Part shown: piece by piece, positions 1 to 64,000 of the stretch | How the letters are laid out: every line of letters starts with the position of its first letter | Numbering within the stretch: position 1 is the first letter of the stretch | Source of the DNA: Escherichia coli | GTDB lineage: Bacteria > Pseudomonadota > Gammaproteobacteria > Enterobacterales > Enterobacteriaceae | Assembly: GCF_003334335.1 (NCBI RefSeq) | Contig: NZ_QOWQ01000011.1 | Length of the DNA: 64,000 nucleotides | Reading direction: 5' to 3' (one strand) | The notes under the pieces: generated by a model | The model's input: the letters and a program-made list of their open reading frames with translations, nothing else | Database searches by the model: none | Told to the model about the DNA's origin: nothing | Position numbers and translations under genes: made by a program

Positions 1-488
1 GGGCAACCGTCCTCGACCATAGCGGTGCGCCACTGGATGAAAAACAGAAAATGGGCACCGTGGGGGCCGTGGCGTTGGATTTAGACGGCAATTTGGCGGC
101 AGCCACGTCCACAGGCGGAATGACCAATAAATTACCCGGACGAGTTGGCGATAGTCCCTTAGTGGGTGCCGGATGCTACGCCAATAACGCCAGTGTGGCG
201 GTTTCTTGTACCGGCACGGGCGAAGTCTTCATCCGCGCGCTGGCGGCATATGACATCGCCGCGTTAATGGATTACGGCGGATTAAGTCTCGCGGAAGCCT
301 GCGAGCGGGTAGTAATGGAAAAACTCCCTGCGCTTGGCGGTAGCGGTGGCTTAATCGCTATCGACCATGAAGGGAATGTCGCGCTACCGTTTAACACCGA
401 AGGAATGTATCGCGCCTGGGGCTACGCAGGCGATACGCCAACCACCGGTATCTACCGTGAAAAAGGGGACACCGTTGCCACACAGTGA
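1..488 (+). CDS. iaaA: Isoaspartyl dipeptidase / L-asparaginase, C-terminal part (5' end lies outside the window)
   Basis: Open frame from the window edge to TGA at 486..488; translation has the Ntn-hydrolase asparaginase-like stretch ([23 protein letters not shown]); sits immediately upstream of gsiA as in K-12. Confidence 0.85.
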
Positions 489-2346
489 TGAACTTGATGC
501 CGGTAATGTGCTGGCGGTTGAAAATCTGAATATTGCCTTTATGCAGGACCAGCAGAAAATAGCTGCGGTCCGCAATCTCTCTTTTAGTCTGCAACGCGGT
601 GAGACGCTGGCAATTGTTGGCGAATCCGGCTCCGGTAAGTCAGTGACTGCGTTGGCATTGATGCGCCTGTTGGAACAGGCGGGCGGTTTAGTACAGTGCG
701 ATAAAATGCTGTTGCAGCGGCGCAGTCGCGAAGTGATTGAACTTAGCGAGCAGAACGCTGCACAAATGCGCCATGTTCGCGGTGCGGATATGGCGATGAT
801 ATTTCAGGAGCCGATGACATCGCTGAACCCGGTATTTACTGTGGGTGAACAGATTGCCGAATCAATTCGTCTGCATCAGAACGCCAGTCGTGAAGAAGCG
901 ATGGTCGAGGCGAAGCGGATGCTGGATCAGGTACGCATTCCTGAGGCACAAACCATTCTTTCACGTTATCCGCATCAACTCTCTGGCGGGATGCGCCAGC
1001 GAGTGATGATTGCGATGGCGCTGTCATGCCGCCCGGCGGTGCTGATTGCCGATGAGCCAACCACCGCGCTGGATGTCACTATTCAGGCGCAGATCCTGCA
1101 ATTAATCAAAGTATTGCAAAAAGAGATGTCGATGGGCGTTATCTTTATCACTCACGATATGGGCGTGGTGGCAGAGATTGCCGATCGGGTACTGGTGATG
1201 TATCAGGGCGAGGCGGTGGAAACGGGTACCGTCGAACAGATTTTTCATGCACCGCAACATCCTTACACCCGTGCGCTGTTAGCTGCTGTTCCGCAACTTG
1301 GTGCGATGAAAGGGTTAGATTATCCCCGACGTTTCCCGTTGATATCGCTTGAACATCCAGCGAAACAGGCCCCCCCCATCGAGCAGAAAACGGTGGTGGA
1401 TGGCGAACCTGTTTTACGAGTGCGTAATCTTGTCACCCGTTTCCCTTTGCGCAGCGGTTTGTTGAATCGCGTAACGCGGGAAGTGCATGCCGTTGAGAAA
1501 GTCAGTTTTGATCTCTGGCCTGGCGAAACGCTATCGCTGGTGGGCGAGTCTGGCAGCGGTAAATCCACTACCGGGCGGGCGTTGCTGCGCCTGGTCGAAT
1601 CGCAGGGCGGCGAAATTATCTTTAACGGTCAGCGAATCGATACCTTGTCACCCGGCAAACTTCAGGCATTACGCCGGGATATTCAGTTTATTTTTCAGGA
1701 CCCTTACGCTTCGCTGGACCCACGTCAGACCATCGGTGATTCGATTATCGAACCGCTGCGTGTACACGGTTTATTGCCAGGTAAAGACGCGGCTGCACGC
1801 GTTGCGTGGTTGCTGGAGCGCGTGGGCCTGTTACCTGAACATGCCTGGCGTTACCCGCATGAGTTTTCCGGCGGTCAGCGCCAGCGCATCTGCATTGCTC
1901 GCGCGTTGGCATTGAATCCAAAAGTGATCATTGCCGACGAAGCCGTTTCGGCGCTGGATGTTTCTATTCGCGGGCAGATTATCAACTTGTTGCTCGATCT
2001 CCAGCGTGATTTCGGCATTGCGTATCTGTTTATCTCCCACGATATGGCGGTGGTAGAGCGGATTAGTCATCGTGTGGCGGTGATGTATCTCGGGCAAATT
2101 GTTGAAATTGGTCCACGGCGCGCGGTCTTCGAAAACCCGCAGCATCCTTATACGCGTAAATTACTGGCGGCAGTTCCGGTCGCTGAACCGTCCCGACAAC
2201 GACCGCAGCGTGTACTGCTGTCGGACGATCTTCCCAGCAATATTCATCTGCGTGGCGAAGAGGTGGCAGCCGTCTCGTTGCAATGCGTCGGGCCGGGGCA
2301 TTACGTCGCACAACCACAATCAGAATACGCATTCATGCGTAGATAA
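475..2346 (+). CDS. gsiA: Glutathione ABC importer ATP-binding subunit with two tandem ABC domains
   Basis: 623-aa product beginning (M)PHSDELDAG from a TTG at 475; two Walker A motifs (GESGSGKS twice) and two LSGG signatures; overlaps the iaaA 3' end by 14 nt. Confidence 0.9.
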
Positions 2347-2365
2347 CATTCAGGCGGAGAATAAA

Positions 2366-3903
2366 ATGGCAAGAGCTGTACACCGTAGTGGGTTAGTGGC
2401 GCTGGGCATTGCGACAGCGTTGATGGCATCTTGTGCATTCGCTGCCAAAGATGTGGTGGTGGCGGTAGGATCGAATTTCACCACGCTCGATCCGTATGAC
2501 GCAAATGACACGTTATCTCAGCCGTAGCGAAATCGTTTTACCAGGGGCTGTTCGGTCTGGATAAAGAGATGAAACTGAAAAACGTGCTGGCGGAGAGTTA
2601 TACCGTTTCCGATGACGGCATTACTTACACCGTGAAATTGCGGGAAGGCATTAAATTCCAGGATGGCACCGATTTCAACGCCGCGGCGGTGAAAGCGAAT
2701 CTGGACCGGGCCAGCGATCCGGCGAATCATCTTAAACGCTATAACCTGTATAAGAATATTGCTAAAACGGAAGCGATCGATCCGACAACGGTAAAGATTA
2801 CCCTCAAACAGCCGTTCTCAGCGTTTATTAATATTCTTGCCCATCCGGCGACCGCGATGATTTCACCGGCAGCGCTGGAAAAATATGGCAAGGAGATTGG
2901 TTTTTATCCGGTGGGAACCGGACCGTATGAACTGGATACCTGGAATCAGACCGATTTTGTGAAGGTGAAAAAATTCGCGGGTTACTGGCAGCCAGGATTG
3001 CCCAAACTGGACAGCATAACCTGGCGTCCGGTGGCGGATAACAACACCCGCGCGGCAATGCTGCAAACCGGTGAAGCGCAGTTTGCTTTCCCCATTCCTT
3101 ACGAGCAGGCCACACTGCTGGAGAAAAACAAAAATATCGAGTTGATGGCCAGTCCGTCAATTATGCAGCGTTATATCAGTATGAACGTGACGCAAAAGCC
3201 GTTCGATAACCCGAAGGTCCGTGAGGCGCTGAATTACGCCATTAACCGTCCGGCGCTGGTGAAAGTTGCCTTTGCGGGCTATGCAACGCCAGCTACTGGT
3301 GTGGTACCGCCAAGTATCGCCTACGCGCAAAGTTATAAACCGTGGCCTTACGATCCAGTGAAAGCGCGCGAATTACTGAAAGAGGCGGGATATCCCAACG
3401 GTTTCAGTACCACGCTGTGGTCGTCACATAACCACAGCACCGCGCAGAAAGTGCTGCAATTTACCCAGCAGCAGTTAGCGCAGGTCGGGATTAAAGCCCA
3501 GGTGACTGCGATGGATGCCGGACAGCGGGCGGCAGAAGTTGAAGGTAAAGGGCAAAAAGAGAGCGGCGTGCGGATGTTCTACACTGGCTGGTCGGCTTCA
3601 ACCGGCGAAGCGGACTGGGCACTATCGCCGCTGTTTGCCTCGCAGAACTGGCCACCGACGCTGTTTAATACCGCGTTTTACAGCAATAAACAGGTGGATG
3701 ACTTCCTGGCTCAGGCACTGAAAACTAATGATCCGGCGGAAAAGACCCGCTTATATAAGGCGGCGCAGGATATCATCTGGCAAGAATCGCCGTGGATCCC
3801 GCTGGTGGTAGAAAAACTGGTGTCGGCACACAGTAAAAACCTGACCGGTTTTTGGATCATGCCAGACACCGGCTTCAGCTTTGAAGACGCGGATTTGCAA
3901 TAA
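2366..3903 (+). pseudogene. gsiB: Glutathione-binding periplasmic protein gene disrupted by a 1-bp deletion
   Basis: ATG at 2366 with GGAG 8 nt upstream; signal-peptide N-terminus [26 protein letters not shown]; frame ends at TAG 2525..2527 after ...DTLSQP; the rest of the protein continues in the -1 frame (ORF 2569..3903). Restoring one G after 2521 gives continuous [23 protein letters not shown]. Confidence 0.8.
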
Positions 3904-3920
3904 GCAACGCAGGGAGTGGA

Positions 3921-4841
3921 ATGCTTAATTACGTTATCAAACGATTACTGGGGTTGATTCCGACGCTGTTTATCGTCTCGGTGCTGGTGTTTTTATTTGT
4001 CCATATGCTGCCCGGCGATCCGGCGCGATTGATTGCCGGGCCCGAAGCTGATGCGCAGGTTATAGAACTGGTGCGTCAGCAGCTGGGGTTGGATCAGCCG
4101 CTGTATCACCAGTTCTGGCACTATATCAGCAATGCTGTGCAGGGGGATTTTGGCCTGTCGATGGTGTCGCGTCGTCCGGTTGCCGATGAGATTGCCAGCC
4201 GCTTTATGCCAACGCTGTGGCTGACCATAACCAGTATGGTCTGGGCGGTTATATTTGGTATGGCGGCGGGAATTATCGCCGCCGTCTGGCGTAACCGTTG
4301 GCCGGATCGATTGAGTATGACCATTGCGGTGTCGGGGATCTCGTTTCCGGCATTTGCTCTGGGGATGCTTTTAATTCAGGTATTCTCCGTTGAACTGGGC
4401 TGGCTGCCTACCGTGGGAGCAGACAGTTGGCAGCACTACATTTTACCCTCCCTGACGCTCGGCGCGGCAGTGGCCGCCGTGATGGCGCGCTTTACCCGCG
4501 CGTCGTTTGTCGATGTTTTAAGCGAAGATTATATGCGTACCGCGAGGGCGAAAGGGGTGAGCGAAACCTGGGTTGTCCTCAAACACGGGCTACGTAACGC
4601 GATGATCCCGGTAGTGACCATGATGGGCTTACAGTTTGGCTTTTTGCTCGGTGGTTCCATCGTTGTGGAGAAAGTTTTCAACTGGCCGGGACTTGGACGC
4701 TTACTCGTTGACTCCGTAGAAATGCGTGATTACCCGGTGATTCAGGCGGAAATTCTGCTTTTCTCGCTGGAATTTATTCTTATCAACTTAGTGGTGGATG
4801 TGCTTTACGCCGCCATTAACCCGGCTATCAGGTACAAGTAA
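3921..4841 (+). CDS. gsiC: Glutathione ABC importer permease
   Basis: 306-aa ORF, multi-pass membrane protein of the DppB/OppB type, N-terminus [17 protein letters not shown]. Confidence 0.93.
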
Positions 4842-4843
4842 GG

Positions 4844-5755
4844 ATGCGACTATTTAACTGGCGACGTCAGGCGGTGTTAAACGCCATGCCACTGGTCAAA
4901 CCTGACCAGGTACGTACACCGTGGCATGAATTCTGGCGACGATTTCGCCGTCAGCATATGGCGATGACCGCCGCATTATTCGTTATTTTATTGATTGTGG
5001 TGGCCATTTTTGCACGCTGGATCGCTCCCTATGACGCCGAAAATTATTTTGATTATGACAATCTGAATAACGGACCTTCTTTGCAGCACTGGTTTGGCGT
5101 CGATTCACTGGGGCGTGACATTTTCAGCCGTGTCCTGGTTGGTGCGCAAATCTCGCTGGCGGCGGGCGTGTTTGCCGTGTTTATCGGTGCGGCGATCGGG
5201 ACGTTGCTGGGCTTGCTCGCTGGATATTATGAAGGCTGGTGGGATCGGCTGATCATGCGCATTTGCGATGTGCTGTTTGCCTTCCCGGGTATTTTACTGG
5301 CGATCGCTGTTGTTGCGGTGTTGGGAAGCGGCATTGCTAACGTGATTATTGCAGTCGCCATTTTTTCCATCCCCGCGTTTGCCCGCCTGGTGCGCGGCAA
5401 CACGCTGGTGTTGAAACAGCAAACCTTTATTGAGTCAGCACGCAGTATTGGTGCCAGCGATATGACCGTTTTGTTGCGTCATATCCTGCCTGGGACCGTC
5501 TCTTCTATCGTGGTGTTTTTCACCATGCGCATTGGTACCTCGATTATCTCTGCCGCCAGCCTCTCATTTCTCGGCCTCGGTGCGCAGCCGCCGACACCAG
5601 AGTGGGGAGCAATGCTCAATGAGGCTCGAGCGGATATGGTTATCGCGCCGCATGTCGCTGTTTTTCCGGCCCTGGCTATTTTTCTGACCGTACTGGCGTT
5701 CAATTTGTTGGGCGATGGTTTACGCGATGCGCTGGATCCGAAAATTAAAGGATAG
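4844..5755 (+). CDS. gsiD: Glutathione ABC importer permease
   Basis: 303-aa ORF starting 3 nt after the gsiC stop; DppC/OppC-type permease. Confidence 0.93.
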
Positions 5756-5932
5756 TTACGTTTGAATATTGCTTGAAAGGGTAATCACCTCACAGGAAAT
5801 TATTGCCCTAAGCAAGTGTTGTAACTTTCTGCTGATTTTGTAGAATCGGGTAATTTGGTTAAAAAGCCGCAGCAAGGGACAATTTTTGCAGCGGCACAGC
5901 GTTCAGATAGTTATTTTGTTAAATGTATTAAC

Positions 5933-8281
5933 ATGCTGAGTTTATACGAAAAGATAAAGATAAGGCTGATAATTTTATTTTTATTGGCAGCACTGTCATT
6001 TATTGGTCTTTTTTTCATCATTAACTATCAACTGGTATCGGAGCGCGCGGTAAAACGTGCCGATAGCCGCTTTGAACTTATTCAGAAAAACGTTGGCTAT
6101 TTCTTTAAAGATATTGAACGTTCGGCCCTGACATTAAAGGACTCACTGTATTTATTAAAAAATACAGAGGAGATTCAACGCGCCGTGATTCTTAAAATGG
6201 AAATGATGCCATTTTTAGACTCGGTGGGACTGGTACTTGATGATAATAAATATTATCTTTTTTCGCGGAGGGCGAATGATAAAATCGTTGTTTATCATCA
6301 GGAACAAGTAAATGGACCGCTTGTCGACGAGTCAGGGCGGGTTATTTTTGCCGATTTTAACCCATCGAAACGACCGTGGTCGGTGGCTTCAGATGACTCT
6401 AACAACAGCTGGAATCCGGCATACAATTGCTTTGATCGTCCGGGTAAAAAATGTATCTCTTTTACGCTACACATCAACGGCAAAGATCACGATTTGTTAG
6501 CGGTGGATAAAATTCATGTCGATTTAAACTGGCGATATCTGAACGAGTATCTTGATCAAATCAGCGCTAATGATGAAGTTCTATTTTTGAAACAAGGCCA
6601 TGAGATCATTGCCAAGAATCAACTCGCTCGTGAAAAACTGATTATTTATAATAGCGAAGGTAATTATAATATTATTGATTCTGTCGATACTGAATATATC
6701 GAAAAAACATCAGCGGTGCCAAACAACGCATTATTCGAAATCTATTTTTATTATCCTGGCGGTAATTTATTGAACGCATCAGATAAACTTTTTTATCTGC
6801 CGTTTGCGTTCATTATTATCGTATTGCTGGTGGTTTATTTAATGACCACTCGTGTGTTCCGTCGGCAATTTTCTGAAATGACAGAGCTGGTTAATACGCT
6901 GGCGTTTTTGCCTGACTCAACGGATCAAATCGAGGCTCTGAAAATTCGTGAAGGCGATGCGAAAGAGATTATCAGCATCAAAAATTCGATCGCGGAAATG
7001 AAAGATGCCGAAATTGAACGGTCAAATAAATTGCTCTCACTGATCTCTTACGATCAGGAAAGTGGTTTTATTAAAAATATGGCGATTATTGAGTCTAACA
7101 ATAATCAGTATCTGGCTGTGGGGATCATCAAACTGTGTGGTCTGGAAGCCGTGGAAGCGGTGTTTGGTGTTGATGAGCGCAATAAAATCGTCAGGAAATT
7201 GTGTCAGCGAATTGCCGAGAAATATGCGCAATGCTGCGATATCGTGACATTCAATGCCGATCTCTATTTACTTCTGTGTCGGGAAAATGTACAGACATTT
7301 ACCCGTAAAATAGCGATGGTAAACGATTTTGACAGCAGCTTTGGCTACCGCAATCTGCGCATCCATAAGTCTGCCATTTGTGAACCTTTGCAGGGGGAAA
7401 ACGCCTGGAGTTACGCAGAAAAACTGAAACTGGCGATTTCCAGTATCCGTGACCATATGTTCTCAGAGTTTATTTTCTGTGATGACGCGAAACTCAACGA
7501 AATAGAAGAGAATATCTGGATTGCGCGTAATATTCGCCATGCAATGGAAATTGGCGAACTATTCCTCGTCTATCAACCGATCGTTGATATTAACACCCGC
7601 GCCATTCTGGGCGCGGAGGCGTTGTGCCGTTGGGTGTCTGCGGAGCGGGGGATCATTTCACCGCTGAAGTTCATTACCATTGCTGAAGATATCGGGTTTA
7701 TCAATGAGCTGGGTTATCAGATTATTAAAACGGCAATGGGTGAATTCAGACATTTTAGTCAGCGTGCGTCGCTGAAGGATGATTTCTTACTGCATATTAA
7801 TGTTTCGCCCTGGCAGTTAAACGAACCACACTTTCATGAGCGTTTTACCACCATCATGAAAGAAAATGGCCTGAAGGCGAACAGCCTCTGTGTTGAGATC
7901 ACTGAAACCGTGATCGAGCGAATTAATGAACATTTTTATCTCAATATTGAACAACTGCGTAAACAAGGGGTACGGATATCGATTGATGACTTTGGCACCG
8001 GTTTGTCAAACCTGAAACGTTTTTATGAAATTAATCCAGACAGCATAAAGGTGGACTCGCAATTCACCGGCGATATTTTCGGTACTGCGGGAAAAATTGT
8101 GCGCATTATTTTCGACCTGGCACGCTATAACCGGATCCCGGTGATTGCGGAAGGCGTAGAGAGCGAAGACGTTGCGCGCGAATTAATCAAATTAGGATGT
8201 GTTCAGGCTCAGGGGTATCTGTACCAGAAACCCATGCCATTCTCCGCCTGGGATAAAAGTGGAAAATTAGTAAAAGAGTAG
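5933..8281 (+). CDS. pdeI: c-di-GMP phosphodiesterase with periplasmic sensor region and C-terminal EAL domain
   Basis: 782-aa product from ATG 5933 ([10 protein letters not shown]...); the ORF track extends 26 codons further upstream to 5855; EAL-domain signatures (EALCRW, QPIVD) in the C-terminal half. K-12 name yliE. Confidence 0.88.
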
Positions 8282-8288
8282 TTTACGT

Positions 8289-9617
8289 ATGTCCAGAATC
8301 AATAAGTTCGTACTTACAGTCAGTCTGCTGATTTTTATCATGATTTCAGCAGTTGCCTGCGGGATCTACACTCAAATGGTAAAGGAACGGGTGTATAGCC
8401 TGAAACAGTCCGTTATTGATACTGCTTTTGCGGTGGCAAATATTGCTGAATATCGGCGTAGCGTGGCAATTGATCTTATCAACACGCTAAATCCCACGGA
8501 GGAACAGCTGTTGGTTGGTTTGCGCACAGCTTACGCCGACTCGGTTTCCCCCTCTTATTTGTACGATGTCGGTCCTTATCTGATTTCCAGTGACGAATGT
8601 ATTCAGGTAAAGGAGTTCGAGAAAAATTATTGTGCAGATATTATGCAGGTTGTGAAGTATCGACATGTCAAAAATACAGGGTTTATCTCTTTTGACGGTA
8701 AAACCTTCGTCTATTACCTCTATCCGGTAACTCACAATCGTAGTCTGATATTTTTGCTTGGTCTGGAGCGTTTTTCTTTACTGTCAAAATCGCTGGCGAT
8801 GGACAGCGAGAACCTGATGTTCTCTCTATTTAAGAACGGTAAACCGGTGACCGGTGATGAATATAATGCTAAAAACGCCATCTTCACCGTTTCGGAAGCG
8901 ATGGAGCACTTCGCCTATTTGCCGACCGGATTGTATGTATTTGCGTATAAAAAAGATGTTTATTTGCGGGTTTGTACATTGATTATTTTCTTTGCCGCAT
9001 TGGTGGCAGTGATATCGGGTGCCAGTTGCCTCTATCTGGTACGCAGAGTGATTAATCGTGGTATTGTGGAGAAAGAAGCCATCATTAATAACCATTTTGA
9101 ACGCGTACTGGATGGCGGGCTTTTCTTTTCGGCTGCCGATGTCAAAAAACTCTACAGTATGTATAACTCGGCGTTCCTGGACGACCTGACCAAAGCAATG
9201 GGCAGAAAATCCTTTGACGAAGATTTAAAAGCGCTGCCGGAAAAAGGCGGTTATTTGTGCCTGTTTGACGTCGATAAATTCAAAAACATTAACGACACCT
9301 TCGGTCATTTGCTGGGCGATGAAGTGTTGATGAAAGTGGTGAAAATCCTTAAATCACAGATCCCGGTAGATAAAGGTAAAGTCTACCGCTTCGGCGGTGA
9401 CGAATTTGCGGTGATTTATACGGGTGGAACGCTGGAAGAGTTGCTATCGATTCTAAAAGAAATCGTTCATTTCCAGGTGGGAAGCATTAATTTAAGTACC
9501 AGTATCGGTGTAGCACATTCAAATGAATGTCCTACCGTCGAACGCTTGAAAATGCTGGCGGATGAGCGGCTGTATAAGAGTAAGAAAAACGGCAGGGCAC
9601 AGATTAGCTGGCAGTAA
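8289..9617 (+). CDS. dgcI: Membrane-anchored diguanylate cyclase (GGDEF domain)
   Basis: 442-aa ORF 7 nt downstream of pdeI; C-terminal RFGGDEF motif. K-12 name yliF. Confidence 0.9.
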
Positions 9618-9627
9618 TCATTATTCG

Positions 9628-9657
9628 CAGGCCGGACAAATGATTTTGCCCGGCCTG
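9628..9657. terminator. Hairpin between convergent dgcI and rimO, likely bidirectional terminator
   Basis: Inverted repeat caggccgg (9628..9635) / ccggcctg (9650..9657) around a T-rich loop, in the 46-bp gap between two convergent stops. Confidence 0.5.
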
Positions 9658-9663
9658 AATTAA

Positions 9664-10989
9664 TTAAACCCGGCTACCCCACAAATCGTACTCATCGGCG
9701 TGCTCGACTTTCACACGCAGGATATCACCCGGCTTAACGTTGGTTTCACCATTGAGATAAACCGCGCCGTCGATTTCCGGTGCATCTGCCATGCTGCGAC
9801 CAATCGCGCCTTCTTCGTCCACTTCGTCGATAATCACCAGAATTTCACGGCCCACTTTCTCTTGCAGGCGCTCGGCGGAAATCTGCTGCTGCAGCTGCAT
9901 GAAACGGTTCCAGCGTTCTTCTTTAACTTCTTCCGGAACCTGGTCAGGCAGGGCATTGGCGTCTGCACCTTCAACCGGGCTGTATTTAAAGCAGCCAACG
10001 CGATCCAGACGCGCTTCTTTCAGGAAGTCGAGTAGCATCTGGAAATCTTCTTCTGTCTCGCCAGGGAAGCCGACAATAAAGGTTGAGCGTAGGGTCAGTT
10101 CCGGGCAGATTTCGCGCCACTGTTTGATGCGCGCCAGTTGGCGATCTACAGAACCCGGACGCTTCATCAGTTTGAGAATGCGCGGGCTGGCGTGCTGCAA
10201 CGGAATGTCCAGATACGGCAGGATTTTGCCTTCTGCCATCAGTGGGATGACGTCGTCCACATGCGGATAAGGGTAAACGTAGTGCAGACGTGTCCAGATC
10301 CCCAGTTTCGATAACTGTTCGCACAGGCTGACCATGCTGGTTTTTACCGGCTCGCCGTTGTGGAAGCCAGTACGATGTTTAACATCAACGCCATAGGCGG
10401 AAGTATCCTGCGAGATCACCAGAATCTCTTTAACGCCCGCATCTACCAGACGTTTCGCTTCACTTAACACTTCGCCAATCGGACGGCTCACCAGGTCGCC
10501 GCGCATAGACGGAATAATGCAGAAGGTGCAGCGGTGATTACAGCCTTCAGAAATTTTCAGATAGGCATAATGACGCGGCGTCAGTTTCACACCTTGTTCT
10601 GGCACCAGGCTCAGGAATGGGTTGTGTTTCGGTTTTGGCACGTAGTGATGAACGTGCTCCAGAACCTGCTCATAGCTATGAGGCCCGGTGATTTCCAGCA
10701 CTTTCGGGTGGACTTCGCGGATCTGATCTTCTTTTGCCCCCAGACAACCGGTCACAATAACCTTGCCGTTTTCATTCAACGCTTCACCAATGGCTTCCAG
10801 TGATTCTTGTACCGCGCTGTCAATAAAGCCGCAGGTGTTGACGATCACCATGTCCGCATCGTCATAGCTCGGTACCACGTCATAACCTTCAGTGCGGAGT
10901 TCGGTGAGAATACGCTCTGAATCAACAAGGTTTTTCGGACAGCCAAGGGAAACAAAGCCGATTTTCGGCTGGGGAGTTACTTTGCTCAT
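9664..10989 (-). CDS. rimO: Ribosomal protein S12 methylthiotransferase (radical SAM)
   Basis: 441-aa ORF; radical-SAM CxxxCxxC (CNHRCTFC) and N-terminal MTTase cysteines (GCPKN...NTCGF). Confidence 0.95.
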
Positions 10990-11201
10990 AGCTTAAAAAA
11001 TATTCAGTTACAGGAAAGGTCAGGGCAGGGATTCTACAGAGTTCTGGATAAAATTTGTATCGCAATCTCATTCGCTGGCGGAGGCGAAGGAAATGTAAAT
11101 TTTGTTAATTCGGCGTGAAGAATTGATCCTGGACAGCATTTTGCTCAAAAAATAGCCATACTATTTAATTGCAACAAGGCTGGGAAGAGGAGGATCGAAG
11201 T

Positions 11202-11585
11202 ATGTTCGTTGACAGACAGCGAATCGATCTGCTGAACCGGTTGATCGACGCACGCGTTGACCTCGCCGCATACGTGCAACTGAGGAAGGCAAAAGGATAC
11301 ATGTCCGTCAGCGAAAGCAATCATCTACGAGATAACTTTTTTAAACTGAATCGCGAACTGCACGATAAATCGCTGCGGTTGAATCTTCATCTGGATCAGG
11401 AAGAGTGGAGTGCTCTTCATCATGCTGAAGAAGCATTAGCGACAGCCGCAGTATGTTTGATGAGTGGGCACCATGATTGCCCGACTGTTATTACCGTCAA
11501 CGCCGATAAGCTTGAAAATTGTCTGATGAGCTTAACGCTGAGTATCCAGAGCCTGCAGAAGCACGCCATGCTTGAGAAGGCCTGA
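11202..11585 (+). CDS. bssR: Biofilm regulator BssR
   Basis: 127-aa product from ATG 11202 (MFVDRQRIDLLNR...), GAGGAGGA Shine-Dalgarno at 11187..11194; ORF track starts at an upstream TTG. Confidence 0.9.
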   Translation: MFVDRQRIDLLNRLIDARVDLAAYVQLRKAKGYMSVSESNHLRDNFFKLNRELHDKSLRLNLHLDQEEWSALHHAEEALATAAVCLMSGHHDCPTVITVNADKLENCLMSLTLSIQSLQKHAMLEKA

Positions 11586-11590
11586 AAACT

Positions 11591-11630
11591 AAGGGGGAGA
11601 AAGCGTCTCCCCCTTCATGTTTAAGTTTTT
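11591..11630 (+). terminator. Rho-independent terminator after bssR
   Basis: Stem agggggaga / tctccccct followed by a T-rich tract ending tttaagttttt. Confidence 0.6.
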
Positions 11631-11695
11631 GTAAAAATGAATTTGTTATCTCCTCCACTGACTACGCTTTAAGCCAGAGTCAATCCGGAGGCGTT

Positions 11696-12811
11696 ATGCA
11701 TCGACAATCCTTTTTCCTTGTGCCCCTTATTTGTCTTTCTTCCGCTCTCTGGGCGGCTCCTGCAACGGTAAATGTCGAAGTACTGCAAGACAAACTCGAC
11801 CATCCCTGGGCACTGGCCTTTTTACCCGATAATCACGGTATGTTAATCACTCTGCGCGGCGGCGAGTTGCGTCACTGGCAAGCAGGAAAAGGATTATCTG
11901 CGCCGCTTTCCGGAGTTCCGGACGTTTGGGCGCACGGGCAGGGCGGCCTGCTGGACGTGGTTTTAGCGCCTGATTTTGCTCAGTCTCGCCGCATCTGGTT
12001 AAGTTATTCCGAAGTTGGCGATGATGGCAAAGCCGGAACTGCTGTGGGTTATGGCCGCTTAAGTGATGATCTCTCAAAAGTGACCGACTTCCGCACCGTC
12101 TTTCGCCAGATGCCAAAACTGTCTACCGGCAACCATTTTGGCGGGCGGCTGGTATTCGACGGTAAAGGTTATCTTTTTATTGCTCTGGGCGAAAACAATC
12201 AGCGCCCGACGGCGCAGGATCTGGATAAATTACAGGGCAAACTGGTGCGTCTGACCGACCAGGGCGAAATCCCGGATGATAATCCTTTTATAAAGGAATC
12301 CGGTGCGCGCGCCGAGATCTGGTCTTATGGCATTCGTAATCCGCAAGGAATGGCGATGAATCCGTGGAGTAATGCACTGTGGCTGAATGAACATGGCCCG
12401 CGCGGTGGTGATGAAATTAATATCCCGCAAAAAGGCAAAAACTACGGCTGGCCGCTGGCAACCTGGGGAATCAACTATTCAGGCTTTAAGATACCGGAAG
12501 CGAAAGGGGAGATCGTCGCCGGGACCGAGCAACCTGTTTTTTACTGGAAAGATTCGCCCGCTGTGAGCGGCATGGCCTTCTATAACAGCGATAAATTCCC
12601 CCAGTGGCAGCAAAAATTATTTATTGGCGCGCTGAAAGATAAAGATGTCATTGTGATGAGCGTCAACGGCGACAAAGTGACAGAAGATGGCCGTATTTTA
12701 ACGGACAGAGGGCAGCGAATTCGTGATGTTCGCACTGGACCCGACGGTTATTTATACGTTCTCACCGACGAGTCCAGTGGGGAATTACTTAAAGTTAGCC
12801 CACGCAATTAG
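11696..12811 (+). CDS. yliI: Soluble aldose sugar dehydrogenase (PQQ-dependent, periplasmic)
   Basis: 371-aa ORF with N-terminal signal peptide; recognised as K-12 YliI. Confidence 0.92.
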
Positions 12812-13434
12812 CTAACGGGAATCATCACCACTTTGCGCACTGCGGGGCGTTCAGTGAGTTGCTGATACCAGCGTTGCAGATTTGGACGCGGTGTCCAGGT
12901 CAGGCCAACGTTAAACAAATTGTAGATGAACGGTGCGATAGCGATATCGCCCACACCAAACTCGTCGCCAGAGAACCATTTTACTTTTGCCAGTTCCGCA
13001 TCGAGCAGGGCAAACAGGGCGTCGCACTCTTTGCAACTGGCATCAATGGCGGCCTGATCGCGCTCTTCCGGTGGTGTTCTGACTAATCCCATCAGGATCC
13101 CGCGATGAGCATTACTGAGCGTCTGGTTTGCCCAGTCCATCCATTTTTCCGCTTCCGCACGACGTGCCGGTGAGTCGATCCACAGGCGTTTTTGCCCGTA
13201 CTGTGCCGCCAGATAGCGGACAATGGCGTTTGATTCCCAAAGAATGAGATCACTTTCGTCGTCACGCAACAACGGCACCAGCCCGTTAGGGTTCATCGCC
13301 AGAAAATCAGCATCGTGATTTATCCCAAACTCACGGCCCGCGAGAATTTGCTCATAAGGTAGTTCCAGTTCTTCGAGCGTCAGCAATACTTTTTTTACGT
13401 TAGTTGAATTATTCCGACCCCACAGCGTAATCAT
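12808..13434 (-). CDS. gstB: Glutathione S-transferase
   Basis: 208-aa product from ATG 13434 ([15 protein letters not shown]...); stop codon overlaps the yliI stop in a shared TTAG. Confidence 0.9.
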
Positions 13435-13680
13435 ACTCACCCCTTTTCCGACAGGCAGCCACAGGCTGAACAGGACTCCGATGGTGAAGTAAAGTTAACT
13501 TTTAAGCAACAGCTGGCAAAAAAATGACACCAGAAGCAGCGAAGCGGCAGGATATTGCATAAACTTTAAAAACTTTACCAACTTACGGTTTCTTTAAGTT
13601 TGTGTGTGCGTTATTAATCACCAAACTTATCATACGGCGATATAACGTATTTTTTTTGAATGGATACTCGGGTGGCATTT

Positions 13681-14883
13681 ATGACGCAATACTCCTCTCT
13701 CCTTCGTGGTCTTGCAGCGGGTTCTGCATTTTTATTCCTTTTTGCCCCAACGGCATTCGCGGCGGAACAAACCGTTGAAGCGCCGAGCGTGGATGCGCGT
13801 GCATGGATTTTAATGGATTACGCCAGCGGTAAAGTGCTGGCAGAAGGCAATGCGGATGAGAAACTGGATCCCGCGAGCCTGACTAAAATCATGACCAGCT
13901 ATGTGGTTGGGCAGGCGCTTAAGGCCGATAAGATTAAACTCACCGATATGGTGACGGTCGGTAAAGATGCCTGGGCGACGGGAAATCCGGCACTGCGTGG
14001 TTCATCGGTAATGTTCCTCAAACCGGGCGATCAGGTTTCGGTGGCAGACTTGAACAAAGGTGTGATTATCCAGTCCGGTAATGACGCCTGTATTGCGCTG
14101 GCTGATTACGTTGCCGGGAGCCAGGAGTCATTTATTGGTCTGATGAATGGTTATGCCAAAAAACTGGGTCTGACCAACACTACCTTCCAGACGGTGCACG
14201 GCCTGGATGCGCCGGGGCAGTTCAGCACCGCGCGCGATATGGCATTGCTGGGTAAAGCATTGATCCACGATGTGCCGGAAGAGTACGCCATTCATAAAGA
14301 GAAAGAGTTCACCTTCAACAAAATTCGTCAGCCTAACCGTAACCGTCTGCTGTGGAGCAGCAATCTGAATGTTGATGGCATGAAGACAGGAACCACGGCA
14401 GGCGCGGGATATAATCTGGTTGCTTCGGCTACCCAGGGCGATATGCGTTTAATCTCCGTAGTGTTGGGGGCGAAAACCGACCGTATCCGTTTTAATGAGT
14501 CTGAGAAATTATTGACCTGGGGTTTCCGCTTCTTTGAAACCGTGACGCCAATTAAACCTGATGCCACCTTTGTGACTCAGCGCGTCTGGTTTGGTGATAA
14601 GAGCGAAGTGAATCTCGGGGCAGGTGAAGCGGGCTCAGTGACCATACCGCGTGGGCAGCTGAAAAACCTGAAAGCGAGTTATACGTTAACGGAACCGCAG
14701 CTTACCGCACCGCTGAAAAAAGGTCAGGTTGTCGGGACCATTGATTTCCAGCTTAACGGTAAATCCATTGAGCAGCGTCCGCTGATCGTGATGGAAAATG
14801 TGGAAGAGGGCGGATTCTTTGGTCGGGTGTGGGATTTCGTGATGATGAAATTCCATCAGTGGTTCGGCAGCTGGTTCTCTTAA
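13681..14883 (+). CDS. dacC: D-alanyl-D-alanine carboxypeptidase PBP6
   Basis: 400-aa product from ATG 13681 ([14 protein letters not shown]...); SxxK active site (SLTKIMT) and SGN motif. Confidence 0.92.
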
Positions 14884-14890
14884 TCTTCTG

Positions 14891-14923
14891 ATAACCGGAT
14901 GGCGCGAAACGTCATCCGGTTAT
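14891..14923. terminator. Hairpin between convergent dacC and deoR
   Basis: Inverted repeat taaccggatg (14892..14901) / catccggtta (14913..14922) in the 46-bp gap. Confidence 0.55.
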
Positions 14924-14929
14924 ACGTCA

Positions 14930-15688
14930 TTAATACATCAACTTAATGCGCTGCGTCTGCGCGTACTTCACATACTCATCTTCCGGGCAACAATCGCTCA
15001 CCACAATATCAAAGCGTTTCAGGTCACCCATGCGCGCCGGACGCACCTTGCCAAATTTACTGTGGTCGACAACCAGCACATGCTTTTGCGCCATCGACAT
15101 GGCCCAGTGTTTTACCGGCAACTCTTCAAGATTAAAACAGGTAGCGCCTTTACTGACATGCACGCCCGCCGCAGAATAAAAAGCGATATCCGGGCAAAAA
15201 TTATTCAGCGTTTGCTGAAAATCGATGGGTTTGAAAATGGCGTTGCTGGCGTGAAATTCACCACCGCAAAGAAACGCGCGGCAATGGGGTTTCTCTTTCA
15301 GCGCCAGAAAGGTATTTAGCGAATAACAAACGGCGGTAAAAGGGATTTCATTATCAATCGCTTCAATAATCCACGGCGTGGTGGTGCCACAGTCAAAAAA
15401 GAGGGTCTGATCGGGTTCTACCAGCGTCGCAGCCAGTTTTGCCGCCCGGCGTTTTTCTTCCACCAGGCGGGATTTTTGATCGCTTAACAGGTAATGGCTG
15501 GCACTGCGCGGTTCCAGAACAATATAGCCGCCGAGCAAAACGACGGGCGCACTGTGGTTGTTCAGATCGCGACGAATCGTCATCTCCGAAACCCCAAGCA
15601 GGGCGGCGGCGTCTTTAAGATGTAACTTATCGCTGCGTTTTAATTCTTGCAGCAGCTGCCCGATACGCTCTTCGCGACGTGTTTCCAT
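14930..15688 (-). CDS. deoR: Deoxyribose operon repressor (DeoR family, HTH)
   Basis: 252-aa ORF, N-terminus METRREERIGQLLQELKRSDKLHLKDAAALLGVSEMTIRRDL. Confidence 0.93.
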   Translation of the reverse strand: METRREERIGQLLQELKRSDKLHLKDAAALLGVSEMTIRRDLNNHSAPVVLLGGYIVLEPRSASHYLLSDQKSRLVEEKRRAAKLAATLVEPDQTLFFDCGTTTPWIIEAIDNEIPFTAVCYSLNTFLALKEKPHCRAFLCGGEFHASNAIFKPIDFQQTLNNFCPDIAFYSAAGVHVSKGATCFNLEELPVKHWAMSMAQKHVLVVDHSKFGKVRPARMGDLKRFDIVVSDCCPEDEYVKYAQTQRIKLMY

Positions 15689-15745
15689 AATCCCTCTGAA
15701 TAGTTATTGAAGCGAGCCGCTCAATACTACACTTTTTAGCAGAGA

Positions 15746-16342
15746 TCAGTCACGCACCCAGCCTTTGCGGATCGGTAATGCAAAACAGACGCGATACCAC
15801 GATTGCAGACGTTGATAGAGTTTATGCCCCATCGCTTGCCAGATAATCTGGGCACTAAGGCAGCCAATCATACCTGCCAGCAATCCACCGAGCATATCCA
15901 GCGGCCAGTGGACGCCAAGATAAACGCGCGACCAGGCAATGACGACGGCCAGCACCATTAAAAGTGAGCCGGACCACAGGCGATGCCAGCATAAAAATGC
16001 CAGTGCAAAGGTGAAAATCACCGTACCGTGATCGCTTGGGAATGAGTCATCCGCCGCATGATGCAGGAAGTTATAGCCGATATTTTCGACAAAGGGTCGG
16101 TCGTGCGGAAAAAGATGTCCCATCGTCCAGGACACAAACAGGCTGACCGCCAGCGCGATAGCGATTTTTATCACCAGTTGCCGTTGTGCTGTAAGCCCCC
16201 ACAACCAAAGTACCACGGCCAGCAACGGCACCACGGTAATCAAATCTTTAGCAATAAAAATCGCCAACGAGATCATCCACGGAGCCGAGTCTGGCGTCGC
16301 GTTAATAAGAGAGAATAGAGAGAGATTCAAATTTTCCAGCAT
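15746..16342 (-). CDS. ybjG: Undecaprenyl-pyrophosphate phosphatase (PAP2 family)
   Basis: 198-aa product from ATG 16342 (MLENLNLSLFSL...); PAP2 motifs (PSDH, SRVYLGVHWPLD). Confidence 0.9.
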   Translation of the reverse strand: MLENLNLSLFSLINATPDSAPWMISLAIFIAKDLITVVPLLAVVLWLWGLTAQRQLVIKIAIALAVSLFVSWTMGHLFPHDRPFVENIGYNFLHHAADDSFPSDHGTVIFTFALAFLCWHRLWSGSLLMVLAVVIAWSRVYLGVHWPLDMLGGLLAGMIGCLSAQIIWQAMGHKLYQRLQSWYRVCFALPIRKGWVRD

Positions 16343-16626
16343 AACTTCCCGACGCAAAGTGATTAAAAGGGAGCCAATACAGGCAAGTCGTTGAGAATAA
16401 AGTGCAGGTTAAACTGGGTAAAGCGGCATCGTCTTATTTCCCTCAAGCGGCCTGTTTACGGTGGGTGATTGTAACGGGCATAGGTTAAATAAAACTTAAA
16501 GAAAGCGTAGCTATACTCGTAATAATGTAAGAATGTGCTTAACCGTGGTTTCAGCTACAAAATTCGCTTTCTCGTTAGCTGCGCTTTTATTAAACTCTGC
16601 GCGATTATTATTGGCGAAGAAATTGC

Positions 16627-17859
16627 ATGCAAAATAAATTAGCTTCCGGTGCCAGGCTTGGACGTCAGGCGTTACTTTTCCCTCTCTGTCTGGTGCTTTA
16701 CGAATTTTCAACCTATATCGGCAACGATATGATTCAACCCGGTATGTTGGCCGTGGTGGAACAATATCAGGCGGGCATTGATTGGGTTCCTACTTCGATG
16801 ACCGCGTATCTGGCGGGCGGGATGTTTTTACAATGGCTGCTGGGGCCGCTGTCGGATCGTATTGGTCGCCGTCCGGTGATGCTGGCGGGAGTGGTGTGGT
16901 TTATCGTCACCTGTCTGGCAATATTGCTGGCGCAAAACATTGAACAATTCACCCTGTTGCGCTTCTTGCAGGGCATAAGCCTCTGTTTCATTGGCGCTGT
17001 GGGATACGCCGCAATTCAGGAATCCTTCGAAGAGGCGGTTTGTATCAAGATCACCGCGCTGATGGCGAACGTGGCGCTGATTGCTCCGCTACTTGGTCCG
17101 CTGGTGGGCGCGGCGTGGATCCATGTGCTGCCCTGGGAGGGGATGTTTGTTTTGTTTGCCGCATTGGCAGCGATCTCCTTTTTCGGTCTGCAACGAGCCA
17201 TGCCTGAAACCGCCACGCGTATAGGCGAGAAACTGTCACTGAAAGAACTCGGTCGTGACTATAAGCTGGTGCTGAAGAACGGCCGCTTTGTGGCGGGGGC
17301 GCTGGCGCTGGGATTCGTTAGTCTGCCGTTGCTGGCGTGGATCGCCCAGTCGCCGATTATCATCATTACCGGCGAGCAGTTGAGCAGCTATGAATATGGC
17401 TTGCTGCAAGTGCCTATTTTCGGGGCGTTAATTGCGGGTAACTTGCTGTTAGCGCGTCTGACCTCGCGCCGCACCGTACGTTCGCTGATTATTATGGGCG
17501 GCTGGCCGATTATGATTGGTCTATTGGTCGCTGCTGCGGCAACGGTTATCTCATCGCACGCGTATTTATGGATGACTGCCGGGTTAAGTATTTATGCTTT
17601 CGGTATTGGTCTGGCGAATGCGGGACTGGTGCGATTAACCCTGTTTGCCAGCGATATGAGTAAAGGTACGGTTTCTGCCGCGATGGGAATGCTGCAAATG
17701 CTGATCTTTACCGTTGGTATTGAAATCAGCAAACATGCCTGGCTGAACGGGGGCAACGGACTGTTTAATCTCTTCAACCTTGTCAACGGAATTTTGTGGC
17801 TGTCGCTGATGGTTATCTTTTTAAAAGATAAACAGATGGGAAATTCTCACGAAGGGTAA
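16627..17859 (+). CDS. mdfA: Multidrug efflux MFS transporter
   Basis: 410-aa ORF, 12-TM MFS profile, N-terminus [27 protein letters not shown]. Confidence 0.95.
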
Positions 17860-17862
17860 AAA

Positions 17863-17893
17863 AATGCCTGACTGCTTTGTGCGATCAGGCATT
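17863..17893. terminator. Hairpin between convergent mdfA and ybjH
   Basis: Inverted repeat aatgcctga / tcaggcatt flanked by an A-run and T-rich sequence. Confidence 0.55.
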
Positions 17894-17899
17894 CTCGAA

Positions 17900-18184
17900 T
17901 TAATGGTGATGGTCGTCAATCTGGTGTTCGATAACCATCCCTTCACCTACGCTGGCAAGATGGCGAACATAAGGATGCGGGCGGTAAGCCGGAGCTGGCG
18001 AAGGAGCCACATAGACGGTTTGCGGCACAGTCGCGACGCTGACCGCTTGTGGAACGCTGACTGAATCAGGAACCACAACCACTTTGTATCCACTCGGCAC
18101 ATCGACGGTGACACTTTGCGCCATCGCCACACCAGTAAAGCCCATTAAAAGCGCGCCCAACAGTAGACAATTTTTCATAATCAT
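17900..18184 (-). CDS. ybjH: Small secreted protein of unknown function
   Basis: 94-aa ORF with signal peptide (MIMKNCLLLGALLMGFTGVAMA) and C-terminal HHH. Confidence 0.85.
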   Translation of the reverse strand: MIMKNCLLLGALLMGFTGVAMAQSVTVDVPSGYKVVVVPDSVSVPQAVSVATVPQTVYVAPSPAPAYRPHPYVRHLASVGEGMVIEHQIDDHHH

Positions 18185-18269
18185 TTCGCCTGAAATAATG
18201 CAGCGGGTTAATTTCCGCGAATTATGCAGCCTTCATTCAGGCATTGTGTTGCCGGGCGTGCTGCCGGTT

Positions 18270-19085
18270 TTATTGGTCAAATGGCGCTTCGTGTTTAAGA
18301 ACTTTATCGATCACATCCAGTACGCCTTCACGGTTATTGGAGCCTGCGCGGTATTTTGCCGCTGCGACGACCGCGCTACCGGCATTTTCCATTGCAAAAC
18401 TAAAGCCTGCCTGACGCAGCATCTCAATATCGTTACCGCCATCGCCAAAGACCACCACTTCGCTGTCGTCTATTCCCCATAATTTCTGCAGTTGGCGAAG
18501 GCCATTGGCTTTATGTACGCCGGGGATAATCAGATCGATGCTGCCGTTGCCGGTGTGGACCGACACCATAATATCGCCGATGGCCTCATGTAATGCTTTT
18601 TGTACTTGTGGAATCAGTTCATCGGAAAGATTCAGGCCAAACTTAAAGAAGATATCCTCTAAGTTGTCAAAGTTATCGACGTATTCCAGACGGTGATAAT
18701 ACATTTCCGCCACCGTTTTCATGGCATCGTCATATTTTTTGAGTGTATAGGCACTATTTTTTCCGCAGGCAATAATTTCCACTTCCGGGCGCGTCAGCAA
18801 ATGTTCCACGACAGTAGCAAACGCATCCTTCGATAGCTCGCCATTAAAAACATCTTTGCCTTCGCTCACTACCCAGCCGCCGTTTTCAGCCACAAAGGCA
18901 ATTTCATTAGCAATTTCAGGGAAGAAAGAGATCAACTGATAATATTGATTCCCGCTGGCGACTACAAAGCGAATTCCTTGTGCTTTCATTTGCTGATACT
19001 GAGCCATAAACCGCTCACGGTTATAGGTTTTTTGATCGCTTAAGAAAGTACCATCCATGTCTACCGCAATTAATTTAATGCTCAT
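18270..19085 (-). CDS. ybjI: HAD-superfamily sugar/FMN phosphatase (Cof-like)
   Basis: 271-aa product from ATG 19083..19085; HAD motif I DMDGT; start overlaps the ybjJ stop by 1 nt. Confidence 0.9.
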   Translation of the reverse strand: MSIKLIAVDMDGTFLSDQKTYNRERFMAQYQQMKAQGIRFVVASGNQYYQLISFFPEIANEIAFVAENGGWVVSEGKDVFNGELSKDAFATVVEHLLTRPEVEIIACGKNSAYTLKKYDDAMKTVAEMYYHRLEYVDNFDNLEDIFFKFGLNLSDELIPQVQKALHEAIGDIMVSVHTGNGSIDLIIPGVHKANGLRQLQKLWGIDDSEVVVFGDGGNDIEMLRQAGFSFAMENAGSAVVAAAKYRAGSNNREGVLDVIDKVLKHEAPFDQ

Positions 19086-20293
19086 CAACTATTCTCCATC
19101 GCCGTCTGCGTTTTGGTATCGGGTTTGGCGACGGCTTTCGCGACAATAGCCGCGAGAATAACCAGCGCCAGTACAACCAGCATTGCACTACGTAATCCAT
19201 AATGTTCGCCGAGATAGCCCAGCAGCGGCGGCCCGACGAGGAAAGCCAGATAACCGGTCGTTGCTACCACACTGACGCGGGTTGGTGCATCGGGGCCGGT
19301 ATCGCTGGCGGCAGAAATGGTCAGCGGGAAGCCCAGCGAGGCACCCAGTCCCCAGAGTACAACAGACACCCCAGCGACCCAGGCGCTATCGACAAAAATA
19401 ATCAGCCCAATACCCAACGCCCCCATTAGTGCACTGGCCCGAACCACGGCAACGCGACTGTAACGGTCGATGAACCAACCGCCGGTGAAGCGTCCAACGG
19501 TCATCCCCAGGGTAAAACCGGCATAAATCAGCGAGCCGGAAGTAGGGCTAAAACCGTGACCGTCAACCATTAATAAGGGTAACCAGTCGTTGGCAGAACC
19601 TTCGGCAAAGGCCATCGCCAGCACCACAACACCTATCAGCAGCAACTGGATATCGCGATAAAAAGGTACGCCTTTTTCGCCATGCTGGGTGCCATCGGCA
19701 GCATTTTTGCCCGTACCGTCAGGGATTGCCTGAATGGCGATATAAATAGGTGCGATACCTACCAGCGCCGCCAATAAAATGTGCACCGTTGCCGGAACGC
19801 CAAAGGCCGTCAGTGCCATCCCGACACCTGCGCCTGCCAGCGTGCCCAGGCTATAAAAACCGTGCATCATCGGCAAAACCGTCTTATTCATTTCTCGCTC
19901 AACGGCAGCACCTTCAACGTTTATCGCCACTTCCGCAGAACCAAAACTTGCCCCAAAGACGCCGAGACCAACGGCAAAGAGCAGGGGCGATGTCAGCCAG
20001 AGTGCCAGACTTAATATCATCATCCCGATCAATGCGCAGGACATCGTGACCAGGATGACATTACGTGTCCCAAAGCGTTTCACTAACCACGCCGAGCAGA
20101 GAATACCGCTCATCGAACCGATCGACAGACCAAAGAGAACACCGCCCATTTCAGCGATCGAGACAGAGAGAATATCGCGGATAGCAGGCGTACGGGTTGC
20201 CCAGGACGCCATTAACAGGCCTGGCAAAAAGAAGAACATAAACAGCGCCCAGGTTCGGCGTTTCAATGCATTACGTGAAGAATTTACGGTCAT
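19085..20293 (-). CDS. ybjJ: MFS-family inner membrane transporter
   Basis: 402-aa hydrophobic ORF; recognised as K-12 YbjJ. Confidence 0.9.
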
Positions 20294-20376
20294 AGATCAC
20301 GTCAAAATAAGAAGAGGGAAGACAACATTAGCAAGGTTGTGTACATTTGTACACAATTGCAGAGAGAGGAAATGAC

Positions 20377-20913
20377 ATGCGTCGCGCTAACGATCCGCAA
20401 CGGCGAGAAAAAATTATCCAGGCCACGCTGGAGGCGGTGAAACTTTACGGAATACATGCTGTTACGCACCGCAAAATTGCTACCCTTGCCGGGGTACCGT
20501 TGGGATCGATGACCTACTATTTTTCAGGAATTGATGAGTTGTTACTGGAGGCGTTCAGCAGTTTTACTGAGATCATGTCCCGGCAATATCAGGCATTTTT
20601 TAGCGATGTTAGTGATGCTCCGGGCGCATGCCAGGCTATCACCGATATGATCTACAGCTCACAGGTTGCAACGCCGGATAACATGGAGCTGATGTACCAG
20701 CTCTACGCGCTGGCTAGCCGAAAACCGCTATTAAAAACGGTAATGCAAAACTGGATGCAGCGCAGTCAGCAAACGCTCGAACAATGGTTTGAACCCGGAA
20801 CCGCCCGCGCGCTTGATGCGTTTATTGAGGGGATGACGCTGCATTTTGTCACCGACCGTAAGCCGCTATCGCGCGAGGAGATTTTGAGGATGGTTGAGAG
20901 GGTTGCAGGGTAG
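20377..20913 (+). CDS. rcdA: TetR-family transcriptional regulator (regulator of csgD)
   Basis: 178-aa product from ATG 20377 ([21 protein letters not shown]...), GAGAGAGGA Shine-Dalgarno upstream; TetR HTH at the N-terminus. Confidence 0.9.
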
Positions 20914-20932
20914 TAGATAAGTTTTAGATAAC

Positions 20933-21011
20933 AAAAAACCCATCAACCTTGAACCGAAATGGCGGGGTTGATGGGCTCCACAAAATGGGGACATCAAAGA
21001 AAAGCAGTGGC
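20933..21011 (-). ncRNA. rybB: RybB small RNA (sigma-E dependent, represses outer membrane protein mRNAs)
   Basis: The minus strand of 20933..21011 reads GCCACTGCTTTTCTTTGATGTCCCCATTTTGTGGAGCCCATCAACCCCGCCATTTCGGTTCAAGGTTGATGGGTTTTTT, which I recognise as RybB; ends in a GC hairpin plus U-run. Confidence 0.9.
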
Positions 21012-21013
21012 AC

Positions 21014-21046
21014 TAATTAAGACTGATGCCCTGCGGAAAAGTTCTG
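21014..21046 (-). promoter_or_regulatory. Putative sigma-E promoter of rybB
   Basis: On the minus strand GAACTT (-35 like, 21039..21044), about 16 nt spacer, TCTTAA (-10 like, 21017..22), a few nt before the RybB 5' G. Confidence 0.5.
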
Positions 21047-21087
21047 CGGTTGTGCAAAAAAATTTCATTTTCAGGGCAACTTCAGTT

Positions 21088-22773
21088 TTATCCTAATCCT
21101 GGCCATACCATGACGATGATTGTCCCTGCCAGCGTCAGCAGGACGTTGGCGATTGCATAGGTGCCCGCATAGCCCAGCGCCGGGATGTTACTGCGAGCTG
21201 TATCACTGATGATCTCCATTGCCGGCGCGCAGGTACGTGCGCCCATCATTGCGCCGAACAACAGCGCGCGGTTCATTCGCAATACATAAGCACCGAACAA
21301 GAAACAGATAACCACGGGCACCAGACTGACAATCAATCCGGCAATCAACATCTGACCGCCAATCGCGCCCAGGCCGTTATTAATACCGCTACCGGCGCTC
21401 AGACCAACGCCTGCCATAAACACCATCAAGCCGAACTCTTTCACCATGCTTAATGCACCCTGCGGAATGTAACCGAAGGTCGGGTGGTTAGCACGCATAA
21501 AGCCCAGCATAATTCCGGCGAATAACAACCCGGCAGCGTTCCCCATGCCGAAACTGAATGTGCTGAACTGGAAGGTGATCATCCCGATCATCAGCCCAAT
21601 AACAAAGAAGGCGCAGAATGCCAGCAGGTCAGTGACCTGGCTGTGAATCGAGATAAAGCCGATGCGATCGGCGATGGTTTTTACGCGGCGGGCATCGCCG
21701 CTGACTTGTAAAACGTCACCTTTGTTAAGCACGACGTTGTCATCTATCGGCATCTCAATCTGGCTACGAATGACGCGGTTAAGGAAGCAACCGTGATCGG
21801 TCAACTTCAGTTGTGCGAGACGTTTACCTACAGCGTTATGGTTTTTAACGACCACTTCTTCAGTGACGATACGCATGTCGAGAAGGTCACGATCGAAAAC
21901 TTCTTTACCGTTACGGAAGCTGGGATCGAGTCGGGCATGGGCGTCGGGATAGCCTACCAACGCTATTTCATCGCCCATTTGTAGCACGGCATCACCGTCT
22001 GGATTTGCCAGAATCCCGTTACGTCGAATACGTTCAATGTAGCAGCCGGTTTGTCGATAAATACCCAGTTCACGCAGATTTTTGCCGTCGGTCCAGGCCA
22101 CCAGTTCCGGGCCGACGCGATAGGCGCGGATCACCGGTAAATAAACCTTACGGTTGGCATCAGTGTCCAGGCCACGTTCGCGGGCGATTTGCTGGGCGCT
22201 GGTCTGTAAGTCCTGATGCTGCAATTTCGGCAAGTAACGCGCACCAACAATCAAACTCACCAGACCGATTAAATAGGTTAAGGCATACCCGAGGCTCAGA
22301 TTATCCAGTGCCAGTGAGAGCTGCCTGCTTTCCATGCCGGAATGACGCAGTGTATCGCCAGCACCGACCAGAACCGGTGTCGACGTCATAGAGCCTGCTA
22401 ACATACCGGCCGTCAGGCCAATATCCCAGCCAAACAGCTTACCTAACCCTAAGGCGATCACCAGCGCACTGCCAACCATCACCAGTGCTAACATTAGGTA
22501 ATTTTTCCCATCGCGAAAAAAAATGGAAAAAAAGTTCGGTCCGGCTTCGACCCCGACGCAGAAAATAAACAGCATAAAGCCAAGATTAAGCGCATCGGTG
22601 TTAATGCTGAAATGTTGTTGGCCTAATAACAGCGATACGACTAAAACGCCAATGGAATTACCCAGTTGGATCGAACCAAGTCGTAACTTTCCGAGACATA
22701 GCCCAAGCGCGAGGACCACAAATAATAACAGAATGTAATTCCCATTTAACAATTCGGCGACGTTTATATTCAC
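21088..22773 (-). CDS. ybjL: Putative transporter with duplicated membrane domains and central TrkA-C domains
   Basis: 561-aa ORF; recognised as K-12 YbjL. Confidence 0.92.
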
Positions 22774-23042
22774 GGAGGCTAACTTCTTGTTTACTAGTAA
22801 GCTGTTGAAAGAAATGGTAATTTACGATAATGTTTTTTACCAGAATTCAGGGCGCAGATTCATTCAGCGCACCTAAACGATAGTAAAGTAACAATATATT
22901 TTACTAGTGTAATCACATTAGGTATCAACGGCTATATGAATTGCGTTGGCCTATATTAGCATGGAATGCGAAGCGGCTTTATCTTACTGAACGCCACACT
23001 GGCGAAAAATGTGTTCGATAGACGCAGTGTCAGGAGGAACGA

Positions 23043-23420
23043 GTGAAACATAAACAACGTTGGGCGGGGGCAATCTGCTGTTTTGTCCTCTTCATTGTGG
23101 TGTGCCTTTTTCTGGCGACGCACATGAAAGGCGCTTTTCGGGCTGCCGGGCATCCTGAAATCGGCTTGCTATTTTTCATTCTTCCTGGAGCAGTCGCCAG
23201 CTTCTTTTCACAGCGTAGAGAAGTCCTGAAACCTCTGTTTGGCGCAATGCTGGCGGCACCCTGTTCGATGCTCATTATGCGGCTGTTTTTTTCACCGACG
23301 CGCTCATTCTGGCAAGAGCTGGCATGGTTACTAAGCGCGGTGTTCTGGTGTGCGCTGGGGGCACTGTGTTTCTTATTTATCAGTAGTTTGTTTAAACCAC
23401 AGCACAGAAAAAATCAGTAA
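23043..23420 (+). CDS. ybjM: Inner membrane protein of unknown function
   Basis: 125-aa ORF starting at GTG 23043 with GGAGGA upstream. Confidence 0.85.
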   Translation: MKHKQRWAGAICCFVLFIVVCLFLATHMKGAFRAAGHPEIGLLFFILPGAVASFFSQRREVLKPLFGAMLAAPCSMLIMRLFFSPTRSFWQELAWLLSAVFWCALGALCFLFISSLFKPQHRKNQ

Positions 23421-23441
23421 AGCCCTCAACGCGAGGGCTTG
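23421..23441. terminator. Hairpin between convergent ybjM and grxA
   Basis: aagccctc / gagggctt stem with a 5-nt loop in the 29-bp gap. Confidence 0.5.
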
Positions 23442-23449
23442 TCAGACGA

Positions 23450-23707
23450 TCAGGCGTCCAGATTTTCTTTCACCCATGCAGCAAAATCGGTATAGCCGCC
23501 GATATGTTGCTGATCGACAAAAATCTGCGGCACGGTTTCTACGGGTTTACCTGCCTTTTGTTGTAGATCTTCTTTAGTGATCCCTTCCGCACGAATATCT
23601 ACATACTGATACTGAAAATCATCGCGTTCATTGCTCAATTTCTCAGCCAGATCTTTTGCACGCACACAGTAAGGGCAACCCGAACGACCAAAAATAACGG
23701 TTTGCAT
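23450..23707 (-). CDS. grxA: Glutaredoxin 1
   Basis: 85-aa product from ATG 23707 (MQTVIFGRSGCPYCVRAKDLAEKL...) with the CPYC active site; GAGGAGAG Shine-Dalgarno. Confidence 0.93.
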   Translation of the reverse strand: MQTVIFGRSGCPYCVRAKDLAEKLSNERDDFQYQYVDIRAEGITKEDLQQKAGKPVETVPQIFVDQQHIGGYTDFAAWVKENLDA

Positions 23708-23866
23708 TATTTCTCTCCTCATAGATTTATGCCTGTAATGATCACGCTAAAATGTATTCGCTGAAAGTAGGTTTAACCTGTTGCATTAATTGCTAAAAGC
23801 TATAACTGTTAAACACAATACAGTGAAAAGTTTTAGACTGAAGGCTCACTTTGCAGAGGGAAGCGT

Positions 23867-34488: not shown

Positions 34489-35204
34489 TAGCTGGGCCTC
34501 CGCTCAAAACGTGTCGCGCGCAGGTCAATGCGTTTGAGAATGTACTGACTGAGCAGGGTGATCACCAGGTAAATCGCCGCCGCCACAATGTACCAGGTAA
34601 ATGGTTCCTGGGTACGAGTAGCGATGCTTTTTGTTTGCAGCATTAAATCATTCACACTAATCAAACTGACCAGCGCGGTATCTTTCAGCAGCACCAGCCA
34701 CTGGTTACCGAGGCCAGGCAGCGCATGACGCCACATCTGCGGCATCACCAGACGGAAAAAGATAGCCGATTTCGACAGCCCCAGCGCCTGACCAGACTCC
34801 CACTGACCCACCGGCACCGCTTTCAACGCGCCCCGAAGCGTTTGCGAGGCATAGGCGGCATACAGCAGTGACAAAGCGATGACACCACAAAGGAACGGGC
34901 TAACGTCGAAGTTCTCAATGTCCATCTGCACTGGGATCTGCACGAACCCAAGATTGATAGTGAAGCCATCCGAAAGCGTCAGCAGCAGCTGCGAGGAGCC
35001 AAAATAGATAAACAGCACCACCAGAATTTCTGGCAGGCCACGCAGAATGGTTACCAGCGCTGAACCTGCCCACGCGACAGGACGCCATTTTGCCGACTCC
35101 CATACCGCAAAGAACATCGCCAGCGCCAGCCCGACAATCAATGCACAAACGGCAAGGCCGACGGTCATCCCGGCGGCGCTTGCTAAAGGAAAAAATTCAT
35201 TCAT
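34488..35204 (-). CDS. artQ: Arginine ABC transporter permease
   Basis: 238-aa hydrophobic ORF. Confidence 0.93.
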
Positions 35205-35210
35205 CAGGAA

Positions 35211-35942
35211 TTACTTCTGGAACCATTTGTTGTAGATGGTTTCGTAAGTGCCATCTTTCTTCACTTTTTCCAGCGCAGTGTTGAGTTTCTGCTGCAGCTC
35301 AGTGTTGCCCTGACGTACCGCGATGCCGAGGCCAGTGCCGAAGTAATCTTTATCGGTCACTTTGTCGCCCACCGCCGCCAGTTTCGGGTTATCTTTCAGC
35401 CACTCAGTGACCACTGCGGTGTCACCGAAGACGCCGTCGATACGCCCGTTTTGCAGATCCAGTTTTGCGTTCTGGTAGCTGTCATACGGAACGGTAGTGA
35501 TTTCCGGGTGCTTATCCATAATGAATTTCTGGTGTGTCGTCCCGTTCTGTACGCCGACTTTTTTGCCTTTCAGCTGATCAACACTGGTGTATTTGCCTTG
35601 CTGACCCACAAACAGGGCAGAGTTGTCATAGTACGGGGTGGTAAACAGCACCTGCTTTTCACGCTCCGGAGTGATATCCATGCCCGCCATCACGGCTTCT
35701 ACGCGACGGAATTTCAGGCTTGGGATCAGGCTGTCAAACGCCTGGTTAGAGAAAGTGCAGGTTGCATCAATCTCTTTACACAGCGCTTGTGCCAGGTCGA
35801 CGTCAAAACCAACGATCTGGTTGTTTGCATCAATCGATTCAAACGGAGGATAGGAGGCTTCGGTAGCAAAACGAATGGTTTCGGCAGCTGTGGCGGAAAG
35901 ACTAAAACCTGCAATTAACGCGGCAATCAGAACTTTTTTCAT
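35211..35942 (-). CDS. artI: Arginine ABC transporter periplasmic binding protein
   Basis: 243-aa ORF with signal peptide; paralogous to ArtJ (shared motifs SYPPFES, DSYQNA). Confidence 0.93.
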   Translation of the reverse strand: MKKVLIAALIAGFSLSATAAETIRFATEASYPPFESIDANNQIVGFDVDLAQALCKEIDATCTFSNQAFDSLIPSLKFRRVEAVMAGMDITPEREKQVLFTTPYYDNSALFVGQQGKYTSVDQLKGKKVGVQNGTTHQKFIMDKHPEITTVPYDSYQNAKLDLQNGRIDGVFGDTAVVTEWLKDNPKLAAVGDKVTDKDYFGTGLGIAVRQGNTELQQKLNTALEKVKKDGTYETIYNKWFQK

Positions 35943-35959
35943 TGTTGTTATCCCGAATC

Positions 35960-36688
35960 TTAGTGAGAGAGATAGTTTTTAAATGCTTCGGTTTGCGGCT
36001 CGGTAAAGCAGCTCGCGTCGCCTTGTTCTACGATATGACCATTTTCCATATACACCACTCGGCTGGCGGTTTTACGCGCCACTTCAACTTCGTGGGTGAC
36101 GATCACCTGGGTAATATTCGTTTCTGCCAGCTCACGAATGATGCTGACGATTTGTGCCGTAATTTCCGGGTCCAGTGCGGCGGTCGGTTCATCGAACAGC
36201 AGTACCTGCGGTTCCATCATCAACGCACGGGCAATAGCAACACGCTGCTGCTGACCACCAGAAAGATGCAGCGGGTAACGATCGCTATAAGGTTTGAGAC
36301 GCAGACGTTCCAGCAGTTTTTCTGCACGGGCCAGCGCCTGATCTTTACTCAACCCCAGTACACGGCAGGGCGCTTCAATCAGGTTTTGCTGCACGGTCAG
36401 ATGCGGCCACAGGTTGTATTGCTGAAACACCATGCCAACGTTACGACGCAAATCGCGAATCGCTTTGTCAGAGGGTGTTTTGGTGAAATCGAAATGGTTG
36501 CCTGCAATGTTGAGCGTACCGGAGCGCGGCATCTCAAGCAGATTGAGTACACGCAGCAGCGAGCTTTTACCCGCGCCGCTGGGGCCAAGTAACACCAGCG
36601 TTTCGCCCTGTGGGCAATCCAGCGTGATATCGAACAGCGCCTGATGCGCGCCGTAGAAGCAATTAATGCCGTTTAATTGAATACTCAT
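35960..36688 (-). CDS. artP: Arginine ABC transporter ATP-binding subunit
   Basis: 242-aa product from ATG 36688 ([19 protein letters not shown]...); Walker [18 protein letters not shown] signature. Confidence 0.93.
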
Positions 36689-36905
36689 TGACACTCGTAT
36701 ACTGGCAGTCTGATAGCTATTGAGGTCGAAGATAGTACCTTTGACAGAATAATTATGCAATATTTCTGCTTTAAAAGTTAAAAGCAAAGCGCATTATTCA
36801 ATAAACATAGCACAAAATAACGGGGGCGGTGGTCGGCGAGCATAAATGTCGGCATTCCTCACGAAATGCCGGACAATTTACGGGGTTTATTGGTTGATCA
36901 AGGCG

Positions 36906-37421
36906 TTAGCGATTCTCGATGGACTGACGGAGCGTACCCGCCGTGGCATGAACGCTACCGCCTAAGTAACGCACATCGTCGATGACCCAACACTGGCCTT
37001 CCTGAATCATTAACACTTCATCCTGCCAACCCTGGTCACCCTGTTTGAGATCCACGCGCAATGGAATGTTACGGGCATCACGATTAGGGATAGTCGATGC
37101 ACTGGCAACGTGGGCGCTATCTGGCAAGGTGGTTCGACTGGAGAATGGATCGTTGGTCAGTAGTTCCCGATGGTTATTATCCCGGGAGGCATCGCTAAGC
37201 AGTGTCGCCAGTTTGTCGCTCAGATAAGGGCGCAAGGCGGTGATGTCGTTGCTGCGGTGCAAAATGCGGTAGTCATAAAATTGCTGGGCCACGTTATCCG
37301 GGCCTCCTTCAACGCAAGGACCACTGCGTGTGCCGTTATCTTTATAAGCTGGAGTGACTGTGGTGCAGGCACTGAGGAGCAGTGCGCAGGGGATAAGCAT
37401 TGTCAATTTGCTGTAGCGCAT
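36906..37421 (-). CDS. ybjP: Lipoprotein of unknown function
   Basis: 171-aa ORF with lipobox LLSAC at the end of the signal peptide. Confidence 0.88.
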   Translation of the reverse strand: MRYSKLTMLIPCALLLSACTTVTPAYKDNGTRSGPCVEGGPDNVAQQFYDYRILHRSNDITALRPYLSDKLATLLSDASRDNNHRELLTNDPFSSRTTLPDSAHVASASTIPNRDARNIPLRVDLKQGDQGWQDEVLMIQEGQCWVIDDVRYLGGSVHATAGTLRQSIENR

Positions 37422-37546
37422 AATGATTTCCTTATAAGCGATCGCTCTGAAAGCGTTCTACGATAATAATGATATCCTTTCAATAATAGCGTATCAGTCT
37501 GATAATGCTTTTGAGATCGAAGGCTTAGCAAACAAGGAGATCGATC

Positions 37547-37870
37547 ATGCAATTTTCTACAACCCCAACTCTGGAAGGCCAGACCATCGTTGAATATTGC
37601 GGTGTGGTGACCGGCGAAGCGATTTTAGGTGCCAATATTTTCCGTGATTTCTTTGCCGGTATCCGCGATATCGTTGGCGGACGTTCCGGTGCGTATGAAA
37701 AAGAACTGCGTAAAGCACGGGAGATCGCCTTTGAGGAATTAGGCTCCCAGGCGCGGGCGCTGGGGGCCGATGCCGTCGTCGGTATTGATATCGACTACGA
37801 AACGGTCGGGCAAAACGGCAGTATGCTGATGGTTAGCGTCAGCGGTACGGCGGTGAAAACGCGTCGATGA
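37547..37870 (+). CDS. ybjQ: UPF0145 family protein
   Basis: 107-aa ORF ([21 protein letters not shown]...). Confidence 0.88.
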
Positions 37871-38697
37871 GAAGATTCTTCTGGCTGGTCGCTGCCGCTC
37901 TGTTATTGGCAGGGTGTGCAGGCGAAAAAGGCATTGTCGAGAAAGAGGGATATCAGCTTGATACCCGACGCCAGGCGCAGGCGGCGTATCCGCGCATTAA
38001 AGTGCTGGTGATCCACTACACCGCAGATGATTTTGATAGCTCGCTGGCGACACTGACCGATAAGCAGGTCAGCTCGCATTATCTGGTCCCTGCGGTACCA
38101 CCGCGATACAACGGTAAACCGCGCATCTGGCAACTGGTGCCGGAACAAGAACTGGCCTGGCATGCGGGGATTAGCGCCTGGCGCGGGGCAACGCGCCTTA
38201 ACGACACCTCTATTGGCATTGAGCTGGAAAACCGTGGCTGGCAAAAATCGGCCGGAGTGAAATATTTTGCCCCGTTTGAACCGGCACAGATTCAGGCGCT
38301 TATTCCACTGGCGAAAGATATTATTGCCCGTTATCACATCAAGCCGGAAAACGTAGTGGCACATGCGGATATCGCACCGCAGCGCAAAGACGATCCGGGG
38401 CCATTATTTCCCTGGCAGCAACTGGCGCAGCAGGGGATTGGTGCCTGGCCGGATGCGCAGCGGGTTAACTTTTACCTTGCCGGGCGCGCGCCGCACACAC
38501 CGGTAGATACCGCGTCATTGCTGGAGCTTTTGGCGCGCTACGGTTATGACGTTAAACCTGATATGACACCGCGCGAGCAGCGGCGCGTGATTATGGCATT
38601 CCAGATGCATTTCCGCCCGACGTTATATAACGGCGAAGCGGATGCAGAAACTCAGGCGATTGCCGAAGCATTGCTGGAGAAATACGGGCAGGATTAG
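37867..38697 (+). CDS. amiD: N-acetylmuramoyl-L-alanine amidase lipoprotein
   Basis: 276-aa ORF, lipobox LLAGC; ATGA overlap with the ybjQ stop. Confidence 0.92.
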
Positions 38698-39707
38698 CGC
38701 GGCAGTTTTCCGTGGTCGCGTAGCCAGGCGGCAGTTTTCTCGATACCTTCATCCAGGGTGATGACCGGCTGATAACCTAACTCTTCCTGCGCACGCGTAA
38801 TATCTAGCGTAAAGTCAAAATTCAACTTGGAGACGCCGTAGTGGGTCAGCGGCGGCTCTTTTGCTGACTTGCGGCCTAAACGCTCCATGCTGCGGGCGAT
38901 CATATCCAGCATCGGGTAGGGGACGGAACGAATACGACAGTCAATATTCAACTCGTCGATCAGCTTCTGCACGATGCTGCGCAGTGTGCGATGCTCGCCG
39001 TTGGTGATGTTGTACACACGCCCGGAAGGTAGCTTATCGCAGGCTTCCTGGCTTGCCAGCCACATTGCGTGCACGGCATTTTCATAGTAGGTCATATCGA
39101 CCAGCGCACTGCCGCCATGCGGTAACAGAATACTGCCGTAGTGGTGCATCATATGCGCCAGACGGGGAATAAAGACTTTATCGTGCGGTCCGAACAGACT
39201 TTGTGGGCGCAGAATAGTAAAGCGCGTTTGTGGATTCGCCTGCGAAAGCATATTGATCACTTCTTCGCTGGCTGCTTTGCTGCGGGCAAACTCGTTGGCG
39301 AAGCGGTGAGGGCGAAAATCTTCTTTAATATCGCGATGGTGGTGATAATCGAAGTACAGGGAGGGGGAAGAGATATGAATAAAGTTACGCACACCCCAGG
39401 CGACAGCCCATTCACCCAGGCGGCGAGTGGCGCGAACGTTAGCCAGATCGAAAGCCTGTTGTGTCCCCCAGGGTGAGGTAAAGCTGGAGCAGTGCCACAG
39501 CGTATCAATGCCCGCGAGCATCACTTTAGCTTGTGATGAAACCAGCTCGGTCAGATCCGCCGGAACAAACTCTGCGCCCATTTTTTCCAGCAATTTGCCC
39601 ATTGCCTCGTTGCGACCGGTCGCTCGCACGCTGATGCCTTTCTGGCATAAAAACTCTACCGCGTTTCGACCTAAGCCGCTGGTGGCGCCGGTAACCAGTA
39701 CCTTCAT
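38694..39707 (-). CDS. ybjS: NAD(P)-dependent epimerase/dehydratase-family protein
   Basis: 337-aa product from ATG 39707 ([19 protein letters not shown]...), Rossmann GxxGxxG; stop overlaps the amiD stop in a TTAG. Confidence 0.88.
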
Positions 39708-39805
39708 ATCAATCCACTGTTGTTGAGAAAATAACGTGCGCATTCTTCCGTGATTTCCCCCATGATGCAATGGGAAACATGAAAGAATAACGCAGGTTTT
39801 GTCGA

Positions 39806-41236
39806 TTAATCTGTGCTTTGTTCTGCCAGTCTGGCGATTTGTTTTGCCATTCCGCGAAAAATAAACAGATGCGCGGGGATCATCAATAACCAGTAAAACA
39901 GCCCCGGCATACCGTGCGGATGCCAGAAAGCGCGGACATCGATAGTACGATAGTCGCCTTTATCTTCCAGGCTAAAACACAGTCGTCCCAGCCCCGGCGC
40001 TTTCATGCCAAATAACAACGTAAGTTGTTTTTCCGGTTCAACGACAATCACTTTCCAGCTATCCACCGCATCGCCAGTCTGTAAATATTCGCGCTCCGGG
40101 CGGCCTTTCGCCAGCTTATGACCGATCGCGCGGTCCATCAACGCCCGTGTCTGCCACAAAATATTGCCAAAGAAATAACGCTCTTTACCGCCGATTTGGT
40201 TCACTACCTGCCATAAAGCAGCAAGGCTGGCGGACGTTTTAACGGTAAACCCCGCCTGTTTGGCAAAATAACCGTACTCCGGTCGCCAGCGGGCAAAGGC
40301 CTGAGCGTCGTAGCCCCAGTCGCTGGAGTTGACCAGTTTTTCCTCCTCTTTCAACGTGCTACGTACCGCGTCATCGAAAGCGATCAGCCGTTGTGGGATG
40401 AGTGCACGTAGCGCGGTATCATCCGCCAGCAGATCGTGTTTCAGCCCCTGAATCAACGCCCTGGCGGTGGTGGGCGGTACGGAAGTAATCACATTGAGAA
40501 ACCACACCGAAATCCAGCGGGTGGGGAGGGGGATGGGGATCAACCAGCGGCGCTTACCGCTCACCGCCATAAAATGTTCAAACTGTTGCTGATAACTGAG
40601 CACCTCTGGTCCGGCGGCTTCGAAGATGCGGTGTTCGCTGGCCGGATGATCTAACAACGCAACCAGATAGTGCAGCAAGTTTTCCAGCGCAATGGGCGTG
40701 GTGCGTGAACGAACCCAGCGCGGAGGCGTTAAGACTGGCAGGTTGTAGACCATATCGCGCATGACTTCGAACGCCGCGGAACCTGCGCCAACGATAATTC
40801 CGGCCCGCAGTTCGGTCACGGGTACATTCGCTTCACGCAGAATGTCCGCCGTAGCCTGACGAGCACGCAGATGATCCGACTGCTCATGTGGCGGGGCCTG
40901 CAACGAACTAAGAAAGATTAATTGCTTAACTGGTACTTCACGTAGCGCATCGCGGACGTTGAGAGCCACCTGGCGCTCCTGAGCGATAAAATCGCCGCCT
41001 TCGCCCATGCTGTGCACCAGAAAATAGACCGTATCGATATCCTGCAACAGGGCCGGTAGGTTATCCGGCCAGCTGAGATCGACTTTATGGCAACTGACGT
41101 TTGCCAGTTGCAGCTTTGCAAGCCTGTCGACATGACGTGCCGCCGCCAGGATCTGATGCCCTTGCTGGCTGAGTGTGCGCACCAGATGCTGACCAATGTA
41201 GCCACTGGCACCGAGAACTAAAATGCGTTGCGGCAC
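39806..41236 (-). CDS. ybjT: NAD(P)-binding protein with C-terminal DUF2867 domain
   Basis: 476-aa product from GTG 41236 ((M)[17 protein letters not shown]...), Rossmann motif. Confidence 0.85.
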
Positions 41237-41246
41237 GTCTCTCTCC

Positions 41247-42248
41247 TTAACGCGCCAGGAATGCACGCCAGTGGGCGGCGACTTCCGCCAGTTGTTCGCG
41301 CGAGACGTCAAGATGCGTCACCAGGCGGACAATCGGCGAGGCGTTAATCAGCACGTTTCTCGCTTTCATGTATTCGCCTAACGCGGCAGCATTTTCTTCC
41401 CCGACGCGAACAAACAGCATATTGGTGTCCTGACGCATCACATCCGCGCCTGCTTCACGCAGCTGCTCCGCCATCCAGGCAGCGTTGTCGTGGTCTTCCT
41501 GCAAGCGCGCAACGTTATTTTTCAGGGCATATATCCCGGCGGCAGCCAGAATGCCGGACTGGCGCATCCCGCCACCTGTCATTTTCCGCCAGCGAATGGC
41601 ACGTTTAATGTAATCACGATTACCGACGAGTAATGAACCGACTGGCGTCCCAAGACCTTTCGACAGGCAAATGGTGAACGAATCACAATATTGCGTGATC
41701 TCTTTCAGTTCGCAGCCGTAAGCCACCACGGCATTAAAGATGCGCGCACCGTCAACATGCAGCGCCAGATTGCGCTCGCGGGTAAATTCCCATGCTTCTT
41801 TCAGGTATTCCCGCGGCAACACTTTGCCGTTGTGGGTGTTTTCCAGACTGAGTAATTTGGTGCGGGCGAAATGGATATCGTCGGGTTTGATTTTCATCGC
41901 CACTTTATCCAGCGGTAGCGTGCCGTCGGCAGCCGCGTCTATGGGTTGCGGTTGAATACTGCCCAGCACCGCCGCGCCACCGGCTTCAAACAGATAGTTA
42001 TGCGCGGCCTGACCGACAATATACTCTTCGCCGCGTTCGCAGTGACTGAGCAGAGCGACCAGGTTGGCCTGAGTGCCGGTAGGCAGAAAAATGGCGGCTT
42101 CTTTACCGGAAAGCTCTGCTGCGTAGTCCTGCAGAGCATTAACGGTAGGGTCGTCTCCGTAAACGTCGTCCCCAACCGGGGCGGCCATCATCGCTTCGAG
42201 CATGGCGCGGCTTGGTCGGGTAACGGTATCACTGCGTAAATCAATCAT
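41247..42248 (-). CDS. ltaE: Low-specificity L-threonine aldolase
   Basis: 333-aa ORF, N-terminus [21 protein letters not shown]. Confidence 0.93.
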
Positions 42249-42284
42249 GGCATGTCCTTATTATGACGGGAAATGCCACCCTTT

Positions 42285-44003
42285 TTACCTTAGCCAGTTT
42301 GTTTTCGCCAGTTCGATCACTTCATCACCGCGTCCGCTGATGATTGCGCGCAGCATATACAGGCTGAAACCTTTGGCCTGTTCGAGTTTGATCTGCGGTG
42401 GAATGGCTAACTCTTCTTTGGCGACCACCACATCCACCAACACCGGACCGTCGATGGAGAAGGCGCGTTGCAGGGCTTCATCAACTTCAGACGCTTTTTC
42501 TACACGGATACCCGTAATGCCGCACGCTTCGGCAATGCGGGCAAAGTTTGTGTCGTGTAGTTCGGTGCCGTCAGTCAAATAGCCACCAGCTTTCATCTCC
42601 ATCGCCACAAAGCCCAGCACGCTGTTGTTAAAGACGACAATTTTCACTGGCAGTTTCATCTGCACTACTGAGAGGAAATCGCCCATCAACATGCTAAAAC
42701 CGCCATCGCCGCACATGGCGACCACCTGACGTTCTGGCTCTGTCGCCTGCGCACCCAGCGCCTGCGGCATGGCGTTAGCCATCGAACCGTGGTTAAACGA
42801 ACCTAACAGGCGACGCTTGCCGTTCATTTTTAGATAACGTGCCGCCCACACCGTTGGCGTACCAACGTCACAGGTGAAAATAGCGTCATCGGCGGCAAAA
42901 TGACTAATTTGCTGCGCCAGATATTGCGGGTGAATGGCTTTCTCGCTCGGTTTAGCTAAATCGTCCAGCCCTTTGCGGGCGTCGCGGTAATCTTCCAGCG
43001 CTTTATCCAGAAACTTGCGATCGGCTTTTTCTTCCACCAATGGAAGCAATGCACGCAGAGTCGACTTGATATCGCCGACCAGTGCCATATCCACCTTGCT
43101 GTGAGCGCCGATGCTGGCTGGGTTGATATCAATCTGAATGATTTTGGCATCGGTCGGGTAGAAGGCGCGGTAGGGAAATTGCGTGCCGAGTAGCACTAAC
43201 GTGTCGGCGTTCATCATGGTATGGAAACCTGACGAGAAGCCGATTAACCCGGTCATTCCAACATCATACGGATTATCGTATTCGACATGTTCTTTACCGC
43301 GCAGGGCATGAACAATAGGCGCTTTAATTTTCCCGGCAAACTCAACTAACTCTTTATGCGCCCCCGCGCAGCCGCTGCCACACATCAGGGCGATATTGCT
43401 GGAATAACGCAGCAGTTGCGCCAGTTTGCGTAACTCTTCTTCTTCCGGCGTCACGACTGGTTGTGGCGCATGATACCAGTGCATGGTTGCCCCTTCTGGC
43501 GCAGGTTTTAACGCCACGTCGCCTGGTAACACGACAACCGAAACGCCACGGTTAAGCACCGCTTTGCGCATGGCAATCGCCAGTACTTGTGGGATCTGCT
43601 CCGGGCTGGAAACCAGCTCGCAATAGTGACTACATTCGCGGAATAGCTCTTGTGGGTGGGTTTCCTGGAAATAGCCGCTGCCAATTTCGCTGGAGGGAAT
43701 ATGAGCGGCAATCGCCAGTACCGGAACGTGATTGCGGTGGCAATCGAACAGGCCGTTGATTAAGTGCAGGTTGCCGGGGCCGCACGATCCGGCGCAGACC
43801 GCCAGTTCTCCGCTAAGTTGTGCTTCAGCGCCAGCGGCAAAGGCCGCCACTTCTTCGTGGCGGGTGGACATCCACTCGATGGTGCCCATGCGATTAAGAC
43901 TGTCACTAAGACCGTTCAGAGAGTCGCCTGTGACTCCCCAGATGCGTTTCACCCCTGCCGATTCGAGTGTTTTGGCGATATAAGCTGCAACCGTTTGTTT
44001 CAT
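42285..44003 (-). CDS. poxB: Pyruvate oxidase (ubiquinone), TPP/FAD enzyme
   Basis: 572-aa ORF, N-terminus [31 protein letters not shown]. Confidence 0.95.
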
Positions 44004-44135
44004 GGTTCTCCATCTCCTGAATGTGATAACGGTAACAAGTTTAGTTCATCTGACGGAGGGGGAAGGGATGGGAGAGAAAGGAGGCACTAACGGTTAAATA
44101 GCCCGATGAAAGGAATATCATCGGGCATAAGGCGA

Positions 44136-45104
44136 TTATGCGAGAACCAAATCCCCCTGCGGATGGCAGGAGCAGGCCAGTACGTAACCTTCAGCGATTT
44201 CGGCGTCGGTCAGCGTCATTGTGCTGCTCACCGTATATTCACCGGAAACCACTTTTGTCTTACAGCAGCCGCAAACACCCGCACGGCAGGCAGCGACAAC
44301 CGGAACGTTATTGCTTTCCAGCGCCTCCAGTAGCGTGGTGCCAACCGGGGCGTAAAATTCTCGTGCCGGTTGCAGTTTGGTGAATTTCAGACCGCTGGTC
44401 GCCGCTTCTGCTACTGGGGTGAAGAATTTCTCTTTAAAGAAACGCGTCACGCCGAGCGCTTTCACTTCCTGCTCTACCCAATCCATATACGGAGCCGGGC
44501 CGCAGGTCATCACGGTACGTGAAGCTAAGTCAGGTACACCTGCCAGCAGTTCGCGAGTGAGACGACCAGCGATAAAGCCTTCGGTAACGTTATTTTCTGC
44601 CACCAGCGTTACCGGATAGTTACGCCACTCATCGGCGAAAATAACATCCTGCGGCGTACGCACGTTGTAGATCACCCGCACATCGGCCTGTGGACGGTTC
44701 TTCGCAAGCCAGCGACGCATCGACATAATCGGCGTGACGCCGCAGCCTGCCGCCAGCAACAGGAATTTATCTTCTGCTTTATCGTCGCAGGTAAATTCCC
44801 CCATCGCGTCCGAAAGCCAGAGATAATCACCGCGTTTTACATCGCGCGTCAGCCACTGGGAGCCGACACCGTCATCAATCCGCCGCACGGTCAGGGTGAT
44901 ATATTCACTCACGCCTGGCGTGGAGGAAATGGTGTAAGCACGCAGCGTTTCCGCTGAGTTTCGCACGCTGACCAGTGCATATTGCCCGGCGCGATATGGG
45001 TAGTAATCGTGGCAAATCAGGGAAATCGTCCACACATCCGGCGTTTCTTGCGTAATGTGATGAACCTGCATCCGCCACGGGCATTGATTCGTTGGCATCG
45101 TCAT
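44136..45104 (-). CDS. hcr: NADH oxidoreductase for hybrid-cluster protein (FAD/2Fe-2S)
   Basis: 322-aa product from ATG 45104; C-terminal ferredoxin cysteines (CRAGVCGCC). Confidence 0.92.
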   Translation of the reverse strand: MTMPTNQCPWRMQVHHITQETPDVWTISLICHDYYPYRAGQYALVSVRNSAETLRAYTISSTPGVSEYITLTVRRIDDGVGSQWLTRDVKRGDYLWLSDAMGEFTCDDKAEDKFLLLAAGCGVTPIMSMRRWLAKNRPQADVRVIYNVRTPQDVIFADEWRNYPVTLVAENNVTEGFIAGRLTRELLAGVPDLASRTVMTCGPAPYMDWVEQEVKALGVTRFFKEKFFTPVAEAATSGLKFTKLQPAREFYAPVGTTLLEALESNNVPVVAACRAGVCGCCKTKVVSGEYTVSSTMTLTDAEIAEGYVLACSCHPQGDLVLA

Positions 45105-45115
45105 CGACAAACTCC

Positions 45116-46768
45116 TTACGCGCTCAACAGTTGCTTCATGTCTTCTTCAACAGTGGTGATAGAACGCAGGCCGAATTTCTCGTTCAGCACCGCCAGCAGG
45201 TCTGGTGTCAGGAAACCAGGTGCAGTCGGGCCGGTGACGATATTTTTCACGCCCAGAGAAAGCAGCGTCAGCAGAATGACGATCGCTTTCTGTTCAAACC
45301 AGGAGAGCACCAGCGACAGCGGCAGATCGTTGACACCGCAGCCCAGTTTCTCTGCCAGAGTGACAGCCAGAATAATCGCTGAGTAAGCATCGTTACATTG
45401 ACCTGCATCTACCAGACGCGGCAGACCTTCGATATCGCCAAACTCAAGTTTGTTAAAGCGATATTTACCACAGGCGAGGGTCAGGATCAGGCAGTCATCC
45501 GGCACGCTGGTGGCGAAATCGGTGAAGTAGTGGCGCTCGCCGCGTGCGCCGTCACAGCCACCAAGCAGGAAGATATGACGCAGTTTTTCACGGCTCACCA
45601 GATCAATCAGCGTATCAGCAGCGCCAAGCAGCGTCTGGCGACCAAAACCCACGGTGATAAGGTGCGGAATTTCGCTGTACGGGAAGCCTGCCATCTGTTG
45701 CGCCTGGGTGATAACCGCAGAGAAATCATCACCGTCCAGATGACGCACGCCAGGCCAGCCAACAATGCTGCGGGTCCAGATACGATCGTCATAAGCGCCT
45801 ACGGTTGGGTCGATGATGCAGTTCGAGGTCATCACGATGGGGCCAGGGAAACGAGCGAACTCCACTTGCTGATTCTGCCAGCCGCTGCCGTAGTTACCGA
45901 CCAGATGCTTGAATTTACGCAGCTCCGGGTAGCCATGCGCAGGCAGCATTTCGCCGTGGGTGTAGACATTAACGCCCGTGCCTTCGGTCTGTTCCAGCAG
46001 GTTGTAGAGATCTTTGAGATCGTGACCGGAAATCAGAATGCATTTACCCGCCGTCGCTTTGACGTTGACCTGGGTTGGCGTCGGGTGACCGTATTTACCG
46101 GTTTCGCCTGCATCCAGAATGCTCATCACTTTGAAGTTCATCTGGCCGATTTCCATTGAACACTCAAGAAGCGCGTTCATATCGGCAGGCCAGGTCCCCA
46201 GCCACGCCATGATTTTATGGTACTGGGCATAAATATCGTTGTCGTATTGACCGAGAACATGCGCGTGTTCCATATAGGCCGCCGCACCTTTCAGGCCATA
46301 CAGGCACAGCAGACGCAGGCCGAGAATGTTTTCGCCAATCGCCGCTTTATCTTTGTTAGGGGTAAATTCTGCTGCCTGACGTTGCAGCTCGCCGAGATCG
46401 TCGCTCACCAGTTGCAGGTCAGCCATCGGGTTATCGACGCGCGCGTTGGCATCTACAGCCAGGCATTGCGCTTTCAGCGCCTCGCGCAGGGCAATCGCTT
46501 CACGAGCGTAGCCGACAATACGCGGAGAATCGAAGTTAACGTTGGTCAGGGTTGAGAAAAAGGCACGTGGCGCGAAGCTGTCAACATCGTGGTTGATGAT
46601 GCCGTATTCACGCGCTTTTACCGCCCAGGCAGAAAGCCCTTGCAGCGCCGCGATGAGTAAATCCTGAAGGTCAGAAGTTTCCGCCGTTTTACCACACATC
46701 CCCTGCGCGTATGAGCAGCCGTTTCCTGCCGGAGTACGGATAGTTTGTTCACATTGCACACAAAACAT
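45116..46768 (-). CDS. hcp: Hybrid-cluster protein (NO reductase / hydroxylamine reductase)
   Basis: 550-aa product from ATG 46768 ([20 protein letters not shown]...), N-terminal cysteine cluster. Confidence 0.93.
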
Positions 46769-46864
46769 GATCACACCTTTTAAAGTTATATTTAATATAC
46801 ATGTTTAAGGTTAAGACGCTTAACGCGGGGATAAAAGGGATTTTTCATGCAACTTTAAGGGAGA

Positions 46865-46878
46865 TTGATTTAGCGCAA
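46865..46878 (-). promoter_or_regulatory. FNR-like half-palindrome upstream of hcp
   Basis: TTGAT-N4-CGCAA, partial match to FNR consensus TTGAT-N4-ATCAA, about 100 nt upstream of the hcp start codon; hcp is anaerobically induced in K-12. Confidence 0.25.
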
Positions 46879-46911
46879 TTTTGGCGGCAGGGATCTACCG
46901 CCAGAGAGGTA

Positions 46912-47811
46912 TTACGCAGAGAAAAAGGCGATGAGGAGCGGCACTAACAGGCTAAGAATAAAACCGTGAACAATTGCCGCCGGGACCATATCCAGCCCGC
47001 CAGTACGTTGAAGAACGGGCAGGGTGAAATCCATTGATGTGGCACCGCATAAGCCCAGTGCAGTAGAGCGGCTGCGGCGAATCAGCCCAGGGATCAACAT
47101 AATAGCAATCAGTTCACGGGCCAGATCATTAAAAAACGCCGCGCTCCCGATTACCGGACCAAAAGATTCGGTCAATAAAATACCGGAAAGAGAATACCAG
47201 CCGAAACCGGAGGCCATTGCCAGCGCGGTATTGATGGGGAGATCAAGAATAAAGGCGTTAATTAAACCACCAATTAATGAACTGACAACCACCACCACGG
47301 CGACAATCATTCCCCGGCGATTAAGGACAATCTGCTTTAAGGTCATGCCATTATTGCGCAACTGAATACCAACGAGGAAAAGTAGCAAAATTAACGTGTA
47401 TTCACTGGCTTCGGTCGCGTGTTGTAAGAAAGCCAGTCCACTTAGACCAATGGCAAAACCAATCACTACTACGCCGCACAGTTTTAGCGACTCCAGCGCC
47501 ATCGCAATACGCGACGGGAGTTTTTCTTGCTGATGGTGGTTGCGCCACGGCAGGCCTCGCTCCAGCCACATCAGGGCGGCAATATTACACAGTAAAATAA
47601 CGGTAATACTGACGGCAGAATAATGCAGAATCGCCAACAGGTTACTGGCGAGGTTATCGAGAAACGCCAGACTGATACCCATAAAAAAGAGAATAAGGTA
47701 AACCATCCAGCTTAATAGCTGATTAATAACTTTTAACGCAGCTTGTTGGCGAAGCGGAATGAGGTAACCCACAATCAGGGGAACCAGAATGATTAACAGC
47801 CCAGAAAACAT
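46912..47811 (-). CDS. lysO: L-lysine exporter
   Basis: Membrane ORF; I give the 299-aa form from ATG 47811 (MFSGLLIILVPLIVGYL...); the ORF track extends it to 47859 (315 aa), so the start is uncertain. K-12 name ybjE. Confidence 0.85.
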   Translation of the reverse strand: MFSGLLIILVPLIVGYLIPLRQQAALKVINQLLSWMVYLILFFMGISLAFLDNLASNLLAILHYSAVSITVILLCNIAALMWLERGLPWRNHHQQEKLPSRIAMALESLKLCGVVVIGFAIGLSGLAFLQHATEASEYTLILLLFLVGIQLRNNGMTLKQIVLNRRGMIVAVVVVVSSLIGGLINAFILDLPINTALAMASGFGWYSLSGILLTESFGPVIGSAAFFNDLARELIAIMLIPGLIRRSRSTALGLCGATSMDFTLPVLQRTGGLDMVPAAIVHGFILSLLVPLLIAFFSA

Positions 47812-48265
47812 GAAAACCCAGTCCTTGCAAAGATGAAGTCGAAATGCGCGATGACACACTACTGAAAGCGGAAGGACGAGTAAAGTTGCAATTAAAAGGA
47901 AATGTTATGCATAAGGAGCAGTAGAGTATTCGTTTTCATTTAAAGATATTCTTGCGCTTTAATTACAAACTGCACCGATGTTGGTGGCGTCAAAATCGCC
48001 GAGGCGTTCCCTGAAGGCCGGGGCAGCCCACATGGATGTGGGCTGAGGGCGCGTTTTACAGGGATGTTACCTCGCGCCCGACCCGGTAGCCGTAAGGGAT
48101 AAGTCGAGGGCACCGCGCAGCGGCGATTTTGTTCGCCAGAGCCCGGGGGTGCAGGGGGCGGCGGCGATTGGCCGCCCCCTGCGCGCTCCTTGCGCCAGTG
48201 GCAATATGTTGCTTAGCTCATGAAAGGAGCGCAACAAGATGATGAATCAACATATAACAACATCT

Positions 48266-48296
48266 TAAAAAAAGGCCTGACATTACGCCAGGCCTT
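48266..48296 (-). terminator. Rho-independent terminator after aqpZ
   Basis: Stem aggcctg / caggcct followed on the minus strand by a U-run (plus aaaaaaa at 48267..48273). Confidence 0.6.
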
Positions 48297-48305
48297 CTGC
48301 GTTAA

Positions 48306-49001
48306 TTAATCACGCTTTTCCAGCAGGGTCCGGTAAATCAGACCACCGATAATGCCGCCGACAATTGGCACCACCCAGAAGAACCACAGTTGTTCTAATG
48401 CCCAGCCGCCCTGGAAGATAGCAACCGCGGTGCTGCGCGCCGGGTTAACAGAAGTGTTAGTCACCGGAATACTAATTAAGTGAATCAGGGTTAAGGCCAG
48501 ACCAATAGCGATCGGCGCAAAACCTGCCGGCGCGAATTTGTCGGTTGCGCCGTGGATCACCAACAGGAAACCTGCACTCAATACCAGTTCAACTACCAGC
48601 GCGGAAAGCATGGAATAACCGCCTGGTGAATGCTCGCCATAACCGTTAGAAGCAAAACCGCTGGCTGCCGCGTCAAAACCCGTTTTACCACTGGCAATTA
48701 AATACAGCAGCGCCGCTGCAACAATACCGCCGACAACCTGGGCAATTACGTAGCCAACGACTTCTTTTGCCGGAAAACGTCCGCCAGCCCATAAACCAAT
48801 AGTGACCGCCGGGTTAAAATGACCACCAGAAATATGACCAACAGCAAAGGCCATCGTCAGAACGGTCAGACCGAACGCCAACGCCACGCCGGCAAAACCA
48901 ATGCCTAATTCCGGGAAGCCTGCGGCCAGTACAGCACTACCACAGCCACCAAAAACAAGCCAGAAAGTACCAAAACATTCAGCTGCTAATTTTCTGAACA
49001 T
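48306..49001 (-). CDS. aqpZ: Aquaporin Z water channel
   Basis: 231-aa product from ATG 49001 ([17 protein letters not shown]...), two NPA motifs ([14 protein letters not shown]). Confidence 0.93.
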
Positions 49002-49426
49002 ATCCACCTCAATTAAAAATTGACCCTGTGAAAAATATGGTCGTTTTATAGGGTCGTCGTAAAAAAGTGACGACGGAAATAATGCGCGGCTATTTTAAAA
49101 ACGAAGGCGAGTCATTCACCAGATAAATAAATCCAGTAAATTTGATTTAGGGCAACAGCGGGTTGCCCCATATAGTCATTTGTCTGATTGACAGTGTAGT
49201 GCACGCAAAAGATTTAATCCTTTAGGCGTAATAAAAAATAATTTATCATGCTAATTATTTGATTTTGTTGTTTTTGCAGACTTATCAGCAAGAGGGAGTA
49301 TAACGCGATTATTCGCTCATTTTTCAGACATTTGCCATGCTTAAATGTGATGTCATCACGTATTAGCAAGGCCTTTCCCGTTATACTGCCAGCGTAAAGG
49401 ATAAGTCACATATTTCTGGAGGGGAT

Positions 49427-51085
49427 ATGATTCTTGAGCGCGTTGAAATTGTGGGTTTTCGCGGTATCAACCGTTTGTCGTTGATGCTGGAACAAAACAA
49501 CGTCCTGATTGGGGAGAACGCGTGGGGTAAATCCAGCTTGCTGGACGCCTTAACTCTGCTGCTATCGCCAGAATCAGATCTCTACCATTTTGAGCGCGAC
49601 GATTTCTGGTTCCCGCCGGGAGATATCAACGGGCGAGAACATCATCTGCATATTATTTTGACCTTCCGCGAATCGCTGCCAGGCCGACATCGGGTTCGCC
49701 GTTATCGGCCGCTGGAAGCGTGCTGGACGCCATGCACCGATGGCTATCACCGTATTTTTTATCGTCTGGAAGGGGAGAGTGCGGAAGACGGCAGCGTGAT
49801 GACACTGCGCAGTTTTCTCGATAAAGACGGACATCCGATTGATGTCGAGGATATTAACGATCAGGCACGCCATCTGGTGCGTTTAATGCCGGTGCTGCGC
49901 TTGCGTGATGCCCGTTTTATGCGCCGTATTCGTAACGGCACGGTGCCAAATGTCCCTAATGTGGAAGTCACCGCGCGCCAGCTCGATTTCCTCGCCCGTG
50001 AGTTATCCTCACATCCGCAAAATCTCTCTGATGGGCAGATTCGTCAGGGACTTTCCGCAATGGTACAGCTGCTTGAGCATTATTTCTCTGAGCAGGGGGC
50101 CGGACAGGCGCGATATCGTTTAATGCGGCGGCGAGCCAGCAATGAGCAACGAAGCTGGCGCTATCTGGATATCATCAACCGGATGATTGACCGACCTGGT
50201 GGGCGCTCGTATCGGGTTATTTTGCTCGGCCTATTTGCTACTTTGTTGCAGGCAAAAGGCACATTGCGACTGGATAAAGACGCCCGTCCATTGTTGCTGA
50301 TCGAAGATCCAGAAACCCGTTTACACCCCATTATGCTTTCAGTTGCCTGGCATCTGTTGAATCTTCTGCCATTGCAGCGCATTGCCACCACCAACTCGGG
50401 TGAGTTGCTTTCGTTAACGCCGGTAGAGCATGTTTGCCGACTGGTACGTGAGTCCTCGCGCGTTGCCGCCTGGCGTCTGGGGCCGAGTGGCTTGAGTACC
50501 GAAGATAGCCGACGCATATCCTTTCACATTCGTTTTAACCGTCCGTCATCGCTGTTTGCACGCTGCTGGTTGCTGGTGGAAGGGGAAACGGAAACCTGGG
50601 TTATCAATGAACTGGCGCGTCAGTGCGGACATCATTTTGATGCCGAAGGGATCAAGGTCATTGAGTTTGCCCAGTCCGGGCTAAAGCCACTGGTTAAATT
50701 TGCCCGCCGAATGGGGATTGAATGGCATGTACTGGTCGATGGCGATGAAGCAGGGAAGAAATATGCCGCTACGGTACGCAGCCTGTTGAATAACGATCGG
50801 GAAGCCGAACGAGAACATTTAACGGCGTTACCGGCGCTGGATATGGAACATTTTATGTATCGCCAGGGATTTTCCGATGTGTTCCACCGCATGGCGCAAA
50901 TCCCGGAAAATGTACCGATGAATCTACGCAAAATTATCTCGAAAGCGATCCATCGCTCTTCCAAACCCGATCTTGCCATTGAAGTGGCAATGGAGGCAGG
51001 ACGTCGTGGTGTGGACTCCGTACCGACGCTGCTGAAAAAAATGTTCTCACGCGTGCTGTGGCTGGCGCGCGGTCGCGCGGATTAA
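49427..51085 (+). CDS. ybjD: OLD-family protein: N-terminal ABC-like ATPase fused to C-terminal TOPRIM nuclease domain
   Basis: 552-aa ORF; Walker A GENAWGKSS (aa 29-37, nt 49511..49537), Walker-B-like LLLIEDPE, TOPRIM glutamate in LLVEGETE (nt 50576..50593) and DxD in VLVDGDEAG (nt 50738..50746). Confidence 0.9.
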   Translation: MILERVEIVGFRGINRLSLMLEQNNVLIGENAWGKSSLLDALTLLLSPESDLYHFERDDFWFPPGDINGREHHLHIILTFRESLPGRHRVRRYRPLEACWTPCTDGYHRIFYRLEGESAEDGSVMTLRSFLDKDGHPIDVEDINDQARHLVRLMPVLRLRDARFMRRIRNGTVPNVPNVEVTARQLDFLARELSSHPQNLSDGQIRQGLSAMVQLLEHYFSEQGAGQARYRLMRRRASNEQRSWRYLDIINRMIDRPGGRSYRVILLGLFATLLQAKGTLRLDKDARPLLLIEDPETRLHPIMLSVAWHLLNLLPLQRIATTNSGELLSLTPVEHVCRLVRESSRVAAWRLGPSGLSTEDSRRISFHIRFNRPSSLFARCWLLVEGETETWVINELARQCGHHFDAEGIKVIEFAQSGLKPLVKFARRMGIEWHVLVDGDEAGKKYAATVRSLLNNDREAEREHLTALPALDMEHFMYRQGFSDVFHRMAQIPENVPMNLRKIISKAIHRSSKPDLAIEVAMEAGRRGVDSVPTLLKKMFSRVLWLARGRAD

Positions 51086-52074
51086 CCGCGAAACATCGTG
51101 GCCATTTGTGGCTGAATAGCGTCGAGCATCTCATAGCGCCGACGGTATTCAGCCCGTTTTTTACTGGCGATTTCGGCAATCTCTTTTCGTGCTATCTGTG
51201 CTGGAAGGCGGTAATGGCGTTCAGCATCACATACGCCGCCAACCGATTCCCAGAAAGCGTTGTAATCAGCGTGGATCTTGCCTTCTTTATCGCGATAACG
51301 CAGGCTGCGGTAAATATGCGTTTCATTGCTGACGGCAATAATCTGCTCTACCTGCAAACGTTGGGCAAACAGACAGGCCGCTTCCATCACGAGGCGTTTG
51401 GGAAATAGCCCGTGGCAGGCTTTCGTCGCATTCTGGATTTCCTGATGTGGAATTTCCCATTTTGCGCCTTGCAGTCCGCCAATAAACATCGTTCTTTTCC
51501 CCTGATATTCACACAGGGTAAACGTGATCTCTGCCAGAGGAATACCTTCGCTGTTGCGGAACAGGATTGTGCTGTCACCTTCTTTATCCATTGAGATCAT
51601 CATGGTCAGCTCAAGCGTGAACTGCTCGCCGTTTTTGCCTTCCAGCTTCGCCAGTTGCAGCCCGGGGGTATTCAAATATAAGCTGAATTCTTCCGCCGAC
51701 ATACATTCGCGGAGTAACGCATAATGGTAACGTAACGCCTCCAGCAATTGCTTACGGCTAAGATTCGCCGCAAGGTAAGGGCGATGCAGACGCACAGGCA
51801 GTCGCGGCTGGCGCGTTAACAATACATTGAGATTAGGCCAGTGGGAAAGTTCGTTCATCCACTCAACGCTTAAACGCGGCATAATCAACGAGCGCAGCAA
51901 AAATTTCTGGCGAAAACTACGGCGATGCCAGAATTTACCCGGCCGACACTGTCCACGTGCCAGACTAAGAAAAAGTGACAGGCTGCTGAGAGATTCAGAT
52001 GGCGTAAAGGTCCGTTCAGTTAGCTGCGACATATTCATGAAATCAATGGTTATACATGGCGTCGATTTCACCAT
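51082..52074 (-). CDS. ybjX: VirK-like protein (DUF535)
   Basis: 330-aa ORF from ATG 52074; stop overlaps the ybjD stop in a shared TTAA; an internal Met (MSQLTERT...) is an alternative start. Confidence 0.8.
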   Translation of the reverse strand: MVKSTPCITIDFMNMSQLTERTFTPSESLSSLSLFLSLARGQCRPGKFWHRRSFRQKFLLRSLIMPRLSVEWMNELSHWPNLNVLLTRQPRLPVRLHRPYLAANLSRKQLLEALRYHYALLRECMSAEEFSLYLNTPGLQLAKLEGKNGEQFTLELTMMISMDKEGDSTILFRNSEGIPLAEITFTLCEYQGKRTMFIGGLQGAKWEIPHQEIQNATKACHGLFPKRLVMEAACLFAQRLQVEQIIAVSNETHIYRSLRYRDKEGKIHADYNAFWESVGGVCDAERHYRLPAQIARKEIAEIASKKRAEYRRRYEMLDAIQPQMATMFRG

Positions 52075-52188
52075 TGCGTATCTTAACCAAACATCAATAG
52101 TGTGATTACTAACGTAAATTTTAGGGTTTTGTTGATATTTCGTTGAAGTTAATGACCCGGATTGGCATATGGAGTATTCAGAAAATTT

Positions 52189-53304
52189 ATGAAAAAGCGG
52201 AAAACCGTGAAGAAGCGTTACGTTATTGCGCTGGTGATAGTCATCGCCGGACTGATTACGTTATGGAGAATTCTTAACGCACCCGTGCCGACTTATCAGA
52301 CGCTGATTGTGCGCCCCGGTGATTTACAGCAAAGCGTGCTGGCGACCGGAAAGCTGGACGCGCTGCGTAAGGTTGATGTGGGCGCGCAGGTCAGCGGTCA
52401 GTTGAAAACTCTGTCGGTGGCGATTGGCGATAAAGTAAAAAAAGACCAGCTTTTAGGGGTTATTGATCCTGAACAGGCTGAAAACCAGATTAAGGAGGTC
52501 GAAGCAACGCTGATGGAGCTACGTGCGCAGCGGCAGCAGGCGGAAGCGGAGCTGAAACTGGCGCGGGTGACGTATTCCCGTCAGCAACGTCTGGCACAAA
52601 CGAAGGCTGTTTCACAGCAGGATCTCGACACCGCCGCGACGGAGATGGCTGTGAAACAGGCGCAAATTGGCACCATTGACGCGCAAATCAAGCGCAATCA
52701 GGCTTCTCTCGATACGGCTAAAACCAATCTCGATTACACTCGCATCGTTGCCCCGATGGCCGGGGAAGTCACGCAAATCACCACTCTGCAAGGCCAGACG
52801 GTGATTGCCGCACAACAAGCACCGAACATTCTGACGCTGGCAGATATGAGCACCATGCTGGTAAAAGCGCAGGTTTCTGAAGCGGATGTAATCCACCTGA
52901 AGCCGGGGCAAAAAGCCTGGTTTACGGTGCTTGGCGATCCACTGACGCGCTACGAGGGGCAAATCAAGGATGTACTACCGACGCCGGAAAAGGTTAACGA
53001 CGCTATTTTCTATTACGCCCGTTTTGAAGTCCCCAACCCCAATGGTTTGCTGCGGCTGGATATGACTGCGCAAGTGCATATTCAGCTCACCGATGTGAAA
53101 AATGTGCTGACGATCCCTCTGTCGGCGTTAGGCGATCCGGTTGGCGATAATCGTTATAAAGTCAAATTGTTGCGTAATGGTGAAACACGCGAGCGTGAAG
53201 TGACGATTGGCGCACGTAACGATACCGATGTTGAGATTGTCAAAGGGCTTGAAGCGGGCGATGAAGTGGTGATTGGTGAGGCCAAACCAGGAGCTGCACA
53301 ATGA
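52189..53304 (+). CDS. macA: Macrolide efflux periplasmic adaptor (membrane fusion protein)
   Basis: 371-aa product from ATG 52189 ([18 protein letters not shown]...); coiled-coil/HlyD-type profile. Confidence 0.93.
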
Positions 53305-55247
53305 CGCCTTTGCTCGAATTAAAGGATATTCGTCGCAGCTATCCTGCCGGTGATGAGCAGGTTGAGGTGCTGAAGGGCATCAGCCTCGATATTTATGCGG
53401 GTGAGATGGTCGCGATTGTTGGCGCTTCGGGTTCCGGTAAATCGACCCTGATGAATATTCTCGGCTGTCTGGATAAGGCCACCAGCGGCACCTATCGCGT
53501 CGCCGGTCAGGATGTTGCCACGCTGGACGCCGATGCGCTGGCGCAACTGCGCCGCGAGCATTTCGGCTTTATTTTCCAGCGTTACCATTTGCTTTCGCAT
53601 TTAACCGCCGAGCAGAACGTTGAAGTACCCGCCGTCTATGCTGGTCTTGAGCGGAAACAGCGACTGCTTCGTGCCCAGGAGTTGCTGCAACGGCTGGGGC
53701 TGGAAGACCGTACAGAGTATTATCCGGCACAGCTTTCGGGTGGTCAGCAACAGCGCGTCAGCATCGCGCGGGCATTGATGAACGGTGGTCAGGTAATTCT
53801 TGCCGATGAACCAACCGGCGCACTGGACAGCCATTCTGGCGAAGAGGTGATGGCGATCCTGCATCAGCTGCGCGATCGTGGGCATACGGTGATTATCGTC
53901 ACCCACGATCCGCAGGTCGCTGCTCAGGCCGAGCGGGTGATCGAAATTCGCGACGGCGAAATTGTGCGCAATCCTCCCGCCATTGAAAAAGTGAATGTTA
54001 CTGGCGGGACGGAACCTGTTGTCAACACGGTGTCTGGCTGGCGGCAGTTTGTCAGCGGTTTTAACGAGGCGCTGACGATGGCATGGCGGGCGCTGGCAGC
54101 GAATAAAATGCGTACTTTACTGACCATGCTGGGGATTATTATCGGTATTGCGTCGGTGGTTTCCATTGTCGTGGTGGGTGACGCCGCCAAACAAATGGTG
54201 CTGGCGGATATTCGTTCTATTGGTACGAATACTATTGATGTCTATCCCGGGAAAGATTTTGGCGATGACGATCCGCAATATCAGCAGGCGCTGAAGTACG
54301 ACGACTTAATCGCCATCCAAAAACAACCGTGGGTCGCCTCAGCCACACCTGCCGTCTCGCAAAACCTGCGCCTGCGTTATAACAATGTTGATGTTGCTGC
54401 CAGTGCCAATGGCGTGAGCGGCGATTATTTTAATGTCTATGGCATGACCTTCAGTGAAGGAAACACCTTTAATCAGGAGCAGCTGAACGGTCGTGCGCAG
54501 GTCGTGGTTCTCGACAGTAATACTCGCCGCCAGCTTTTCCCCCATAAAGCAGATGTGGTTGGCGAGGTGATTCTGGTCGGCAATATGCCCGCCAGAGTCA
54601 TTGGTGTGGCGGAAGAAAAACAGTCGATGTTTGGTAGCAGTAAAGTGCTGCGTGTCTGGCTACCTTACAGCACGATGTCCGGGCGAGTTATGGGCCAGTC
54701 GTGGCTTAACTCCATTACTGTCAGGGTGAAAGAAGGATTTGACAGCGCCGAGGCGGAACAGCAACTCACGCGTTTACTTTCACTGCGCCACGGAAAGAAG
54801 GATTTCTTTACCTGGAACATGGACGGCGTCTTGAAAACTGTTGAAAAGACCACACGTACTTTACAACTGTTTCTGACGCTGGTGGCGGTGATTTCGCTGG
54901 TGGTGGGCGGTATTGGTGTAATGAATATTATGCTGGTGTCAGTGACCGAGCGGACGCGGGAAATTGGCATTCGCATGGCTGTAGGTGCGCGAGCAAGCGA
55001 TGTTTTGCAACAGTTCCTGATCGAAGCCGTACTGGTTTGCCTGGTCGGTGGCGCGTTGGGAATAACACTGTCACTGTTAATTGCTTTCACCTTGCAGCTT
55101 TTCTTACCCGGCTGGGAGATTGGTTTTTCACCGTTGGCGCTGCTGCTGGCGTTTCTCTGCTCGACGGTCACCGGGATTTTATTTGGCTGGTTACCCGCAC
55201 GAAATGCGGCACGACTGGATCCAGTAGATGCTCTGGCACGAGAGTAA
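53301..55247 (+). CDS. macB: Macrolide efflux ABC transporter (fused ATPase and permease)
   Basis: 648-aa ORF, Walker [19 protein letters not shown]-terminal FtsX-like membrane domain; ATGA overlap with macA. Confidence 0.95.
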
Positions 55248-55257
55248 TTTTTGAGAT

Positions 55258-55287
55258 AAAAATGCCAGCCGATCGGGCTGGCATTTT
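55258..55287. terminator. Hairpin between convergent macB and cspD
   Basis: aaaatgccagcc / ggctggcatttt stem flanked by A- and T-runs. Confidence 0.55.
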
Positions 55288-55319
55288 GCCTTTAGGATGT
55301 ACACAATGAGACAGAAGAG

Positions 55320-55544
55320 CTATGCGACTGCCGCTTCTACTTCGACGGGCACAATAACACTGGCGTGATTGCCTTTTGGCCCCTGGTGGACATCAAACTG
55401 AACGGATTGTCCAGCTTTTAGCGTTCTGTAACCATCCATCTGAATGGTGGAATAATGAGCGAAAATATCTTCGCCGCCGCCTTCAGGGCAGATGAAACCA
55501 AACCCTTTGGCATTGTTGAACCACTTAACAGTACCCTTTTCCAT
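55320..55544 (-). CDS. cspD: Cold-shock-domain protein CspD (stationary phase, replication inhibitor)
   Basis: 74-aa product from ATG 55544 (MEKGTVKWFNNAKGFGFI...), RNP1/RNP2 cold-shock motifs. Confidence 0.93.
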   Translation of the reverse strand: MEKGTVKWFNNAKGFGFICPEGGGEDIFAHYSTIQMDGYRTLKAGQSVQFDVHQGPKGNHASVIVPVEVEAAVA

Positions 55545-55866
55545 GCTTCGACATCCTTCGCAAATCTTATACAAGTAAGATGGAATAAACCGGGGTCAGA
55601 GAGGGGGCTGTTCAAAACCTCGCCAACTCTAGAAATACAATTTAGAGAATTAGGGCGAGCCGTCAAGCATTTGACAGGGGACAAGGGGCAGGTATGAATC
55701 AAAAATTTGAAGCAGTTAACGCTATTGACAGGAATGTGACAGATGTCGCTGATGCCAACGATAGATGATAGTTATCTATCATGTGGAGTAGATTGGTCAG
55801 GCAAATAAGCTCTTGTCAGCGGCAGGGCGTTCTGCCGATAACCGTAACCGAAGATGATAACTGACA

Positions 55867-56187
55867 ATGGGTAAAACGAACGACTGGCTGGACTTTGATC
55901 AACTGGCGGAAGAAAAAGTTCGCGACGCGCTAAAACCGCCATCTATGTATAAAGTGATATTAGTCAATGATGATTACACTCCGATGGAGTTTGTTATTGA
56001 CGTGTTACAAAAATTCTTTTCTTATGATGTAGAACGTGCAACGCAATTGATGCTCGCTGTTCACTACCAGGGGAAGGCCATTTGCGGAGTCTTTACCGCC
56101 GAGGTTGCAGAAACCAAAGTGGCGATGGTGAACAAGTACGCGAGGGAGAATGAGCATCCATTGCTGTGTACGCTAGAAAAAGCCTGA
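55867..56187 (+). CDS. clpS: ClpA adaptor protein ClpS (N-end rule)
   Basis: 106-aa ORF ([18 protein letters not shown]...). Confidence 0.93.
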
Positions 56188-56217
56188 ATGCAGGCATAAA
56201 AATTGGGGGAGGTGCCT

Positions 56218-58494
56218 ATGCTCAATCAAGAACTGGAACTCAGTTTAAATATGGCTTTCGCCAGAGCGCGCGAGCACCGTCATGAGTTTATGACCGTCGA
56301 GCACTTGTTACTGGCGCTGCTCAGTAACCCATCTGCCCGGGAGGCGCTGGAAGCGTGTTCTGTGGATTTGGTTGCGCTCCGTCAGGAACTGGAAGCCTTT
56401 ATTGAACAAACCACACCCGTTCTGCCTGCCAGTGAAGAGGAGCGCGACACACAGCCGACGCTGAGTTTTCAGCGTGTACTGCAACGTGCGGTCTTCCATG
56501 TCCAGTCCTCCGGTCGCAATGAGGTTACCGGTGCAAACGTTCTGGTCGCTATCTTTAGCGAACAGGAGTCGCAGGCGGCATATCTGTTGCGTAAACATGA
56601 AGTCAGCCGTCTCGATGTGGTGAACTTTATCTCTCATGGCACGCGTAAAGACGAGCCGACACAGTCTTCTGATCCTGGCAGCCAGCCAAACAGCGAAGAA
56701 CAAGCTGGTGGGGAGGAACGTATGGAGAATTTCACGACGAACCTGAATCAGCTTGCGCGCGTGGGCGGAATCGACCCACTGATTGGTCGTGAGAAGGAGC
56801 TGGAGCGTGCTATTCAGGTTCTCTGCCGTCGCCGTAAAAACAACCCGCTGCTGGTGGGGGAATCTGGTGTCGGTAAAACCGCGATTGCGGAAGGTCTTGC
56901 CTGGCGAATTGTTCAGGGCGATGTGCCGGAAGTGATGGCTGACTGTACGATTTACTCTCTCGATATCGGTTCTCTGTTAGCGGGCACAAAATATCGCGGC
57001 GACTTTGAAAAACGTTTTAAAGCGTTGCTCAAGCAGCTGGAGCAGGACACTAACAGCATCCTGTTTATTGATGAGATCCACACCATTATCGGTGCGGGTG
57101 CAGCGTCTGGTGGTCAGGTCGATGCGGCTAACCTAATCAAACCGTTGCTCTCCAGCGGTAAAATTCGTGTAATTGGTTCGACAACCTATCAGGAGTTCAG
57201 CAACATTTTCGAGAAAGACCGTGCTCTGGCGCGTCGCTTCCAGAAAATTGATATTACTGAACCGTCGATCGAAGAAACTGTTCAAATCATCAATGGCCTG
57301 AAACCGAAGTATGAAGCGCACCACGACGTGCGTTATACCGCAAAAGCGGTGCGTGCGGCGGTAGAGCTGGCGGTGAAATACATTAACGATCGTCATCTGC
57401 CGGATAAAGCCATTGATGTTATCGACGAAGCGGGCGCTCGCGCACGCCTGATGCCGGTAAGCAAACGCAAGAAAACCGTTAATGTGGCGGATATTGAGTC
57501 CGTGGTGGCCCGTATTGCACGCATTCCAGAGAAGAGTGTTTCTCAGAGTGATCGTGATACCCTGAAAAACCTCGGCGATCGCTTGAAAATGCTGGTCTTC
57601 GGTCAGGATAAAGCCATTGAGGCGCTGACTGAAGCCATTAAGATGGCGCGTGCAGGTTTAGGTCACGAACATAAACCGGTTGGTTCGTTCCTGTTTGCCG
57701 GCCCTACCGGGGTCGGGAAAACAGAGGTGACGGTACAGCTTTCGAAAGCTTTGGGCATTGAGCTTCTGCGCTTTGATATGTCCGAGTATATGGAACGCCA
57801 TACCGTCAGCCGTCTTATTGGTGCGCCTCCGGGATACGTTGGTTTTGATCAGGGCGGTTTGCTGACTGATGCGGTCATCAAGCATCCACATGCGGTGCTG
57901 CTGCTGGACGAAATCGAGAAAGCGCACCCGGACGTGTTCAATATTCTGTTGCAGGTGATGGATAACGGTACGCTGACCGATAACAACGGACGCAAAGCAG
58001 ACTTCCGTAACGTGGTGCTGGTGATGACCACCAACGCCGGGGTACGGGAAACTGAGCGCAAATCCATTGGTCTTATCCACCAGGATAACAGCACCGATGC
58101 GATGGAAGAGATCAAGAAGATCTTTACACCGGAATTCCGTAACCGTCTCGACAACATTATCTGGTTTGATCATCTGTCAACCGACGTGATCCATCAGGTG
58201 GTGGATAAATTCATCGTCGAGTTGCAGGTTCAGCTGGATCAGAAAGGTGTTTCTCTGGAAGTGAGCCAGGAAGCGCGTAACTGGCTGGCCGAGAAAGGTT
58301 ACGACCGGGCAATGGGCGCTCGTCCGATGGCGCGTGTCATCCAGGACAACCTGAAAAAACCGCTCGCCAACGAACTGCTGTTTGGTTCGCTGGTGGACGG
58401 CGGTCAGGTCACCGTCGCGCTGGATAAAGAGAAAAATGAGCTGACTTACGGATTCCAGAGTGCACAAAAGCACAAGGCGGAAGCAGCGCATTAA
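56218..58494 (+). CDS. clpA: ATP-dependent Clp protease ATPase / chaperone ClpA
   Basis: 758-aa product from ATG 56218 ([24 protein letters not shown]...); two AAA+ modules ([16 protein letters not shown]). Confidence 0.95.
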
Positions 58495-58518
58495 TCTGAT
58501 TGTTAGGTAGGTTGGTCA

Positions 58519-58555
58519 AGTCCGTAATCTCGAAAGAGGTTACGGACTTTTTGTT
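58519..58555 (+). terminator. Rho-independent terminator of clpA
   Basis: Stem agtccgtaa / ttacggact followed by tttttgttt. Confidence 0.65.
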
Positions 58556-58706
58556 TATGGGGTGGAGGAGGTTCAGACCCTTTTTTTAATGATGATGGTA
58601 AGTTGTTGATAATTAGTGCTGCGGGAAGGTAAGGATAAAAAAGGGTGCTGCAGGAGAATGGGATGGTTTTGCTTTATTAACAACGGGCTAAACGTGTAGT
58701 ATTTGA

Positions 58707-58794
58707 GTTCACTGCCGTACAGGCAGCTTAGAAATTCACAGGTAACATACTCCACCCGCCCACCATGTTCACTGCCGTACAGACAGATAAAATG
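58707..58794 (+). CRISPR. Minimal orphan CRISPR array (type I-F repeat family): two repeats, one 32-bp spacer
   Basis: Repeat 1 gttcactgccgtacaggcagcttagaaa (58707..58734) with the internal palindrome ctgcc-gtaca-ggcag; spacer ttcacaggtaacatactccacccgcccaccat (58735..58766); repeat 2 gttcactgccgtacagacagataaaatg (58767..58794), identical for 16 nt then degenerate. No cas genes in the window. Confidence 0.75.
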
Positions 58795-58795
58795 C

Positions 58796-58830
58796 GAAAA
58801 AAAAGCTCGCACTTTCGTACGAGCTCTTCT
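58796..58830 (-). terminator. Putative terminator downstream of serW
   Basis: Imperfect hairpin agctcgcac / gtacgagct followed on the minus strand by a U-run (plus aaaaaaaa at 58796..58803). Confidence 0.5.
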
Positions 58831-58836
58831 TTAAAT

Positions 58837-58924
58837 ATGGCGGTGAGGGGGGGATTCGAACCCCCGATACGTTGCCGTATACACACTTTCCAGGCGTGCT
58901 CCTTCAGCCACTCGGACACCTCAC
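58837..58924 (-). tRNA. serW: tRNA-Ser (anticodon GGA)
   Basis: The minus strand reads GGTGAGGTGTCCGAGTGGCTGAAGGAGCACGCCTGGAAAGTGTGTATACGGCAACGTATCGGGGGTTCGAATCCCCCCCTCACCGCCA: 88 nt with long variable arm, GGA anticodon in the CTGGAAA loop, TPsiC-loop GGTTCGAATCC and 3' CCA. Confidence 0.9.
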
Positions 58925-59110
58925 CAAATTGTTTTGCTACCAAACCTCATGGGTGGCAACGGGGCGCTACTATAGGGAGTTGGAGTAAAACGGTCAAGAA
59001 GAATTTTAATGATAATTATTGTTTGCTCATACTGTAAACAAGTTGTGCAGTATATCTACATCGAGACAAGTTACGGACTTATACTTCCAAAGTACTTCAT
59101 ACATATCACA

Positions 59111-59140
59111 AAATAAAAAGGCCGGTTAAACCGACCTTTT
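59111..59140 (-). terminator. Rho-independent terminator of infA
   Basis: Minus strand aaaggtcggtttaaccggccttt hairpin (one G.U) followed by ttatttt. Confidence 0.55.
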
Positions 59141-59178
59141 ACTCGTTCTTTCTCTTCGCCCATCAGGCGGTAAAACAA

Positions 59179-59400
<222 letters not shown>

Positions 59401-59681
59401 ATCCTCTGGGGTATCACTACCGTAATTTGAACCGGCAAGATAATGCCGAAGTTCTGTAAATAAGTAAAGATTTGCGCGCTAAATCGCAACAAACAGGTTC
59501 GGCACATTACTCCGAAAACACACGGCTAAGCCGCACCAAAAGCGCAACGTATAAGGGAGCGGTGAGATAAACGATGGGCGTTACCTGACGCGAAAAATTC
59601 CTTATCGGCAGCGGGGTAATGAGCGTAACCAACTCTGCGACCGCAATTATAACACTCTGGGGAGAAATGTGCCGAAAACAT

Positions 59682-60386
59682 TCATTCTTGTGGTGAAAAC
59701 AAGCATCGTGGTACCCAGAAATTATTCGGCAATCGTCCGAGGCGCATTTGATTGAGATAATTAAGGTAATCCCGGCGGGGAATTTCGCAGGCACCAAGCG
59801 ATGCTGTGTGATCGTTAAGGACCTGGCAGTCGATAAGCTTACCGCCATGACCGATAAATTCCTCACAGAATACCAGAAGCGCCGTTTTAGACGCATTTTC
59901 CATCCGGCTGAACATGGACTCGCCACAAAATAGCGTTCCCTGGGCCACGCCGTACATACCGCCGACAAGCTCATCTTCACGCCAGACTTCAATGGAGTGG
60001 GCATGGCCGAGTTCGTGAAGGCGATGGTAGGCTTCGACCACGCCACGCGTGATCCAGGTTCCTTCTTCGCGATCGCTGGCACAGCCTTCAATGACCTGAC
60101 CAAAAGCGTAATTCATCGTGACACGATAGGGCGAGCGTTTATGAAATCGCTTCATACTACGGCTGATATGCAGTGATTCTGGCCATAGCACCGCGCGGGG
60201 ATCGGGCGACCACCAGAGGATGGGGTCGCCTGGAGAAAACCACGGAAAAATACCACGCTGGTAAGCCATTAACAGGCGCGCAGGGCTAAGATCGCCCCCA
60301 AGTGCCAGCAGGCCGTTAGGCTCACGTAATGCGCCTTCCGGGGAAGGGAAGGCTATTGAATGGCGAGAAAGCTGAACCAGGCGCAT
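59682..60386 (-). CDS. aat: Leucyl/phenylalanyl-tRNA-protein transferase
   Basis: 234-aa ORF ([33 protein letters not shown]...). Confidence 0.93.
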
Positions 60387-60427
60387 GACCGCAAAACTCC
60401 ACGCAAGTCGGATCGTTCAATAATAGC

Positions 60428-62149
60428 TTACAAACCCTGCTTGAACTGGTAATAACGCCCCTGTCTGGCAAGCAGTTCTGCGTGAGTACCTTGCTCAATA
60501 ATTTGCCCGTTGTCCATCACTATTATTTGTTGGAAACGAGAGAGTCCGCGAAGTCGATGGGTGACCATTAACACCGTTTTCTCACGCATCATTTCTGCAA
60601 GCAATTCAAGGATCTGGCTTTCGGTTGTGGCATCTAAGCCTTCGGTAGGTTCATCCAGCAACACCAGTGGCGCATCATGTAACAGCGCACGGGCGATAGC
60701 CAGACGGCGCAGTTCACCACCGGAGAGCTGGCGTCCGCCTTCACCTAACCAACTGTTGAGACCTGCATCCTCGAGCAGCTTTTCCAGGCCAACGCGACGC
60801 AAGATCTCCGACAGAGCCTCATCACTACTGCCAGGCGAGGCGAGTAAAAGATTATCACGCAGCGTGGCGCTAAACAGATGCACTCGCTGAGGAACAACGC
60901 TGATGGTCTGTCGTAGAGCCGCTTCATTCAGGCTGGCTATGGGGCTATCGTTAAGCAAAATCTCGCCCTGTTGCGGGTCCCATGCGCGGGTCAGCAGTTG
61001 TAACAGTGTTGATTTGCCGCATCCGGTTCGCCCGAGAATCGCTATATGTTCCCCGGCGTTTACCTGAAGAGAAATCCCTTTAAGTGCCTGTTGAGATTGC
61101 TCCGGATAAGTGAACTGAACATCCCGTAACGTCAGCGAAACGCGATCGGCAACACGAGTTTGGGTATCAGGAAAGGTGACCTCCGGTTTTTGATCCGTTA
61201 AGTCAGAGATACGTACGGCAGAGGCAATGACTTGCCCCAGATGCTGAAATGCACCCGTTACTGGTGCCAGTGCTTCAAACGCGGCTAACGCGCAGAAGAC
61301 AAACAGGGCAATTAACGCGCCGGGTTGAGCATTGCCGCCAACGCCGCCAGACGCCATCCACAGCATCAGGATCACCGCTAACGCGCCAATGAGCAGCATT
61401 ATCGCTTGCGACAATGCGGTCAGTTCAGATTGACGGCGTTGCGCTTCCAGCCATTGAATTTCTGTATTCTCTAGTTGCGTGCGATAACGATCGCTGGCAC
61501 CAAAAATGGTCAGCTCAGCTTGCCCTTGCAGCCAGGCCGTCAGTTGTTGGCGATACTGTCCGCGAAGATGAGTCAGATTTTGCCCGGTGCTTTTTCCCGC
61601 ACGATAAAACAGCGGTGGCATCAGGAAAAGCGTCAGTAACATAATGCCGCCCAGCGTAAAGGCGAGGGTGAAATCAAGGAAACTTAACCCGATTGTCACC
61701 ACCATAATCACCACAAAAGCGCCCACCAGCGGCGAGATAACGCGCAGGTAAAGATGATCGAGCGTATCAACATCCGCCACCACGCGATTGAGCAATTCGC
61801 CCTGACGATAGCGCGCCAGTCCGGCAGGGGAGAGGGGCAGCAATTTGCTGAAGGTGTAAATGCGCAGATGCTGCAACACGCGGAAAGTCGCGTCGTGACT
61901 TACCAGACGTTCAAAATAGCGCCCGGCAGTACGGGTGATTGCTGCGCCACGCACGCCCGCAGCGGGTAGCATATAGTTGAAGCTGTACAGTCCGGCAACC
62001 CCCGCAACCGCTGAGGCCGAGAGGAACCAGCCGGAAAGTGTCAACAGACCGATACTGGCGAGCAGCGTCACAATTGCCAGCACAATACCAAGACTTAACA
62101 TCCATTTATGACGTTTATACAGTGCCAGATAGGGTAGCAAAGCGTGCAT
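60428..62149 (-). CDS. cydC: Cysteine/glutathione ABC exporter subunit required for cytochrome bd assembly
   Basis: 573-aa ORF, N-terminal 6-TM domain plus C-terminal ABC ATPase (GRTGCGKST, LSGGELRR). Confidence 0.95.
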   Translation of the reverse strand: MHALLPYLALYKRHKWMLSLGIVLAIVTLLASIGLLTLSGWFLSASAVAGVAGLYSFNYMLPAAGVRGAAITRTAGRYFERLVSHDATFRVLQHLRIYTFSKLLPLSPAGLARYRQGELLNRVVADVDTLDHLYLRVISPLVGAFVVIMVVTIGLSFLDFTLAFTLGGIMLLTLFLMPPLFYRAGKSTGQNLTHLRGQYRQQLTAWLQGQAELTIFGASDRYRTQLENTEIQWLEAQRRQSELTALSQAIMLLIGALAVILMLWMASGGVGGNAQPGALIALFVFCALAAFEALAPVTGAFQHLGQVIASAVRISDLTDQKPEVTFPDTQTRVADRVSLTLRDVQFTYPEQSQQALKGISLQVNAGEHIAILGRTGCGKSTLLQLLTRAWDPQQGEILLNDSPIASLNEAALRQTISVVPQRVHLFSATLRDNLLLASPGSSDEALSEILRRVGLEKLLEDAGLNSWLGEGGRQLSGGELRRLAIARALLHDAPLVLLDEPTEGLDATTESQILELLAEMMREKTVLMVTHRLRGLSRFQQIIVMDNGQIIEQGTHAELLARQGRYYQFKQGL

Positions 62150-63916
62150 TTAAATCTCCTCCTGACGATGGGCCAGTAATGTGGCGAATGGGCCACCAGC
62201 CACACTTAATTCCGCGTAACGTCCTTGCTCAATAATCCGGCCATCCTGCATAACCCAAATGACATCCCAGTCAGCAAGATCTTCTAACTGGTGGGTGACC
62301 ATTAACGTTGTCTGGCGCAGAGAGGCGGCATTCAGCGCCTCCATTACGCGCTGTTCACTGTGAGCATCAAGGCTGGCAGCGGGTTCATCCAACAGTAATA
62401 GCGAACAGGGATTTAGTAACGCACGGGCCACCGCCACGCGCTGCGCCTGCCCCACGGAAAGGCGGGCAGCCTGGTCGCCAACAGGCGTATCAACGCCTTG
62501 TGGGAGGAGCGGTAGAAACTCGCTGACCCAGGCGTTATCCAGCGCTGCTTGTAATTCTTGTTCGCTGGCATCAGGTCGCGCCAGTAGTACGTTATCCCGC
62601 AATGTTGCTGCCGGTAATTGTGGGTTTTGCCCAACCCAGGAGAGATGTTTACGCCATGATTCTGGTGATAAATCGCGTAATTCTATCCCGTTGATTCGTA
62701 GCGATCCCTGATATGAGAGAAAACCAGAAAGCGCGTTCAGCAGTGAGCTTTTACCTGAACCGCTGCGACCAACCAACACCGCACGTTGGCCTGCTGGCAA
62801 AGTAAAGTTCAGCGGTCCGGCCAGCGTTTTACCTTCCGGCGACGTGATAAACAGCTCCTCGGCCTCAATGGTCACCGGATCGGTCGATGCTAATTCCGCC
62901 TCACCACGTTGCGGATGGGCGAGCGGGGTTTCCATAAACGTTTTCAGACTGTCAGCTGCGCCAACAGCCTGGGCTTTAGCATGATAAAACGTACCGAGAT
63001 CGCGTAATGGCTGGAAAAACTCTGGCGCAAGGATCAGGGCCAGAAAACCCGCAGCCAGCGTCACACCGGTATCGTAGTGACCAAAATCCAGCTCGCCGAG
63101 ATAGGAAAAACCAAAGTAGACCGCCACCAGAGCAATTGACAGCGAGGTAAAAAATTCGAGAATGCCGGAGGATAAAAACGCCAGCCGTAGCACTTCCATT
63201 GTCCGTTGGCGGAAATCTTCCGAAGCAGAACGAATACTTTCAATTTCAGCTTCACCACGACCAAAAATACGCAATGTTTCCATGCCGCGCAGGCGATCGA
63301 GGAAATGCCCACTTAAGCGAGCAAGAGCGAGAAAGTTACGTCGGTTAGCATCGGCAGCCCCCATTCCAACCAGCGCCATAAACAACGGAATTAACGGTGC
63401 AGTGCCCAGCAGAATGAGCGCCGCAGCCCAGTTAGAGGGGAAGATTGCCACCACAATCAGCAACGGCACCGACACTGCCAGCGCCATTTGCGGCAGATAG
63501 CGTGCATAGTAATCATGCATATCGTCAATTTGCTCGAGTACCAGCGTCGCCCAGCTCCCCGCAGGTTTACCCTGAATCCACGCTGGCCCTGCTTGTTGCA
63601 GACGGTCGAGAACCTGACGGCGGATGGCAAAGCGGATATGCTGCCCGGCGTGATAACCCACCCGTTCGCGTAACCAGACCACCCATGCGCGCAGTACAAA
63701 GGTCAGAACCAGTAACGTAAAGGGAAGCAGCAGGGCTTCACGGGGAATATTCTCCATAATCATATGTTGCAGAATTCGCGCCATGAACCAGGCCTGGGCA
63801 ATGATCAATATGCCGCTCACAAAGCCCAGCAGACGAGAAATATTCAGCCAACGTTGGGAGATGACGCTTTGCTGTTTTAACCAGCGGGTTAACTCTTTTT
63901 GACGAGATTTATTCAT
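62150..63916 (-). CDS. cydD: Cysteine/glutathione ABC exporter subunit required for cytochrome bd assembly
   Basis: 588-aa ORF, TM domain plus ABC ATPase (GRSGSGKSS, LSVGQAQR); its stop abuts the cydC start. Confidence 0.95.
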   Translation of the reverse strand: MNKSRQKELTRWLKQQSVISQRWLNISRLLGFVSGILIIAQAWFMARILQHMIMENIPREALLLPFTLLVLTFVLRAWVVWLRERVGYHAGQHIRFAIRRQVLDRLQQAGPAWIQGKPAGSWATLVLEQIDDMHDYYARYLPQMALAVSVPLLIVVAIFPSNWAAALILLGTAPLIPLFMALVGMGAADANRRNFLALARLSGHFLDRLRGMETLRIFGRGEAEIESIRSASEDFRQRTMEVLRLAFLSSGILEFFTSLSIALVAVYFGFSYLGELDFGHYDTGVTLAAGFLALILAPEFFQPLRDLGTFYHAKAQAVGAADSLKTFMETPLAHPQRGEAELASTDPVTIEAEELFITSPEGKTLAGPLNFTLPAGQRAVLVGRSGSGKSSLLNALSGFLSYQGSLRINGIELRDLSPESWRKHLSWVGQNPQLPAATLRDNVLLARPDASEQELQAALDNAWVSEFLPLLPQGVDTPVGDQAARLSVGQAQRVAVARALLNPCSLLLLDEPAASLDAHSEQRVMEALNAASLRQTTLMVTHQLEDLADWDVIWVMQDGRIIEQGRYAELSVAGGPFATLLAHRQEEI

Positions 63917-64000
63917 TGCACGCTTAGCAGGTGAGTTATCAGAATTATTTGCAGAGCAATGTTACAACGGGGAAAAAATAAAGGCGACCCATAGTCGCAT

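Follow-up and report, generated by a model that had tools for sequence, protein, structure and literature searches.

The annotated TTG start of Escherichia coli gsiA inside the end of iaaA: comparative support and a probably derived gene overlap

The question raised by this locus is where translation of gsiA, which encodes the glutathione importer's ATPase with two fused ABC domains, begins, and how its start is related to the end of the preceding gene iaaA. The DNA analysed, referred to below as the window, was a stretch of 64,000 nt. It was found to be E. coli K-12 DNA, with position 1 corresponding to 867046 of NC_000913.3 (an offset of 867045). All 5,426 complete E. coli genomes matched the first 3 kb of the window, and K-12 strains were nearly identical to it. 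Over the full length, the window showed 10 single-base differences and one 1-nt deletion at ∼2521 compared with MG1655, and because of this deletion the window coordinates beyond ∼2521 are shifted by one. In the annotation, 60 protein genes are listed for the window, the first being iaaA, represented by its 3′ part, and the last cydD.

The 3′ part of iaaA (isoaspartyl peptidase) occupies positions 1–488 of the plus strand. Its reading frame ends with GAA AAA GGG GAC ACC GTT GCC ACA CAG TGA, the TGA stop being located at 486–488. A TTG codon at 475–477, in the iaaA frame plus 1, is followed by CCA CAC AGT GAT GAA CTT GAT GCC GGT, which encodes PHSDELDAG and stays in frame to the stop at 2344–2346. 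The gsiA coding sequence read from this codon (475–2346, plus strand) encodes 623 aa and overlaps iaaA by 14 nt (475–488, plus strand), with the iaaA stop 11 nt downstream of the gsiA start. A Shine-Dalgarno sequence, AAGGGG, is present at 463–468 (plus strand) with a 6-nt spacer to the TTG and a duplex energy of −7.8 kcal/mol with the 3′ end of 16S rRNA. The preliminary description of this DNA had placed the gsiA start at this TTG, 14 nt inside the end of iaaA, and the sequence, curated RefSeq and PGAP all agreed with this placement. The curated gsiA of MG1655 (867520–869391) corresponds to 475–2346 of the window, the identical start was given by PGAP on another MG1655 assembly, and all sampled E. 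coli genomes had gsiA called from the TTG by PGAP. The reference annotation thus already contains this start, which makes the finding correct and ordinary.

The statement that the recognised N-terminus is in frame only behind a TTG was, however, too strong. Six start-capable codons occur in the gsiA frame, which is open from position 358 onward, namely ATG367, ATG376, GTG457, TTG475, GTG508 and ATG541. A public protein collection was examined for contigs carrying each N-terminal form of this exact GsiA, and all six possible forms were found to have been deposited. The 623-aa form was carried by at least 1000 contigs, the 612-aa and 656-aa forms by 12 each, the 659-aa form by 6, and the 629-aa and 601-aa forms by 3 each, the five alternative N-termini amounting to 36 contigs. 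Given these numbers and the uniform PGAP call in the sampled E. coli genomes, the view that automated callers tend to get such starts wrong was largely unsupported.

A scan of one genome per species yielded 80 loci, from which Salmonella and Klebsiella were absent, and an iaaA homologue was located upstream of gsiA in 64 of the 80. In the Enterobacteriaceae, the column aligned to TTG475 was almost always a start codon, although its identity varied. TTG was found at this position in Escherichia, Citrobacter, Superficieibacter and Pseudocitrobacter, GTG at nine loci (L008, L011–L014, L021, L026, L027 and L044), and ATG at at least eight (L009, L010, L023–L025, L034, L035 and L063). An in-frame stop was present 12–18 nt upstream of the gsiA start in L011, L012 and L024–L026, so that a longer GsiA is impossible there. 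The Shine-Dalgarno sequence was kept as AAGGGG or AAGGAG across the Enterobacteriaceae, with a duplex energy of −8.5 to −12.9 kcal/mol in most relatives with an aligned start codon, compared with the above value in E. coli. These alignments indicate that the position of the start and its Shine-Dalgarno sequence are ancestral in the Enterobacteriaceae, and that only the identity of the start codon drifts among AUG, GUG and UUG. Of 5423 E. coli genomes, 5130 carried the 61-nt junction with an identity of 99% or more, and the TTG was unchanged in the sampled junction variants.

The codon differences on the two sides of the TTG showed distinct patterns. Over 367–474, comparison of the window with the Escherichia and Citrobacter loci gave, for the iaaA frame, 63 synonymous differences and 8 that were nonsynonymous, versus 2 synonymous and 67 nonsynonymous in the gsiA frame, implying that no gsiA-frame peptide is constrained upstream of the TTG. 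In gsiA codons 2–8 (PHSDELD), 34 synonymous and 12 nonsynonymous differences were observed among 14 loci; the nucleotide changes at the three codon positions numbered 9, 7 and 40, with the third position accounting for 40 of 56. This coding pattern was also present in genera in which iaaA ends upstream and there is no overlap. In this comparison, the coding constraint switches from the iaaA frame to the gsiA frame exactly at the TTG. The comparison with orthologue alignments, which had been proposed as a check, supported TTG475 by its start column, its Shine-Dalgarno sequence and the frame switch.

The alignments also showed how the overlap arose. In most Enterobacteriaceae, iaaA is closed by a TAA, with 10 nt separating this stop from the start of gsiA. 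Among the closest relatives of Escherichia and Citrobacter, the IaaA tail reads ...GIYRE* with TAA in L010–L013, L015, L018 and L044, and ...GIYQE* in L026. This TAA, which aligns with window positions 462–464, abuts the gsiA Shine-Dalgarno sequence (TAAGGAG or TAAGGGGG). In Escherichia and Citrobacter (L003–L007 and the window), the aligned codon at 462–464 is AAA, encoding Lys314, and the codons at 462–485 encode an 8-residue C-terminal extension of IaaA, KGDTVATQ, which was specific to these two genera among the sampled loci and ends at the TGA within gsiA. Salmonella IaaA, which we take to be 313 aa long, would match the unextended form. The overlap is thus derived: a +10 junction became a −14 overlap through one TAA to AAA stop loss in iaaA. 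The gsiA start and Shine-Dalgarno sequence were unmoved through this stop loss, and because TTG is common to genera that keep the TAA, the TTG predates the overlap.

We consider the following picture, taken as a whole, to be highly probable. In E. coli K-12, gsiA would be the second gene of an iaaA–gsiABCD operon, and its translation would start at UUG 475–477, 6 nt after AAGGGG (463–468), both elements being within the last nine sense codons of iaaA and the overlap being derived. Less firmly, the UUG site may be weak when taken alone, as it combines a UUG codon with an initiation region more structured than average. In that case, ribosomes that are translating iaaA, or terminating on it, would aid gsiA initiation by opening this structure, by re-initiating, or by both. 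Neither a sigma-70-like promoter in 1–475 nor a plus-strand terminator at the iaaA–gsiA junction was found, and a transcriptome-based network placed iaaA and gsiA–D together under CysB (PMC3224099). Co-transcription of iaaA and gsiA is therefore likely.

The predicted fold of gsiA from −30 to +15 was −9.7 kcal/mol, the fourth most structured among 58 window genes. The RNA fold of 425–535 was not significantly more stable than that of shuffled sequence (z = −1.06), so no regulatory structure is claimed for the junction. An Rfam scan of the whole window gave no match at the junction. In INRI-seq (PMC9825163), 0 CPM was obtained at the gsiA TTG in 5 replicates, with the template present at 151 CPM, and no alternative gsiA site was listed; gsiB, gsiC and gsiD were detected in the same data. 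The gsiA template was an isolated −30 to +150 fragment, assayed in vitro. In vivo, the Ribo-RET value at gsiA was 0. As ∼30% of annotated starts were undetected by INRI-seq, the gsiA null points only weakly to low efficiency. [quoted passage not shown] In addition, gsiA was not found among the TRAINSPOTTER table rows listed, the Salmonella riboproteogenomics supplements made no mention of it, and a literature search for direct gsiA start-site data gave no positive evidence. The GsiA biochemistry papers retrieved describe recombinant protein.

Coupled gene pairs have a stop and a start that overlap or lie within a few nt of each other, and iaaA and gsiA overlap by 14 nt. Common coupled overlaps in E. 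coli are of 4, 1 and 8 nt, and coupling has been tested in this organism with natively overlapping pairs in which the stop codons were then moved upstream (PMC10666635). Translational coupling of iaaA and gsiA and inefficient initiation at the TTG, both put forward in the preliminary description, are plausible; for coupling, the chances are roughly even against ordinary independent initiation. If initiation were independent, the TTG would be served by its Shine-Dalgarno sequence in the ordinary way, and the overlap would be a neutral by-product of the stop loss. This would agree with a Shine-Dalgarno sequence of reasonable strength and ideal spacing, with the local RNA fold not being significant, and with reporter assays in which UUG and GUG gave 10–100% of AUG (bioRxiv 10.1101/063800). 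The ancestral junction is, moreover, of the +10-nt type, a class that Huber et al. think may initiate independently (PMC10666635). Nevertheless, the isolated −30 to +150 fragment was silent in vitro despite abundant template, whereas gsiB, gsiC and gsiD gave signal; few genes in the window have a more structured initiation region than gsiA; and ribosomes finishing iaaA necessarily cross the gsiA start site. A TTG start with no coupling at all is somewhat less likely than not. A more far-reaching proposal is that the gsiA UUG is essentially silent alone, and that GsiA synthesis in Escherichia and Citrobacter depends obligatorily on ribosomes finishing iaaA, the stop loss having changed the IaaA:GsiA ratio. 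Were this the case, the TAA to AAA change would have re-wired a +10-nt junction to a −14 overlap and thereby altered the relative expression of the two proteins; we regard such obligatory coupling as rather unlikely.

Two groups of alternative start positions were also weighed against the TTG. When possible starts between −108 and +33 relative to the TTG were compared, the Shine-Dalgarno sequence of TTG475 was the strongest; the scoring covered four alternatives, with energies of −1.5 kcal/mol at ATG367, −4.8 kcal/mol at ATG376, −3.1 kcal/mol at GTG457 and −3.1 kcal/mol at GTG508. A downstream start at GTG508 (508–510, plus strand) would give a 612-aa protein, as in the older W3110 annotation BAA35517.2. 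The solved ABC domains begin nearby, with query residues 9–13 aligned to residues 4–5 of Rv1281c and DppD, and the Val12 codon is GTG in many species. The 612-aa form was deposited on the 12 contigs noted above, and the lack of an initiation signal at TTG475 in INRI-seq and Ribo-RET would also accord with it. However, GTG508 is without a usable Shine-Dalgarno sequence and is not conserved, as L003, L005 and L007, which are the nearest relatives, have GTA or GTT in its place, and Table S3 of INRI-seq lists no alternative gsiA initiation site. Codons 2–8 are also under purifying selection, even without an iaaA overlap, and because they evolve as coding sequence, GTG508 and ATG541 are ruled out as the sole start. 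We therefore consider initiation at GTG508 to be very improbable.

The protein itself was examined in this respect. GsiA contains two ABC ATPase domains, at residues 12–281 and 308–575, which match Rv1281c (E = 1.4e-142), and DppD, DppF, OppD and OppF match GsiA at about 1e-78. The homologues in the PDB (Rv1281c, DppD and OppD/F) align from GsiA residue 9–13, while no GsiA structure was found there. As the ABC domains of the homologues start near residue 12, the first 11 residues of GsiA form an N-terminal tail.

An in-frame upstream start at ATG367 (367–369), ATG376 (376–378) or GTG457 (457–459), all on the plus strand, would give a protein of 659, 656 or 629 aa and an iaaA overlap of 32–122 nt. 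The two ATG codons had been named as the case that would speak against the TTG. The frame is indeed open from 358, and gene calls using the three starts have been deposited, on 6, 12 and 3 contigs, respectively. Yet none of them has a usable Shine-Dalgarno sequence, the one at ATG376 being too near to the codon. ATG367 is missing in E. albertii, ATG376 in L003, L004, L006 and E. coli MRY15-117, and GTG457 in L003–L007. The gsiA frame over 367–474 is unconstrained, as described above, and in-frame stops are present in this stretch in related genera. GTG457 is, in addition, contained in the INRI-seq oligo, yet no alternative gsiA site is listed there. An upstream start is accordingly the most improbable of the alternative positions, to the point of being nearly negligible. 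An IaaA–GsiA fusion by +1 frameshifting in the overlap was also considered and rejected, as there is no constraint on the gsiA frame ahead of the TTG and stops close that frame in other genera.

The preliminary description had further listed GTG starts for ybjM (23043), rimK (24921), potG (27945) and ybjT (41236, minus strand). With the 1-nt deletion allowed for, these were found to be the annotated MG1655 starts, and all four coding sequences translated cleanly. Its remark that the starts do not come from the longest ORF did not hold for ybjM and rimK. In these two genes, as in ybjL, no start codon precedes the GTG within the ORF, so that the longest ORF is already correct. The ybjM start (coding sequence 23043–23420, plus strand) has a Shine-Dalgarno sequence GGAGG of −10.3 kcal/mol and was detected at 132–184 CPM in INRI-seq and at 27 in Ribo-RET. 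For rimK (24921–25823, plus strand), the Ribo-RET value was 26, INRI-seq was weakly positive, and the N-terminal peptide MKIAILSR was found in the TRAINSPOTTER table at 891967.

For potG (27945–29078, plus strand), INRI-seq was weakly positive and the polymorphism pattern among E. coli strains agreed with the GTG, as 8 of 8 substitutions downstream of it were at third codon positions. The upstream ATG27864 is without a Shine-Dalgarno sequence, and the ten substitutions between it and the GTG showed no periodicity; they fall in two hairpins of the potF–potG spacer and include one paired C-G to A-T change. For ybjT (39806–41236, minus strand), the substitution frame switched at the GTG: 17 of 20 substitutions upstream followed the ltaE frame, 17 of 21 downstream followed the ybjT frame, and the alternative GTG at −30 was lost in two strains. 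One more GTG start, that of ybjL at 22773 (21088–22773, minus strand), is present in the annotation and had been missed. The start codons of the 60 coding sequences were thus 54 ATG, 5 GTG and 1 TTG, i.e. 10% non-ATG. For E. coli genes overall, 14% GUG and 3% UUG were reported, together ∼17% non-AUG (bioRxiv 10.1101/063800), and six non-ATG starts in 60 genes are by this comparison no local excess.

Several features were observed beside these starts. The Shine-Dalgarno energy at the ybjL GTG was almost nil (−1.1 kcal/mol), and this start was detected in neither INRI-seq nor Ribo-RET; no other non-ATG start in the window has less support. The potF–potG spacer (27865–27914) contains two GC-rich hairpins, GCCGGAGGGG...CCCGCCGGC and GCGCACCAT-TAT-GGTGCGC, and was unusually polymorphic, with 327 E. 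coli genomes at 90–95% identity over 261 nt; the paired C-G to A-T change was seen in O157:H7. These hairpins may be an mRNA-processing or stabilising element setting the PotF:PotG ratio. At the ltaE–ybjT junction (41237–41249, minus strand), the TAA of ltaE overlaps the ybjT Shine-Dalgarno sequence TAAGGAG, with 10 nt from the stop to the GTG.

Downstream of gsiA, gsiB (2366–3903) was found to be frameshifted, with one G missing at ∼2520–2521 (MG1655 CTCAGGCCGTAG, window CTCAGCCGTAG), which leads to a stop after codon 53 (...TLSQP*). The segment is present in 5,409 complete E. coli genomes, and the deletion in 0 of them; all were 98.4% identical, corresponding to one gap. The missing base reflects either a private mutation inactivating the glutathione importer or a sequence error. 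The ten SNPs relative to MG1655 are located at 3944, 18001, 28503, 34874, 38805, 46938, 49009, 52852, 60996 and 62145. Four of them are silent (in gsiC, potG, artQ and ybjS), one is intergenic, and five change a protein (ybjH A62S, lysO I292L, macA A222T, cydC Q385L and cydC R2H); 6 of the 10 are transversions. A single 28-nt match to the Rfam family CRISPR-DR4 was observed at 58707–58734 (plus strand), between clpA and infA beside serW, with 50 bits and E = 8.5e-9. This repeat resembles a solitary remnant of the type I-F CRISPR array site that is known between clpA and infA in E. coli strains lacking I-F cas genes.

The finding of the gsiA TTG matters little beyond annotation hygiene, because it is already the reference annotation. 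What the comparative analysis provides is independent support for this start, and it shows that the minority of database entries in which gsiA still begins at one of the upstream ATGs or at the downstream GTG have the wrong start. In evolutionary terms, a modest result is that iaaA lost one stop codon and that this loss created the overlap with gsiA. Across genera, iaaA–gsiA offers a natural pair of junction types, +10 nt versus −14 nt, which would be useful for studying the role of junction geometry in coupling.

Compared with the annotated gsiA of MG1655 (b0829, formerly yliA; NP_415350.2, 623 aa), the coordinates, the start codon and the protein in the window were all identical. The window shows no difference from MG1655 at the gsiA start, and differs from it elsewhere, by the 10 SNPs and the 1-nt gsiB deletion. 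M. tuberculosis Rv1281c, DppD/DppF and OppD/OppF, which belong to peptide-type ABC importers, have two ABC domains, as does GsiA. Unlike these proteins, GsiA has ∼11 extra N-terminal residues before the first beta strand, a difference that depends on the TTG call.

With regard to junction geometry, the coupled pairs of Huber et al., which operate by termination-reinitiation (PMC6728339, PMC10666635), are on the same strand with the start within a few nt of the stop. Like them, iaaA and gsiA probably form one operon, with the Shine-Dalgarno sequence inside the upstream gene. In contrast to the common overlaps of 4, 1 and 8 nt, that of iaaA and gsiA is 14 nt, with the stop 11 nt past the start. 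A '+10/11 nt' junction class, in which the stop abuts the Shine-Dalgarno sequence, was described for E. coli operons (PMC10666635). The ancestral iaaA–gsiA junction (TAAGGAG, 10 nt) belongs to this class, and the ltaE–ybjT junction in the window is also of that type. Escherichia and Citrobacter iaaA–gsiA left it via the single TAA to AAA change.

Follow-up and report, generated by a model that had tools for sequence, protein, structure and literature searches.

The closest described counterpart of the locus reported here is GsiB of Escherichia coli K-12 (YliB, b0830; PDB 1UQW), the periplasmic binding protein of the ABC importer GsiABCD, whose operon has the order iaaA-gsiA-gsiB-gsiC-gsiD. Import through Gsi requires GsiB (PMC6236770). 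The Gsi system imports mainly glutathione disulfide and the Opp system imports reduced glutathione, and the binding proteins of the two systems exhibit no cross-talk with the permease of the other (PMC11719327). A single ΔgsiB mutant grows normally on glutathione as the sole sulfur source, with Ggt compensating for the loss (PMC6236770). ΔgsiB alone leaves the trimethoprim MIC of W3110 unchanged, and susceptibility is altered only in a ΔcydD background (PMC8672908).

The window (the whole 64-kb stretch of E. coli DNA analysed here) carries the same locus in the same operon order, and its gsiB nucleotides are identical to those of K-12 save for one G. As a consequence of this one difference, the frame is broken at codon 53 and normal translation would yield no full-length protein. 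Specifically, direct reading of the sequence places the gsiB start at ATG 2366-2368 and follows the codons ACG TTA TCT CAG (2519-2521) and CCG (2522-2524) into TAG (2525-2527). Translation of 2366-2527 gives a 53-residue stub with the C-terminus ...DANDTLSQP. Translation of 2521-3903 encounters no internal stop and ends ...FEDADLQ at the normal stop codon (3901-3903), such that the -1 frame carries the rest of gsiB, about 459 codons (codons 53-512), without interruption. On its 5' side this downstream frame is closed by a TGA at 2506-2508, and it is therefore open only from 2509.

Aligned base by base, the MG1655 reference (NC_000913.3) has GTTATCTCAGGCCGTAGCGAA where the window has GTTATCTCAGCCGTAGCGAA. 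The reference CAGGCC has become CAGCC, which is a change from GG to G at window 2521/2522, and the absent G corresponds to reference position 869567. Because the missing G is the sole difference between this gsiB and that of MG1655, the pseudogene is recent. When the G is put back, a continuous 512-aa protein results, which in a profile search spans positions 1-512 of 512 of the GsiB equivalog NCBIfam NF011942 with 1158.5 bits (the curated cut-off is 594 bits) and which matches PDB 1UQW ('putative binding protein YliB') at E = 0. The unrepaired products divide this profile between them, with the stub covering positions 1-52 and the 444-aa ORF covering positions 69-512. The locus therefore corresponds to gsiB both in sequence and in genomic context but lacks an uninterrupted frame from signal peptide to binding domain, and it is a gsiB pseudogene rather than a functional gsiB (Table 1).

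These results bear directly on a sequence-only reading of the same DNA, which had placed the gsiB start at ATG 2366, the end of its frame at CCG TAG and the remainder of the gene in the -1 frame, and had ascribed the break to the loss of one G from a GG dinucleotide. Reading and translation confirm the first claim, and the alignment to MG1655 gsiB, a comparison which that reading had itself proposed, upholds the second. Its further proposal that one added G would restore a 512-codon frame is borne out by the full-length profile match of the repaired protein.

Table 1. Features of the gsi locus in the window. Positions count from the first nucleotide of the 64-kb stretch.
Feature	Position	Strand	Remarks
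gsiA, ATP-binding subunit, intact	475..2346	+	Coordinates from the MG1655 annotation; no difference from MG1655
Shine-Dalgarno-like GGAG	2356..2359	+	6 nt upstream of the gsiB ATG; read directly; same in MG1655
Truncated gsiB frame	2366..2527	+	53 codons plus TAG; signal-peptide region, 26 mature residues and one out-of-frame Pro
Putative signal peptide	2366-2443 (about codons 1-26)	+	Inferred from basic N-terminus, hydrophobic core, AFA|A and the known K-12 GsiB
1-bp deletion site	2521..2522	+	Single G (2521) versus GG in MG1655; frame moved -1
Premature TAG	2525..2527	+	Two codons past the deletion
gsiB remainder, codons 53-512 plus stop	2521..3903	+	Intact in the -1 frame; nucleotides identical to MG1655
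Longest remaining ORF, 444 aa from Met69	2569..3903	+	Starts 42 nt past the premature stop, at the first ATG/GTG/TTG of the downstream frame
gsiC, permease, intact	3921..4841	+	One synonymous change at 3944, R8 CGC>CGA
gsiD, permease, intact	4844..5755	+	From ORF list and MG1655 comparison

The lesion stands alone in its surroundings. The window is colinear with MG1655 NC_000913.3 867046-931047, and base-by-base comparison reveals 11 differences in the 64 kb, namely the missing G and 10 substitutions. Four of the substitutions are synonymous (gsiC R8, potG R187, artQ L111 and ybjS L301), five are missense (ybjH A62S, lysO I292L, macA A222T, cydC R2H and cydC Q385L), and one is intergenic and lies upstream of aqpZ. 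The nine coding substitutions are at window positions 3944, 18001, 28503, 34874, 38805, 46938, 52852, 60996 and 62145. None of the 10 substitutions in the window makes a stop or abolishes a start, in agreement with the earlier claim that every other gene of the window is full length and that the gsiB lesion is isolated.

Two details of these surroundings deserve mention in their own right. The longest gsiA ORF (367-2346) would encode 659 aa from ATG 367, whereas the annotated start at 475 gives 623 aa; the longer frame, with its 36 extra codons, runs over the 3' end of iaaA. The same ORF exists in MG1655, and thus this is a detail of annotation and not a difference between the two sequences. 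The intergenic substitution, at window position 49009, falls in the leader of aqpZ (minus strand), 8 nt ahead of the start of this gene at 49001; the leader reads TTGTGGTGGATATG in K-12 and TTGAGGTGGATATG in the window. The window version is the better Shine-Dalgarno match (GAGG) and is also present in A14 and in four other natural isolates. At this leader, K-12 looks like the outlier, with what appears from its sequence to be the weaker site.

Judged by these comparisons, the window is from a phylogroup-A E. coli that is very close to K-12. The first 25 kb are nearest to the K-12 family, from which they differ by 2 SNPs and the deletion, and for the middle and last 25 kb, natural phylogroup-A isolates (such as FDAARGOS_1337, A14 and NCTC9041) are slightly nearer than K-12. 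The window was also considered as a K-12 laboratory derivative with many new mutations, and this was rejected because the last 25 kb are better matched by natural phylogroup-A isolates. The alleles MacA T222 and CydC H2/L385 are widespread in nature (at least 1,000 contigs each), and natural polymorphism therefore accounts for most of what separates the window from MG1655. The rare alleles in the window are 3944A, 18001A, 34874A, 38805T and 46938G. Window 36912-48144 recurs without any difference in the draft assembly GCA_002190205.1, including the rarer 38805T and 46938G.

Two further genomes were set aside during these comparisons. K-12 AG100 was rejected as a carrier of the window's variants, which it lacks; its top score came from an insertion in ybjL that splits the alignment. 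In AG100 (NZ_LN832404.1, L002 ~23190; window-equivalent 22689) this insertion is 168 bp long and ybjL is annotated as an incomplete pseudogene, whereas ybjL in the window is intact. A14 (NZ_CP028760.1) was rejected as a colinear reference for the distal part because a P2-like prophage adjoins its ybjL, and it served for allele states only. This prophage (L029, 1-20933) sits at the rcdA/rybB side of ybjL, where the window has no prophage.

If every other gene is intact, then is the missing G a property of the strain or only of its assembly? A base-calling, assembly or polishing error would mean that the gsiB gene of this strain is intact. In favor of such an error, a 120-nt query across the site finds matches in all 5,426 complete RefSeq E. 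coli genomes without a single exact match. The best identity is 99.2% (120/121), the GG pair is retained, and the deletion occurs in 0 of the 5,426. Also in favor of an error, gsiB is split in several further public assemblies that are plainly noisy (L007, L009, L010, L012 and L014), as their additional indels in gsiA and a GGGG run show. However, a GG pair is not a long homopolymer and its context is not error-prone, and the assembly is not a noisy one, given that this is its only indel relative to MG1655 in 64 kb.

Evidence against an error also comes from independent read sets. The 53-aa stub is a query specific to this lesion, and an exact-peptide look-up shows that public sequencing runs assembled in Logan encode it. 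Contig SRR1815430_48 (42,024 nt, Logan) encodes the stub and is shared by 5 samples. It matches window 1-12527 at 100% identity and so has both the deletion and 3944A, a SNP otherwise private to the window. A 20-kb Logan contig from SRR32903638 has the deletion as well, but carries 3944C. SRR1815430 and SRR32903638 also agree in having C instead of T at K-12 position 867006, which lies shortly before the window begins. The deletion-bearing Logan contigs are L004 and L005/L008. No Logan source was found for YbjH A62S, which the window carries, and this suggests, without proving it, that SRR1815430 represents a third, intermediate haplotype and not the same isolate as the window. One Logan run may derive from the window's own isolate; the haplotype of SRR32903638 differs, however.

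An artefact should not be reproducible in independent read sets, yet this deletion recurs on different linked haplotypes, in short-read sets that were assembled separately (SRR1815430, together with the four samples that share its contig, and SRR32903638), and the linked SNPs in these read sets are nested. Because the deletion resides on nested haplotypes, with and without the neighbouring SNP, the allele is inherited. This pattern of variants fits one mutation that was passed on and then joined by additional SNPs. The allele is also rare, given that it is absent from the 5,426 complete genomes and from JGI metagenome contigs, where a deletion-bearing 33-mer has 0 matches; the protein collection likewise gives no NCBI assembly as a source of the stub. 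Given the recurrence on nested haplotypes, the GG context and the lack of other indels, we consider a sequence error very unlikely. Whereas the sequence-only reading had left the choice between real mutation and error open, the independent read sets with their nested SNPs resolve it toward a real one. Very probably, a genuine, inherited and lineage-restricted 1-bp deletion (GG to G, codon 53) has made gsiB a recent pseudogene. More generally, an exact-peptide look-up of a frameshift stub in read-level assemblies offers a way to distinguish real indels from assembly errors without the original reads.

A genuine deletion might nevertheless be tolerated if the gene still worked, either through a programmed -1 ribosomal frameshift, through transcriptional slippage, or through a functional product reinitiated at Met69. 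A -1 slip after CAG, with its G read again as part of GCC, would recreate the exact wild-type protein sequence, and ATG 2569 lies just 42 nt past the stop. The features that ordinarily accompany a programmed -1 frameshift, which are a slippery heptamer, a stimulatory structure and conservation among orthologues, are all missing at this site. The sequence UCU CAG CCG UAG contains no X XXY YYZ heptamer. The RNA from 2505-2600, folded in a pseudoknot-free model, has a predicted minimum free energy of -21.2 kcal/mol; shuffled sequences average -21.84 (z = 0.20), and 111 of 200 of them fold at least as stably. No Rfam match was found at E <= 1, and a promoter and terminator scan yielded results at chance level. 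Furthermore, the frameshift is not conserved, in that all 5,426 complete E. coli genomes are in frame at this position.

Slippage by the polymerase is no better favored, since the G/GG tract is far too short for it. The same is true of phase variation. Contingency loci vary by way of a homopolymer or short tandem repeat of roughly 7 units or more, and the tract here has two Gs in the wild type and one in the window. With regard to reinitiation, a product that begins at Met69 would have no signal peptide and would be 42 residues short at the mature N-terminus, and the sole Shine-Dalgarno-like motif, AAGAG, is only 1 nt before ATG 2569. Taken together, a gsiB that still works by any of these routes is scarcely credible.

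If the deletion is genuine and is not bypassed, then what should it mean for the cell? Translation from the normal start would stop at codon 54, yielding the signal peptide and 27 further residues, and the ligand-binding body (SBP_bac_5 fold, PDB 1UQW) would not be produced. The Met69 start could at most give a cytoplasmic fragment. Without its periplasmic binding protein, the GsiACD translocator would receive no substrate, and import through Gsi, mainly of glutathione disulfide, would be lost. It is also possible that the 1.38-kb stretch left untranslated causes Rho-dependent polarity on gsiC and gsiD. Thus, the allele should be null for GsiB, both with respect to the protein and with respect to transport. 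The earlier claim that the importer is non-functional without GsiB is in keeping with this predicted null and with published experiments (PMC6236770; PMC11719327).

Regardless, we infer that the phenotype is mild, as Opp and Ggt would remain if they are present in this strain (their genes lie outside the window). Because ΔgsiB strains grow normally, with Ggt compensating and Opp taking up reduced glutathione, growth on glutathione as the sole sulfur source would not reveal the defect. The predicted loss of Gsi-mediated glutathione disulfide import is relevant for work on redox or glutathione uptake with such strains, and a change in growth is not expected. For annotation, the locus is best entered as a frameshifted gsiB pseudogene, with no functional binding protein assigned to the 444-aa ORF.

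Other gsiB lesions are found in public data. Two K-12-like contigs of 42,025 nt (L006/L011; Logan SRR31599127 and SRR30670886) have a CAG>TAG change that creates a Q60 amber codon (window-equivalent ~2542) and a 59-aa stub, and thus represent an independent gsiB knockout that is either natural or engineered. In a natural isolate (L015; GCA_958328395.1), IS1 has inserted near gsiB codon ~40 (window-equivalent ~2494) with the target duplication CTCGATCCG, which constitutes a third independent route to gsiB inactivation. In addition, the GGGG run at 2545-2548 within gsiB has gained or lost one G in public assemblies L009, L010, L012, L013 and L014. Most of these indels are probably long-read errors, given that most of those assemblies also have homopolymer indels in gsiA. 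This run is the type of site at which an artefact would be a plausible explanation.

The existence of parallel lesions raises the prospect that loss of gsiB is adaptive, with selection acting via altered recycling of periplasmic glutathione and its disulfide on redox balance or drug susceptibility. If true, the advantage to this lineage, and to the few others with early gsiB lesions of their own, would come from ending the re-import of periplasmic glutathione disulfide, which would change envelope redox balance or drug susceptibility. The allele has persisted while more SNPs accumulated, early gsiB lesions have arisen independently elsewhere (the Q60 amber of L006/L011, the added G of L013 and the IS1 of L015), and ΔgsiB does alter trimethoprim susceptibility when combined with ΔcydD (PMC8672908). 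Such lesions are very rare, however. The 444-aa product is encoded on about 80 contigs among 15 billion proteins, the deletion described here is found in none of the 5,426 complete genomes, and ΔgsiB alone produces neither a growth phenotype (PMC6236770) nor an MIC phenotype (PMC8672908). A literature search on gsiB as a pseudogene returned nothing relevant. Rare parallel lesions of gsiB do not amount to evidence of selection, and we regard an adaptive loss as very unlikely.

As noted above, full-length GsiB could be obtained from the window only by reading two frames, and in this respect alone the locus is reminiscent of the programmed frameshift genes dnaX (-1) and prfB (+1). In contrast to those genes, the window site has no slippery sequence, no stimulatory structure and no conserved frameshift. 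Nearer in consequence are the engineered ΔgsiB nulls (Keio JW5111; ΔGsiB, PMC6236770; W3110 ΔgsiB, PMC8672908), which show what is to be expected when gsiB is null: they lose Gsi-dependent import, and they grow normally on glutathione sulfur unless ggt is deleted too. The engineered alleles are clean deletions or cassettes, whereas the window retains 1.38 kb of coding sequence that would go untranslated, with the polarity on gsiCD that this may bring.

The best match, however, is provided by the ordinary 'frameshifted' pseudogenes of E. coli and Shigella, which likewise consist of a single-base indel, a premature stop and otherwise undecayed sequence, and which are likewise restricted to particular lineages. 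There is no essential difference between those pseudogenes and the gsiB allele of the window, which is merely missing from complete RefSeq genomes. In this regard, the locus is an ordinary, strain-specific and recent pseudogene of a well-characterised gene.

Follow-up and report, generated by a model that had tools for sequence, protein, structure and literature searches.

In Escherichia coli, the convergently oriented gsiD and rimO enclose two adjacent genes, pdeI and dgcI, that encode an EAL-domain and a GGDEF-domain protein. We conclude that this known locus is probably a cassette that an ancestor of Escherichia acquired from a low-GC source. The two-gene c-di-GMP cassette would have entered horizontally, landed between gsiD and rimO and been inherited vertically thereafter, while its base composition was partly ameliorated. 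The pair would then be an Escherichia-specific acquired cassette and not ancestral enterobacterial equipment. The DNA analysed here is a stretch of 64,000 nucleotides (the window), in which region 5933..9617 is the known pdeI-dgcI locus of E. coli K-12 (yliE-yliF; b0833, b0834). It is 100% identical to K-12-type genomes and does not differ from the K-12 genes in sequence, coordinates or start codon. Every one of the 5426 complete E. coli genomes compared has the region, 5381 of them at near full length. Earlier work already covers the genes, the domains they encode and the paralogs on plasmids, and little about them is new.

Base composition and origin of the locus

The AT-rich, Escherichia-specific insertion spans approximately 3.87 kb (5756..9627, plus strand). 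It comprises the 177-nt gsiD-pdeI spacer (5756..5932; GC 0.373), which contains the pdeI promoter, followed by pdeI (yliE; 5933..8281, plus strand; 782 amino acids), dgcI (yliF; 8289..9617, plus strand; 442 amino acids) and a short tail. The left flank is gsiD (4844..5755, plus strand), whose GC content of 0.531 is typical of the host, and the right flank is rimO (9664..10989, minus strand; GC 0.526), which is convergent with dgcI. The gene identities and coordinates proposed in a preliminary description of this DNA, pdeI (EAL) and dgcI (GGDEF), match both RefSeq and Pfam; the RefSeq annotation places the pdeI coding sequence at 5933..8281, inside an open reading frame of 5855..8281, and dgcI at 8289..9617.

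GC content is 0.382 in the first kilobase of pdeI, 0.416 in the whole of pdeI and 0.435 in dgcI, compared with a mean of 0.512 for the 64-kb window (standard deviation of 1-kb windows, 0.036). The two genes have the lowest GC content among the 47 annotated (others, 0.522±0.028; z-scores against the 45 other genes of -3.8 for pdeI and -3.1 for dgcI), and the 11 1-kb windows with the least GC in the 64 kb all begin within 5601-6601, the lowest values falling at 5700-6700. The marked AT-richness relative to gsi and rimO that had been noticed in the sensor end of pdeI and upstream of it is genuine (0.382 and 0.373 versus 0.531 and 0.526), but it extends over the whole pair and is not limited to the sensor end. 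GC3 is 0.45 in pdeI and 0.50 in dgcI, compared with 0.57±0.05 and with 0.58 for the flanking genes, and it rises along pdeI from 0.39 to 0.48 and then to 0.50. Of the two measures that had been proposed for comparison with the neighbouring genes, GC content deviates and local codon adaptation does not (z = -0.4 for pdeI and -1.0 for dgcI). Codon adaptation would therefore have missed a foreign origin, and it was dropped as a test of foreignness.

The gsiD-rimO site was compared across enterobacterial genera by scanning a genome collection for RimO, which gave, among the matches listed, Citrobacter, Enterobacter, Leclercia, Superficieibacter and Mangrovibacter; Salmonella and E. fergusonii are not among them. 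Among these listed matches, pdeI-dgcI is missing from the site in Citrobacter werkmanii, Enterobacter sp. Bisph1, Enterobacter sp. BIGb0383 and Mangrovibacter, in all of which the gsiD and rimO stop codons lie 45-100 bp apart. E. albertii carries both genes. Comparison of E. coli with E. albertii gives a dS of 1.09 for pdeI and 0.66 for dgcI, and of 0.87 and 0.60 for the flanks; dN/dS of the pair is 0.06 and 0.05, indicating purifying selection. With a dS similar to that of the flanks, the pair is an old resident of the genome.

Relatives of the pair were sought among proteins and plasmids. An exhaustive HMMER search with the sensor half of PdeI drew only 54 matches from 1.84 billion representative proteins, and the majority of these are fragments from E. 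coli; a word-indexed protein search with the sensor region returned near-identical Escherichia sequences only and is uninformative on remote relatives. Among 72,556 plasmids, 76 records matched the sensor region of PdeI and 102 matched that of DgcI, and both sets come only from Escherichia plus one Salmonella plasmid. Each set includes eight near-identical (at least 98%), chromosome-like copies of the K-12 pair, and the others are diverged paralogs. Diverged pairs in the same gene order, with 31-40% identity, occur on Escherichia and Salmonella plasmids, where they adjoin bcsA/bcsB, TraI, an integrase or transposases. Plasmid YliE/YliF pairs located by bcs clusters (bioRxiv 10.1101/2025.05.09.653004) resemble the chromosomal pair in gene order, domain architecture, AT-richness and full-length homology. 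They differ from it in an identity of only 31-40%, in a still lower GC content of 0.33-0.35 and in their position in mobile DNA beside bcsA/bcsB or transfer genes; chromosomal pdeI-dgcI, in contrast, is flanked by housekeeping genes and has no bcs genes in its vicinity.

The AT-richness could instead reflect the amino-acid make-up (I, K, N, F, Y) of membrane sensors that were inherited vertically and lost in the other genera. GC2 is low (0.31-0.32) and constant across all paralogs, which places much of the bias at the protein level, and FYMINK residues make up 33-36% of PdeI and of DgcI. The unremarkable codon adaptation fits such an account, as do the borders of the insertion, which share no direct or inverted repeat of at least 9 nt and hold no IS, tRNA, integrase or annotated mobility gene. 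GC3, however, is also low, and it is graded from 0.26-0.31 in the diverged plasmid pairs through 0.41/0.47 in E. albertii to 0.45/0.50 in K-12 (pdeI/dgcI). The clean junction of gsiD and rimO in Citrobacter, Enterobacter and Mangrovibacter and the near confinement of the family to Escherichia and its plasmids also argue against vertical inheritance, which we regard as very unlikely. The empty sites in other enterobacterial genera, taken together with the AT-richer paralogous cassettes on plasmids, support a horizontally acquired, partly ameliorated cassette and bear out the different evolutionary origin suggested in the preliminary description.

The composition of the locus is also relevant to silencing by H-NS. 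Positions 5756-6932 are 61.9% AT and contain 75 TpA steps and 32 A/T tracts of at least 6 nt per kb, compared with window averages of 45 and 10.6 per kb. The published 10-mer H-NS motif is not clearly enriched (7 matches versus 4.7±1.8 per equal-sized window), and no link of yliE/pdeI to H-NS was found in the literature searched. The locus resembles the H-NS-silenced AT-rich islands of Enterobacteriaceae in having more than 60% AT over more than 1 kb including the promoter, in its probable foreign origin, and in its very weak expression under standard conditions with induction at 37 °C, and it may be considered a putative member of this group. Silencing by H-NS is plausible from the composition and the induction at 37 °C. 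H-NS probably binds the AT-rich 5' kilobase, which would account for expression being very low at 28 °C and induced at 37 °C.

Translational start and 5' leader of pdeI

Comparative evidence identifies the ATG at 5933 as the correct start of pdeI and the 26-codon extension with a TTG start upstream of it (5855..5932, plus strand) as an ORF-finder artefact. The start had previously been assigned 26 codons inside the open reading frame ((5933-5855)/3 = 26), and this assignment holds. The extension is noncoding and is broken in three of three comparators: it carries an in-frame TAG at codon 4 in E. coli strain 8_140198, a 1-nt deletion that shifts the frame in E. coli strain MS20659, and TAA TAG in E. 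albertii. The sequence from ATG 5933 onward is conserved. With the extension broken by a stop or frameshift in all three, ATG 5933 stands. Furthermore, a plasmid PdeI paralog aligns from residue 1, the paralogs begin at an equivalent ML..., and the first hydrophobic segment of PdeI follows directly after ATG 5933, in the position of a signal anchor. Functional, membrane-located PdeI has been expressed from this ATG (PMC11651652).

A product that begins at TTG 5855 would have 26 extra N-terminal residues. The reading frame is open from 5855, the extension is part of several gene calls in databases (P0012, P0027, P0043, P0058), and a good Shine-Dalgarno sequence is absent at both candidate starts. 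The interruptions listed above, the equivalent start of the paralogs and the position of the hydrophobic segment are all against this start, as is a conserved promoter-like box that would set the start of the transcript at about 5853, and we consider it extremely unlikely. The annotated start is right, and the longer pdeI gene calls circulating in databases are artefacts.

This box is a predicted sigma-70-like site, TTGTAA-16-TAGAAT (5819..5846, plus strand), which is kept in E. coli and E. albertii; if the prediction holds, transcription would begin near 5853, where the long reading frame has its TTG. Scans for sigma-70 sites and terminators found no excess over shuffled sequence (9 versus 9.6 and 6 versus 4.5, respectively), and the box conserved in E. 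albertii is the sole promoter prediction used here. A 250-bp native fragment (5686-5932) drives expression (PMC11651652). A hairpin is also predicted in the 5' leader (5866..5895, plus strand). Three E. coli strains share the stem but vary in the loop, E. albertii has other sequence in place of this segment, and folding of the leader reaches a z-score of -1.9 only.

Operon layout and expression

The spacing of 7 nt and the operon-like layout noted in the preliminary description are confirmed: the gap between the genes (8282..8288) reads TTTACGT, and the junction has no predicted terminator. A weak Shine-Dalgarno-like sequence, AAGAGT (8274..8279, plus strand), lies 9 nt before the dgcI ATG and overlaps the last pdeI codons and the stop, a position compatible with translational coupling. 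Five lineages share the order and orientation of the two genes, which are spaced by -23 to +32 nt. Of the 27 plasmids that both searches list, 25 have the homologs of pdeI and dgcI side by side, and in one more the pair runs across the origin of the record. The divergence of the PdeI and DgcI proteins is correlated (r = 0.945). In strain CFT073, both genes are up at 37 °C compared with 23 °C (log2 2.94 for pdeI and 1.41 for dgcI), and gsiD and rimO are not induced. Both genes are probably cotranscribed from the promoter in the gsiD-pdeI spacer, with translation of pdeI from ATG 5933.

Alternatively, pdeI and dgcI may be expressed mainly independently, with a dgcI promoter, possibly sigma-54-dependent, located inside the 3' end of pdeI. 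An in vitro gSELEX peak of RpoN holoenzyme maps between yliE and yliF (PMC8743547), DgcI was undetectable among FLAG-tagged GGDEF/EAL proteins while PdeI is not on the list of undetectable ones (PMC5635695), and the induction of the two genes by temperature differs approximately three-fold. By these observations, expression is not strictly one-to-one, and the RpoN peak at the junction leaves room for an additional internal promoter. However, a scan for sigma-54 motifs gave 297 matches versus 340 expected and nothing canonical at the junction; no canonical GG-N10-GC occurs near it, and the best match (7993-8008) lacks the -12 GC. The short gap without a terminator, the tight or overlapping junction kept in all lineages and the response of both genes, but not of the flanks, to temperature also weigh against independent expression, which we consider unlikely.

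Downstream of the pair, a REP-like GC-rich hairpin (9628..9657) lies between the convergent genes dgcI and rimO. Its predicted folding energy is -20 kcal/mol on one strand and -23.5 kcal/mol on the other, and it is probably a bidirectional terminator. The empty gsiD-rimO site of Citrobacter contains a similar hairpin, AGGCCGG...CCGGCCT. An Rfam scan of 5500-10000 gave zero matches.

Domains of PdeI and DgcI and their activities

By sequence and model comparison, PdeI is a membrane sensor with three domains: CHASE9, a GGDEF fold that is catalytically dead, and an EAL phosphodiesterase domain that is intact. The periplasmic CHASE9 sensor domain predicted by Pfam (amino acids 35-150; 6035..6382, plus strand) is flanked by hydrophobic segments within amino acids 7-36 and 282-310. 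The EAL domain (amino acids 532-767; 7526..8233, plus strand; PF00563, E = 2e-69) matches solved structures of active phosphodiesterases (E = 3e-44) and retains all of the expected residues: E562-A-L-C-R566, N623, E655-ITE658, D685-D686-F-G, K706, E740-GVE743 and Q760. Its catalytic motifs are invariant in five lineages, and their status agrees with a published motif table (PMC3484386). The degenerate GGDEF-fold domain in the middle of the protein (approximately amino acids 366-525; 7028..7507, plus strand) contains G412 and has NADLY at the position of the GGDEF motif, where paralogs have NKNKY, SPYKY or SDKRF; the motif is thus unconserved. Pfam gave no GGDEF match for this domain, and BLASTP detected no similarity between it and the GGDEF domain of DgcI. 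In Foldseek searches with its AF2 model (pLDDT 64), the top matches are all GGDEF domains, including the degenerate one of DosP. PdeI, as its sequence indicates, cannot be a canonical cyclase, which sharpens an existing conflict in the literature.

DgcI, by its domains a membrane-bound sensor cyclase, consists of a transmembrane segment, a GAPES2 domain (amino acids 26-229), a second transmembrane segment and a GGDEF domain (amino acids 295-437; PF00990, E = 1.6e-24). Its substrate and metal motifs are present (DVDKF at 327, NDTFGH at 335 and GGDEF at 369). The RxxD I-site is common in the GGDEF family and is not obligatory. It is absent at positions -9 to -6 before GGDEF in DgcI and in all its paralogs. 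The intact GGDEF motif of DgcI (amino acids 369-373; 9393..9407, plus strand), listed in the same motif table (PMC3484386), is kept in all five lineages.

The opposing c-di-GMP activities ascribed to the two proteins in the preliminary description are indicated at the level of their domains, by an intact EAL and an intact GGDEF motif, and are contested in the literature, where one study speaks for them (PMC7553319) and another against (PMC11651652). The upstream phosphodiesterase PdeI may be a built-in brake on, or partner of, a cyclase without feedback inhibition. Its role as a brake is contradicted by the finding that overexpression of PdeI from pBAD-pdeI raises c-di-GMP approximately 11-fold (PMC11651652). 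PdeI may thus not be an antagonist of DgcI and may raise c-di-GMP in vivo, either itself or via an activated cyclase. [quoted passage not shown] Against this stand the loss of the GGDEF motif from PdeI and its paralogs and the intact, invariant catalytic residues of the EAL domain. [quoted passage not shown] We regard it as somewhat unlikely that PdeI raises c-di-GMP in this manner.

A more speculative and rather doubtful proposal is that PdeI and DgcI are obligate cognate partners in a mobile c-di-GMP set-point module, which would move together with cellulose-synthase clusters. The dead GGDEF domain of PdeI would dock onto the I-site-less GGDEF domain of DgcI, and PdeI would activate or stabilise DgcI. 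If so, the 11-fold rise would represent PdeI-dependent activation or stabilisation of DgcI and not cyclase activity of PdeI. There is room for such a pair in several observations: pairing and co-divergence are kept down to 31% identity; PdeI has lost its GGDEF motif; DgcI is without feedback inhibition and toxic when expressed alone; and the eLife study left dgcI unexamined.

Paired enzymes of this type are known elsewhere. The E. coli dosC-dosP operon (dgcO-pdeO) likewise combines a sensor cyclase with a sensor phosphodiesterase of degenerate-GGDEF/EAL architecture (PMC5635695), and in the structural comparison the modelled middle domain of PdeI matches the degenerate GGDEF domain of DosP best. 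It differs in that the cyclase gene comes first, reversing the order, and in that its expression is RpoS-dependent and occurs in stationary phase, whereas pdeI-dgcI is induced at 37 °C. The sensors of dosC-dosP are cytoplasmic haem domains, in contrast to the periplasmic CHASE9 and GAPES2 domains of PdeI and DgcI. In the cdg operons of Komagataeibacter (Acetobacter) xylinus, reportedly described by Tal et al. in 1998, pdeA is followed by dgc and the operons are functionally tied to cellulose synthase. They share with pdeI-dgcI a phosphodiesterase gene upstream of the cyclase gene, and the tie to cellulose is apparently common to the plasmid paralogs. The K. xylinus proteins of the 1998 work by Tal et al. 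are reportedly soluble PAS-GGDEF-EAL isoenzymes with mutual homology.

The pdeI-dgcI locus and its base composition

The window is a segment of a K-12-type E. coli chromosome with the gene order iaaA, gsiABCD, pdeI, dgcI, rimO, bssR, yliI and onward. The c-di-GMP signalling genes pdeI (yliE, encoding an EAL protein) and dgcI (yliF, encoding a GGDEF protein) occupy 5933..8281 and 8289..9617 in RefSeq, in agreement with the coordinates and names of the preliminary description, and are separated by 7 nt (TTTACGT). The locus is already known, and the earlier observation of the pair is confirmed. The region 5600-9800 is 100% identical to several K-12-like genomes and matches all 5426 of 5426 complete E. 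coli genomes, 5381 of which hold a near-full-length copy. Within the neighboring gsiB, at approximately 2520, the window lacks one G relative to strain JW-5 (TCTCA-GCC versus TCTCAGGCC), which splits this gene (512 aa elsewhere) into ORFs 2099..2527 and 2569..3903; this is either a frameshift pseudogene of this strain or a sequencing error.

The mean GC content of the window is 0.512 (sd 0.036 in 1-kb windows). That of the gsiD-pdeI spacer is 0.373, of the first kb of pdeI 0.382, of the whole of pdeI 0.416 and of dgcI 0.435, compared to 0.531 for gsiD and 0.526 for rimO. Of all 1-kb windows in the 64 kb, the 11 with the lowest GC start within 5601-6601, and pdeI (z = -3.8) and dgcI (z = -3.1) are the lowest in GC of all when compared with 45 other annotated genes, being low at each of the three codon positions. 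The AT-richness originally ascribed to the first kb of pdeI is therefore real, but it is not limited to the sensor end, since both genes are AT-rich; GC3 along pdeI climbs from 0.39 to 0.48 to 0.50. Codon adaptation, one of the checks initially proposed, did not deviate with a local reference (pdeI, z = -0.4; dgcI, z = -1.0) and would have missed the signal. Other sustained AT-rich stretches (200-bp AT >= 0.58) lie at 22593-23045, 23530-23942, 26323-26786, 48915-49472 and 51939-52315; each is far shorter than the pdeI tract, and in the annotated 50 kb they fall mostly into intergenic DNA (around ybjM and grxA, upstream of potF, and in the aqpZ/ybjD interval).

An inserted cassette with paralogs on plasmids

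A RimO scan of species-representative genomes yielded enterobacterial loci with 10-kb flanks, the matches listed including Citrobacter, Enterobacter, Leclercia, Superficieibacter and Mangrovibacter but neither Salmonella nor E. fergusonii. Among these matches, the gsiD stop and the rimO stop are 45-100 bp apart in Citrobacter werkmanii, Enterobacter sp. Bisph1, Enterobacter sp. BIGb0383 and Mangrovibacter, and the sole content of this interval is a hairpin. The rimO-side hairpin of E. coli (9628-9657) is similar to that of the Citrobacter empty site, which places the inserted segment at about 5756-9627. Neither repeats nor mobility genes were found at its borders. Both genes are present at the same place in E. 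albertii, with identities to E. coli of 88% for PdeI, 93% for DgcI, 97% for GsiD and 99.8% for RimO. Between these species dS is 1.09 for pdeI and 0.66 for dgcI, similar to the flanks (0.87, 0.60), and dN/dS is 0.06 and 0.05, respectively; the cassette is a long-standing resident under purifying selection.

Escherichia plasmids carry full-length PdeI homologs (36-38% identity), each followed directly by a GAPES2-GGDEF gene (40% identity) and then by bcsA and bcsB. The same ordered pair occurs in two further lineages, one (sensor half, 29% identity) adjoining TraI and an integrase and having 93% DNA identity to a Salmonella plasmid, the other (25% identity) adjoining a Y1 transposase and cellulose synthase. 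Across lineages the paired genes overlap by up to 23 nt or stand up to 32 nt apart. Of the 27 plasmids that both searches listed, 25 carry the dgcI-like gene 3' of the pdeI-like one and in the same orientation, and in a 26th the pair straddles the record origin. PdeI and DgcI pairwise identities co-vary (r = 0.945, closest pair excluded). The paralogous cassettes are the AT-richest (GC 0.33-0.35, GC3 0.26-0.31), followed by E. albertii (GC3 of pdeI/dgcI, 0.41/0.47) and K-12 (0.45/0.50), with GC2 constant throughout, a gradation of the kind expected of amelioration. The suggestion that the pair has a foreign origin was thus largely right, given the empty sites in C. werkmanii, Enterobacter and Mangrovibacter and the AT-richer plasmid paralogs.

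The PdeI/DgcI family is very narrow. A search with the PdeI sensor half returned 54 matches among 1.84 billion representative proteins, mostly E. coli fragments, and a sensor-region search of 72,556 plasmids found matches in Escherichia only, plus one Salmonella record. A 2025 preprint (bioRxiv 10.1101/2025.05.09.653004) has already described plasmid YliE/YliF homologs beside bcs clusters, confined to Escherichia.

The interval between gsiD and rimO is a hot spot where cargo varies. A RelE/ParE-HTH toxin-antitoxin pair separates dgcI from rimO in E. coli 8_140198 (comparison locus L088, 4288-4993), Superficieibacter has four unrelated genes at the site (L005, 11448-14286), and E. albertii NBRC 107761 has a HEAT-repeat-like gene (L004, 2016-2729) with 47% identity to a Superficieibacter gene at the same site. 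IS1 lies inside pdeI in one strain and replaces the entire pair in another. In the same E. albertii strain, a T-run in pdeI (L004, ~6200-6215, codon ~28) is one T short, causing a frameshift after the first transmembrane segment and leaving an ORF of only 743 aa with a GTG start; either the gene is a pseudogene or the missing T reflects a sequencing error in the homopolymer.

Start codon, leader and expression of pdeI

The mechanical ORF begins at TTG 5855, 26 codons 5' of the annotated ATG. The 78 nt before ATG 5933 show no conservation of a reading frame, conservation beginning at the ATG, and the alignment of the plasmid PdeI paralog begins at residue 1. The extension is broken by TAG at codon 4 in strain 8_140198, a 1-nt deletion in MS20659 and TAA TAG in E. 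albertii, and functional, membrane-located PdeI has been made from ATG 5933 (PMC11651652); the start assigned in the preliminary description is correct. A spurious extension of 26 codons or similar is present in the public pdeI-fragment predictions P0012, P0027, P0043 and P0058, and thus the ORF artefact circulates in protein databases. A promoter-like TTGTAA-16-TAGAAT at 5819-5846, conserved in E. albertii, would start transcription at about 5853, and 250 bp of upstream DNA is enough as promoter (PMC11651652). The predicted leader contains two predicted hairpins, a 10-bp one at 5866-5895 and another at 5897-5938 that pairs CAGCGU with the start-codon sequence AUGCUG; the z-score of the leader fold is only -1.9. 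Three E. coli strains keep the stem of the first hairpin but differ in its loop, and in E. albertii this segment is replaced.

In CFT073 at 37 °C versus 23 °C, pdeI is up 7.7-fold and dgcI 2.6-fold, with gsiD and rimO unchanged. A link between the leader hairpins and this induction is conceivable. Composition and thermoregulation suggest that H-NS may silence the pair; a literature search found no report of H-NS at this locus. An in-vitro RpoN binding peak (gSELEX) has been reported at the yliE/yliF junction (PMC8743547), where a motif scan found no canonical sigma-54 element. The sequence TGGCACCGGTTTGTCA at 7993-8008 resembles a -24/-12 element without the -12 GC, simply encodes FGTGLS, a motif of the EAL domain, and may or may not be the source of the peak.

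Domains and activities of PdeI and DgcI

PdeI comprises CHASE9 (aa 35-150) and EAL (aa 532-767) domains (Pfam), with hydrophobic segments within aa 7-36 and aa 282-310. Its EAL domain has the complete set of catalytic and metal-binding motifs, invariant across five lineages, and aligns with active phosphodiesterases of solved structure (E = 3e-44). The region ~aa 366-525 has no sequence match in Pfam or PDB; the top Foldseek matches of its AlphaFold model (five sequences, pLDDT 64) are all GGDEF domains, the best being that of DosP, which is degenerate. On sequence grounds PdeI cannot perform canonical cyclase chemistry, because NADLY occupies the GGDEF motif position, which is unconserved among paralogs. 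The opposing activities proposed for the pair are an over-simple description: PdeI overexpression blocks phage N4, as do other phosphodiesterases (PMC7553319), whereas it has also been found to raise c-di-GMP 11-fold (PMC11651652), in a study that left dgcI out of account and reported no in-vitro enzymology.

DgcI comprises GAPES2 (aa 26-229) and GGDEF (aa 295-437) domains (Pfam), with GGDEF and substrate-binding motifs intact; no RxxD I-site was found in DgcI (aa 357-373, 9357-9407). Every family member, including the paralogs in comparison loci L003, L084 and L085, keeps GGDEF and lacks this product-inhibition site. DgcI protein was undetectable in one study, and its overexpression is toxic (PMC5635695). 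The missing RxxD may explain this toxicity, and may be the reason that dgcI always travels behind a phosphodiesterase gene.

Follow-up and report, generated by a model that had tools for sequence, protein, structure and literature searches.

The gap between rcdA and ybjL in the 64,000-nucleotide stretch of Escherichia coli DNA analyzed here, which we call the window, appears empty on an ORF track. This raises the question of whether it houses a non-coding gene and, if so, from which promoter that gene is transcribed, where its transcript ends and whether the hairpin at its 3' end also serves a neighboring gene. An earlier note, made from the letters of the sequence, had recognized on the minus strand of 20933..21011 the small RNA RybB, ending in a GC hairpin and a U-run. 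It had also read a sigma-E-type promoter from the elements GAACTT and TCTTAA just upstream and considered the hairpin likely to terminate rcdA as well.

Identity and genomic setting of rybB

The minus-strand sequence of 20933..21011, GCCACUGCUUUUCUUUGAUGUCCCCAUUUUGUGGAGCCCAUCAACCCCGCCAUUUCGGUUCAAGGUUGAUGGGUUUUUU, corresponds to a 79-nt RNA beginning with the +1 G at 21011 and ending with the last U of a U6 run at 20933. A cmscan search with Rfam 15 that covered the whole window recovered the RybB family RF00110 at 20930..21008 on the minus strand with 105.3 bits (E 1.3e-20), far above the 40-bit gathering score of the family and over the full length of the model (positions 1-79 of 79). The 3-nt offset of this match from the span first proposed for the RNA arises because the model takes RNA nt 4 as its first position and continues for 3 nt beyond the U-run. 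Over 20860..21100 the window matches E. coli K-12 MG1655 with 100% identity, and with an MG1655-to-window coordinate offset of 867046 the annotated ncRNA rybB (b4417; 887979..888057, minus strand) falls on 20933..21011, which makes the boundaries given in the earlier note exact to the base. The same conversion places rcdA (ybjK; MG1655 887423..887959) at 20377..20913 on the plus strand, in agreement with the ORF ending at 20913. It places ybjL (MG1655 888134..889819) at 21088..22773 on the minus strand, likewise in agreement with the ORF list, and thereby confirms that the RNA gene lies in the rcdA-ybjL gap. The rcdA stop is situated 20 nt short of the rybB 3' end, with the two genes being convergent, and ybjL is co-directional with rybB, its stop at 21088 lying 77 nt upstream of the rybB start. 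This location between ybjK (rcdA) and ybjL has been stated as a synteny for both Salmonella and E. coli (PMC1804206), and the 221-bp region holding rybB (window 20880..21100) was found in 5423 of 5426 complete E. coli genomes.

With identical sequence, neighbors, sigma-E promoter and terminator, the locus displays no difference from the known RybB (Rfam RF00110; E. coli b4417). That this stretch represents E. coli K-12 rybB, furnished with its sigma-E promoter and its own terminator, we hold to be about 98% probable, and none of our observations speaks against it. It is a reference copy of a well-characterized RNA, and the identification is correct but already known, there being Northern, promoter-fusion and Term-seq data for the main claim. 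The gene is annotated in the curated MG1655 record, unlike in the PGAP-annotated RefSeq record NZ_CP025916.1, which is identical in sequence to window 20880..21100 and lacks the rybB feature; this bears out the view that such a non-coding gene is easily missed on an ORF track. Thus, rybB is left unannotated in some PGAP-annotated E. coli genomes at least, and probably in most of them.

Elsewhere in the window, 58707..58794 on the plus strand contains a type I-F CRISPR repeat that is perfect (Rfam CRISPR-DR4, 50.1 bits), followed by a 32-nt spacer and a second, degenerate repeat (GTTCACTGCCGTACAGACAGATAAAATG). The adjoining tRNA gene, at 58841..58925 on the minus strand, has a long variable arm. 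The arrangement looks like an orphan mini-array beside the tRNA gene, and we take it to resemble the known K-12 CRISPR remnant near serW. Rfam matches were also obtained to naRNA4, comprised of REP-type paired hairpins (75.5 bits; 33706..33786, plus strand), and, barely over the threshold, to ES036/CssrF (42.2 bits; 32684..32726, plus strand).

The sigma-E promoter and its conservation

Upstream of the +1 G at 21011, the minus strand carries GAACTT at 21044..21039 (-33..-28), being part of the -35 element aGAACTT (21039..21045), and TCTTAA at 21022..21017 (-11..-6) within the -10 element AGTCTTAA (21017..21024; -13..-6). A 16-nt spacer separates the two motifs and the -10 element ends 5 nt ahead of the +1, which is the arrangement expected of a sigma-E promoter, namely motifs about 16 nt apart and a -10 element ending 5-6 nt before the start. 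The published consensus is given by GGAACTTTT and GTCAAA (Papenfort et al. 2006, PMC1804206), from which the aGAACTTTT of the window deviates by one mismatch and its GTCTTA by two. The pattern GAACTT-N16-TCTNA occurs once in the 64-kb window as against 0.08 occurrences expected by chance. The looser GAACTT-N16-TCNNA (0.50 expected in the window) is not significant by itself and was set aside as evidence; hence we base the promoter call on position and conservation. A scan for a sigma-70-like site upstream of rybB found none.

To characterize this conservation we retrieved 120 loci from one-genome-per-species contigs by an exact match to a 20-nt pattern inside the RNA (nt 4-23), of which 116 yielded distinct, usable promoter-plus-gene sequences, and built from these an ungapped profile anchored at +1. 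The loci span Escherichia, Citrobacter, Enterobacter, Klebsiella, Serratia, Yersinia, Sodalis, Proteus, Providencia and Xenorhabdus. Given that they were selected by an exact match at nt 4-23, the invariance of that segment is by construction; the promoter and the terminator stem played no part in the selection. Across the 116 loci the heptamer GAACTTT at -33..-27 retains 1.8-2.0 bits and AGTC at -13..-10 retains 1.6-2.0 bits, with 1.8-2.0 bits at -12..-10 and -7. The conserved -10 element includes the invariant G-12, T-11, C-10 and A-7 (the last at 2.0 bits) and the nearly invariant A-13 and A-6, and the T at -1 is also invariant. The spacer (-25..-14; 0.04-0.80 bits) and the segment -44..-37 (0.05-0.32 bits) are variable. 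The elements are thus conserved across orthologous loci with the spacer drifting, as would be expected of a sigma-E promoter.

Further upstream of the -35 element lies an A/T tract reminiscent of an UP element (AAATTTTTTT; 21056..21064, minus strand), the T-run of which at -50..-45 retains 0.84-1.44 bits in the same profile. As this conserved tract is located where an UP element would sit, we infer that it might act as one at rybB, a promoter which was counted among the active strong sigma-E promoters in a study of UP elements (PMC3326320). Earlier work had noted near-perfect, conserved sigma-E matches upstream of rybB and found that a rybB promoter fusion loses nearly all activity above background when rpoE is deleted (Papenfort et al. 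2006, PMC1804206). Accordingly, the sigma-E-type promoter of the earlier note is upheld by motif, spacing and phylogenetic footprint, together with these published fusions.

The 3' hairpin and the neighboring genes

The Rho-independent terminator of RybB occupies 20929..20975 on the minus strand and is comprised of a 12-bp stem (AGCCCAUCAACC / GGUUGAUGGGUU) enclosing a 17-nt loop, followed by the U-run. Both the Rfam structure line and the minimum free energy (MFE) fold recover this GC-rich 12-bp stem and the succeeding U6, and the RNA as a whole folds with an MFE of -25.2 kcal/mol (z -3.48), with no shuffled sequence folding equally well. When 65 distinct RybB sequences were aligned, standard pairs filled 97.0% of the stem cells as against 85.8% in shuffles, and compensatory changes on both sides were observed at 7 of the 12 stem pairs (e.g. 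A-U to G-C in 27 and C-G to U-A in 25). None of 500 shuffles attains the stem values observed, and only 14-50% of the cells pair once the 3' partner is displaced by 1-3 columns. These pairs were counted with the Rfam stem; RNAalifold applied to a MAFFT alignment mis-registered the stem base. The hairpin and U-run described in the earlier note are thus backed by covariation. Further, Term-seq places a strong primary rybB 3' end at MG1655 887977 (Adams et al. 2021, PMC7815308), which maps to window 20931, two bases past the annotated end of the gene.

This pattern of conservation also bears on whether the locus might encode a small protein, for the mechanical ORF list contains both a 43-aa ORF with a TTG start (20866..20997, minus strand) and a 45-aa ORF (20959..21096, plus strand) across rybB. 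However, conservation at rybB tracks the RNA structure, by way of compensatory changes in the stem, rather than codons. The 43-aa ORF begins within RybB and crosses the terminator into sequence that is unconserved between genera, and MG1655 annotates neither ORF. We accordingly rejected both as coding genes and assign next to no probability to this reading. That RybB is additionally, or mainly, a processed 3' fragment of the ybjL mRNA likewise appears very improbable. It would accord with the proximity of the ybjL stop to the +1, with the absence of a GC-rich hairpin followed by a U-run between that stop and the rybB promoter (window 21012..21087, minus strand), and with the lack of a distinct ybjL 3' end in the Term-seq tables. 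It is opposed by the conserved sigma-E promoter at the correct distance from the mapped rybB +1 and by published evidence that the 5' end of RybB is primary, that its promoter fusion is strictly rpoE-dependent and that the RNA accumulates upon sigma-E induction (PMC1804206). At the same time, with no GC-rich hairpin and U-run intervening, read-through from ybjL should reach the rybB hairpin, which is then probably also the first terminator for this co-directional gene, a role we consider more plausible than one in ending rcdA. In the ybjL leader, the same Term-seq data list an "orphan" 3' end at MG1655 889895 (window ~22849, minus strand; Adams et al. 2021), 76 nt upstream of the ybjL start, which suggests premature termination or processing there.

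The 3' end of rybB additionally contains the attachment core of P2-like prophages (ATGGGTTTTTTGTT; 20930..20943, minus strand), which is made up of the final five stem bases, the U-run and GTT, and which is empty in the window. A 90-nt query spanning the 3' end of rybB is held by 5419 E. coli genomes, and the rybB-rcdA junction is contiguous in only 4223 of them. As many as ~22% of complete E. coli genomes have the junction interrupted and the site occupied. P2-like prophage genes begin directly after rybB in both of the two interrupted genomes that we examined. In one of these, NZ_CP024141.1 (3245400-3285400 examined), a full P2-like element of ~34 kb, extending from ogr to the integrase, is lodged between rybB and rcdA. 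Here ATGGGTTTTTTGTT is common to both prophage junctions, rybB is intact and the rcdA-side junction presents a phage-borne hairpin with the same GGGTTTTTT ending. A reconstructed attP matches Klebsiella phage KP12 over its full length with 96.5% identity. The use of the rybB 3' end as a P2-like attachment site is already published: Felsduovirus prophages integrated within rybB occupy hotspot #29 in 109 genomes (Hochhauser et al. 2023, PMC10121019), and the island Kpn38RybB has been described in Klebsiella (Hudson et al. 2014, PMC4048246). As in the tRNA and tmRNA genes used by prophages for attachment, the 3' end of the gene provides the crossover core, here for P2-like (Felsduovirus) integrases, and the RNA gene is left intact; unlike in those, the target is the terminator of a regulatory sRNA rather than a tRNA 3' half. 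In the 116 loci a segment of ~13 nt past the U-run and outside the RNA (majority GTTGCCTGAAATT; window 20917..20932, minus strand) is moderately conserved across genera. In lysogens of E. coli, the flank on the phage side of attL is equal to GTTGCCTGAAATT, and K-12 has GTTATCTAAAACTT at this position. The segment might belong to an extended att core or else represent flanking phage DNA that earlier integrations left behind.

The proposal of a shared, bidirectional hairpin terminator that also ends rcdA fares less well than the rest of the earlier note. In its favor, rcdA runs convergently into the hairpin with its stop only 20 nt away, the plus-strand RNA is able to adopt the same stem, and convergent E. 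coli gene pairs have been reported to terminate, with polymerase collision, at stem-loops devoid of a canonical U-tract (bioRxiv 10.1101/2022.10.23.513370). A simple terminator scan misses even the RybB terminator itself, whose loop exceeds 8 nt; its silence on the plus strand is hence uninformative, and the tails following the stem were therefore judged directly from the sequence. On the plus strand the tail is CUCCACAA, with one U in eight, as against UUUUUUGU on the minus strand. Since CUCCACAA provides no U-run, the hairpin fails as a plus-strand intrinsic terminator, and the U-runs on both strands that typify a bidirectional intrinsic terminator are not seen here. The Term-seq tables of Adams et al. 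(PMC7815308) call no plus-strand 3' end in any condition and contain no rcdA 3' end at the site, the sole entry being the minus-strand RybB end, on which rcdA figures only as an "antisense" label. This absence weighs lightly, as low expression of rcdA could explain it. The SMRT-Cappable-seq supplements make no mention of rcdA, ybjK, rybB or ybjL, and the follow-up preprint to the SEnd-seq work does not name the rybB-rcdA locus. Further, a prophage parts rcdA from the hairpin in as many as ~22% of E. coli genomes. Taken together, termination of rcdA at the hairpin is unsupported, albeit not refuted, and we regard it as rather unlikely. There is also a slender chance that rcdA transcripts pass the hairpin and read through all of rybB, in which case their 3' UTR would be perfectly complementary to RybB. 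If so, RcdA, an activator of csgD, would be coupled to RybB, a reported repressor of csgD, by cis-antisense titration or RNase III cleavage, and lysogens would lose this coupling owing to the prophage inserted at the 3' end of rybB.

Regulatory role and implications

While the identity, boundaries, structure and promoter footprint of rybB come from the present analysis, its sigma-E dependence, Hfq dependence and targets are taken from the literature on the same sequence. RybB builds up upon sigma-E induction and omp mRNAs rise upon loss of rybB (Papenfort et al. 2006, PMC1804206). RybB depends on Hfq and represses omp mRNAs (PMC1804206, PMC6694218), with OmpA and OmpC being among its targets (Peschek et al. 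2019, PMC6694218). The target-pairing region, or seed, was read from the sequence as GCCACUGCUUUUCUUU at the very 5' end of the RNA (20996..21011, minus strand) and contains the conserved seed CRCUGCUUUU of sigma-E-dependent sRNAs (Peschek et al. 2019, PMC6694218). Its first three bases, GCC, which fall outside the search pattern, are invariant in the 116 loci, and 12 of its 16 bases are unpaired in the MFE fold. This fold predicts a 4-bp helix of CCAC (nt 2-5) with GUGG (nt 31-34) and leaves the rest of the 5' part largely open.

In the account best supported by these features and the published work, envelope stress frees sigma-E, and the sigma-E RNA polymerase initiates at the G at 21011 from GAACTT-N16-TCTTAA. 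The resulting transcript, of about 79-81 nt, ends at RybB's own stem-loop and U-run. Together with Hfq, the single-stranded GCCACUGCUUUUCUUU then pairs with many mRNAs for outer-membrane proteins, such as ompC and ompA. Such pairing blocks their translation and hastens their decay, with fewer unfolded porins and a feedback on sigma-E as the outcome.

RybB shares its promoter type, with GGAACTT and a GTCAAA-like element, with its E. coli counterparts among the sigma-E-dependent Hfq sRNAs, MicA and MicL, and like them represses abundant envelope proteins under envelope stress. They differ from it in sequence, seed and locus, with MicL arising from within cutC and MicA being located between luxS and gshA. 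MicV and VrrA of Vibrio cholerae have the seed CRCUGCUUUU and the repression of porins in common with RybB but are not homologous to it beyond the seed, Vibrio being without rybB.

As a textbook sigma-E-dependent sRNA, rybB raises no new question in this genome. Its recovery nevertheless offers two practical lessons, one being that the reading of its sequence, boundaries and promoter in the earlier note was base-accurate. The other is that rybB escapes ORF-based tracks and automatic PGAP RefSeq annotation alike.

Follow-up and report, generated by a model that had tools for sequence, protein, structure and literature searches.

A GC-rich island between lysO and aqpZ of Escherichia coli is one copy of a conserved, structured, low-copy repeat with probable affinity to the TwoAYGGAY motif

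A short GC-rich island separates lysO (ybjE, b0874; CDS 46912..47811, minus strand) from aqpZ (b0875; CDS 48306..49001, minus strand) in a 64-kb stretch of E. coli DNA, hereafter the window. This island belongs to a conserved non-coding repeat family of the Enterobacteriaceae, low in copy number and ~265-320 bp in length, whose members have moved from one intergenic site to another or been exchanged between them. A single secondary structure has been kept among the copies by many compensatory substitutions, and the better-structured strand is the plus strand of the window, which is antisense to both lysO and aqpZ. Judged by sequence and model comparison, the element appears to be related to TwoAYGGAY, its core being a TwoAYGGAY-type structured domain. 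As a whole, our best explanation (a TwoAYGGAY-type repeat that functions as RNA, putatively binds CsrA and has no part in the cis-regulation of lysO) is put forward tentatively, with a likelihood somewhat short of even.

Results

The GC content was 0.58-0.73 over positions 47950-48249, compared with 0.35-0.44 in both flanks. A preliminary description made from the window alone had remarked on a GC-rich, palindrome-dense island at this position, and this was borne out for 47971-48235, which folds far better than shuffled sequences. The extent given there was right for the core; the true element is slightly larger, with weakly conserved arms reaching ~47943-48262. All three of the palindromes it listed were found where it had placed them: a 22-bp palindrome (48024-48033/48036-48045, inverted repeat I8, 100% arm identity), the pair GGGCGCG/CGCGCCC (48047-48053/48073-48079) and a 12-bp GC stem (48151-48162/48171-48182, I3, 100% arm identity). 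Two more inverted repeats were found: I1, 16 nt long, which closes the structure at long range (47991-48006/48116-48131, 88%), and I11, a stem of 9 bp (GCGCTCCTT/AAGGAGCGC). The island contains no ORF of 60 codons or more, as had been noted, the longest being 57 and 56 aa on the minus strand and 37 aa on the plus strand. Its reported lack of resemblance to REP sequences also held, since an Rfam search gave no naRNA4 hit in 47700-48400; the naRNA4 model does detect REPs at other loci.

The predicted minimum free energy (MFE) of the RNA is -143 kcal/mol for the plus strand (z = -5.1) and -130 kcal/mol for the minus strand (z = -6.4), and none of 200 shuffles was equally stable. In an alignment of 18 copies (A5) there were 78 consensus pairs, 98.7% paired, of which 15 showed compensatory changes, compared with 8.5 +/- 1.6 in shuffles (0/500 reaching the observed value) and 0-3 in slid controls. 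When the diverged B-type subfamily was added, 25/48 pairs were compensatory (8.3 +/- 1.9 in shuffles, 0/500). This covariation support equals that of many accepted RNA families. The plus strand had the lower MFE in 18/18 copies (means of -143 vs -129 kcal/mol), and G.U cells outnumbered A.C cells by 117:9 overall and by 17:9 at pairs dominated by Watson-Crick pairing. Hairpins acting in single-stranded DNA would also give compensatory changes and strand asymmetry. Between Escherichia species the core is 94-96.5% identical, whereas the flanking CDS are 90-92% identical. A structured, putatively transcribed non-coding RNA fits the data.

On the plus strand, to which all parts of the architecture refer, a long helix closes off a pair of neighbouring hairpins whose 4-nt loops contain GGA; a G+C clamp and a 3′ hairpin complete the fold. 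A weakly conserved left arm (47943..47970, ending ...GATATTCTTGCGCTTTAATTACAAAC) precedes the core in most copies; similarity fades ~25-30 nt upstream of the core when copies are aligned with their flanks, as in K-12 against E69 at dusC-yohP. The 265-nt core (47971..48235), whose plus strand carries the GGA motifs, opens with the 5′ strand of closing helix P0/P1 (47979..47998, UGUUGGUGGCGUCAAAAUCG), whose consensus partner, supported also by I1, is at 48124..48148 (CGAUUUUGUUCGCCA...CCGGGG). This helix contains three fixed U.G pairs, possible on the plus strand only, and compensatory changes at alignment columns 16:172 and 20:168. Inside it, the inner helices of the P1 domain are formed between 47999..48022 (CCGAGGC, UCCCU, GGC, CGGG) and 48082..48109, and 3/5 pairs of helix 3 show compensatory changes. 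Hairpin 1 (48024..48045, CCCACAUGGAUGUGGG, I8) has a 9-10 bp stem and a UGGA loop. The loop sequence CAUGGAUG is invariant across all A-type copies and matches ACANGGAUGU, and the stem (helix 7) has undergone compensatory changes in EC71 and Klebsiella. Hairpin 2 (48047..48079) consists of the 7-bp outer stem GGGCGCG/CGCGCCC, also preserved via compensatory changes in Klebsiella and EC71, and an apical part, UACAGGGAUGU, whose stem is not conserved in every copy. A small 4-bp hairpin within the P1 domain (CCGC-GCA-GCGG, 48113..48123, helix 10) covaries at 3/4 pairs once the B-type is added.

Downstream of the closing helix lies the 12-bp G+C clamp hairpin (48151..48182, GCAGGGGGCGGC-GGCGAUUG-GCCGCCCCCUGC, I3, helix 11), which has 4 pairs with compensatory changes; no U-tract follows it on either strand and it gave no terminator call. 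The 3′ hairpin (48183..48232, GCGCUCCU x AGGAGCGC, I11, helix 12) has a variable 34-nt loop, shows a U-A to C-G change among copies and buries a Shine-Dalgarno-like AAGGAG, the fourth GGA of the element. The third lies in the invariant GGGAUAAG of the inner 3′ strands and is paired with UCCCU at 48008-48012, so that two GGA motifs are exposed in loops and two of the four are buried in helices. Alignment of the right flanks defines a weakly conserved tail, the right arm (48236..48262, AAGAUGAUGAAUCAACAUAUAAC). The intrinsic terminator hairpin of aqpZ (48265..48297, minus strand, AAGGCCUGGCGUAAUGUCAGGCCUUUUUUU, I15) is outside the element.

The K-12 genome contains 3 copies. Two are full: that at lysO-aqpZ (NC_000913.3 915,017-915,281, structured strand plus) and that at dusC-yohP (2,229,123-2,229,387, structured strand minus); the third, at putP-efeU, is truncated. 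The element was found in all 5,426 complete E. coli genomes (median 3, maximum 10 copies per genome), in other Escherichia species, in Pseudocitrobacter and in Klebsiella, with 13 copies in one K. pneumoniae chromosome. The suggestion of an unrecognised repeat family thus fits, the element being multi-copy in K-12 and beyond. Apart from lysO-aqpZ, it occupies dusC-yohP, putP-efeU, alx-sstT and several loci in Klebsiella. Copies group by sequence type and not by locus. Two copies stand in tandem in K. pneumoniae and two stand head to head in Pseudocitrobacter, and short forms with internal deletions also occur. The genes on either side are convergent or tandem at each of the 9 distinct loci and divergent at none (0/9). 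No match was found in 50,697 phage records searched for a phage origin. Matches labelled as plasmid were mislabelled chromosomal pieces, and non-Escherichia matches in a scan of genome contigs came from short contigs that are contaminants or from chance similarity to coding sequence (VGGVKIA/VGGVKFA-type peptide motifs). Literature searches under RSA, BoxC or IRU, and by the element's own sequence, gave nothing usable, and the sequence appeared in none of the papers searched.

At the lysO-aqpZ junction, 4,127/5,426 genomes (76%) are of the K-12 type and 1,293/5,426 (24%) carry the element inverted. These haplotypes were counted with junction-specific queries and not by whole-element identity bands, which are unusable as lysO haplotypes because the best match in some genomes is the dusC copy. 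Either orientation occurs, by lineage, at three loci (lysO-aqpZ, dusC-yohP and alx-sstT), and the junction sequences differ. The two lysO-aqpZ haplotypes are alike only over ~47963-48237, with unrelated flanks, and the aqpZ terminator hairpin is missing from the inverted one. Moreover, the inverted copy is 95% identical to the efeU copy and 91% identical to the K-12 lysO copy. On this ground and that of the unrelated flanks, a simple inversion in situ is rejected. The junctions look like replacement of a whole cassette and not like clean insertion.

TwoAYGGAY (Rfam RF01731) is a gamma-proteobacterial RNA motif (Weinberg et al. 2010, PMC2864571) with two AYGGAY loops and a large P1, 'often very large, e.g. 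24 bp' (PMC2864571 supplement). In Psychromonas it is present in multiple (at least 5) copies, with loops ACAUGGAUGU and ACAGGGACGU (Weinberg et al. 2010, PMC2864571). The element likewise has two adjacent GGA-loop hairpins (ACAUGGAUGU and ACAGGGAYGU), 1-2 nt apart, inside a long P1; it too is gamma-proteobacterial, has several copies per genome and is without consistent gene association. The closing helix of ~20 bp (47979-47998 x 48124-48148) provides the large P1, and the loop of hairpin 1, AUGGAU, is an invariant AYGGAY. In the loop of hairpin 2, which reads AGGGAU, AGGGAC or A-GGAC, the Y position holds a purine or is gapped; this second A-type loop (AGGGAU or AGGAC) departs from AYGGAY, but ACAGGGACGU is likewise seen in the Psychromonas members of the motif. 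Inner helices and two 3′ hairpins (the G+C clamp and that burying AAGGAG) are additions missing from the Rfam model.

Against the RF01731 gathering threshold of 43 bits, the A-type copies of E. coli and Klebsiella fall short (30.6-36.6 bits). The K-12 lysO copy scored 30.6 (E 0.01), the EC71 alx copy 36.6 and a Pseudocitrobacter copy 29.6, and the sub-threshold matches of 30.6 and 36.6 bits span the full length of the model. Only a B-type paralogue, L037:2218-2281, passed the threshold (49.2 bits). The B-type is a sister subfamily with the same architecture as the A-type: a model built from A-type copies only (R1) finds B-type sequences at L037:2186-2329 (57.2 bits, E ~8e-12) and L046:1505-1648 (52.7 bits), both over all 144 positions. 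None of the rows listed for the original TwoAYGGAY alignment has an Enterobacteriaceae accession.

CsrA binding has been predicted earlier for TwoAYGGAY (PMC4333381), and the CsrA SELEX consensus is RUACARGGAUGU with GGA in a loop (PMC4347634). The element has apical loop motifs ACAUGGAUGU at 48030-48039 and UACAGGGAUGU at 48057-48067, 28 nt apart. Both match the consensus almost perfectly with GGA in the hairpin loop, UACAGGGAUGU of hairpin 2 being equal to its positions 2-12, and the two sites are within bridging distance. No match to ACANGGATGT other than these two occurs in the 64-kb window; the two share a strand, and other copies of the element contain the motif as well. A CsrA dimer can bridge such a spacing, by a rule reportedly set out by Mercante and colleagues in 2009.

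Neither a sigma-70-like promoter nor an intrinsic terminator was seen on either strand of 47780-48330, and no conserved promoter was evident in the left arms of aligned copies. Read-through cannot supply the structured strand in K-12, where both neighbouring genes run opposite to it. The supplements of Shinhara 2011 name no candidate sRNA for these intergenic regions. In the CsrA CLIP-seq table (Potts et al. 2017, PMC5694010, Supplementary Data 1), which covers one growth condition and does not give the handling of repeat reads, there is no peak at either full K-12 copy: no peak start falls in 9142xx-9144xx, 9150xx-9152xx, 22272xx-22274xx or 22292xx-22294xx. The table marks ybjE and dusC 'No'.

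Discussion

Because its two loop motifs match a high-affinity consensus and are 28 nt apart, binding of a CsrA dimer is the most likely mechanism for the element. We infer that it acts as a plus-strand RNA, a protein-binding module for which binding is predicted from the loop sequences. Such an RNA, which in K-12 would run antisense to lysO and aqpZ, may be a discrete molecule of ~265-320 nt with its 5′ end near GCACCGAUGUUGG. A CsrA dimer would bind both GGA loops, the long helix fixing the geometry of the two sites, and the outcome would be either titration of CsrA or its recruitment to whatever transcript carries the element. GGA motifs shown in hairpin loops are a feature in common with CsrB, CsrC, McaS and RsmX/Y/Z. 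However, CsrB and CsrC have 9-22 GGAs and the element just 2 exposed and 2 buried; RNAs of the CsrB/CsrC type are single fixed genes, whereas the element is repeated and variable in place and orientation; and, unlike the Csr-sequestering RNAs, it came without a promoter, terminator or CLIP-seq peak in our searches. A broader proposal, that E. coli and Klebsiella carry overlooked RNAs of ~270 nt, forming a branch of TwoAYGGAY, expressed in unsampled conditions and binding CsrA or another GGA-loop-binding protein by way of two SELEX-like hairpins already held in place, is speculative and we consider it unlikely.

Of the options raised in the preliminary description, a repeat family and a structured non-coding RNA fit the data, and a 5′ leader or regulatory region of lysO is not supported. 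The lysO gene is known to be regulated, and the island lies upstream of it, ~160 nt from the start codon, all of which would suit a lysO-specific leader responsive, for example, to lysine or arginine. However, the better-structured strand is antisense to lysO, the element is inverted with different flanks in 24% of E. coli, and further copies lie at dusC-yohP, putP-efeU, alx-sstT and Klebsiella loci unrelated to lysO. The upstream sequence common to both haplotypes (47812..47912, minus strand, 94-100% identical across Escherichia), which presumably holds the lysO promoter, stops at 47912, short of the element; a literature search for lysO promoter mapping found nothing usable. An Rfam search of the island gave no lysine riboswitch and no other cis-regulator match. 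A cis leader is not what the element is, given that three loci hold it in either orientation, and a role specific to lysO is highly improbable. A small protein has next to no credibility, even though ORFs of 37-57 codons (56/57 aa on the minus strand, 37 aa on the plus strand) overlap the element and one K. aerogenes annotation puts an 'uncharacterised protein' over a copy. Indels of 1, 2 and 11 nt between copies break every frame and the downstream ORFs differ among copies, and protein coding is rejected on these grounds; moreover, substitutions pair across helices and do not fall at third codon positions. The AAGGAG and ATG at the right end were considered as a conserved small gene and rejected, as the ORFs there (9 codons in K-12, 26 aa at dusC) are absent elsewhere.

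Two further explanations take the element as DNA or as a 3′ module. It may be non-autonomous mobile DNA of a PATE- or REPIN-like kind, whose hairpins would serve, in single-stranded DNA, as the target of a recombinase supplied in trans (HUH-type or other); in that case conservation of the fold would stem from the needs of transposition, the element would do nothing as RNA, and its K-12 copies would be inert passengers. The change of intergenic locus from strain to strain and from species to species, the two orientations with differing junctions at lysO-aqpZ, dusC-yohP and alx-sstT, the clustering of copies by sequence type, the tandem and head-to-head pairs and the internally deleted forms all favour this. 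Strand asymmetry would suit top-strand-specific transposition of single-stranded DNA, and the promoter scan, the CLIP-seq table and the Shinhara 2011 supplements gave no sign of expression. MITEs and the IS200/IS605-derived PATEs are likewise small, non-coding, structured and variable in presence, position and orientation, with internally deleted derivatives. In contrast to these, the element is without terminal inverted repeats (TIR), target-site duplications or a related autonomous element and is universal at an orthologous Escherichia site. The best terminal inverted match was 8-11/12, differing in place and sequence in every copy, so that no TIR is shared; a 13-nt inverted match in K-12 (47946-47958/48228-48240, I5) is absent from other copies, which rejects a MITE with TIR. 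No autonomous partner or adjoining transposase was found at any locus examined. Copy number is low and stable, 100% of E. coli have the element at the lysO locus, and Escherichia species have kept the orthologous copy, which has diverged less than the genes beside it. Invariant GGA loops and a multi-helix domain are also more like a ligand-binding RNA than like the ends of a transposon, and those who discovered the related TwoAYGGAY considered it probably an RNA. We regard mobile DNA as a possible but rather improbable explanation.

The element could also be a REP-like, orientation-tolerant 3′-end or insulator module, whose stable hairpins shield 3′ ends from exonucleases or block read-through, for example from aqpZ into lysO. 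The gene orientations at the 9 loci agree with this, although the lack of divergent loci is weak evidence (p ~0.08, taking one intergenic region in four to be divergent), and so do the folding of both strands well beyond shuffles and the tolerance of both orientations in the population. The terminator hairpin of the upstream gene is gone in haplotypes where the element is sense and downstream (aqpZ to element in strain 94-3024, dusC to element in K-12) and is retained in antisense haplotypes, but this observation comes from two loci. No U-tract follows any hairpin, and such a module does not explain why the GGA loops are invariant, why the multi-helix P1 domain is conserved and why one strand consistently has the advantage. 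We judge an insulator doubtful. REP/BIME, ERIC/IRU, BoxC/PIT and RSA repeats are similarly extragenic, palindromic, strain-polymorphic and found 3′ of genes, and intergenic 'hot spots' are shared with them (BoxC at alx-sstT in K-12; REPs abutting Klebsiella copies). However, the element is ~265-320 bp and those repeats are 35-127 bp, with 3 copies compared with hundreds, and its fold is complex, asymmetric and multi-helix with conserved loops. With 3 copies in K-12 and no naRNA4 hit in 47700-48400, it does not class with REP/BIME, whose units are imperfect palindromes of ~35 bp present in hundreds of copies. The RSA repeat of E. coli, which Bachellier and colleagues are said to give as 152 bp with about 6 copies, is reportedly poorly documented.

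K-12 is the genome most searched for ncRNAs, yet the element is unannotated in RefSeq and below threshold in Rfam. For annotation, the island is not to be treated as regulatory sequence of lysO. If it is a mobile DNA element, the dimorphism at three loci without terminal repeats would point to an uncharacterised mechanism of mobility or exchange. Transcription of the element and its binding to CsrA, if real, would offer a testable function, in a tractable organism, for TwoAYGGAY, an orphan since 2010. Should the RNA reading prove true, this would be the first function for TwoAYGGAY, and the element would be a mobile, copy-number-variable layer giving strain-variable input to the Csr network.

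Island and copies

The 494-bp gap between lysO (b0874; 46912-47811, minus strand) and aqpZ (b0875; 48306-49001, minus strand) is without any RefSeq annotation. The window is 100% identical to E. coli K-12 MG1655 (window coordinate = NC_000913.3 - 867,046). A preliminary description of this gap had reported a GC-rich island with three palindromes and no ORF of 60 codons or more, all of which was borne out: GC content is 0.58-0.73 over 47950-48249 and 0.35-0.44 either side, the three palindromes lie where they were placed, and no ORF of that length was found. An inverted-repeat search added a long-range 16-nt repeat (47991-48006/48116-48131) and a 9-bp stem (GCGCTCCTT/AAGGAGCGC). Folded as RNA, the island has a minimum free energy (MFE) of -143 kcal/mol (z = -5.1) on the plus strand and -130 kcal/mol (z = -6.4) on the minus strand, and 0/200 dinucleotide shuffles reached its stability. 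For lysO itself, the mechanical ORF opens at a GTG 16 codons 5' of the annotated ATG (window 47812-47859), giving 315 rather than 299 aa; RefSeq places the start at 47811, the annotated ATG.

The element was matched by blastn in all 5,426 complete E. coli genomes; the 18,863 places, 3 per genome at the median and 10 at most, are all unannotated. There are three copies in K-12. Besides the lysO-aqpZ copy, a full copy of 94% identity lies between yohP and dusC (NC_000913.3 ~2,229,115-2,229,386, minus strand), beginning 52 nt past the dusC stop, and a short form without the central 100 nt lies between putP and efeU. At efeU-putP and alx-sstT, full-length copies are found in other E. coli strains. 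When one genome per species was scanned with an exact pattern, genuine copies turned up in E. whittamii, E. albertii, two further Escherichia species and Pseudocitrobacter faecalis; the remaining matches were contaminant contigs or coding coincidences. Chromosome pieces within the plasmid collection yielded copies at 81-86% identity from K. aerogenes, K. variicola, Citrobacter and K. pneumoniae, one 5.37-Mb record of the last having 13 places. Phage records contained no element match.

Several "plasmid" records (NZ_CP148327.1, pZ1323HEC0475-2, fetched as locus L001; PLSDB CP125156.1, NZ_CP134663.1 and NZ_OL790696.1) have the chromosomal gene order macA-ybjX-ybjD-aqpZ-lysO-hcp-hcr-poxB or a size of 4.8-5.4 Mb. 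Such element-bearing records look like mislabelled chromosome pieces, not true plasmid copies. K. pneumoniae CP125156.1 holds two direct-tandem copies 3' of a mechanosensitive-channel gene (locus L041:2064-2291 and 2501-2728; 437-bp period), each Klebsiella copy being preceded 5' by a REP-like sequence, CCTTA(C/T)CCG(A/G)CC….

Conserved fold and strand

One element fold is under selection. The consensus fold of an 18-copy alignment has 78 pairs, with 98.7% of cells paired, and 15/78 pairs have changes on both sides, compared with 8.5 +/- 1.6 in column shuffles (0/500 reach the observed value) and 0-3 when partners were slid by 1-3 columns. The stem of hairpin 1 reads CAGCCCACAU/AUGUGGGCUG in K-12, CGACGCGCAU/AUGCGCGGCG in EC71 and CAGCCCGCAU/AUGCGGGCUG in Klebsiella, though its loop, CAUGGAUG, is unvarying. 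Two copies have double C-G to A-U swaps in the G+C hairpin, and the 3' hairpin has a U-A to C-G change. Between Escherichia species the element core is 94-96.5% identical, against 90-92% for the adjacent coding sequences.

The consensus fold contains 117 G.U and 9 A.C cells, a count biased by prediction of that fold on the plus strand; at mostly Watson-Crick pairs only, the figures are 17 and 9. Independently of the consensus fold, the plus strand has the lower MFE in 18/18 copies, by 5-28 kcal/mol, and three U.G pairs fixed in the outer helix would become C.A on the opposite strand. Therefore, the structured strand is the window plus strand, which is antisense to lysO and aqpZ.

Relation to TwoAYGGAY

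The Rfam search advised in the preliminary description returned a single notable match, TwoAYGGAY (RF01731), on the plus strand over the full model length, scoring 30.6 bits where the threshold is 43. The EC71 copy scored 36.6 bits, and a second, diverged (B-type) copy in Pseudocitrobacter scored 49.2 bits, above the threshold. B-type copies, also present in K. variicola, share the module order of the E. coli/Klebsiella (A-type) copies: a P1 domain with two GGA hairpins, the G+C hairpin and the 3' hairpin. When a covariance model was built from no other sequences than A-type P1 domains, it recovered the two B-type copies across its entire 144 positions (57 and 53 bits, E ~1e-11). Compensatory pairs in the joint alignment number 25/48 against 8.3 +/- 1.9 in shuffles, although this alignment was fitted to the model and so favours structure.

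TwoAYGGAY was described as a pair of AYGGAY loops enclosed by a P1 that is often very large, from gut metagenomes, Clostridia and gamma-proteobacteria, and as probably a non-cis-regulatory RNA (Weinberg et al. 2010, PMC2864571). The entries listed from its alignment include at least five Psychromonas ingrahamii copies, with loops ACAUGGAUGU and ACAGGGACGU, and no Enterobacteriaceae accession. On this evidence we regard the E. coli element as an enterobacterial variant of TwoAYGGAY, diverged and extended, and not as a curated member.

In Pseudocitrobacter faecalis the A-type and B-type copies lie head-to-head, ~30-50 nt apart, between mdlB and glnK (locus L037:1860-2445), spanned by a spurious 183-codon ORF. 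The sole B-type trace among the 5,426 E. coli genomes is in CT29 (locus L047:1330-1700), where an element reduced to its 3' G+C hairpin and terminal hairpin is fused to BoxC-like sequence in a pyrL-proximal island beside an IS66 fragment.

Orientation and exchange between loci

Relative to K-12, the lysO-aqpZ element is inverted in strains such as 94-3024, VL46 and E69, with junctions unrelated to those of K-12 and without the aqpZ terminator hairpin. Junction-specific searches assigned 4,127 genomes to the K-12 type and 1,293 to the inverted type (5,420/5,426). The K-12 type is old, since it also occurs in E. albertii, E. whittamii and Escherichia sp. E1V33. With the element inverted in 1,293 genomes and its structured strand antisense to lysO, the earlier suggestion of a lysO leader is not supported.

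Two further loci are dimorphic. At dusC-yohP the element is sense 3' of dusC in K-12 and L3Cip3, and sense 3' of yohP in E69 and O157:H7 Xuzhou21. The dusC C-terminal codons differ (…IDIEKL* in K-12, L045:5380-5445; …IDIDKLR* in E69, L023:1150-1240) and a terminator-like hairpin, GCTGCGAT…ATCGCAGC, is found in the E69 type only, which places the cassette boundary within the end of dusC. Near dusC, E. whittamii and Escherichia sp. E1V33 also have a Peptidase-S11 RNA motif above the Rfam threshold (67.4 bits; L017:4551-4631, L027:1731-1811) and several matches to REP-derived naRNA4. At alx-sstT the element is sense in EC71 and antisense in E. whittamii, and K-12 has a BoxC/PIT-type repeat in its place, CCCTCTCCC…GGGAGAGGG…GGGTGAGGG…CCCTCACCC (L009:3560-3760; NC_000913.3 ~3,239,560-3,239,760). 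This intergenic hot spot is occupied by different repeat families according to lineage.

In a neighbour-joining tree copies cluster by sequence type, not locus, with the inverted lysO copies joining the efeU copy and an E1V33 dusC copy; therefore, loci have been re-occupied by different paralogues. The lysO-aqpZ intergenic cassette of E1V33 (L028) is 99-100% identical to that of K-12 (window 47913-48305) whereas the flanking coding sequences are 90-92.5% identical, which suggests recent horizontal exchange of the cassette alone.

Possible function

There are two main alternatives to a CsrA-binding RNA. The element may be mobile DNA whose hairpins act in single-stranded form; among the copies, neither shared terminal inverted repeats nor target duplications were found, and no linked enzyme gene was seen in the loci retrieved. 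Alternatively, it may be a REP-like 3'-end or insulator module. The own terminator hairpin of the 5' gene is absent exactly in the two sense-downstream haplotypes, which is suggestive, albeit from two loci only. Of the nine distinct sites, every one is flanked by tandem or convergent genes and none by a divergent pair; between tandem genes the element is sense in two cases and antisense in three.

As an RNA, the element could bind CsrA, as proposed for TwoAYGGAY RNAs by Gardner and Eldai (PMC4333381). The CsrA SELEX consensus, RUACARGGAUGU, has invariant ACA and GGA, with GGA in a hairpin loop (PMC4347634). Within hairpin 2 of K-12 lies UACAGGGAUGU, which equals positions 2-12 of this consensus exactly, and within hairpin 1 lies ACAUGGAUGU, which has one deviation. 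The only matches to ACANGGATGT in the 64-kb window are these two sites, both on one strand and 28 nt apart, and other element copies have the motif too; another two conserved GGAs (GGGAUAAG and AAGGAGCGC) lie buried within helices. Our best guess is that the plus-strand RNA would hold two sites pre-organised for binding by a CsrA dimer. However, a search of the island gave no consensus promoter or terminator, in K-12 both neighbouring genes lie opposite the structured strand, the CsrA CLIP-seq peak table shows none at the two full K-12 copies (Potts et al., PMC5694010), and an sRNA deep-sequencing study has no entry for these intergenic regions (Shinhara 2011). We therefore only infer this mechanism; CsrA binding is plausible, with one published dataset against it.

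The repeat-family and structured-RNA readings of the preliminary description are upheld, and the case that the element is a TwoAYGGAY-like structured repeat with covariation support is strong.

Follow-up and report, generated by a model that had tools for sequence, protein, structure and literature searches.

A consensus Shine-Dalgarno sequence next to the aqpZ terminator of Escherichia coli is one arm of a covarying hairpin in the repeat TRIP1a/RRS-lysO, and the nine-codon frame that follows it is probably a by-product

The AAGGAG that precedes a nine-codon open reading frame (mini-ORF) between lysO and aqpZ of Escherichia coli sits within TRIP1a, alias RRS-lysO, a known GC-rich repeat, at the 3' end of that repeat. 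The explanation that we prefer, with a probability of about 0.8, is that this Shine-Dalgarno (SD) sequence is a structural arm of TRIP1a/RRS-lysO, that the ATG lies at the edge of the element, that the reading frame is a lineage-specific junction, and that a published ribosome footprint at the site reflects opportunistic initiation on rare plus-strand RNA. The basis for this explanation is membership in the repeat, a terminal stem with covariation, lack of conservation of the ORF, and convergent neighboring genes. We infer that neither the peptide nor its translation is under selection for a function. The finding itself is already known, the element being a member of TRIP1/RRS and the ORF having the profile of pervasively translated small ORFs (sORFs); the SD-like arm, the ATG, the mini-ORF, and the Ribo-RET signal at the end of the element go unmentioned in the TRIP1 and RRS papers examined.

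Local layout of the mini-ORF

The window, a stretch of 64,000 nucleotides from contig NZ_QOWQ01000011.1 (assembly GCF_003334335.1), is K-12-like E. coli, and a window coordinate equals the MG1655 coordinate minus 867,046. As read from the sequence, AAGGAG occupies 48224-48229 on the plus strand and is followed by the 9-nt spacer CGCAACAAG and then by a tandem ATG at 48239-48244. The immediate surroundings are as follows.

46912-47811, minus strand: lysO
48239-48268, plus strand: mini-ORF of nine codons, ATG ATG AAT CAA CAT ATA ACA ACA TCT TAA, encoding MMNQHITTS-stop
48267-48299, minus strand: intrinsic terminator of aqpZ, a hairpin plus U7 with a predicted fold of -19.5 kcal/mol
48306-49001, minus strand: aqpZ

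The terminator stem consists of AAGGCCTG (48272-48279) and CAGGCCTT (48289-48296; inverted repeat I11). The stop codon of the mini-ORF (48266-48268) overlaps a run of seven A residues at 48267-48273, and its TAA is thus supplied by the complement of the aqpZ terminator U-tract. The first ATG lies 1 to 2 nt beyond the boundary of the repeat, and the body of the ORF lies in the lineage-specific junction. The coordinates that the earlier note had given for the SD, its spacing, the tandem ATGs, MMNQHITTS, and the TAA in the A-run of the aqpZ terminator proved exact, and both neighbors, lysO and aqpZ, are on the opposite strand, as it had stated. It had overlooked that the SD is part of a repeated element whose 3' edge is at the first ATG.

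Two other short ORFs share these bases, one of 29 amino acids at 48220-48309 on the plus strand and one of 21 amino acids at 48218-48283 on the minus strand; both lack an SD and a listed Ribo-RET footprint. The curated annotation of MG1655 has no feature at the mini-ORF, though it includes the 8-amino-acid YmdG. A scan of the plus strand upstream of the mini-ORF found no sigma-70-like promoter. Searches for aqpZ, lysO, and nearby coordinates in the 3'-end maps supplementing Adams et al. 2021 and in the SMRT-Cappable-seq supplements gave nothing relevant to a plus-strand transcript.

The pattern AAGGAG-N5-10-ATG occurs five times in the window against 2.39 expected, and five or more occurrences were found in 10 of 100 shuffles. 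The five sites open ORFs of 317, 107, 322, 37, and 9 amino acids, the last being the mini-ORF. The bare SD-ATG pattern was rejected as a statistical signal, five against about 2.4 being within chance.

Identity of the repeat

TRIP1 repeats are the subject of Rudd 1999 and of Li et al. 2024 (PMC10888264); the latter describe TRIP1a as 266 bp long, at a distance of 70 bp from the stop codon of aqpZ and 158 bp from the start of lysO (ybjE). The expected G+C content of the repeat is 62-65%. The replication risk sequence (RRS) is a near-perfect 222-bp GC-rich repeat pair at lysO and dusC, each copy 650 kb from dif. It acts at the DNA level, through a plus-strand G-quadruplex (G4) that blocks polymerases and leads to lagging-strand post-replication gaps, and experiments have linked it to RecA/SSB loading (Pham et al., PMC10287960, PMC11194060). 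The corresponding features of the window are as follows.

47970-48235, plus strand: TRIP1a, 266 bp, 65.0% G+C, placed by applying the offsets of Li et al. 2024 to the window
47981-48202, plus strand: most likely extent of the 222-bp core of RRS-lysO, the span in which TRIP1a and TRIP1c of K-12 share 218 of 222 positions
48145-48164, plus strand: G-quadruplex motif GGGGGTGCAGGGGGCGGCGG, an exact match to the motif from Pham et al. 2024

All sequence features that define TRIP1a were found, namely, the locus offsets, the length, the G+C content, the copies at dusC-yohP and putP-efeU, and a G4 on one strand. The G4 motif is absent from the minus strand of the element, and on the plus strand it overlaps a hairpin formed by 48151-48162 and 48171-48182 (inverted repeat I2). 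K-12 TRIP1a and TRIP1c, the latter inverted between yohP and dusC, are identical at 251 of 266 positions (94%), and TRIP1b at putP-efeU is a partial copy with an internal deletion. A BLAST search with the lysO-aqpZ spacer found the element in all 5,426 complete E. coli genomes, with a median of 3 copies and up to 9; the extra matches span about 47944-48246. The 222-bp core most likely includes the arm that pairs with the SD and ends 22 nt before the SD. The SD is thus part of TRIP1a and most likely 22 nt past the RRS core.

The element itself shows no difference from TRIP1/RRS as described (Rudd 1999; Li et al. 2024; Pham et al. 2023, 2024). Like REP/BIME sequences, it is a GC-rich, hairpin-forming intergenic repeat that is usually located just downstream of convergent genes and is linked to chromosome topology. 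However, TRIP1 is far longer and far rarer than REP/BIME (1 to 9 copies versus hundreds), is unrelated in sequence, and contains a G4.

The terminal hairpin explains the SD

The SD-like sequence belongs to a hairpin that closes the 3' end of TRIP1a.

48183-48232, plus strand: TRIP1a terminal hairpin, a 9-bp outer stem plus an inner stem-loop, predicted at -22.4 kcal/mol as RNA and -13.2 kcal/mol as DNA
48183-48191, plus strand: anti-SD arm GCGCTCCTT, the 5' arm, which pairs with the SD and shows compensatory changes across copies
48224-48229, plus strand: SD-like AAGGAG, within AAGGAGCGC (48224-48232), the 3' arm

The two arms form a 9-nt inverted repeat (I8) with 100% complementarity, the anti-SD arm being 33 nt upstream of the SD arm. 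In the predicted RNA fold of the element the SD arm is paired with a probability of about 0.82.

Conservation of this stem was evaluated in an alignment of 21 distinct copies from E. coli, other Escherichia, Kluyvera, Pseudocitrobacter, and two further enterobacterial genomes, including a metagenome-assembled genome. The consensus fold of the 21 copies retains the terminal stem (columns 222-227 paired with 264-269); 95.2% of its cells are paired, and both sides are changed in three of the six pairs. The covariation score of the stem was reached by none of 500 shuffles, and a control in which the partners were slid by 1 to 3 columns gave no compensation. Two divergent Escherichia copies (L015 and L031) have CGTTCAC/GTGAACG, which keeps the stem and loses the SD motif. 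In TRIP1b, in Klebsiella, and in the Kluyvera-type copies L032 and L022, the stem is CTCCCT/AGGGAG. Since the divergent copies combine an intact stem with the loss of the SD motif, selection acts on the pairing of the terminal stem rather than on ribosome binding. The consensus SD is a chance spelling of one stem arm in E. coli TRIP1a and TRIP1c. The argument that an optimally spaced consensus SD would hardly be idle is not supported, since the SD is explained as an arm of a covarying stem and related copies lose the SD and keep the stem. Pairing could matter in single-stranded DNA or in RNA; G-U pairs on the plus strand of the stem alignment correspond to A-C mismatches on the opposite strand.

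The arrangement has a likeness to hairpins that sequester an SD, such as riboswitch expression platforms and RNA thermometers, in which the SD is likewise paired with an upstream sequence in a stable, covarying stem, with the start codon just outside. The pairing of SD and anti-SD was found here, but a regulated downstream ORF was not. The end of TRIP1, unlike those hairpins, has no regulated downstream gene, and what follows it is an ORF of 2 to 27 codons that is unrelated between copies and often absent.

Start codon and frame across copies and strains

The start codon and the reading frame are not conserved between copies and strains. What follows the SD arm, or the SD end of the element where it is inverted, is listed below.

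TRIP1a in K-12, Nissle, ST131, and Escherichia sp. E1V33: MMNQHITTS-stop
TRIP1a in E21, ECO2R, O169, and SCPM: first ATG changed to AAG plus a 10-bp deletion, giving MNQYI-stop
TRIP1a in E. albertii: ATA in place of the second ATG; ORF cut off by the end of the contig
Inverted TRIP1a in E69: MLSSQIE-stop, SD end towards lysO
Inverted TRIP1a in O157: MLNTHIELKIPL-stop, SD end towards lysO
Inverted TRIP1a in UTI89: ACG and no ATG, SD end towards lysO
TRIP1c in K-12: MRD-stop
TRIP1c in O157, E1V33, and E. whittamii: ORF of 26 to 27 amino acids, antisense into the 3' end of dusC
Pseudocitrobacter copy: ML-stop
TRIP1b, alx copy, copA copy, and Klebsiella: no ATG

The K-12-type allele, comprising SD, ORF, and terminator, is present in 3,571 of 5,426 complete E. 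coli genomes. Among 60 evenly spaced genomes, the aqpZ-side junction is of the K-12 type in 39 and of the deletion type in 6, and in 14 it shows no relation beyond the stop codon of aqpZ. The earlier note had proposed a conservation check on the peptide; the frame is not conserved at orthologous loci, and paralogous copies have unrelated ORFs or none.

One observation counts against the preferred explanation. An ATG or GTG lies 6 to 12 nt past GGAG in 16 of the 21 distinct copies (ATG in 15, GTG in 1), despite different flanks, and in the majority of the full-length copies from Escherichia, Kluyvera, and Pseudocitrobacter. This recurrence exceeds the expectation for a random tail, and the start codon could belong to the conserved terminus of the element.

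The 26- to 27-amino-acid ORF at yohP-dusC, M(M)KLNKRFIVSDKLRFHYYRSLSISIA-stop, was found at three loci (L001, about 2790-2875 on the plus strand, L024, and L029). The species differ in it by a few substitutions only. It runs antisense across the 3' end of dusC, and its conservation may just reflect dusC.

Ribosome footprint at the first ATG

A re-analysis by Stringer, Smith, Mangano, and Wade (bioRxiv 10.1101/2021.07.02.450978, Table S1) of the Ribo-RET reads of Meydan et al. 2019 lists an initiation-enriched footprint of 2.22 RPM on the first ATG in E. coli BL21, with the peptide MMNQHITTS-stop. The footprint, of sequence ATGATGAATCAACATATAACAACATCTTAA, lies 14 nt downstream of the first ATG. 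Computed from the RPM unit of the table, 2.22 RPM is about 14 reads; the start of the neighboring ybjD has 51.3 RPM in the same list (bioRxiv 10.1101/2021.07.02.450978). The list comprises 7,936 putative starts with an estimated FDR of 11.7%, of which 2,545 match annotated ORFs, and its authors conclude that most novel sORFs are without purifying selection (bioRxiv 10.1101/2021.07.02.450978). The supplements of PIRT-seq held no match for the mini-ORF.

The site is therefore not silent, and the published footprint counts against the view of an idle by-product. Retapamulin start mapping, which had been suggested as a check, shows that ribosomes can find the first ATG in BL21, with a weak peak. 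Like the non-conserved sORFs of the Ribo-RET list (Stringer et al. 2021), the mini-ORF is intergenic, very short, non-conserved, and thinly covered by reads, and the weak footprint fits pervasive, non-selected translation. It differs from the sORFs of that study in that its SD is predicted to be base paired, whereas their confirmed starts lie in regions of reduced structure. A 15-codon ORF, MINSPENMKTQSLQR-stop, antisense to the lysO start at 47789-47836 on the plus strand, has a Ribo-RET footprint of 1.43 RPM in BL21. Because of this footprint on an antisense ORF, some plus-strand RNA appears to enter the region upstream of TRIP1a.

Genomic context of the element

Beyond the SD end, the nearest real gene is convergent in nearly all copies, at a distance of 29 to 147 bp (aqpZ, dusC, putP, alx, copA-like, and others); for TRIP1a, with 48245 taken as the end of the element, aqpZ is 61 bp away. 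A leader or upstream-ORF role is excluded for the mini-ORF because the next gene, aqpZ, is convergent, and nearly all other copies are alike in this respect, so the suggestion of a leader-type peptide does not hold. Room for a separate terminator between the convergent gene and the element is often absent. Read on the other strand, the element may form the 3' structure of the transcripts of the convergent genes.

In E69, O157:H7, and UTI89, the element is inverted in place at lysO-aqpZ, and the inversion maps the ends of the element to 47962/3-48237 of the window. O157:H7 and UTI89 had been expected to lack TRIP1a and were considered as candidates for an empty lysO-aqpZ site; neither is empty, and both carry an inverted TRIP1a. 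Opposite orientations at one intergenic site also occur at yohP-dusC (L001 versus L006). The short flanks differ completely between such strains; at lysO-aqpZ, for example, the inverted-type strains lack the K-12-type aqpZ terminator hairpin. The UTI89 copy of TRIP1a has an internal deletion like that of TRIP1b, and in O157:H7 FRIK2069 (L036 904-1599) aqpZ is annotated as a pseudogene with an internal stop.

The constitutive RpoD promoter of ybjE/lysO found by genomic SELEX is TTGACG-19-TGTAAT (Shimada 2014). Its -35 hexamer (47988-47993, minus strand) lies inside the 5' end of TRIP1a, and its -10 hexamer (47962-47967) lies 3 nt outside TRIP1a as placed by the offsets of Li et al. 2024, where the segment found inverted in other strains begins or ends. 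Because the hexamers lie in or at the edge of the element, strains with an inverted or deleted element would have an altered lysO promoter context.

In E. coli O169:H41 (L013 1-1200), a transposase gene of the IS110 family lies inside TRIP1a at about window position 48060, and TRIP1a resumes after the insertion at ATGTTACCTCGCGCCC, within the second AYGGAY-type hairpin; this insertion may exemplify targeting of the repeat. Relatives in Klebsiella occur at 13 places in one chromosome-sized K. pneumoniae record and as single copies on plasmids of 33 to 275 kb, although the matches to the plasmid collection are mostly chromosome-sized records. These Klebsiella elements lack an ATG, and compensatory changes are seen both in their hairpin 1 (GCCCGCAUGGAUGCGGGC) and in their terminal stem. 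No phage relatives of the element were found. A weak 13-nt, 85% inverted repeat (I3) brackets the element; it was rejected as a transposon-like terminal repeat, its left arm being outside the segment that inverts in E69 and O157.

Resemblance to TwoAYGGAY RNA

The 5' two-thirds of TRIP1 is similar to TwoAYGGAY RNA (RF01731), which is also multicopy in gammaproteobacterial genomes. That RNA was described by Weinberg et al. 2010 as having two AYGGAY loops and a very long P1, with many Psychromonas copies in the alignment.

47990-48129, plus strand: TwoAYGGAY-like domain, a long closing stem plus two hairpins with the loops AUGGAU and AGGGAU

A long P1 is likewise predicted for TRIP1 by folding. 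The E. coli copy scores 30.6 bits against the full RF01731 model (1-168), which is below the Rfam gathering score of 43. Kluyvera copies of the element (L021 9515-9676, plus strand, and L032 3847-4011, minus strand) pass the threshold over the full model, with 54.2 and 44.6 bits. Core-only hits to the two hairpins of RF01731 occur nearby in the opposite orientation (L032 4104-4167, L019 2218-2281, L022 1594-1657, and L021 9360-9423). Loop 1, AUGGAU, fits AYGGAY; loop 2 does not in E. coli (AGGGAU) but does in one Klebsiella copy (ACGGAC). In contrast to these shared parts, the G4 hairpin and the SD hairpin of TRIP1 fall outside the Rfam model. No paper linking TwoAYGGAY to TRIP1/RRS was found: no RRS or TRIP1 paper came up when full texts were searched for the name of the motif, and the most recent RRS preprint is silent on it.

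Alternative explanations

One possibility is that ribosome loading matters independently of the peptide. The plus strand of TRIP1a and TRIP1c would then be transcribed into a structured RNA of the TwoAYGGAY class, and the SD-AUG at its 3' end a real start gated by the terminal hairpin; initiation or short translation would be useful in itself, for example by unfolding or stabilizing the RNA or by clearing R-loops at the RRS, and the peptide would be irrelevant. The Ribo-RET footprint on the ATG, the sequestration of the SD in a covarying stem as at regulated starts, the recurrence of ATG or GTG 6 to 12 nt past GGAG in 16 of 21 copies with different flanks, G-U pairs in the stem that are specific to the plus strand, and Kluyvera copies above the threshold of an Rfam RNA family all speak for it. 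However, TRIP1b, the alx and copA copies, Klebsiella, and UTI89 have no ATG, the divergent copies have no SD, the footprint amounts to about 14 reads, and no plus-strand promoter or transcription start site was found. Furthermore, the function that has been demonstrated experimentally is exerted by the DNA, and the SD most likely falls outside the published 222-bp RRS. We consider this explanation unlikely. The broader proposal, that the terminus-flanking RRS/TRIP1 may also act as RNA and that ribosome loading at the gated SD-AUG is part of the working or the control of the element, is highly improbable; if it were true, the mini-ORF would be the outward sign that translation is coupled to an element of chromosome topology.

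It is quite unlikely that the SD-ATG is the fossil start of a lost gene, TRIP1 being derived from a mobile element or a gene's 5' leader. Such an origin would suit an element that reaches 8 to 9 copies in an E. coli genome and 13 places in a single Klebsiella record, is present or absent and in either orientation at one locus, is sometimes found on plasmids, is bracketed by the weak repeat I3, and has an ATG that recurs at its 3' boundary against different flanks. Yet a long same-strand ORF from that ATG was found at none of the 37 loci examined, there were no phage matches, the SD arm is fully explained by the stem, and the weak terminal repeat lies outside the inverting segment. The probability that MMNQHITTS has a function in E. 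coli, as a micropeptide or as a leader peptide, is next to negligible. It has a canonical SD at 9-nt spacing, tandem ATGs, and a weak Ribo-RET peak, and about two-thirds of E. coli genomes, as well as Escherichia sp. E1V33, share an identical allele, but closely related strains would be expected to show high identity in a short spacer anyway. In other lineages the change of ATG to AAG and the 10-bp deletion shorten the frame to MNQYI-stop, the frame is missing where the element is inverted, there is no downstream gene on the same strand, and the peptide is not in the curated MG1655 annotation, which includes 8-amino-acid proteins.

The preferred explanation, a structural SD arm followed by a frame of lineage-specific origin, can be stated as a sequence of proposed steps. 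The SD arm would be retained for its pairing with GCGCTCCTT and not as a dedicated ribosome-binding site. The reading frame crosses a short junction that is present in some E. coli lineages only and ends in the A-run of the aqpZ terminator. Occasional transcription of the plus strand would then allow the SD and ATG to capture a few ribosomes, which would give the weak Ribo-RET peak. The nine-codon frame is probably a variable by-product without function that is weakly touched by ribosomes.

Implications

For the annotation of E. coli and related genomes, the finding is a caution that an intergenic textbook SD plus ATG can be the arm of a structured repeat and that a weak retapamulin peak does not amount to a gene. 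For construct design, it is relevant that deletion of the 222-bp core would take the anti-SD arm away and leave the SD-ATG unpaired. The continuation of TRIP1a beyond the 222-bp RRS core with a third, covarying hairpin is a small addition for the RRS field. The resemblance to TwoAYGGAY RNA, if confirmed, could connect a so far orphan motif of Rfam with an element whose role at the DNA level has been shown by experiment.

What the first reader, a model, noticed from the sequence alone, without database searches (positions are those of the whole stretch)
49427..51085. YbjD is a stand-alone OLD-family ATPase-TOPRIM nuclease candidate with no partner gene
The 552-aa protein combines an N-terminal P-loop ATPase (GENAWGKSS) with a C-terminal TOPRIM signature (LLVEGETE plus VLVDGDEAG). 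That is the architecture of the phage P2 Old protein and of the ATPase/nuclease components of Gabija and PARIS defence systems. Here it is a single gene with no second component: aqpZ lies upstream divergent and ybjX (VirK-like, DUF535) lies convergent with overlapping stops. Class 1 stand-alone OLD proteins are biochemically poorly defined, so the target and physiological role are open, with anti-phage or anti-plasmid activity as one possibility.
Basis: partly seen in the sequence, partly recalled or inferred. Interest (0 to 1): 0.5.

Follow-up and report, generated by a model that had tools for sequence, protein, structure and literature searches.

The report
E. coli YbjD: known solitary OLD nuclease
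The gene is E. coli ybjD, a single-gene ATPase-plus-nuclease of the OLD family that has already been described and tested in print, and it behaves in evolution like an ordinary conserved chromosomal gene rather than a mobile anti-phage gene.

Summary
Window 49427-51085 (+) is an intact 552-aa ORF, E. coli K-12 ybjD, with an N-terminal ABC-type ATPase (DUF2813/AAA_15; Walker A GENAWGKS) and a C-terminal OLD-type TOPRIM domain (E385/E389, D438xD440, D472xE474, K513). There is no partner gene. Schiltz 2019 used YbjD as the seed for the OLD classification and listed E. coli as Class 1. Atahualpa et al. 2026 ('oldB') ran the proposed experiments: the knockout has no phage phenotype; overexpression weakly inhibits a few BASEL phages; the TOPRIM domain is dispensable; K35A keeps the phenotype and is more toxic. 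What I add: ybjD is in 5425 of 5426 complete E. coli genomes, syntenic and intact across 80 Enterobacterales species, and absent from phages and true plasmids. It evolves like its housekeeping neighbours (dN 0.11, dN/dS about 0.06). The TOPRIM core is the most constrained segment, so the published TOPRIM-independent phenotype is probably not the selected function. Its C-terminal region is Class 2 (GajA)-like, yet no helicase neighbour was found in any examined locus. Novelty: already known. Interest: low to moderate.

The parts
49427..51085 (+). ybjD (proposed name oldB) coding sequence, 552 aa plus stop
   Evidence: ORF list; RefSeq annotation on identical DNA; Pfam DUF2813 + OLD-like_TOPRIM
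49382..49387 (+). candidate -10 promoter element TATACT, conserved in most of the Enterobacterales upstream regions aligned
   Evidence: Alignment of 19 upstream regions; sequence. The consensus promoter scan did not flag it, so this is inferred only
49418..49424 (+). ribosome-binding site GGAGGGG
   Evidence: Sequence; GGAG conserved in the upstream alignment
49427..50551 (+). ABC-type ATPase region (residues 1-375, Pfam DUF2813), including a helical insert (about residues 100-280) that corresponds to the dimerisation domain of Ts OLD and GajA
49511..49534 (+). Walker A / P-loop G29-E-N-A-W-G-K35-S36
   Evidence: G29 and E30 in 64/64 and K35 in 59/64 family members; K35 in 81/81 Enterobacterales orthologues. 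K35A phenotype reported in PMC13261556
50291..50329 (+). Walker B and D-loop, L289-LLIEDPETRLHP-301 (E293 = Ts OLD E276; H300 = Ts OLD H283)
   Evidence: Profile alignment; residue roles from PMC7049728; conservation
50387..50401 (+). H-loop position T321-T-N323-S-G325, where Asn replaces the ABC H-loop His
   Evidence: Aligns with THSP of Ts OLD (H310) and GajA. N in 42/64 family members and 81/81 Enterobacterales orthologues
50552..50806 (+). TOPRIM core (residues 376-460), the most constrained segment
   Evidence: PF20469 E 7.8e-16; dN 0.047 against 0.127 for the ATPase region
50579..50593 (+). E385-G-E387-T-E389: TOPRIM glutamate (metal A) and second glutamate (metal B)
   Evidence: 64/64 conserved; equivalents are Bp OLD E400/E404 and P2 Old E398/E402
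50738..50746 (+). DxD motif D438-G-D440
   Evidence: 63/64 and 64/64 conserved; aligned with the DED/DCD motif of Ts OLD and P2 Old
50807..51082 (+). C-terminal helical domain (residues 461-552) carrying D472xE474 (50840-50848) and K513 (50963-50965)

Best explanation
ybjD encodes a solitary OLD-family enzyme: an ABC-type ATPase fused to a two-metal TOPRIM nuclease. It has already been described (Class 1 OLD, proposed name OldB). The following molecular model is partly shown and partly inferred. (1) The protein probably oligomerises through the helical insert in its ATPase domain, as Ts OLD, GajA and P2 Old do (inferred). (2) ATP acts mainly as a restraining ligand rather than a fuel. The K35A mutant is more toxic yet still active (shown by others). 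The H-loop histidine needed for hydrolysis in Ts OLD is an asparagine here (shown here); slow hydrolysis is inferred from that. (3) When the restraint is released, the TOPRIM site (E385/D438/D440; E389/D472/E474; K513) cleaves nucleic acid. Whether the substrate is DNA or tRNA is unknown (inferred). The gene is monocistronic, constitutively expressed at a low level, and needs no neighbouring partner. In evolution it is a vertically inherited core gene of Enterobacterales, with solitary relatives in Vibrionaceae, Aeromonas, a Succinivibrio-like lineage, Motilimonas and at least one betaproteobacterium. Selection acts hardest on the nuclease core, so the selected function uses the nuclease. The published TOPRIM-independent overexpression effect is therefore probably a side effect of the ATPase/insert region. 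The physiological role is unsettled. My estimates are about 0.40 for a fixed, low-level defence or surveillance role, 0.35 for a housekeeping nucleic-acid-maintenance role, and 0.25 for something else.
Against: No biochemistry exists for YbjD, so nuclease activity, substrate, oligomeric state and the ATP effect are all inferred from homologues. The only phenotypes reported come from overexpression and are weak. TOPRIM point mutants and a TOPRIM deletion changed nothing, which could also mean the nuclease is inactive under the conditions tested. dS is near saturation (about 1.7), so the dN/dS values are rough; the dN comparisons are sound. The Asn-for-His H-loop change is common in Class 1 OLDs, and its kinetic consequence has not been tested. 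The helicase-absence test is a simple motif scan.
Confidence: 0.85

Rival explanations
1. YbjD is a classical stand-alone anti-phage defence gene. It senses infection through its ATPase domain, then cleaves phage DNA or host tRNA with its TOPRIM domain (abortive infection), like P2 Old or Vc OLD.
For: All characterised bacterial OLD proteins act in defence. Induced expression at a non-toxic level reduces plaquing of Bas18 and Bas20 and shrinks plaques of Bas64-68. The null knockout result is weak evidence, because the BASEL phages were isolated on a ybjD+ K-12 host and so were pre-selected to tolerate native YbjD.
Against: The anti-phage phenotype does not need the TOPRIM domain or its catalytic residues, and it survives K35A. 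The knockout shows no change on 68 phages. Unlike P2 Old, YbjD is not lethal in a recBC-ts strain. The gene is core, syntenic, vertically inherited and under ordinary purifying selection with no sign of diversification, and it does not lie in a defence island. No phage or true plasmid carries it.
Confidence: 0.4
2. YbjD is a housekeeping nucleic-acid-maintenance nuclease that processes aberrant DNA structures or an RNA substrate. It would be the bacterial analogue of the archaeal OLD protein Cran1, or of ABC-ATPase/nuclease machines such as SbcCD. The phage effects would be overexpression side effects.
For: The evolutionary pattern matches the flanking housekeeping genes. The TOPRIM core is the most constrained segment, yet it is irrelevant to the phage phenotype. 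Neighbours in distant taxa are housekeeping genes. Cran1 is a precedent: a vertically inherited OLD with a non-defence role. The ATPase head is structurally close to SMC, Rad50, RecF and RecN.
Against: No growth or stress phenotype is known. The gene is non-essential, as shown by the Keio knockout and by IS1 insertions tolerated in K-12 derivatives. No LexA box or other conserved operator lies upstream. No genetic link to any repair pathway has been reported.
Confidence: 0.35
3. YbjD is an orphaned Gabija GajA that lost GajB. It is either a decaying remnant, or it works in trans with a core SF1 helicase (UvrD, Rep or HelD).
For: The best PADLOC hit is a GajA model (267 bits). GajA is the top structural match. 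The C-terminal region has the Class 2-type helical domain.
Against: That GajA model (PDLC00094) scores 250-364 bits on seven solitary DUF2813 relatives, so it is effectively a model of this solitary clade. No helicase neighbour was seen in 95 loci. Decay is excluded by intact ORFs and strong purifying selection. There is no evidence at all for helicase partnering in trans.
Confidence: 0.1
4. ybjD and the convergent, overlapping ybjX form a two-gene functional unit.
For: The two genes overlap by 4 nt at their stops. The pair is listed as a convergent excludon. ybjX is adjacent from E. coli to Yersinia.
Against: At least 13 Enterobacterales loci have ybjD followed directly by macA with no ybjX, Klebsiella aerogenes among them. 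ybjX evolves about four times faster (dN 0.456, dN/dS 0.26). The Vibrio, Salinivibrio and other distant loci examined show no ybjX-like neighbour.
Confidence: 0.03

Closest known systems
E. coli YbjD / OldB as published (Schiltz et al. 2019, PMC6755086; Atahualpa et al. 2026, PMC13261556)
   Same: It is the same gene and protein: b0876, 552 aa. The architecture, the solitary context and the Class 1 assignment are the same.
   Different: Nothing differs in identity. Those papers do not report the core-genome status, synteny, selection analysis, TOPRIM constraint, Class 2-like C-terminal domain or BASEL ascertainment bias described here.
Thermus scotoductus OLD (Class 1, PDB 6p74)
   Different: [quoted passage not shown] YbjD has Asn at that position and has the helical domain. 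Identity is about 20%.
Gabija GajA (Class 2 OLD; B. cereus GajA 8sm3/8u7i, B. pseudomallei OLD C-terminal region 6nk8)
   Different: No GajB helicase lies next to ybjD or any sampled relative. YbjD is a chromosomal core gene and not a mobile defence-island gene. True plasmid-borne OLD/GajA genes are only 24-31% identical over part of the protein.
Phage P2 Old (archetypal Class 1)
   Same: It is a homologous single-polypeptide ATPase-TOPRIM protein (hhalign probability 98%) encoded by a solitary gene.
   Different: Identity is 21-28%, and the proteins align only up to about residue 450. P2 Old is prophage-borne, lethal in recBC-deficient cells, needs both ATPase and nuclease activity, and cleaves tRNA. 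[quoted passage not shown]
Cran1, Sulfolobales OLD-family ATPase (bioRxiv 10.1101/2025.03.27.645713)
   Same: It is an OLD-family protein with intact active sites that is vertically inherited across a whole order, which is atypical for defence genes, and it has a helical insertion in the TOPRIM region.
   Different: Cran1 is archaeal, essential, lies in an operon with a membrane protein and has a shown cell-cycle role. YbjD is non-essential and has no known cellular phenotype.

Membership tests
OLD family (ABC ATPase + TOPRIM nuclease) | N-terminal ABC-type ATPase with Walker A GxxxxGK[ST] | tested here: met
   GENAWGKS at residues 29-36; AAA_15, AAA_21, SMC_N and DUF2813 hits; K35 in 59/64 family members and 81/81 orthologues
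OLD family (ABC ATPase + TOPRIM nuclease) | Walker B acidic residue and D-loop (hhhhE[DE]PE..LHP) | tested here: met
   LLLIEDPETRLHP at residues 289-301 aligns with Ts OLD E276 and H283 and with GajA IEEPEISLH; E293 60/64, H300 63/64
OLD family (ABC ATPase + TOPRIM nuclease) | H-loop histidine (Ts OLD H310, P2 Old H332) | tested here: not met
   The position is Asn (N323): 42/64 N and 10/64 H in the family, 81/81 N in Enterobacterales. Schiltz 2020 reports this substitution as frequent within Class 1 OLDs, so it does not exclude membership
OLD family (ABC ATPase + TOPRIM nuclease) | C-terminal TOPRIM with invariant Glu and DxD | tested here: met
   PF20469 E 7.8e-16; E385 64/64, D438 63/64, D440 64/64; structural matches
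OLD family (ABC ATPase + TOPRIM nuclease) | Second metal site and catalytic lysine (Bp OLD E404, T506/E508, K562; P2 Old E402, D541/E543, K550) | tested here: inconclusive
   E389, D472, E474 and K513 are invariant or nearly so, and the C-terminal region superposes on 6nk8. Residue-by-residue structural equivalence was not checked
OLD family (ABC ATPase + TOPRIM nuclease) | Metal-dependent nuclease and ATPase activity | not testable with these tools
   No biochemistry for YbjD was found in the literature searched
Class 1 OLD (context definition: Schiltz 2019, Dot 2023) | Solitary gene with no adjacent helicase, retron or AriA-type partner | tested here: met
   E. coli neighbourhood; Yersinia, Klebsiella, Vibrio and Salinivibrio; six distant relatives; 82 Enterobacterales loci; helicase motif scan
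Class 1 OLD (structural description: Schiltz 2020) | Shorter C-terminus that lacks the Class 2 helical domain | tested here: not met
Gabija (GajA + GajB) | GajA-type OLD protein | tested here: met
   PADLOC GajA PDLC00094, 6.8e-80. However, that model also scores 250-364 bits on solitary DUF2813 relatives
Gabija (GajA + GajB) | Adjacent UvrD/PcrA/Rep-like helicase GajB | tested here: not met
   None found in the window or in 95 loci
PARIS (AriA + AriB) | ATPase and TOPRIM encoded as two separate adjacent proteins | tested here: not met
   YbjD is a single fused polypeptide. The AriA model matches only residues 1-51
Retron-associated OLD (Class 3, Eco8) | Adjacent reverse transcriptase and msr/msd non-coding RNA | tested here: not met
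   No reverse transcriptase among the annotated neighbours. The NCBIfam retron_eff_Eco8 model scores 20.6 bits against a cut-off of 250
P2 Old-type abortive system | Lethality when RecBC is inactive; ATPase and nuclease both required | not testable with these tools
   The literature reports neither is met: YbjD is not lethal in the SK129 recBC-ts strain, and the TOPRIM domain is dispensable (PMC13261556)

The most novel reading that the evidence does not exclude
The DUF2813/YbjD clade is a non-mobile, vertically inherited bacterial OLD lineage. It is GajA-like in structure but lacks a helicase partner. Its selected function would be a housekeeping nuclease activity on cellular DNA or RNA, not phage defence, making it a bacterial counterpart of archaeal Cran1. 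The published anti-phage effect would then be an overexpression artefact of the ATPase domain.
Probability: 0.35. Interest if true: 0.6.

Novelty: already known. Interest (0 to 1): 0.25.

Why it matters
As stated, the finding adds nothing to the literature. YbjD has been recognised as a solitary OLD homologue since at least 2019, and the suggested experiments were published in 2026. What could matter is the mismatch documented here. The gene is treated as a defence candidate, yet it is a core, syntenic, slowly evolving gene. Its nuclease core is its most constrained part, while that same nuclease is dispensable for the only reported phenotype. This mismatch argues that the real function has not yet been observed. 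It also explains why a knockout screen with phages isolated on a ybjD+ host could not reveal it. Finally, it shows that context-based 'Class 1' labels hide a large chromosomal clade that is probably not counted in the published defence-system prevalence figure (0.45% of genomes); that last point is my inference.

Tried and rejected
1. SOS regulation: a LexA-box search (CTGT-N8-ACAG, one mismatch allowed) found no site in 49008-49426, and the window-wide count was at chance level.
2. Consensus promoter and terminator scan: nothing informative upstream of ybjD, and the terminator-like hits inside the gene have no support.
3. A conserved upstream operator: only a -10-like TATACT box and the RBS are conserved across genera.
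4. ybjX as a partner: rejected, because it is absent from at least 13 orthologous loci and evolves much faster.
5. A GajB partner in relatives: none in 95 loci by motif scan, Pfam-annotated neighbours or RefSeq annotation. The strong PADLOC 'GajA' hit is explained by model PDLC00094 covering the solitary DUF2813 clade.
6. Mobile origin: no full-length copy in 50,697 phage records. The full-length 'plasmid' hits are mislabelled chromosomes, chromids or chromosomal fragments, and true plasmid OLDs are only 24-31% identical over part of the protein.
7. Functional equivalence to P2 Old: rejected on sequence (alignable only to about residue 450) and on the published recBC-ts test.
8. Long (1000-1900 aa) relatives as helicase fusions: rejected. 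They are DUF2813 proteins with low-complexity insertions.
9. The DNA-repair papers that mention ybjD only use the aqpZ-ybjD intergenic region as an insertion site.
10. A literature search for 'DUF2813' returned nothing.

Full report
**Observation**

Window 49427-51085 (+) holds an intact 552-aa ORF with an ATG start, preceded by the ribosome-binding site GGAGGGG. The DNA is 100% identical to E. coli K-12 MG1655, where RefSeq annotates the same coordinates as ybjD, 'ATP-dependent endonuclease'.

The gene layout is as described. aqpZ is divergent upstream. ybjX is convergent downstream with a 4-nt overlap in which the two stop codons share two bases.

**Domain and fold tests**

- Pfam gives DUF2813 over residues 1-375 (E 3.5e-160), OLD-like_TOPRIM over 376-440 (E 7.8e-16), and AAA_15, AAA_21 and SMC_N matches at the P-loop.
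- PADLOC gives GajA models (best PDLC00094, 6.8e-80) and the Old model (1.9e-24). NCBIfam gives only sub-threshold P-loop matches.
- A profile built from 64 diverse family members (alignment A1) finds Ts OLD (6p74, 5e-21), GajA (1e-19), PtuA and Eco8 OLD among solved structures.
- An AlphaFold2 model built on that alignment is confident (pLDDT 85, pTM 0.83).

**Already published**

- Schiltz et al. 2019 used YbjD (b0876) as the seed query when defining OLD Class 1 and Class 2, and list E. coli among the solitary Class 1 genes.
ybjD is expressed. The Keio knockout shows no change on the 68 BASEL phages. Arabinose-induced YbjD reduces plaquing of Bas18 and Bas20 and shrinks plaques of Bas64-68.
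- In the same paper, mutating the three TOPRIM acidic residues or deleting the TOPRIM domain (construct 1-377) changes nothing, whereas deleting the ATPase domain abolishes the effect. K35A keeps the effect and is more toxic. Unlike P2 Old, YbjD is not lethal in a recBC-ts strain. The authors propose the name oldB.

The finding is therefore correct but already known.

**Active-site anatomy**

The profile alignment to Ts OLD and GajA, read with the residue roles given by Schiltz 2020, gives the following map.

| Residue(s) | Assigned role |
|---|---|
| K35 | P-loop |
| E293 | Walker B |
| H300 | D-loop |
| N323 | H-loop position |
| E385, D438, D440 | TOPRIM metal A |
| E389, D472, E474 | TOPRIM metal B |
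| K513 | catalytic lysine |

The metal B and lysine assignments rest on analogy and conservation, not on a residue-level superposition.

Across the 64 family members (29-91% identical), E385, E387, E389, D440, E474 and K513 are kept in 64/64, and D438 and D472 in 63/64. K35 is kept in 59/64 and E293 in 60/64.

The H-loop histidine, whose alanine substitution abolishes ATP hydrolysis in Ts OLD, is Asn in 42/64 family members and in all 81 Enterobacterales orthologues. Schiltz 2020 had already noted this substitution among Class 1 OLDs. Taken with the published K35A result, it fits ATP acting as a restraining ligand rather than a fuel. That reading is an inference.

**Class assignment**

The strong PADLOC 'GajA' hit does not imply a Gabija context. 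The same model scores 250-364 bits on seven solitary DUF2813 relatives.

**No partner gene**

- The E. coli neighbours are hcp, lysO, aqpZ, ybjX and macAB.
- Six distant relatives (30-45% identical), looked up on their contigs, all stand alone among housekeeping genes with no UvrD-type Pfam domain nearby.
- The Vibrio and Salinivibrio copies are also solitary.
- A motif scan for SF1 helicases found none in 95 loci. This is a crude test with no positive control.
- ybjX is not a partner. At least 13 orthologous loci go straight from ybjD to macA, and ybjX evolves about four times faster.

**Evolutionary behaviour (new here)**

- ybjD is present in 5425 of 5426 complete E. coli genomes at 95-100% identity.
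- A scan of one genome per species found at least 489 loci encoding a relative. The best 80 are full-length orthologues in distinct Enterobacterales species, from Escherichia to Pectobacterium, Brenneria and Serratia.
- The order hcp-lysO-(aqpZ)-ybjD-(ybjX)-macA-macB is kept throughout, Yersinia included.
- 80 of 82 ORFs are intact at 550-555 aa. One exception is truncated by a contig end, and one (L087) has an interrupted match that I did not resolve.
- Compared with E. coli, median dN is 0.109 and dN/dS about 0.06. That matches macA (0.116), macB (0.102) and lysO (0.10). dS is near saturation, so the ratios are rough.
- Pairwise YbjD distances track those of MacB, Hcp and MacA (Pearson 0.81-0.86), just as those genes track each other. 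GC content is native.
- No phage record carries a full-length copy. Full-length 'plasmid' hits are mislabelled chromosomes, chromids or chromosomal fragments, and true plasmid OLD/GajA genes are only 24-31% identical over part of the protein.
- More distant solitary relatives occur in Proteus, Aeromonas, Vibrionaceae, a Succinivibrio-like lineage, Motilimonas and the betaproteobacterium Chitinilyticum.

This is the pattern of a vertically inherited core gene, not of mobile defence cargo.

**Constraint by domain**

The TOPRIM core (residues 376-460) has dN 0.047, the lowest in the protein. The ATPase region has 0.127 and its helical insert 0.18. Selection therefore acts most strongly on the very domain that is dispensable for the published phenotype. 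I infer that the overexpression phenotype is not the selected function.

The null knockout result is also less informative than it looks. The BASEL phages were isolated and propagated on K-12 MG1655 delta-RM, a strain in which ybjD is not among the deleted loci. They were therefore pre-selected to grow in the presence of native YbjD.

**How it most likely works**

- Shown: the architecture, the intact and conserved two-metal TOPRIM site, the Walker A and B motifs, the H-loop Asn, the solitary monocistronic gene, and, from the literature, expression, the dependence of the phenotype on the ATPase domain and the hyper-toxicity of K35A.
- Inferred: oligomerisation through the ATPase insert, as in Ts OLD, GajA and P2 Old; ATP binding holding the nuclease off; and cleavage of a nucleic acid once released.
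- Substrate: open. Ts, Bp and Vc OLD cut or nick DNA, whereas P2 Old cleaves tRNA in vivo.
- Physiological role: I estimate about 0.40 for a fixed low-level defence or surveillance function, 0.35 for a housekeeping nucleic-acid-maintenance role (with the vertically inherited archaeal OLD protein Cran1 as precedent), and the remainder for other roles.
- Excluded: a decaying orphan, given the selection data.

**Verdict**

Interest is low to moderate. The residual value lies in the evolutionary argument that the true function, which depends on the nuclease, has not yet been seen, and in the experimental designs that could reveal it.

Noticed in passing
window 49427-51085, as seen in other genomes (NZ_CP011495.1 NCM3722, NZ_CP099590.1 WG1, CY598/CY706/CY708): Several K-12-derived laboratory strains carry an IS1A insertion that splits ybjD into two 'DUF2813 domain-containing protein' fragments. 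Loss of the gene is therefore tolerated in the laboratory.
   Followed up: no
window 51082-52038 (ybjX, minus strand): ybjX (VirK/YbjX family) evolves about four times faster than every neighbouring gene (dN 0.456, dN/dS 0.26). It is missing from at least 13 otherwise syntenic Enterobacterales loci. The ybjD-ybjX pair is catalogued as a convergent excludon.
   Followed up: partly
proteins P0150, P0163, P0170, P0175; loci L097/L098 392-4360: Some DUF2813 relatives are 1000-1900 aa long. They carry large low-complexity (Ala/Ser/Gln/Lys-rich) insertions in the ATPase insert and between the DIEHY and KSKPG motifs, and all catalytic motifs are retained. One lies near polA, as does the Succinivibrio-type locus L010.
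   Followed up: partly
window 49002-49426 (aqpZ-ybjD intergenic region): Across genera only a -10-like TATACT box (49382-49387) and the RBS are conserved upstream of ybjD. The region contains a GC-rich inverted repeat, GGGCAACAGCGGGTTGCCCC, at about 49150-49169. It is used as a neutral integration site in engineered strains.
   Followed up: partly
L087 8001-9658 (Citrobacter amalonaticus AUH_CA_2023_1): This is the only orthologue whose match is interrupted (1658 nt; best tblastn segment covers residues 110-524). It may be a frameshift pseudogene or a sequencing error.
   Followed up: no
L010/L011/L012 (Succinivibrio-like contigs), gene upstream of the DUF2813 gene: A gene with AAA-ATPase_like and PDDEXK_9 domains lies directly upstream, on the same strand as the 612-aa DUF2813 homologue, in three independent contigs. 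It could be coincidental or a lineage-specific association.
   Followed up: no
literature (PMC12392090, PMC13261556): The statement that Class 1 OLD proteins occur in only 0.45% of genomes (a DefenseFinder figure) is hard to reconcile with a solitary OLD gene present in essentially every E. coli genome and in at least 489 species-representative genomes. The YbjD clade is presumably not counted by that model.
   Followed up: partly
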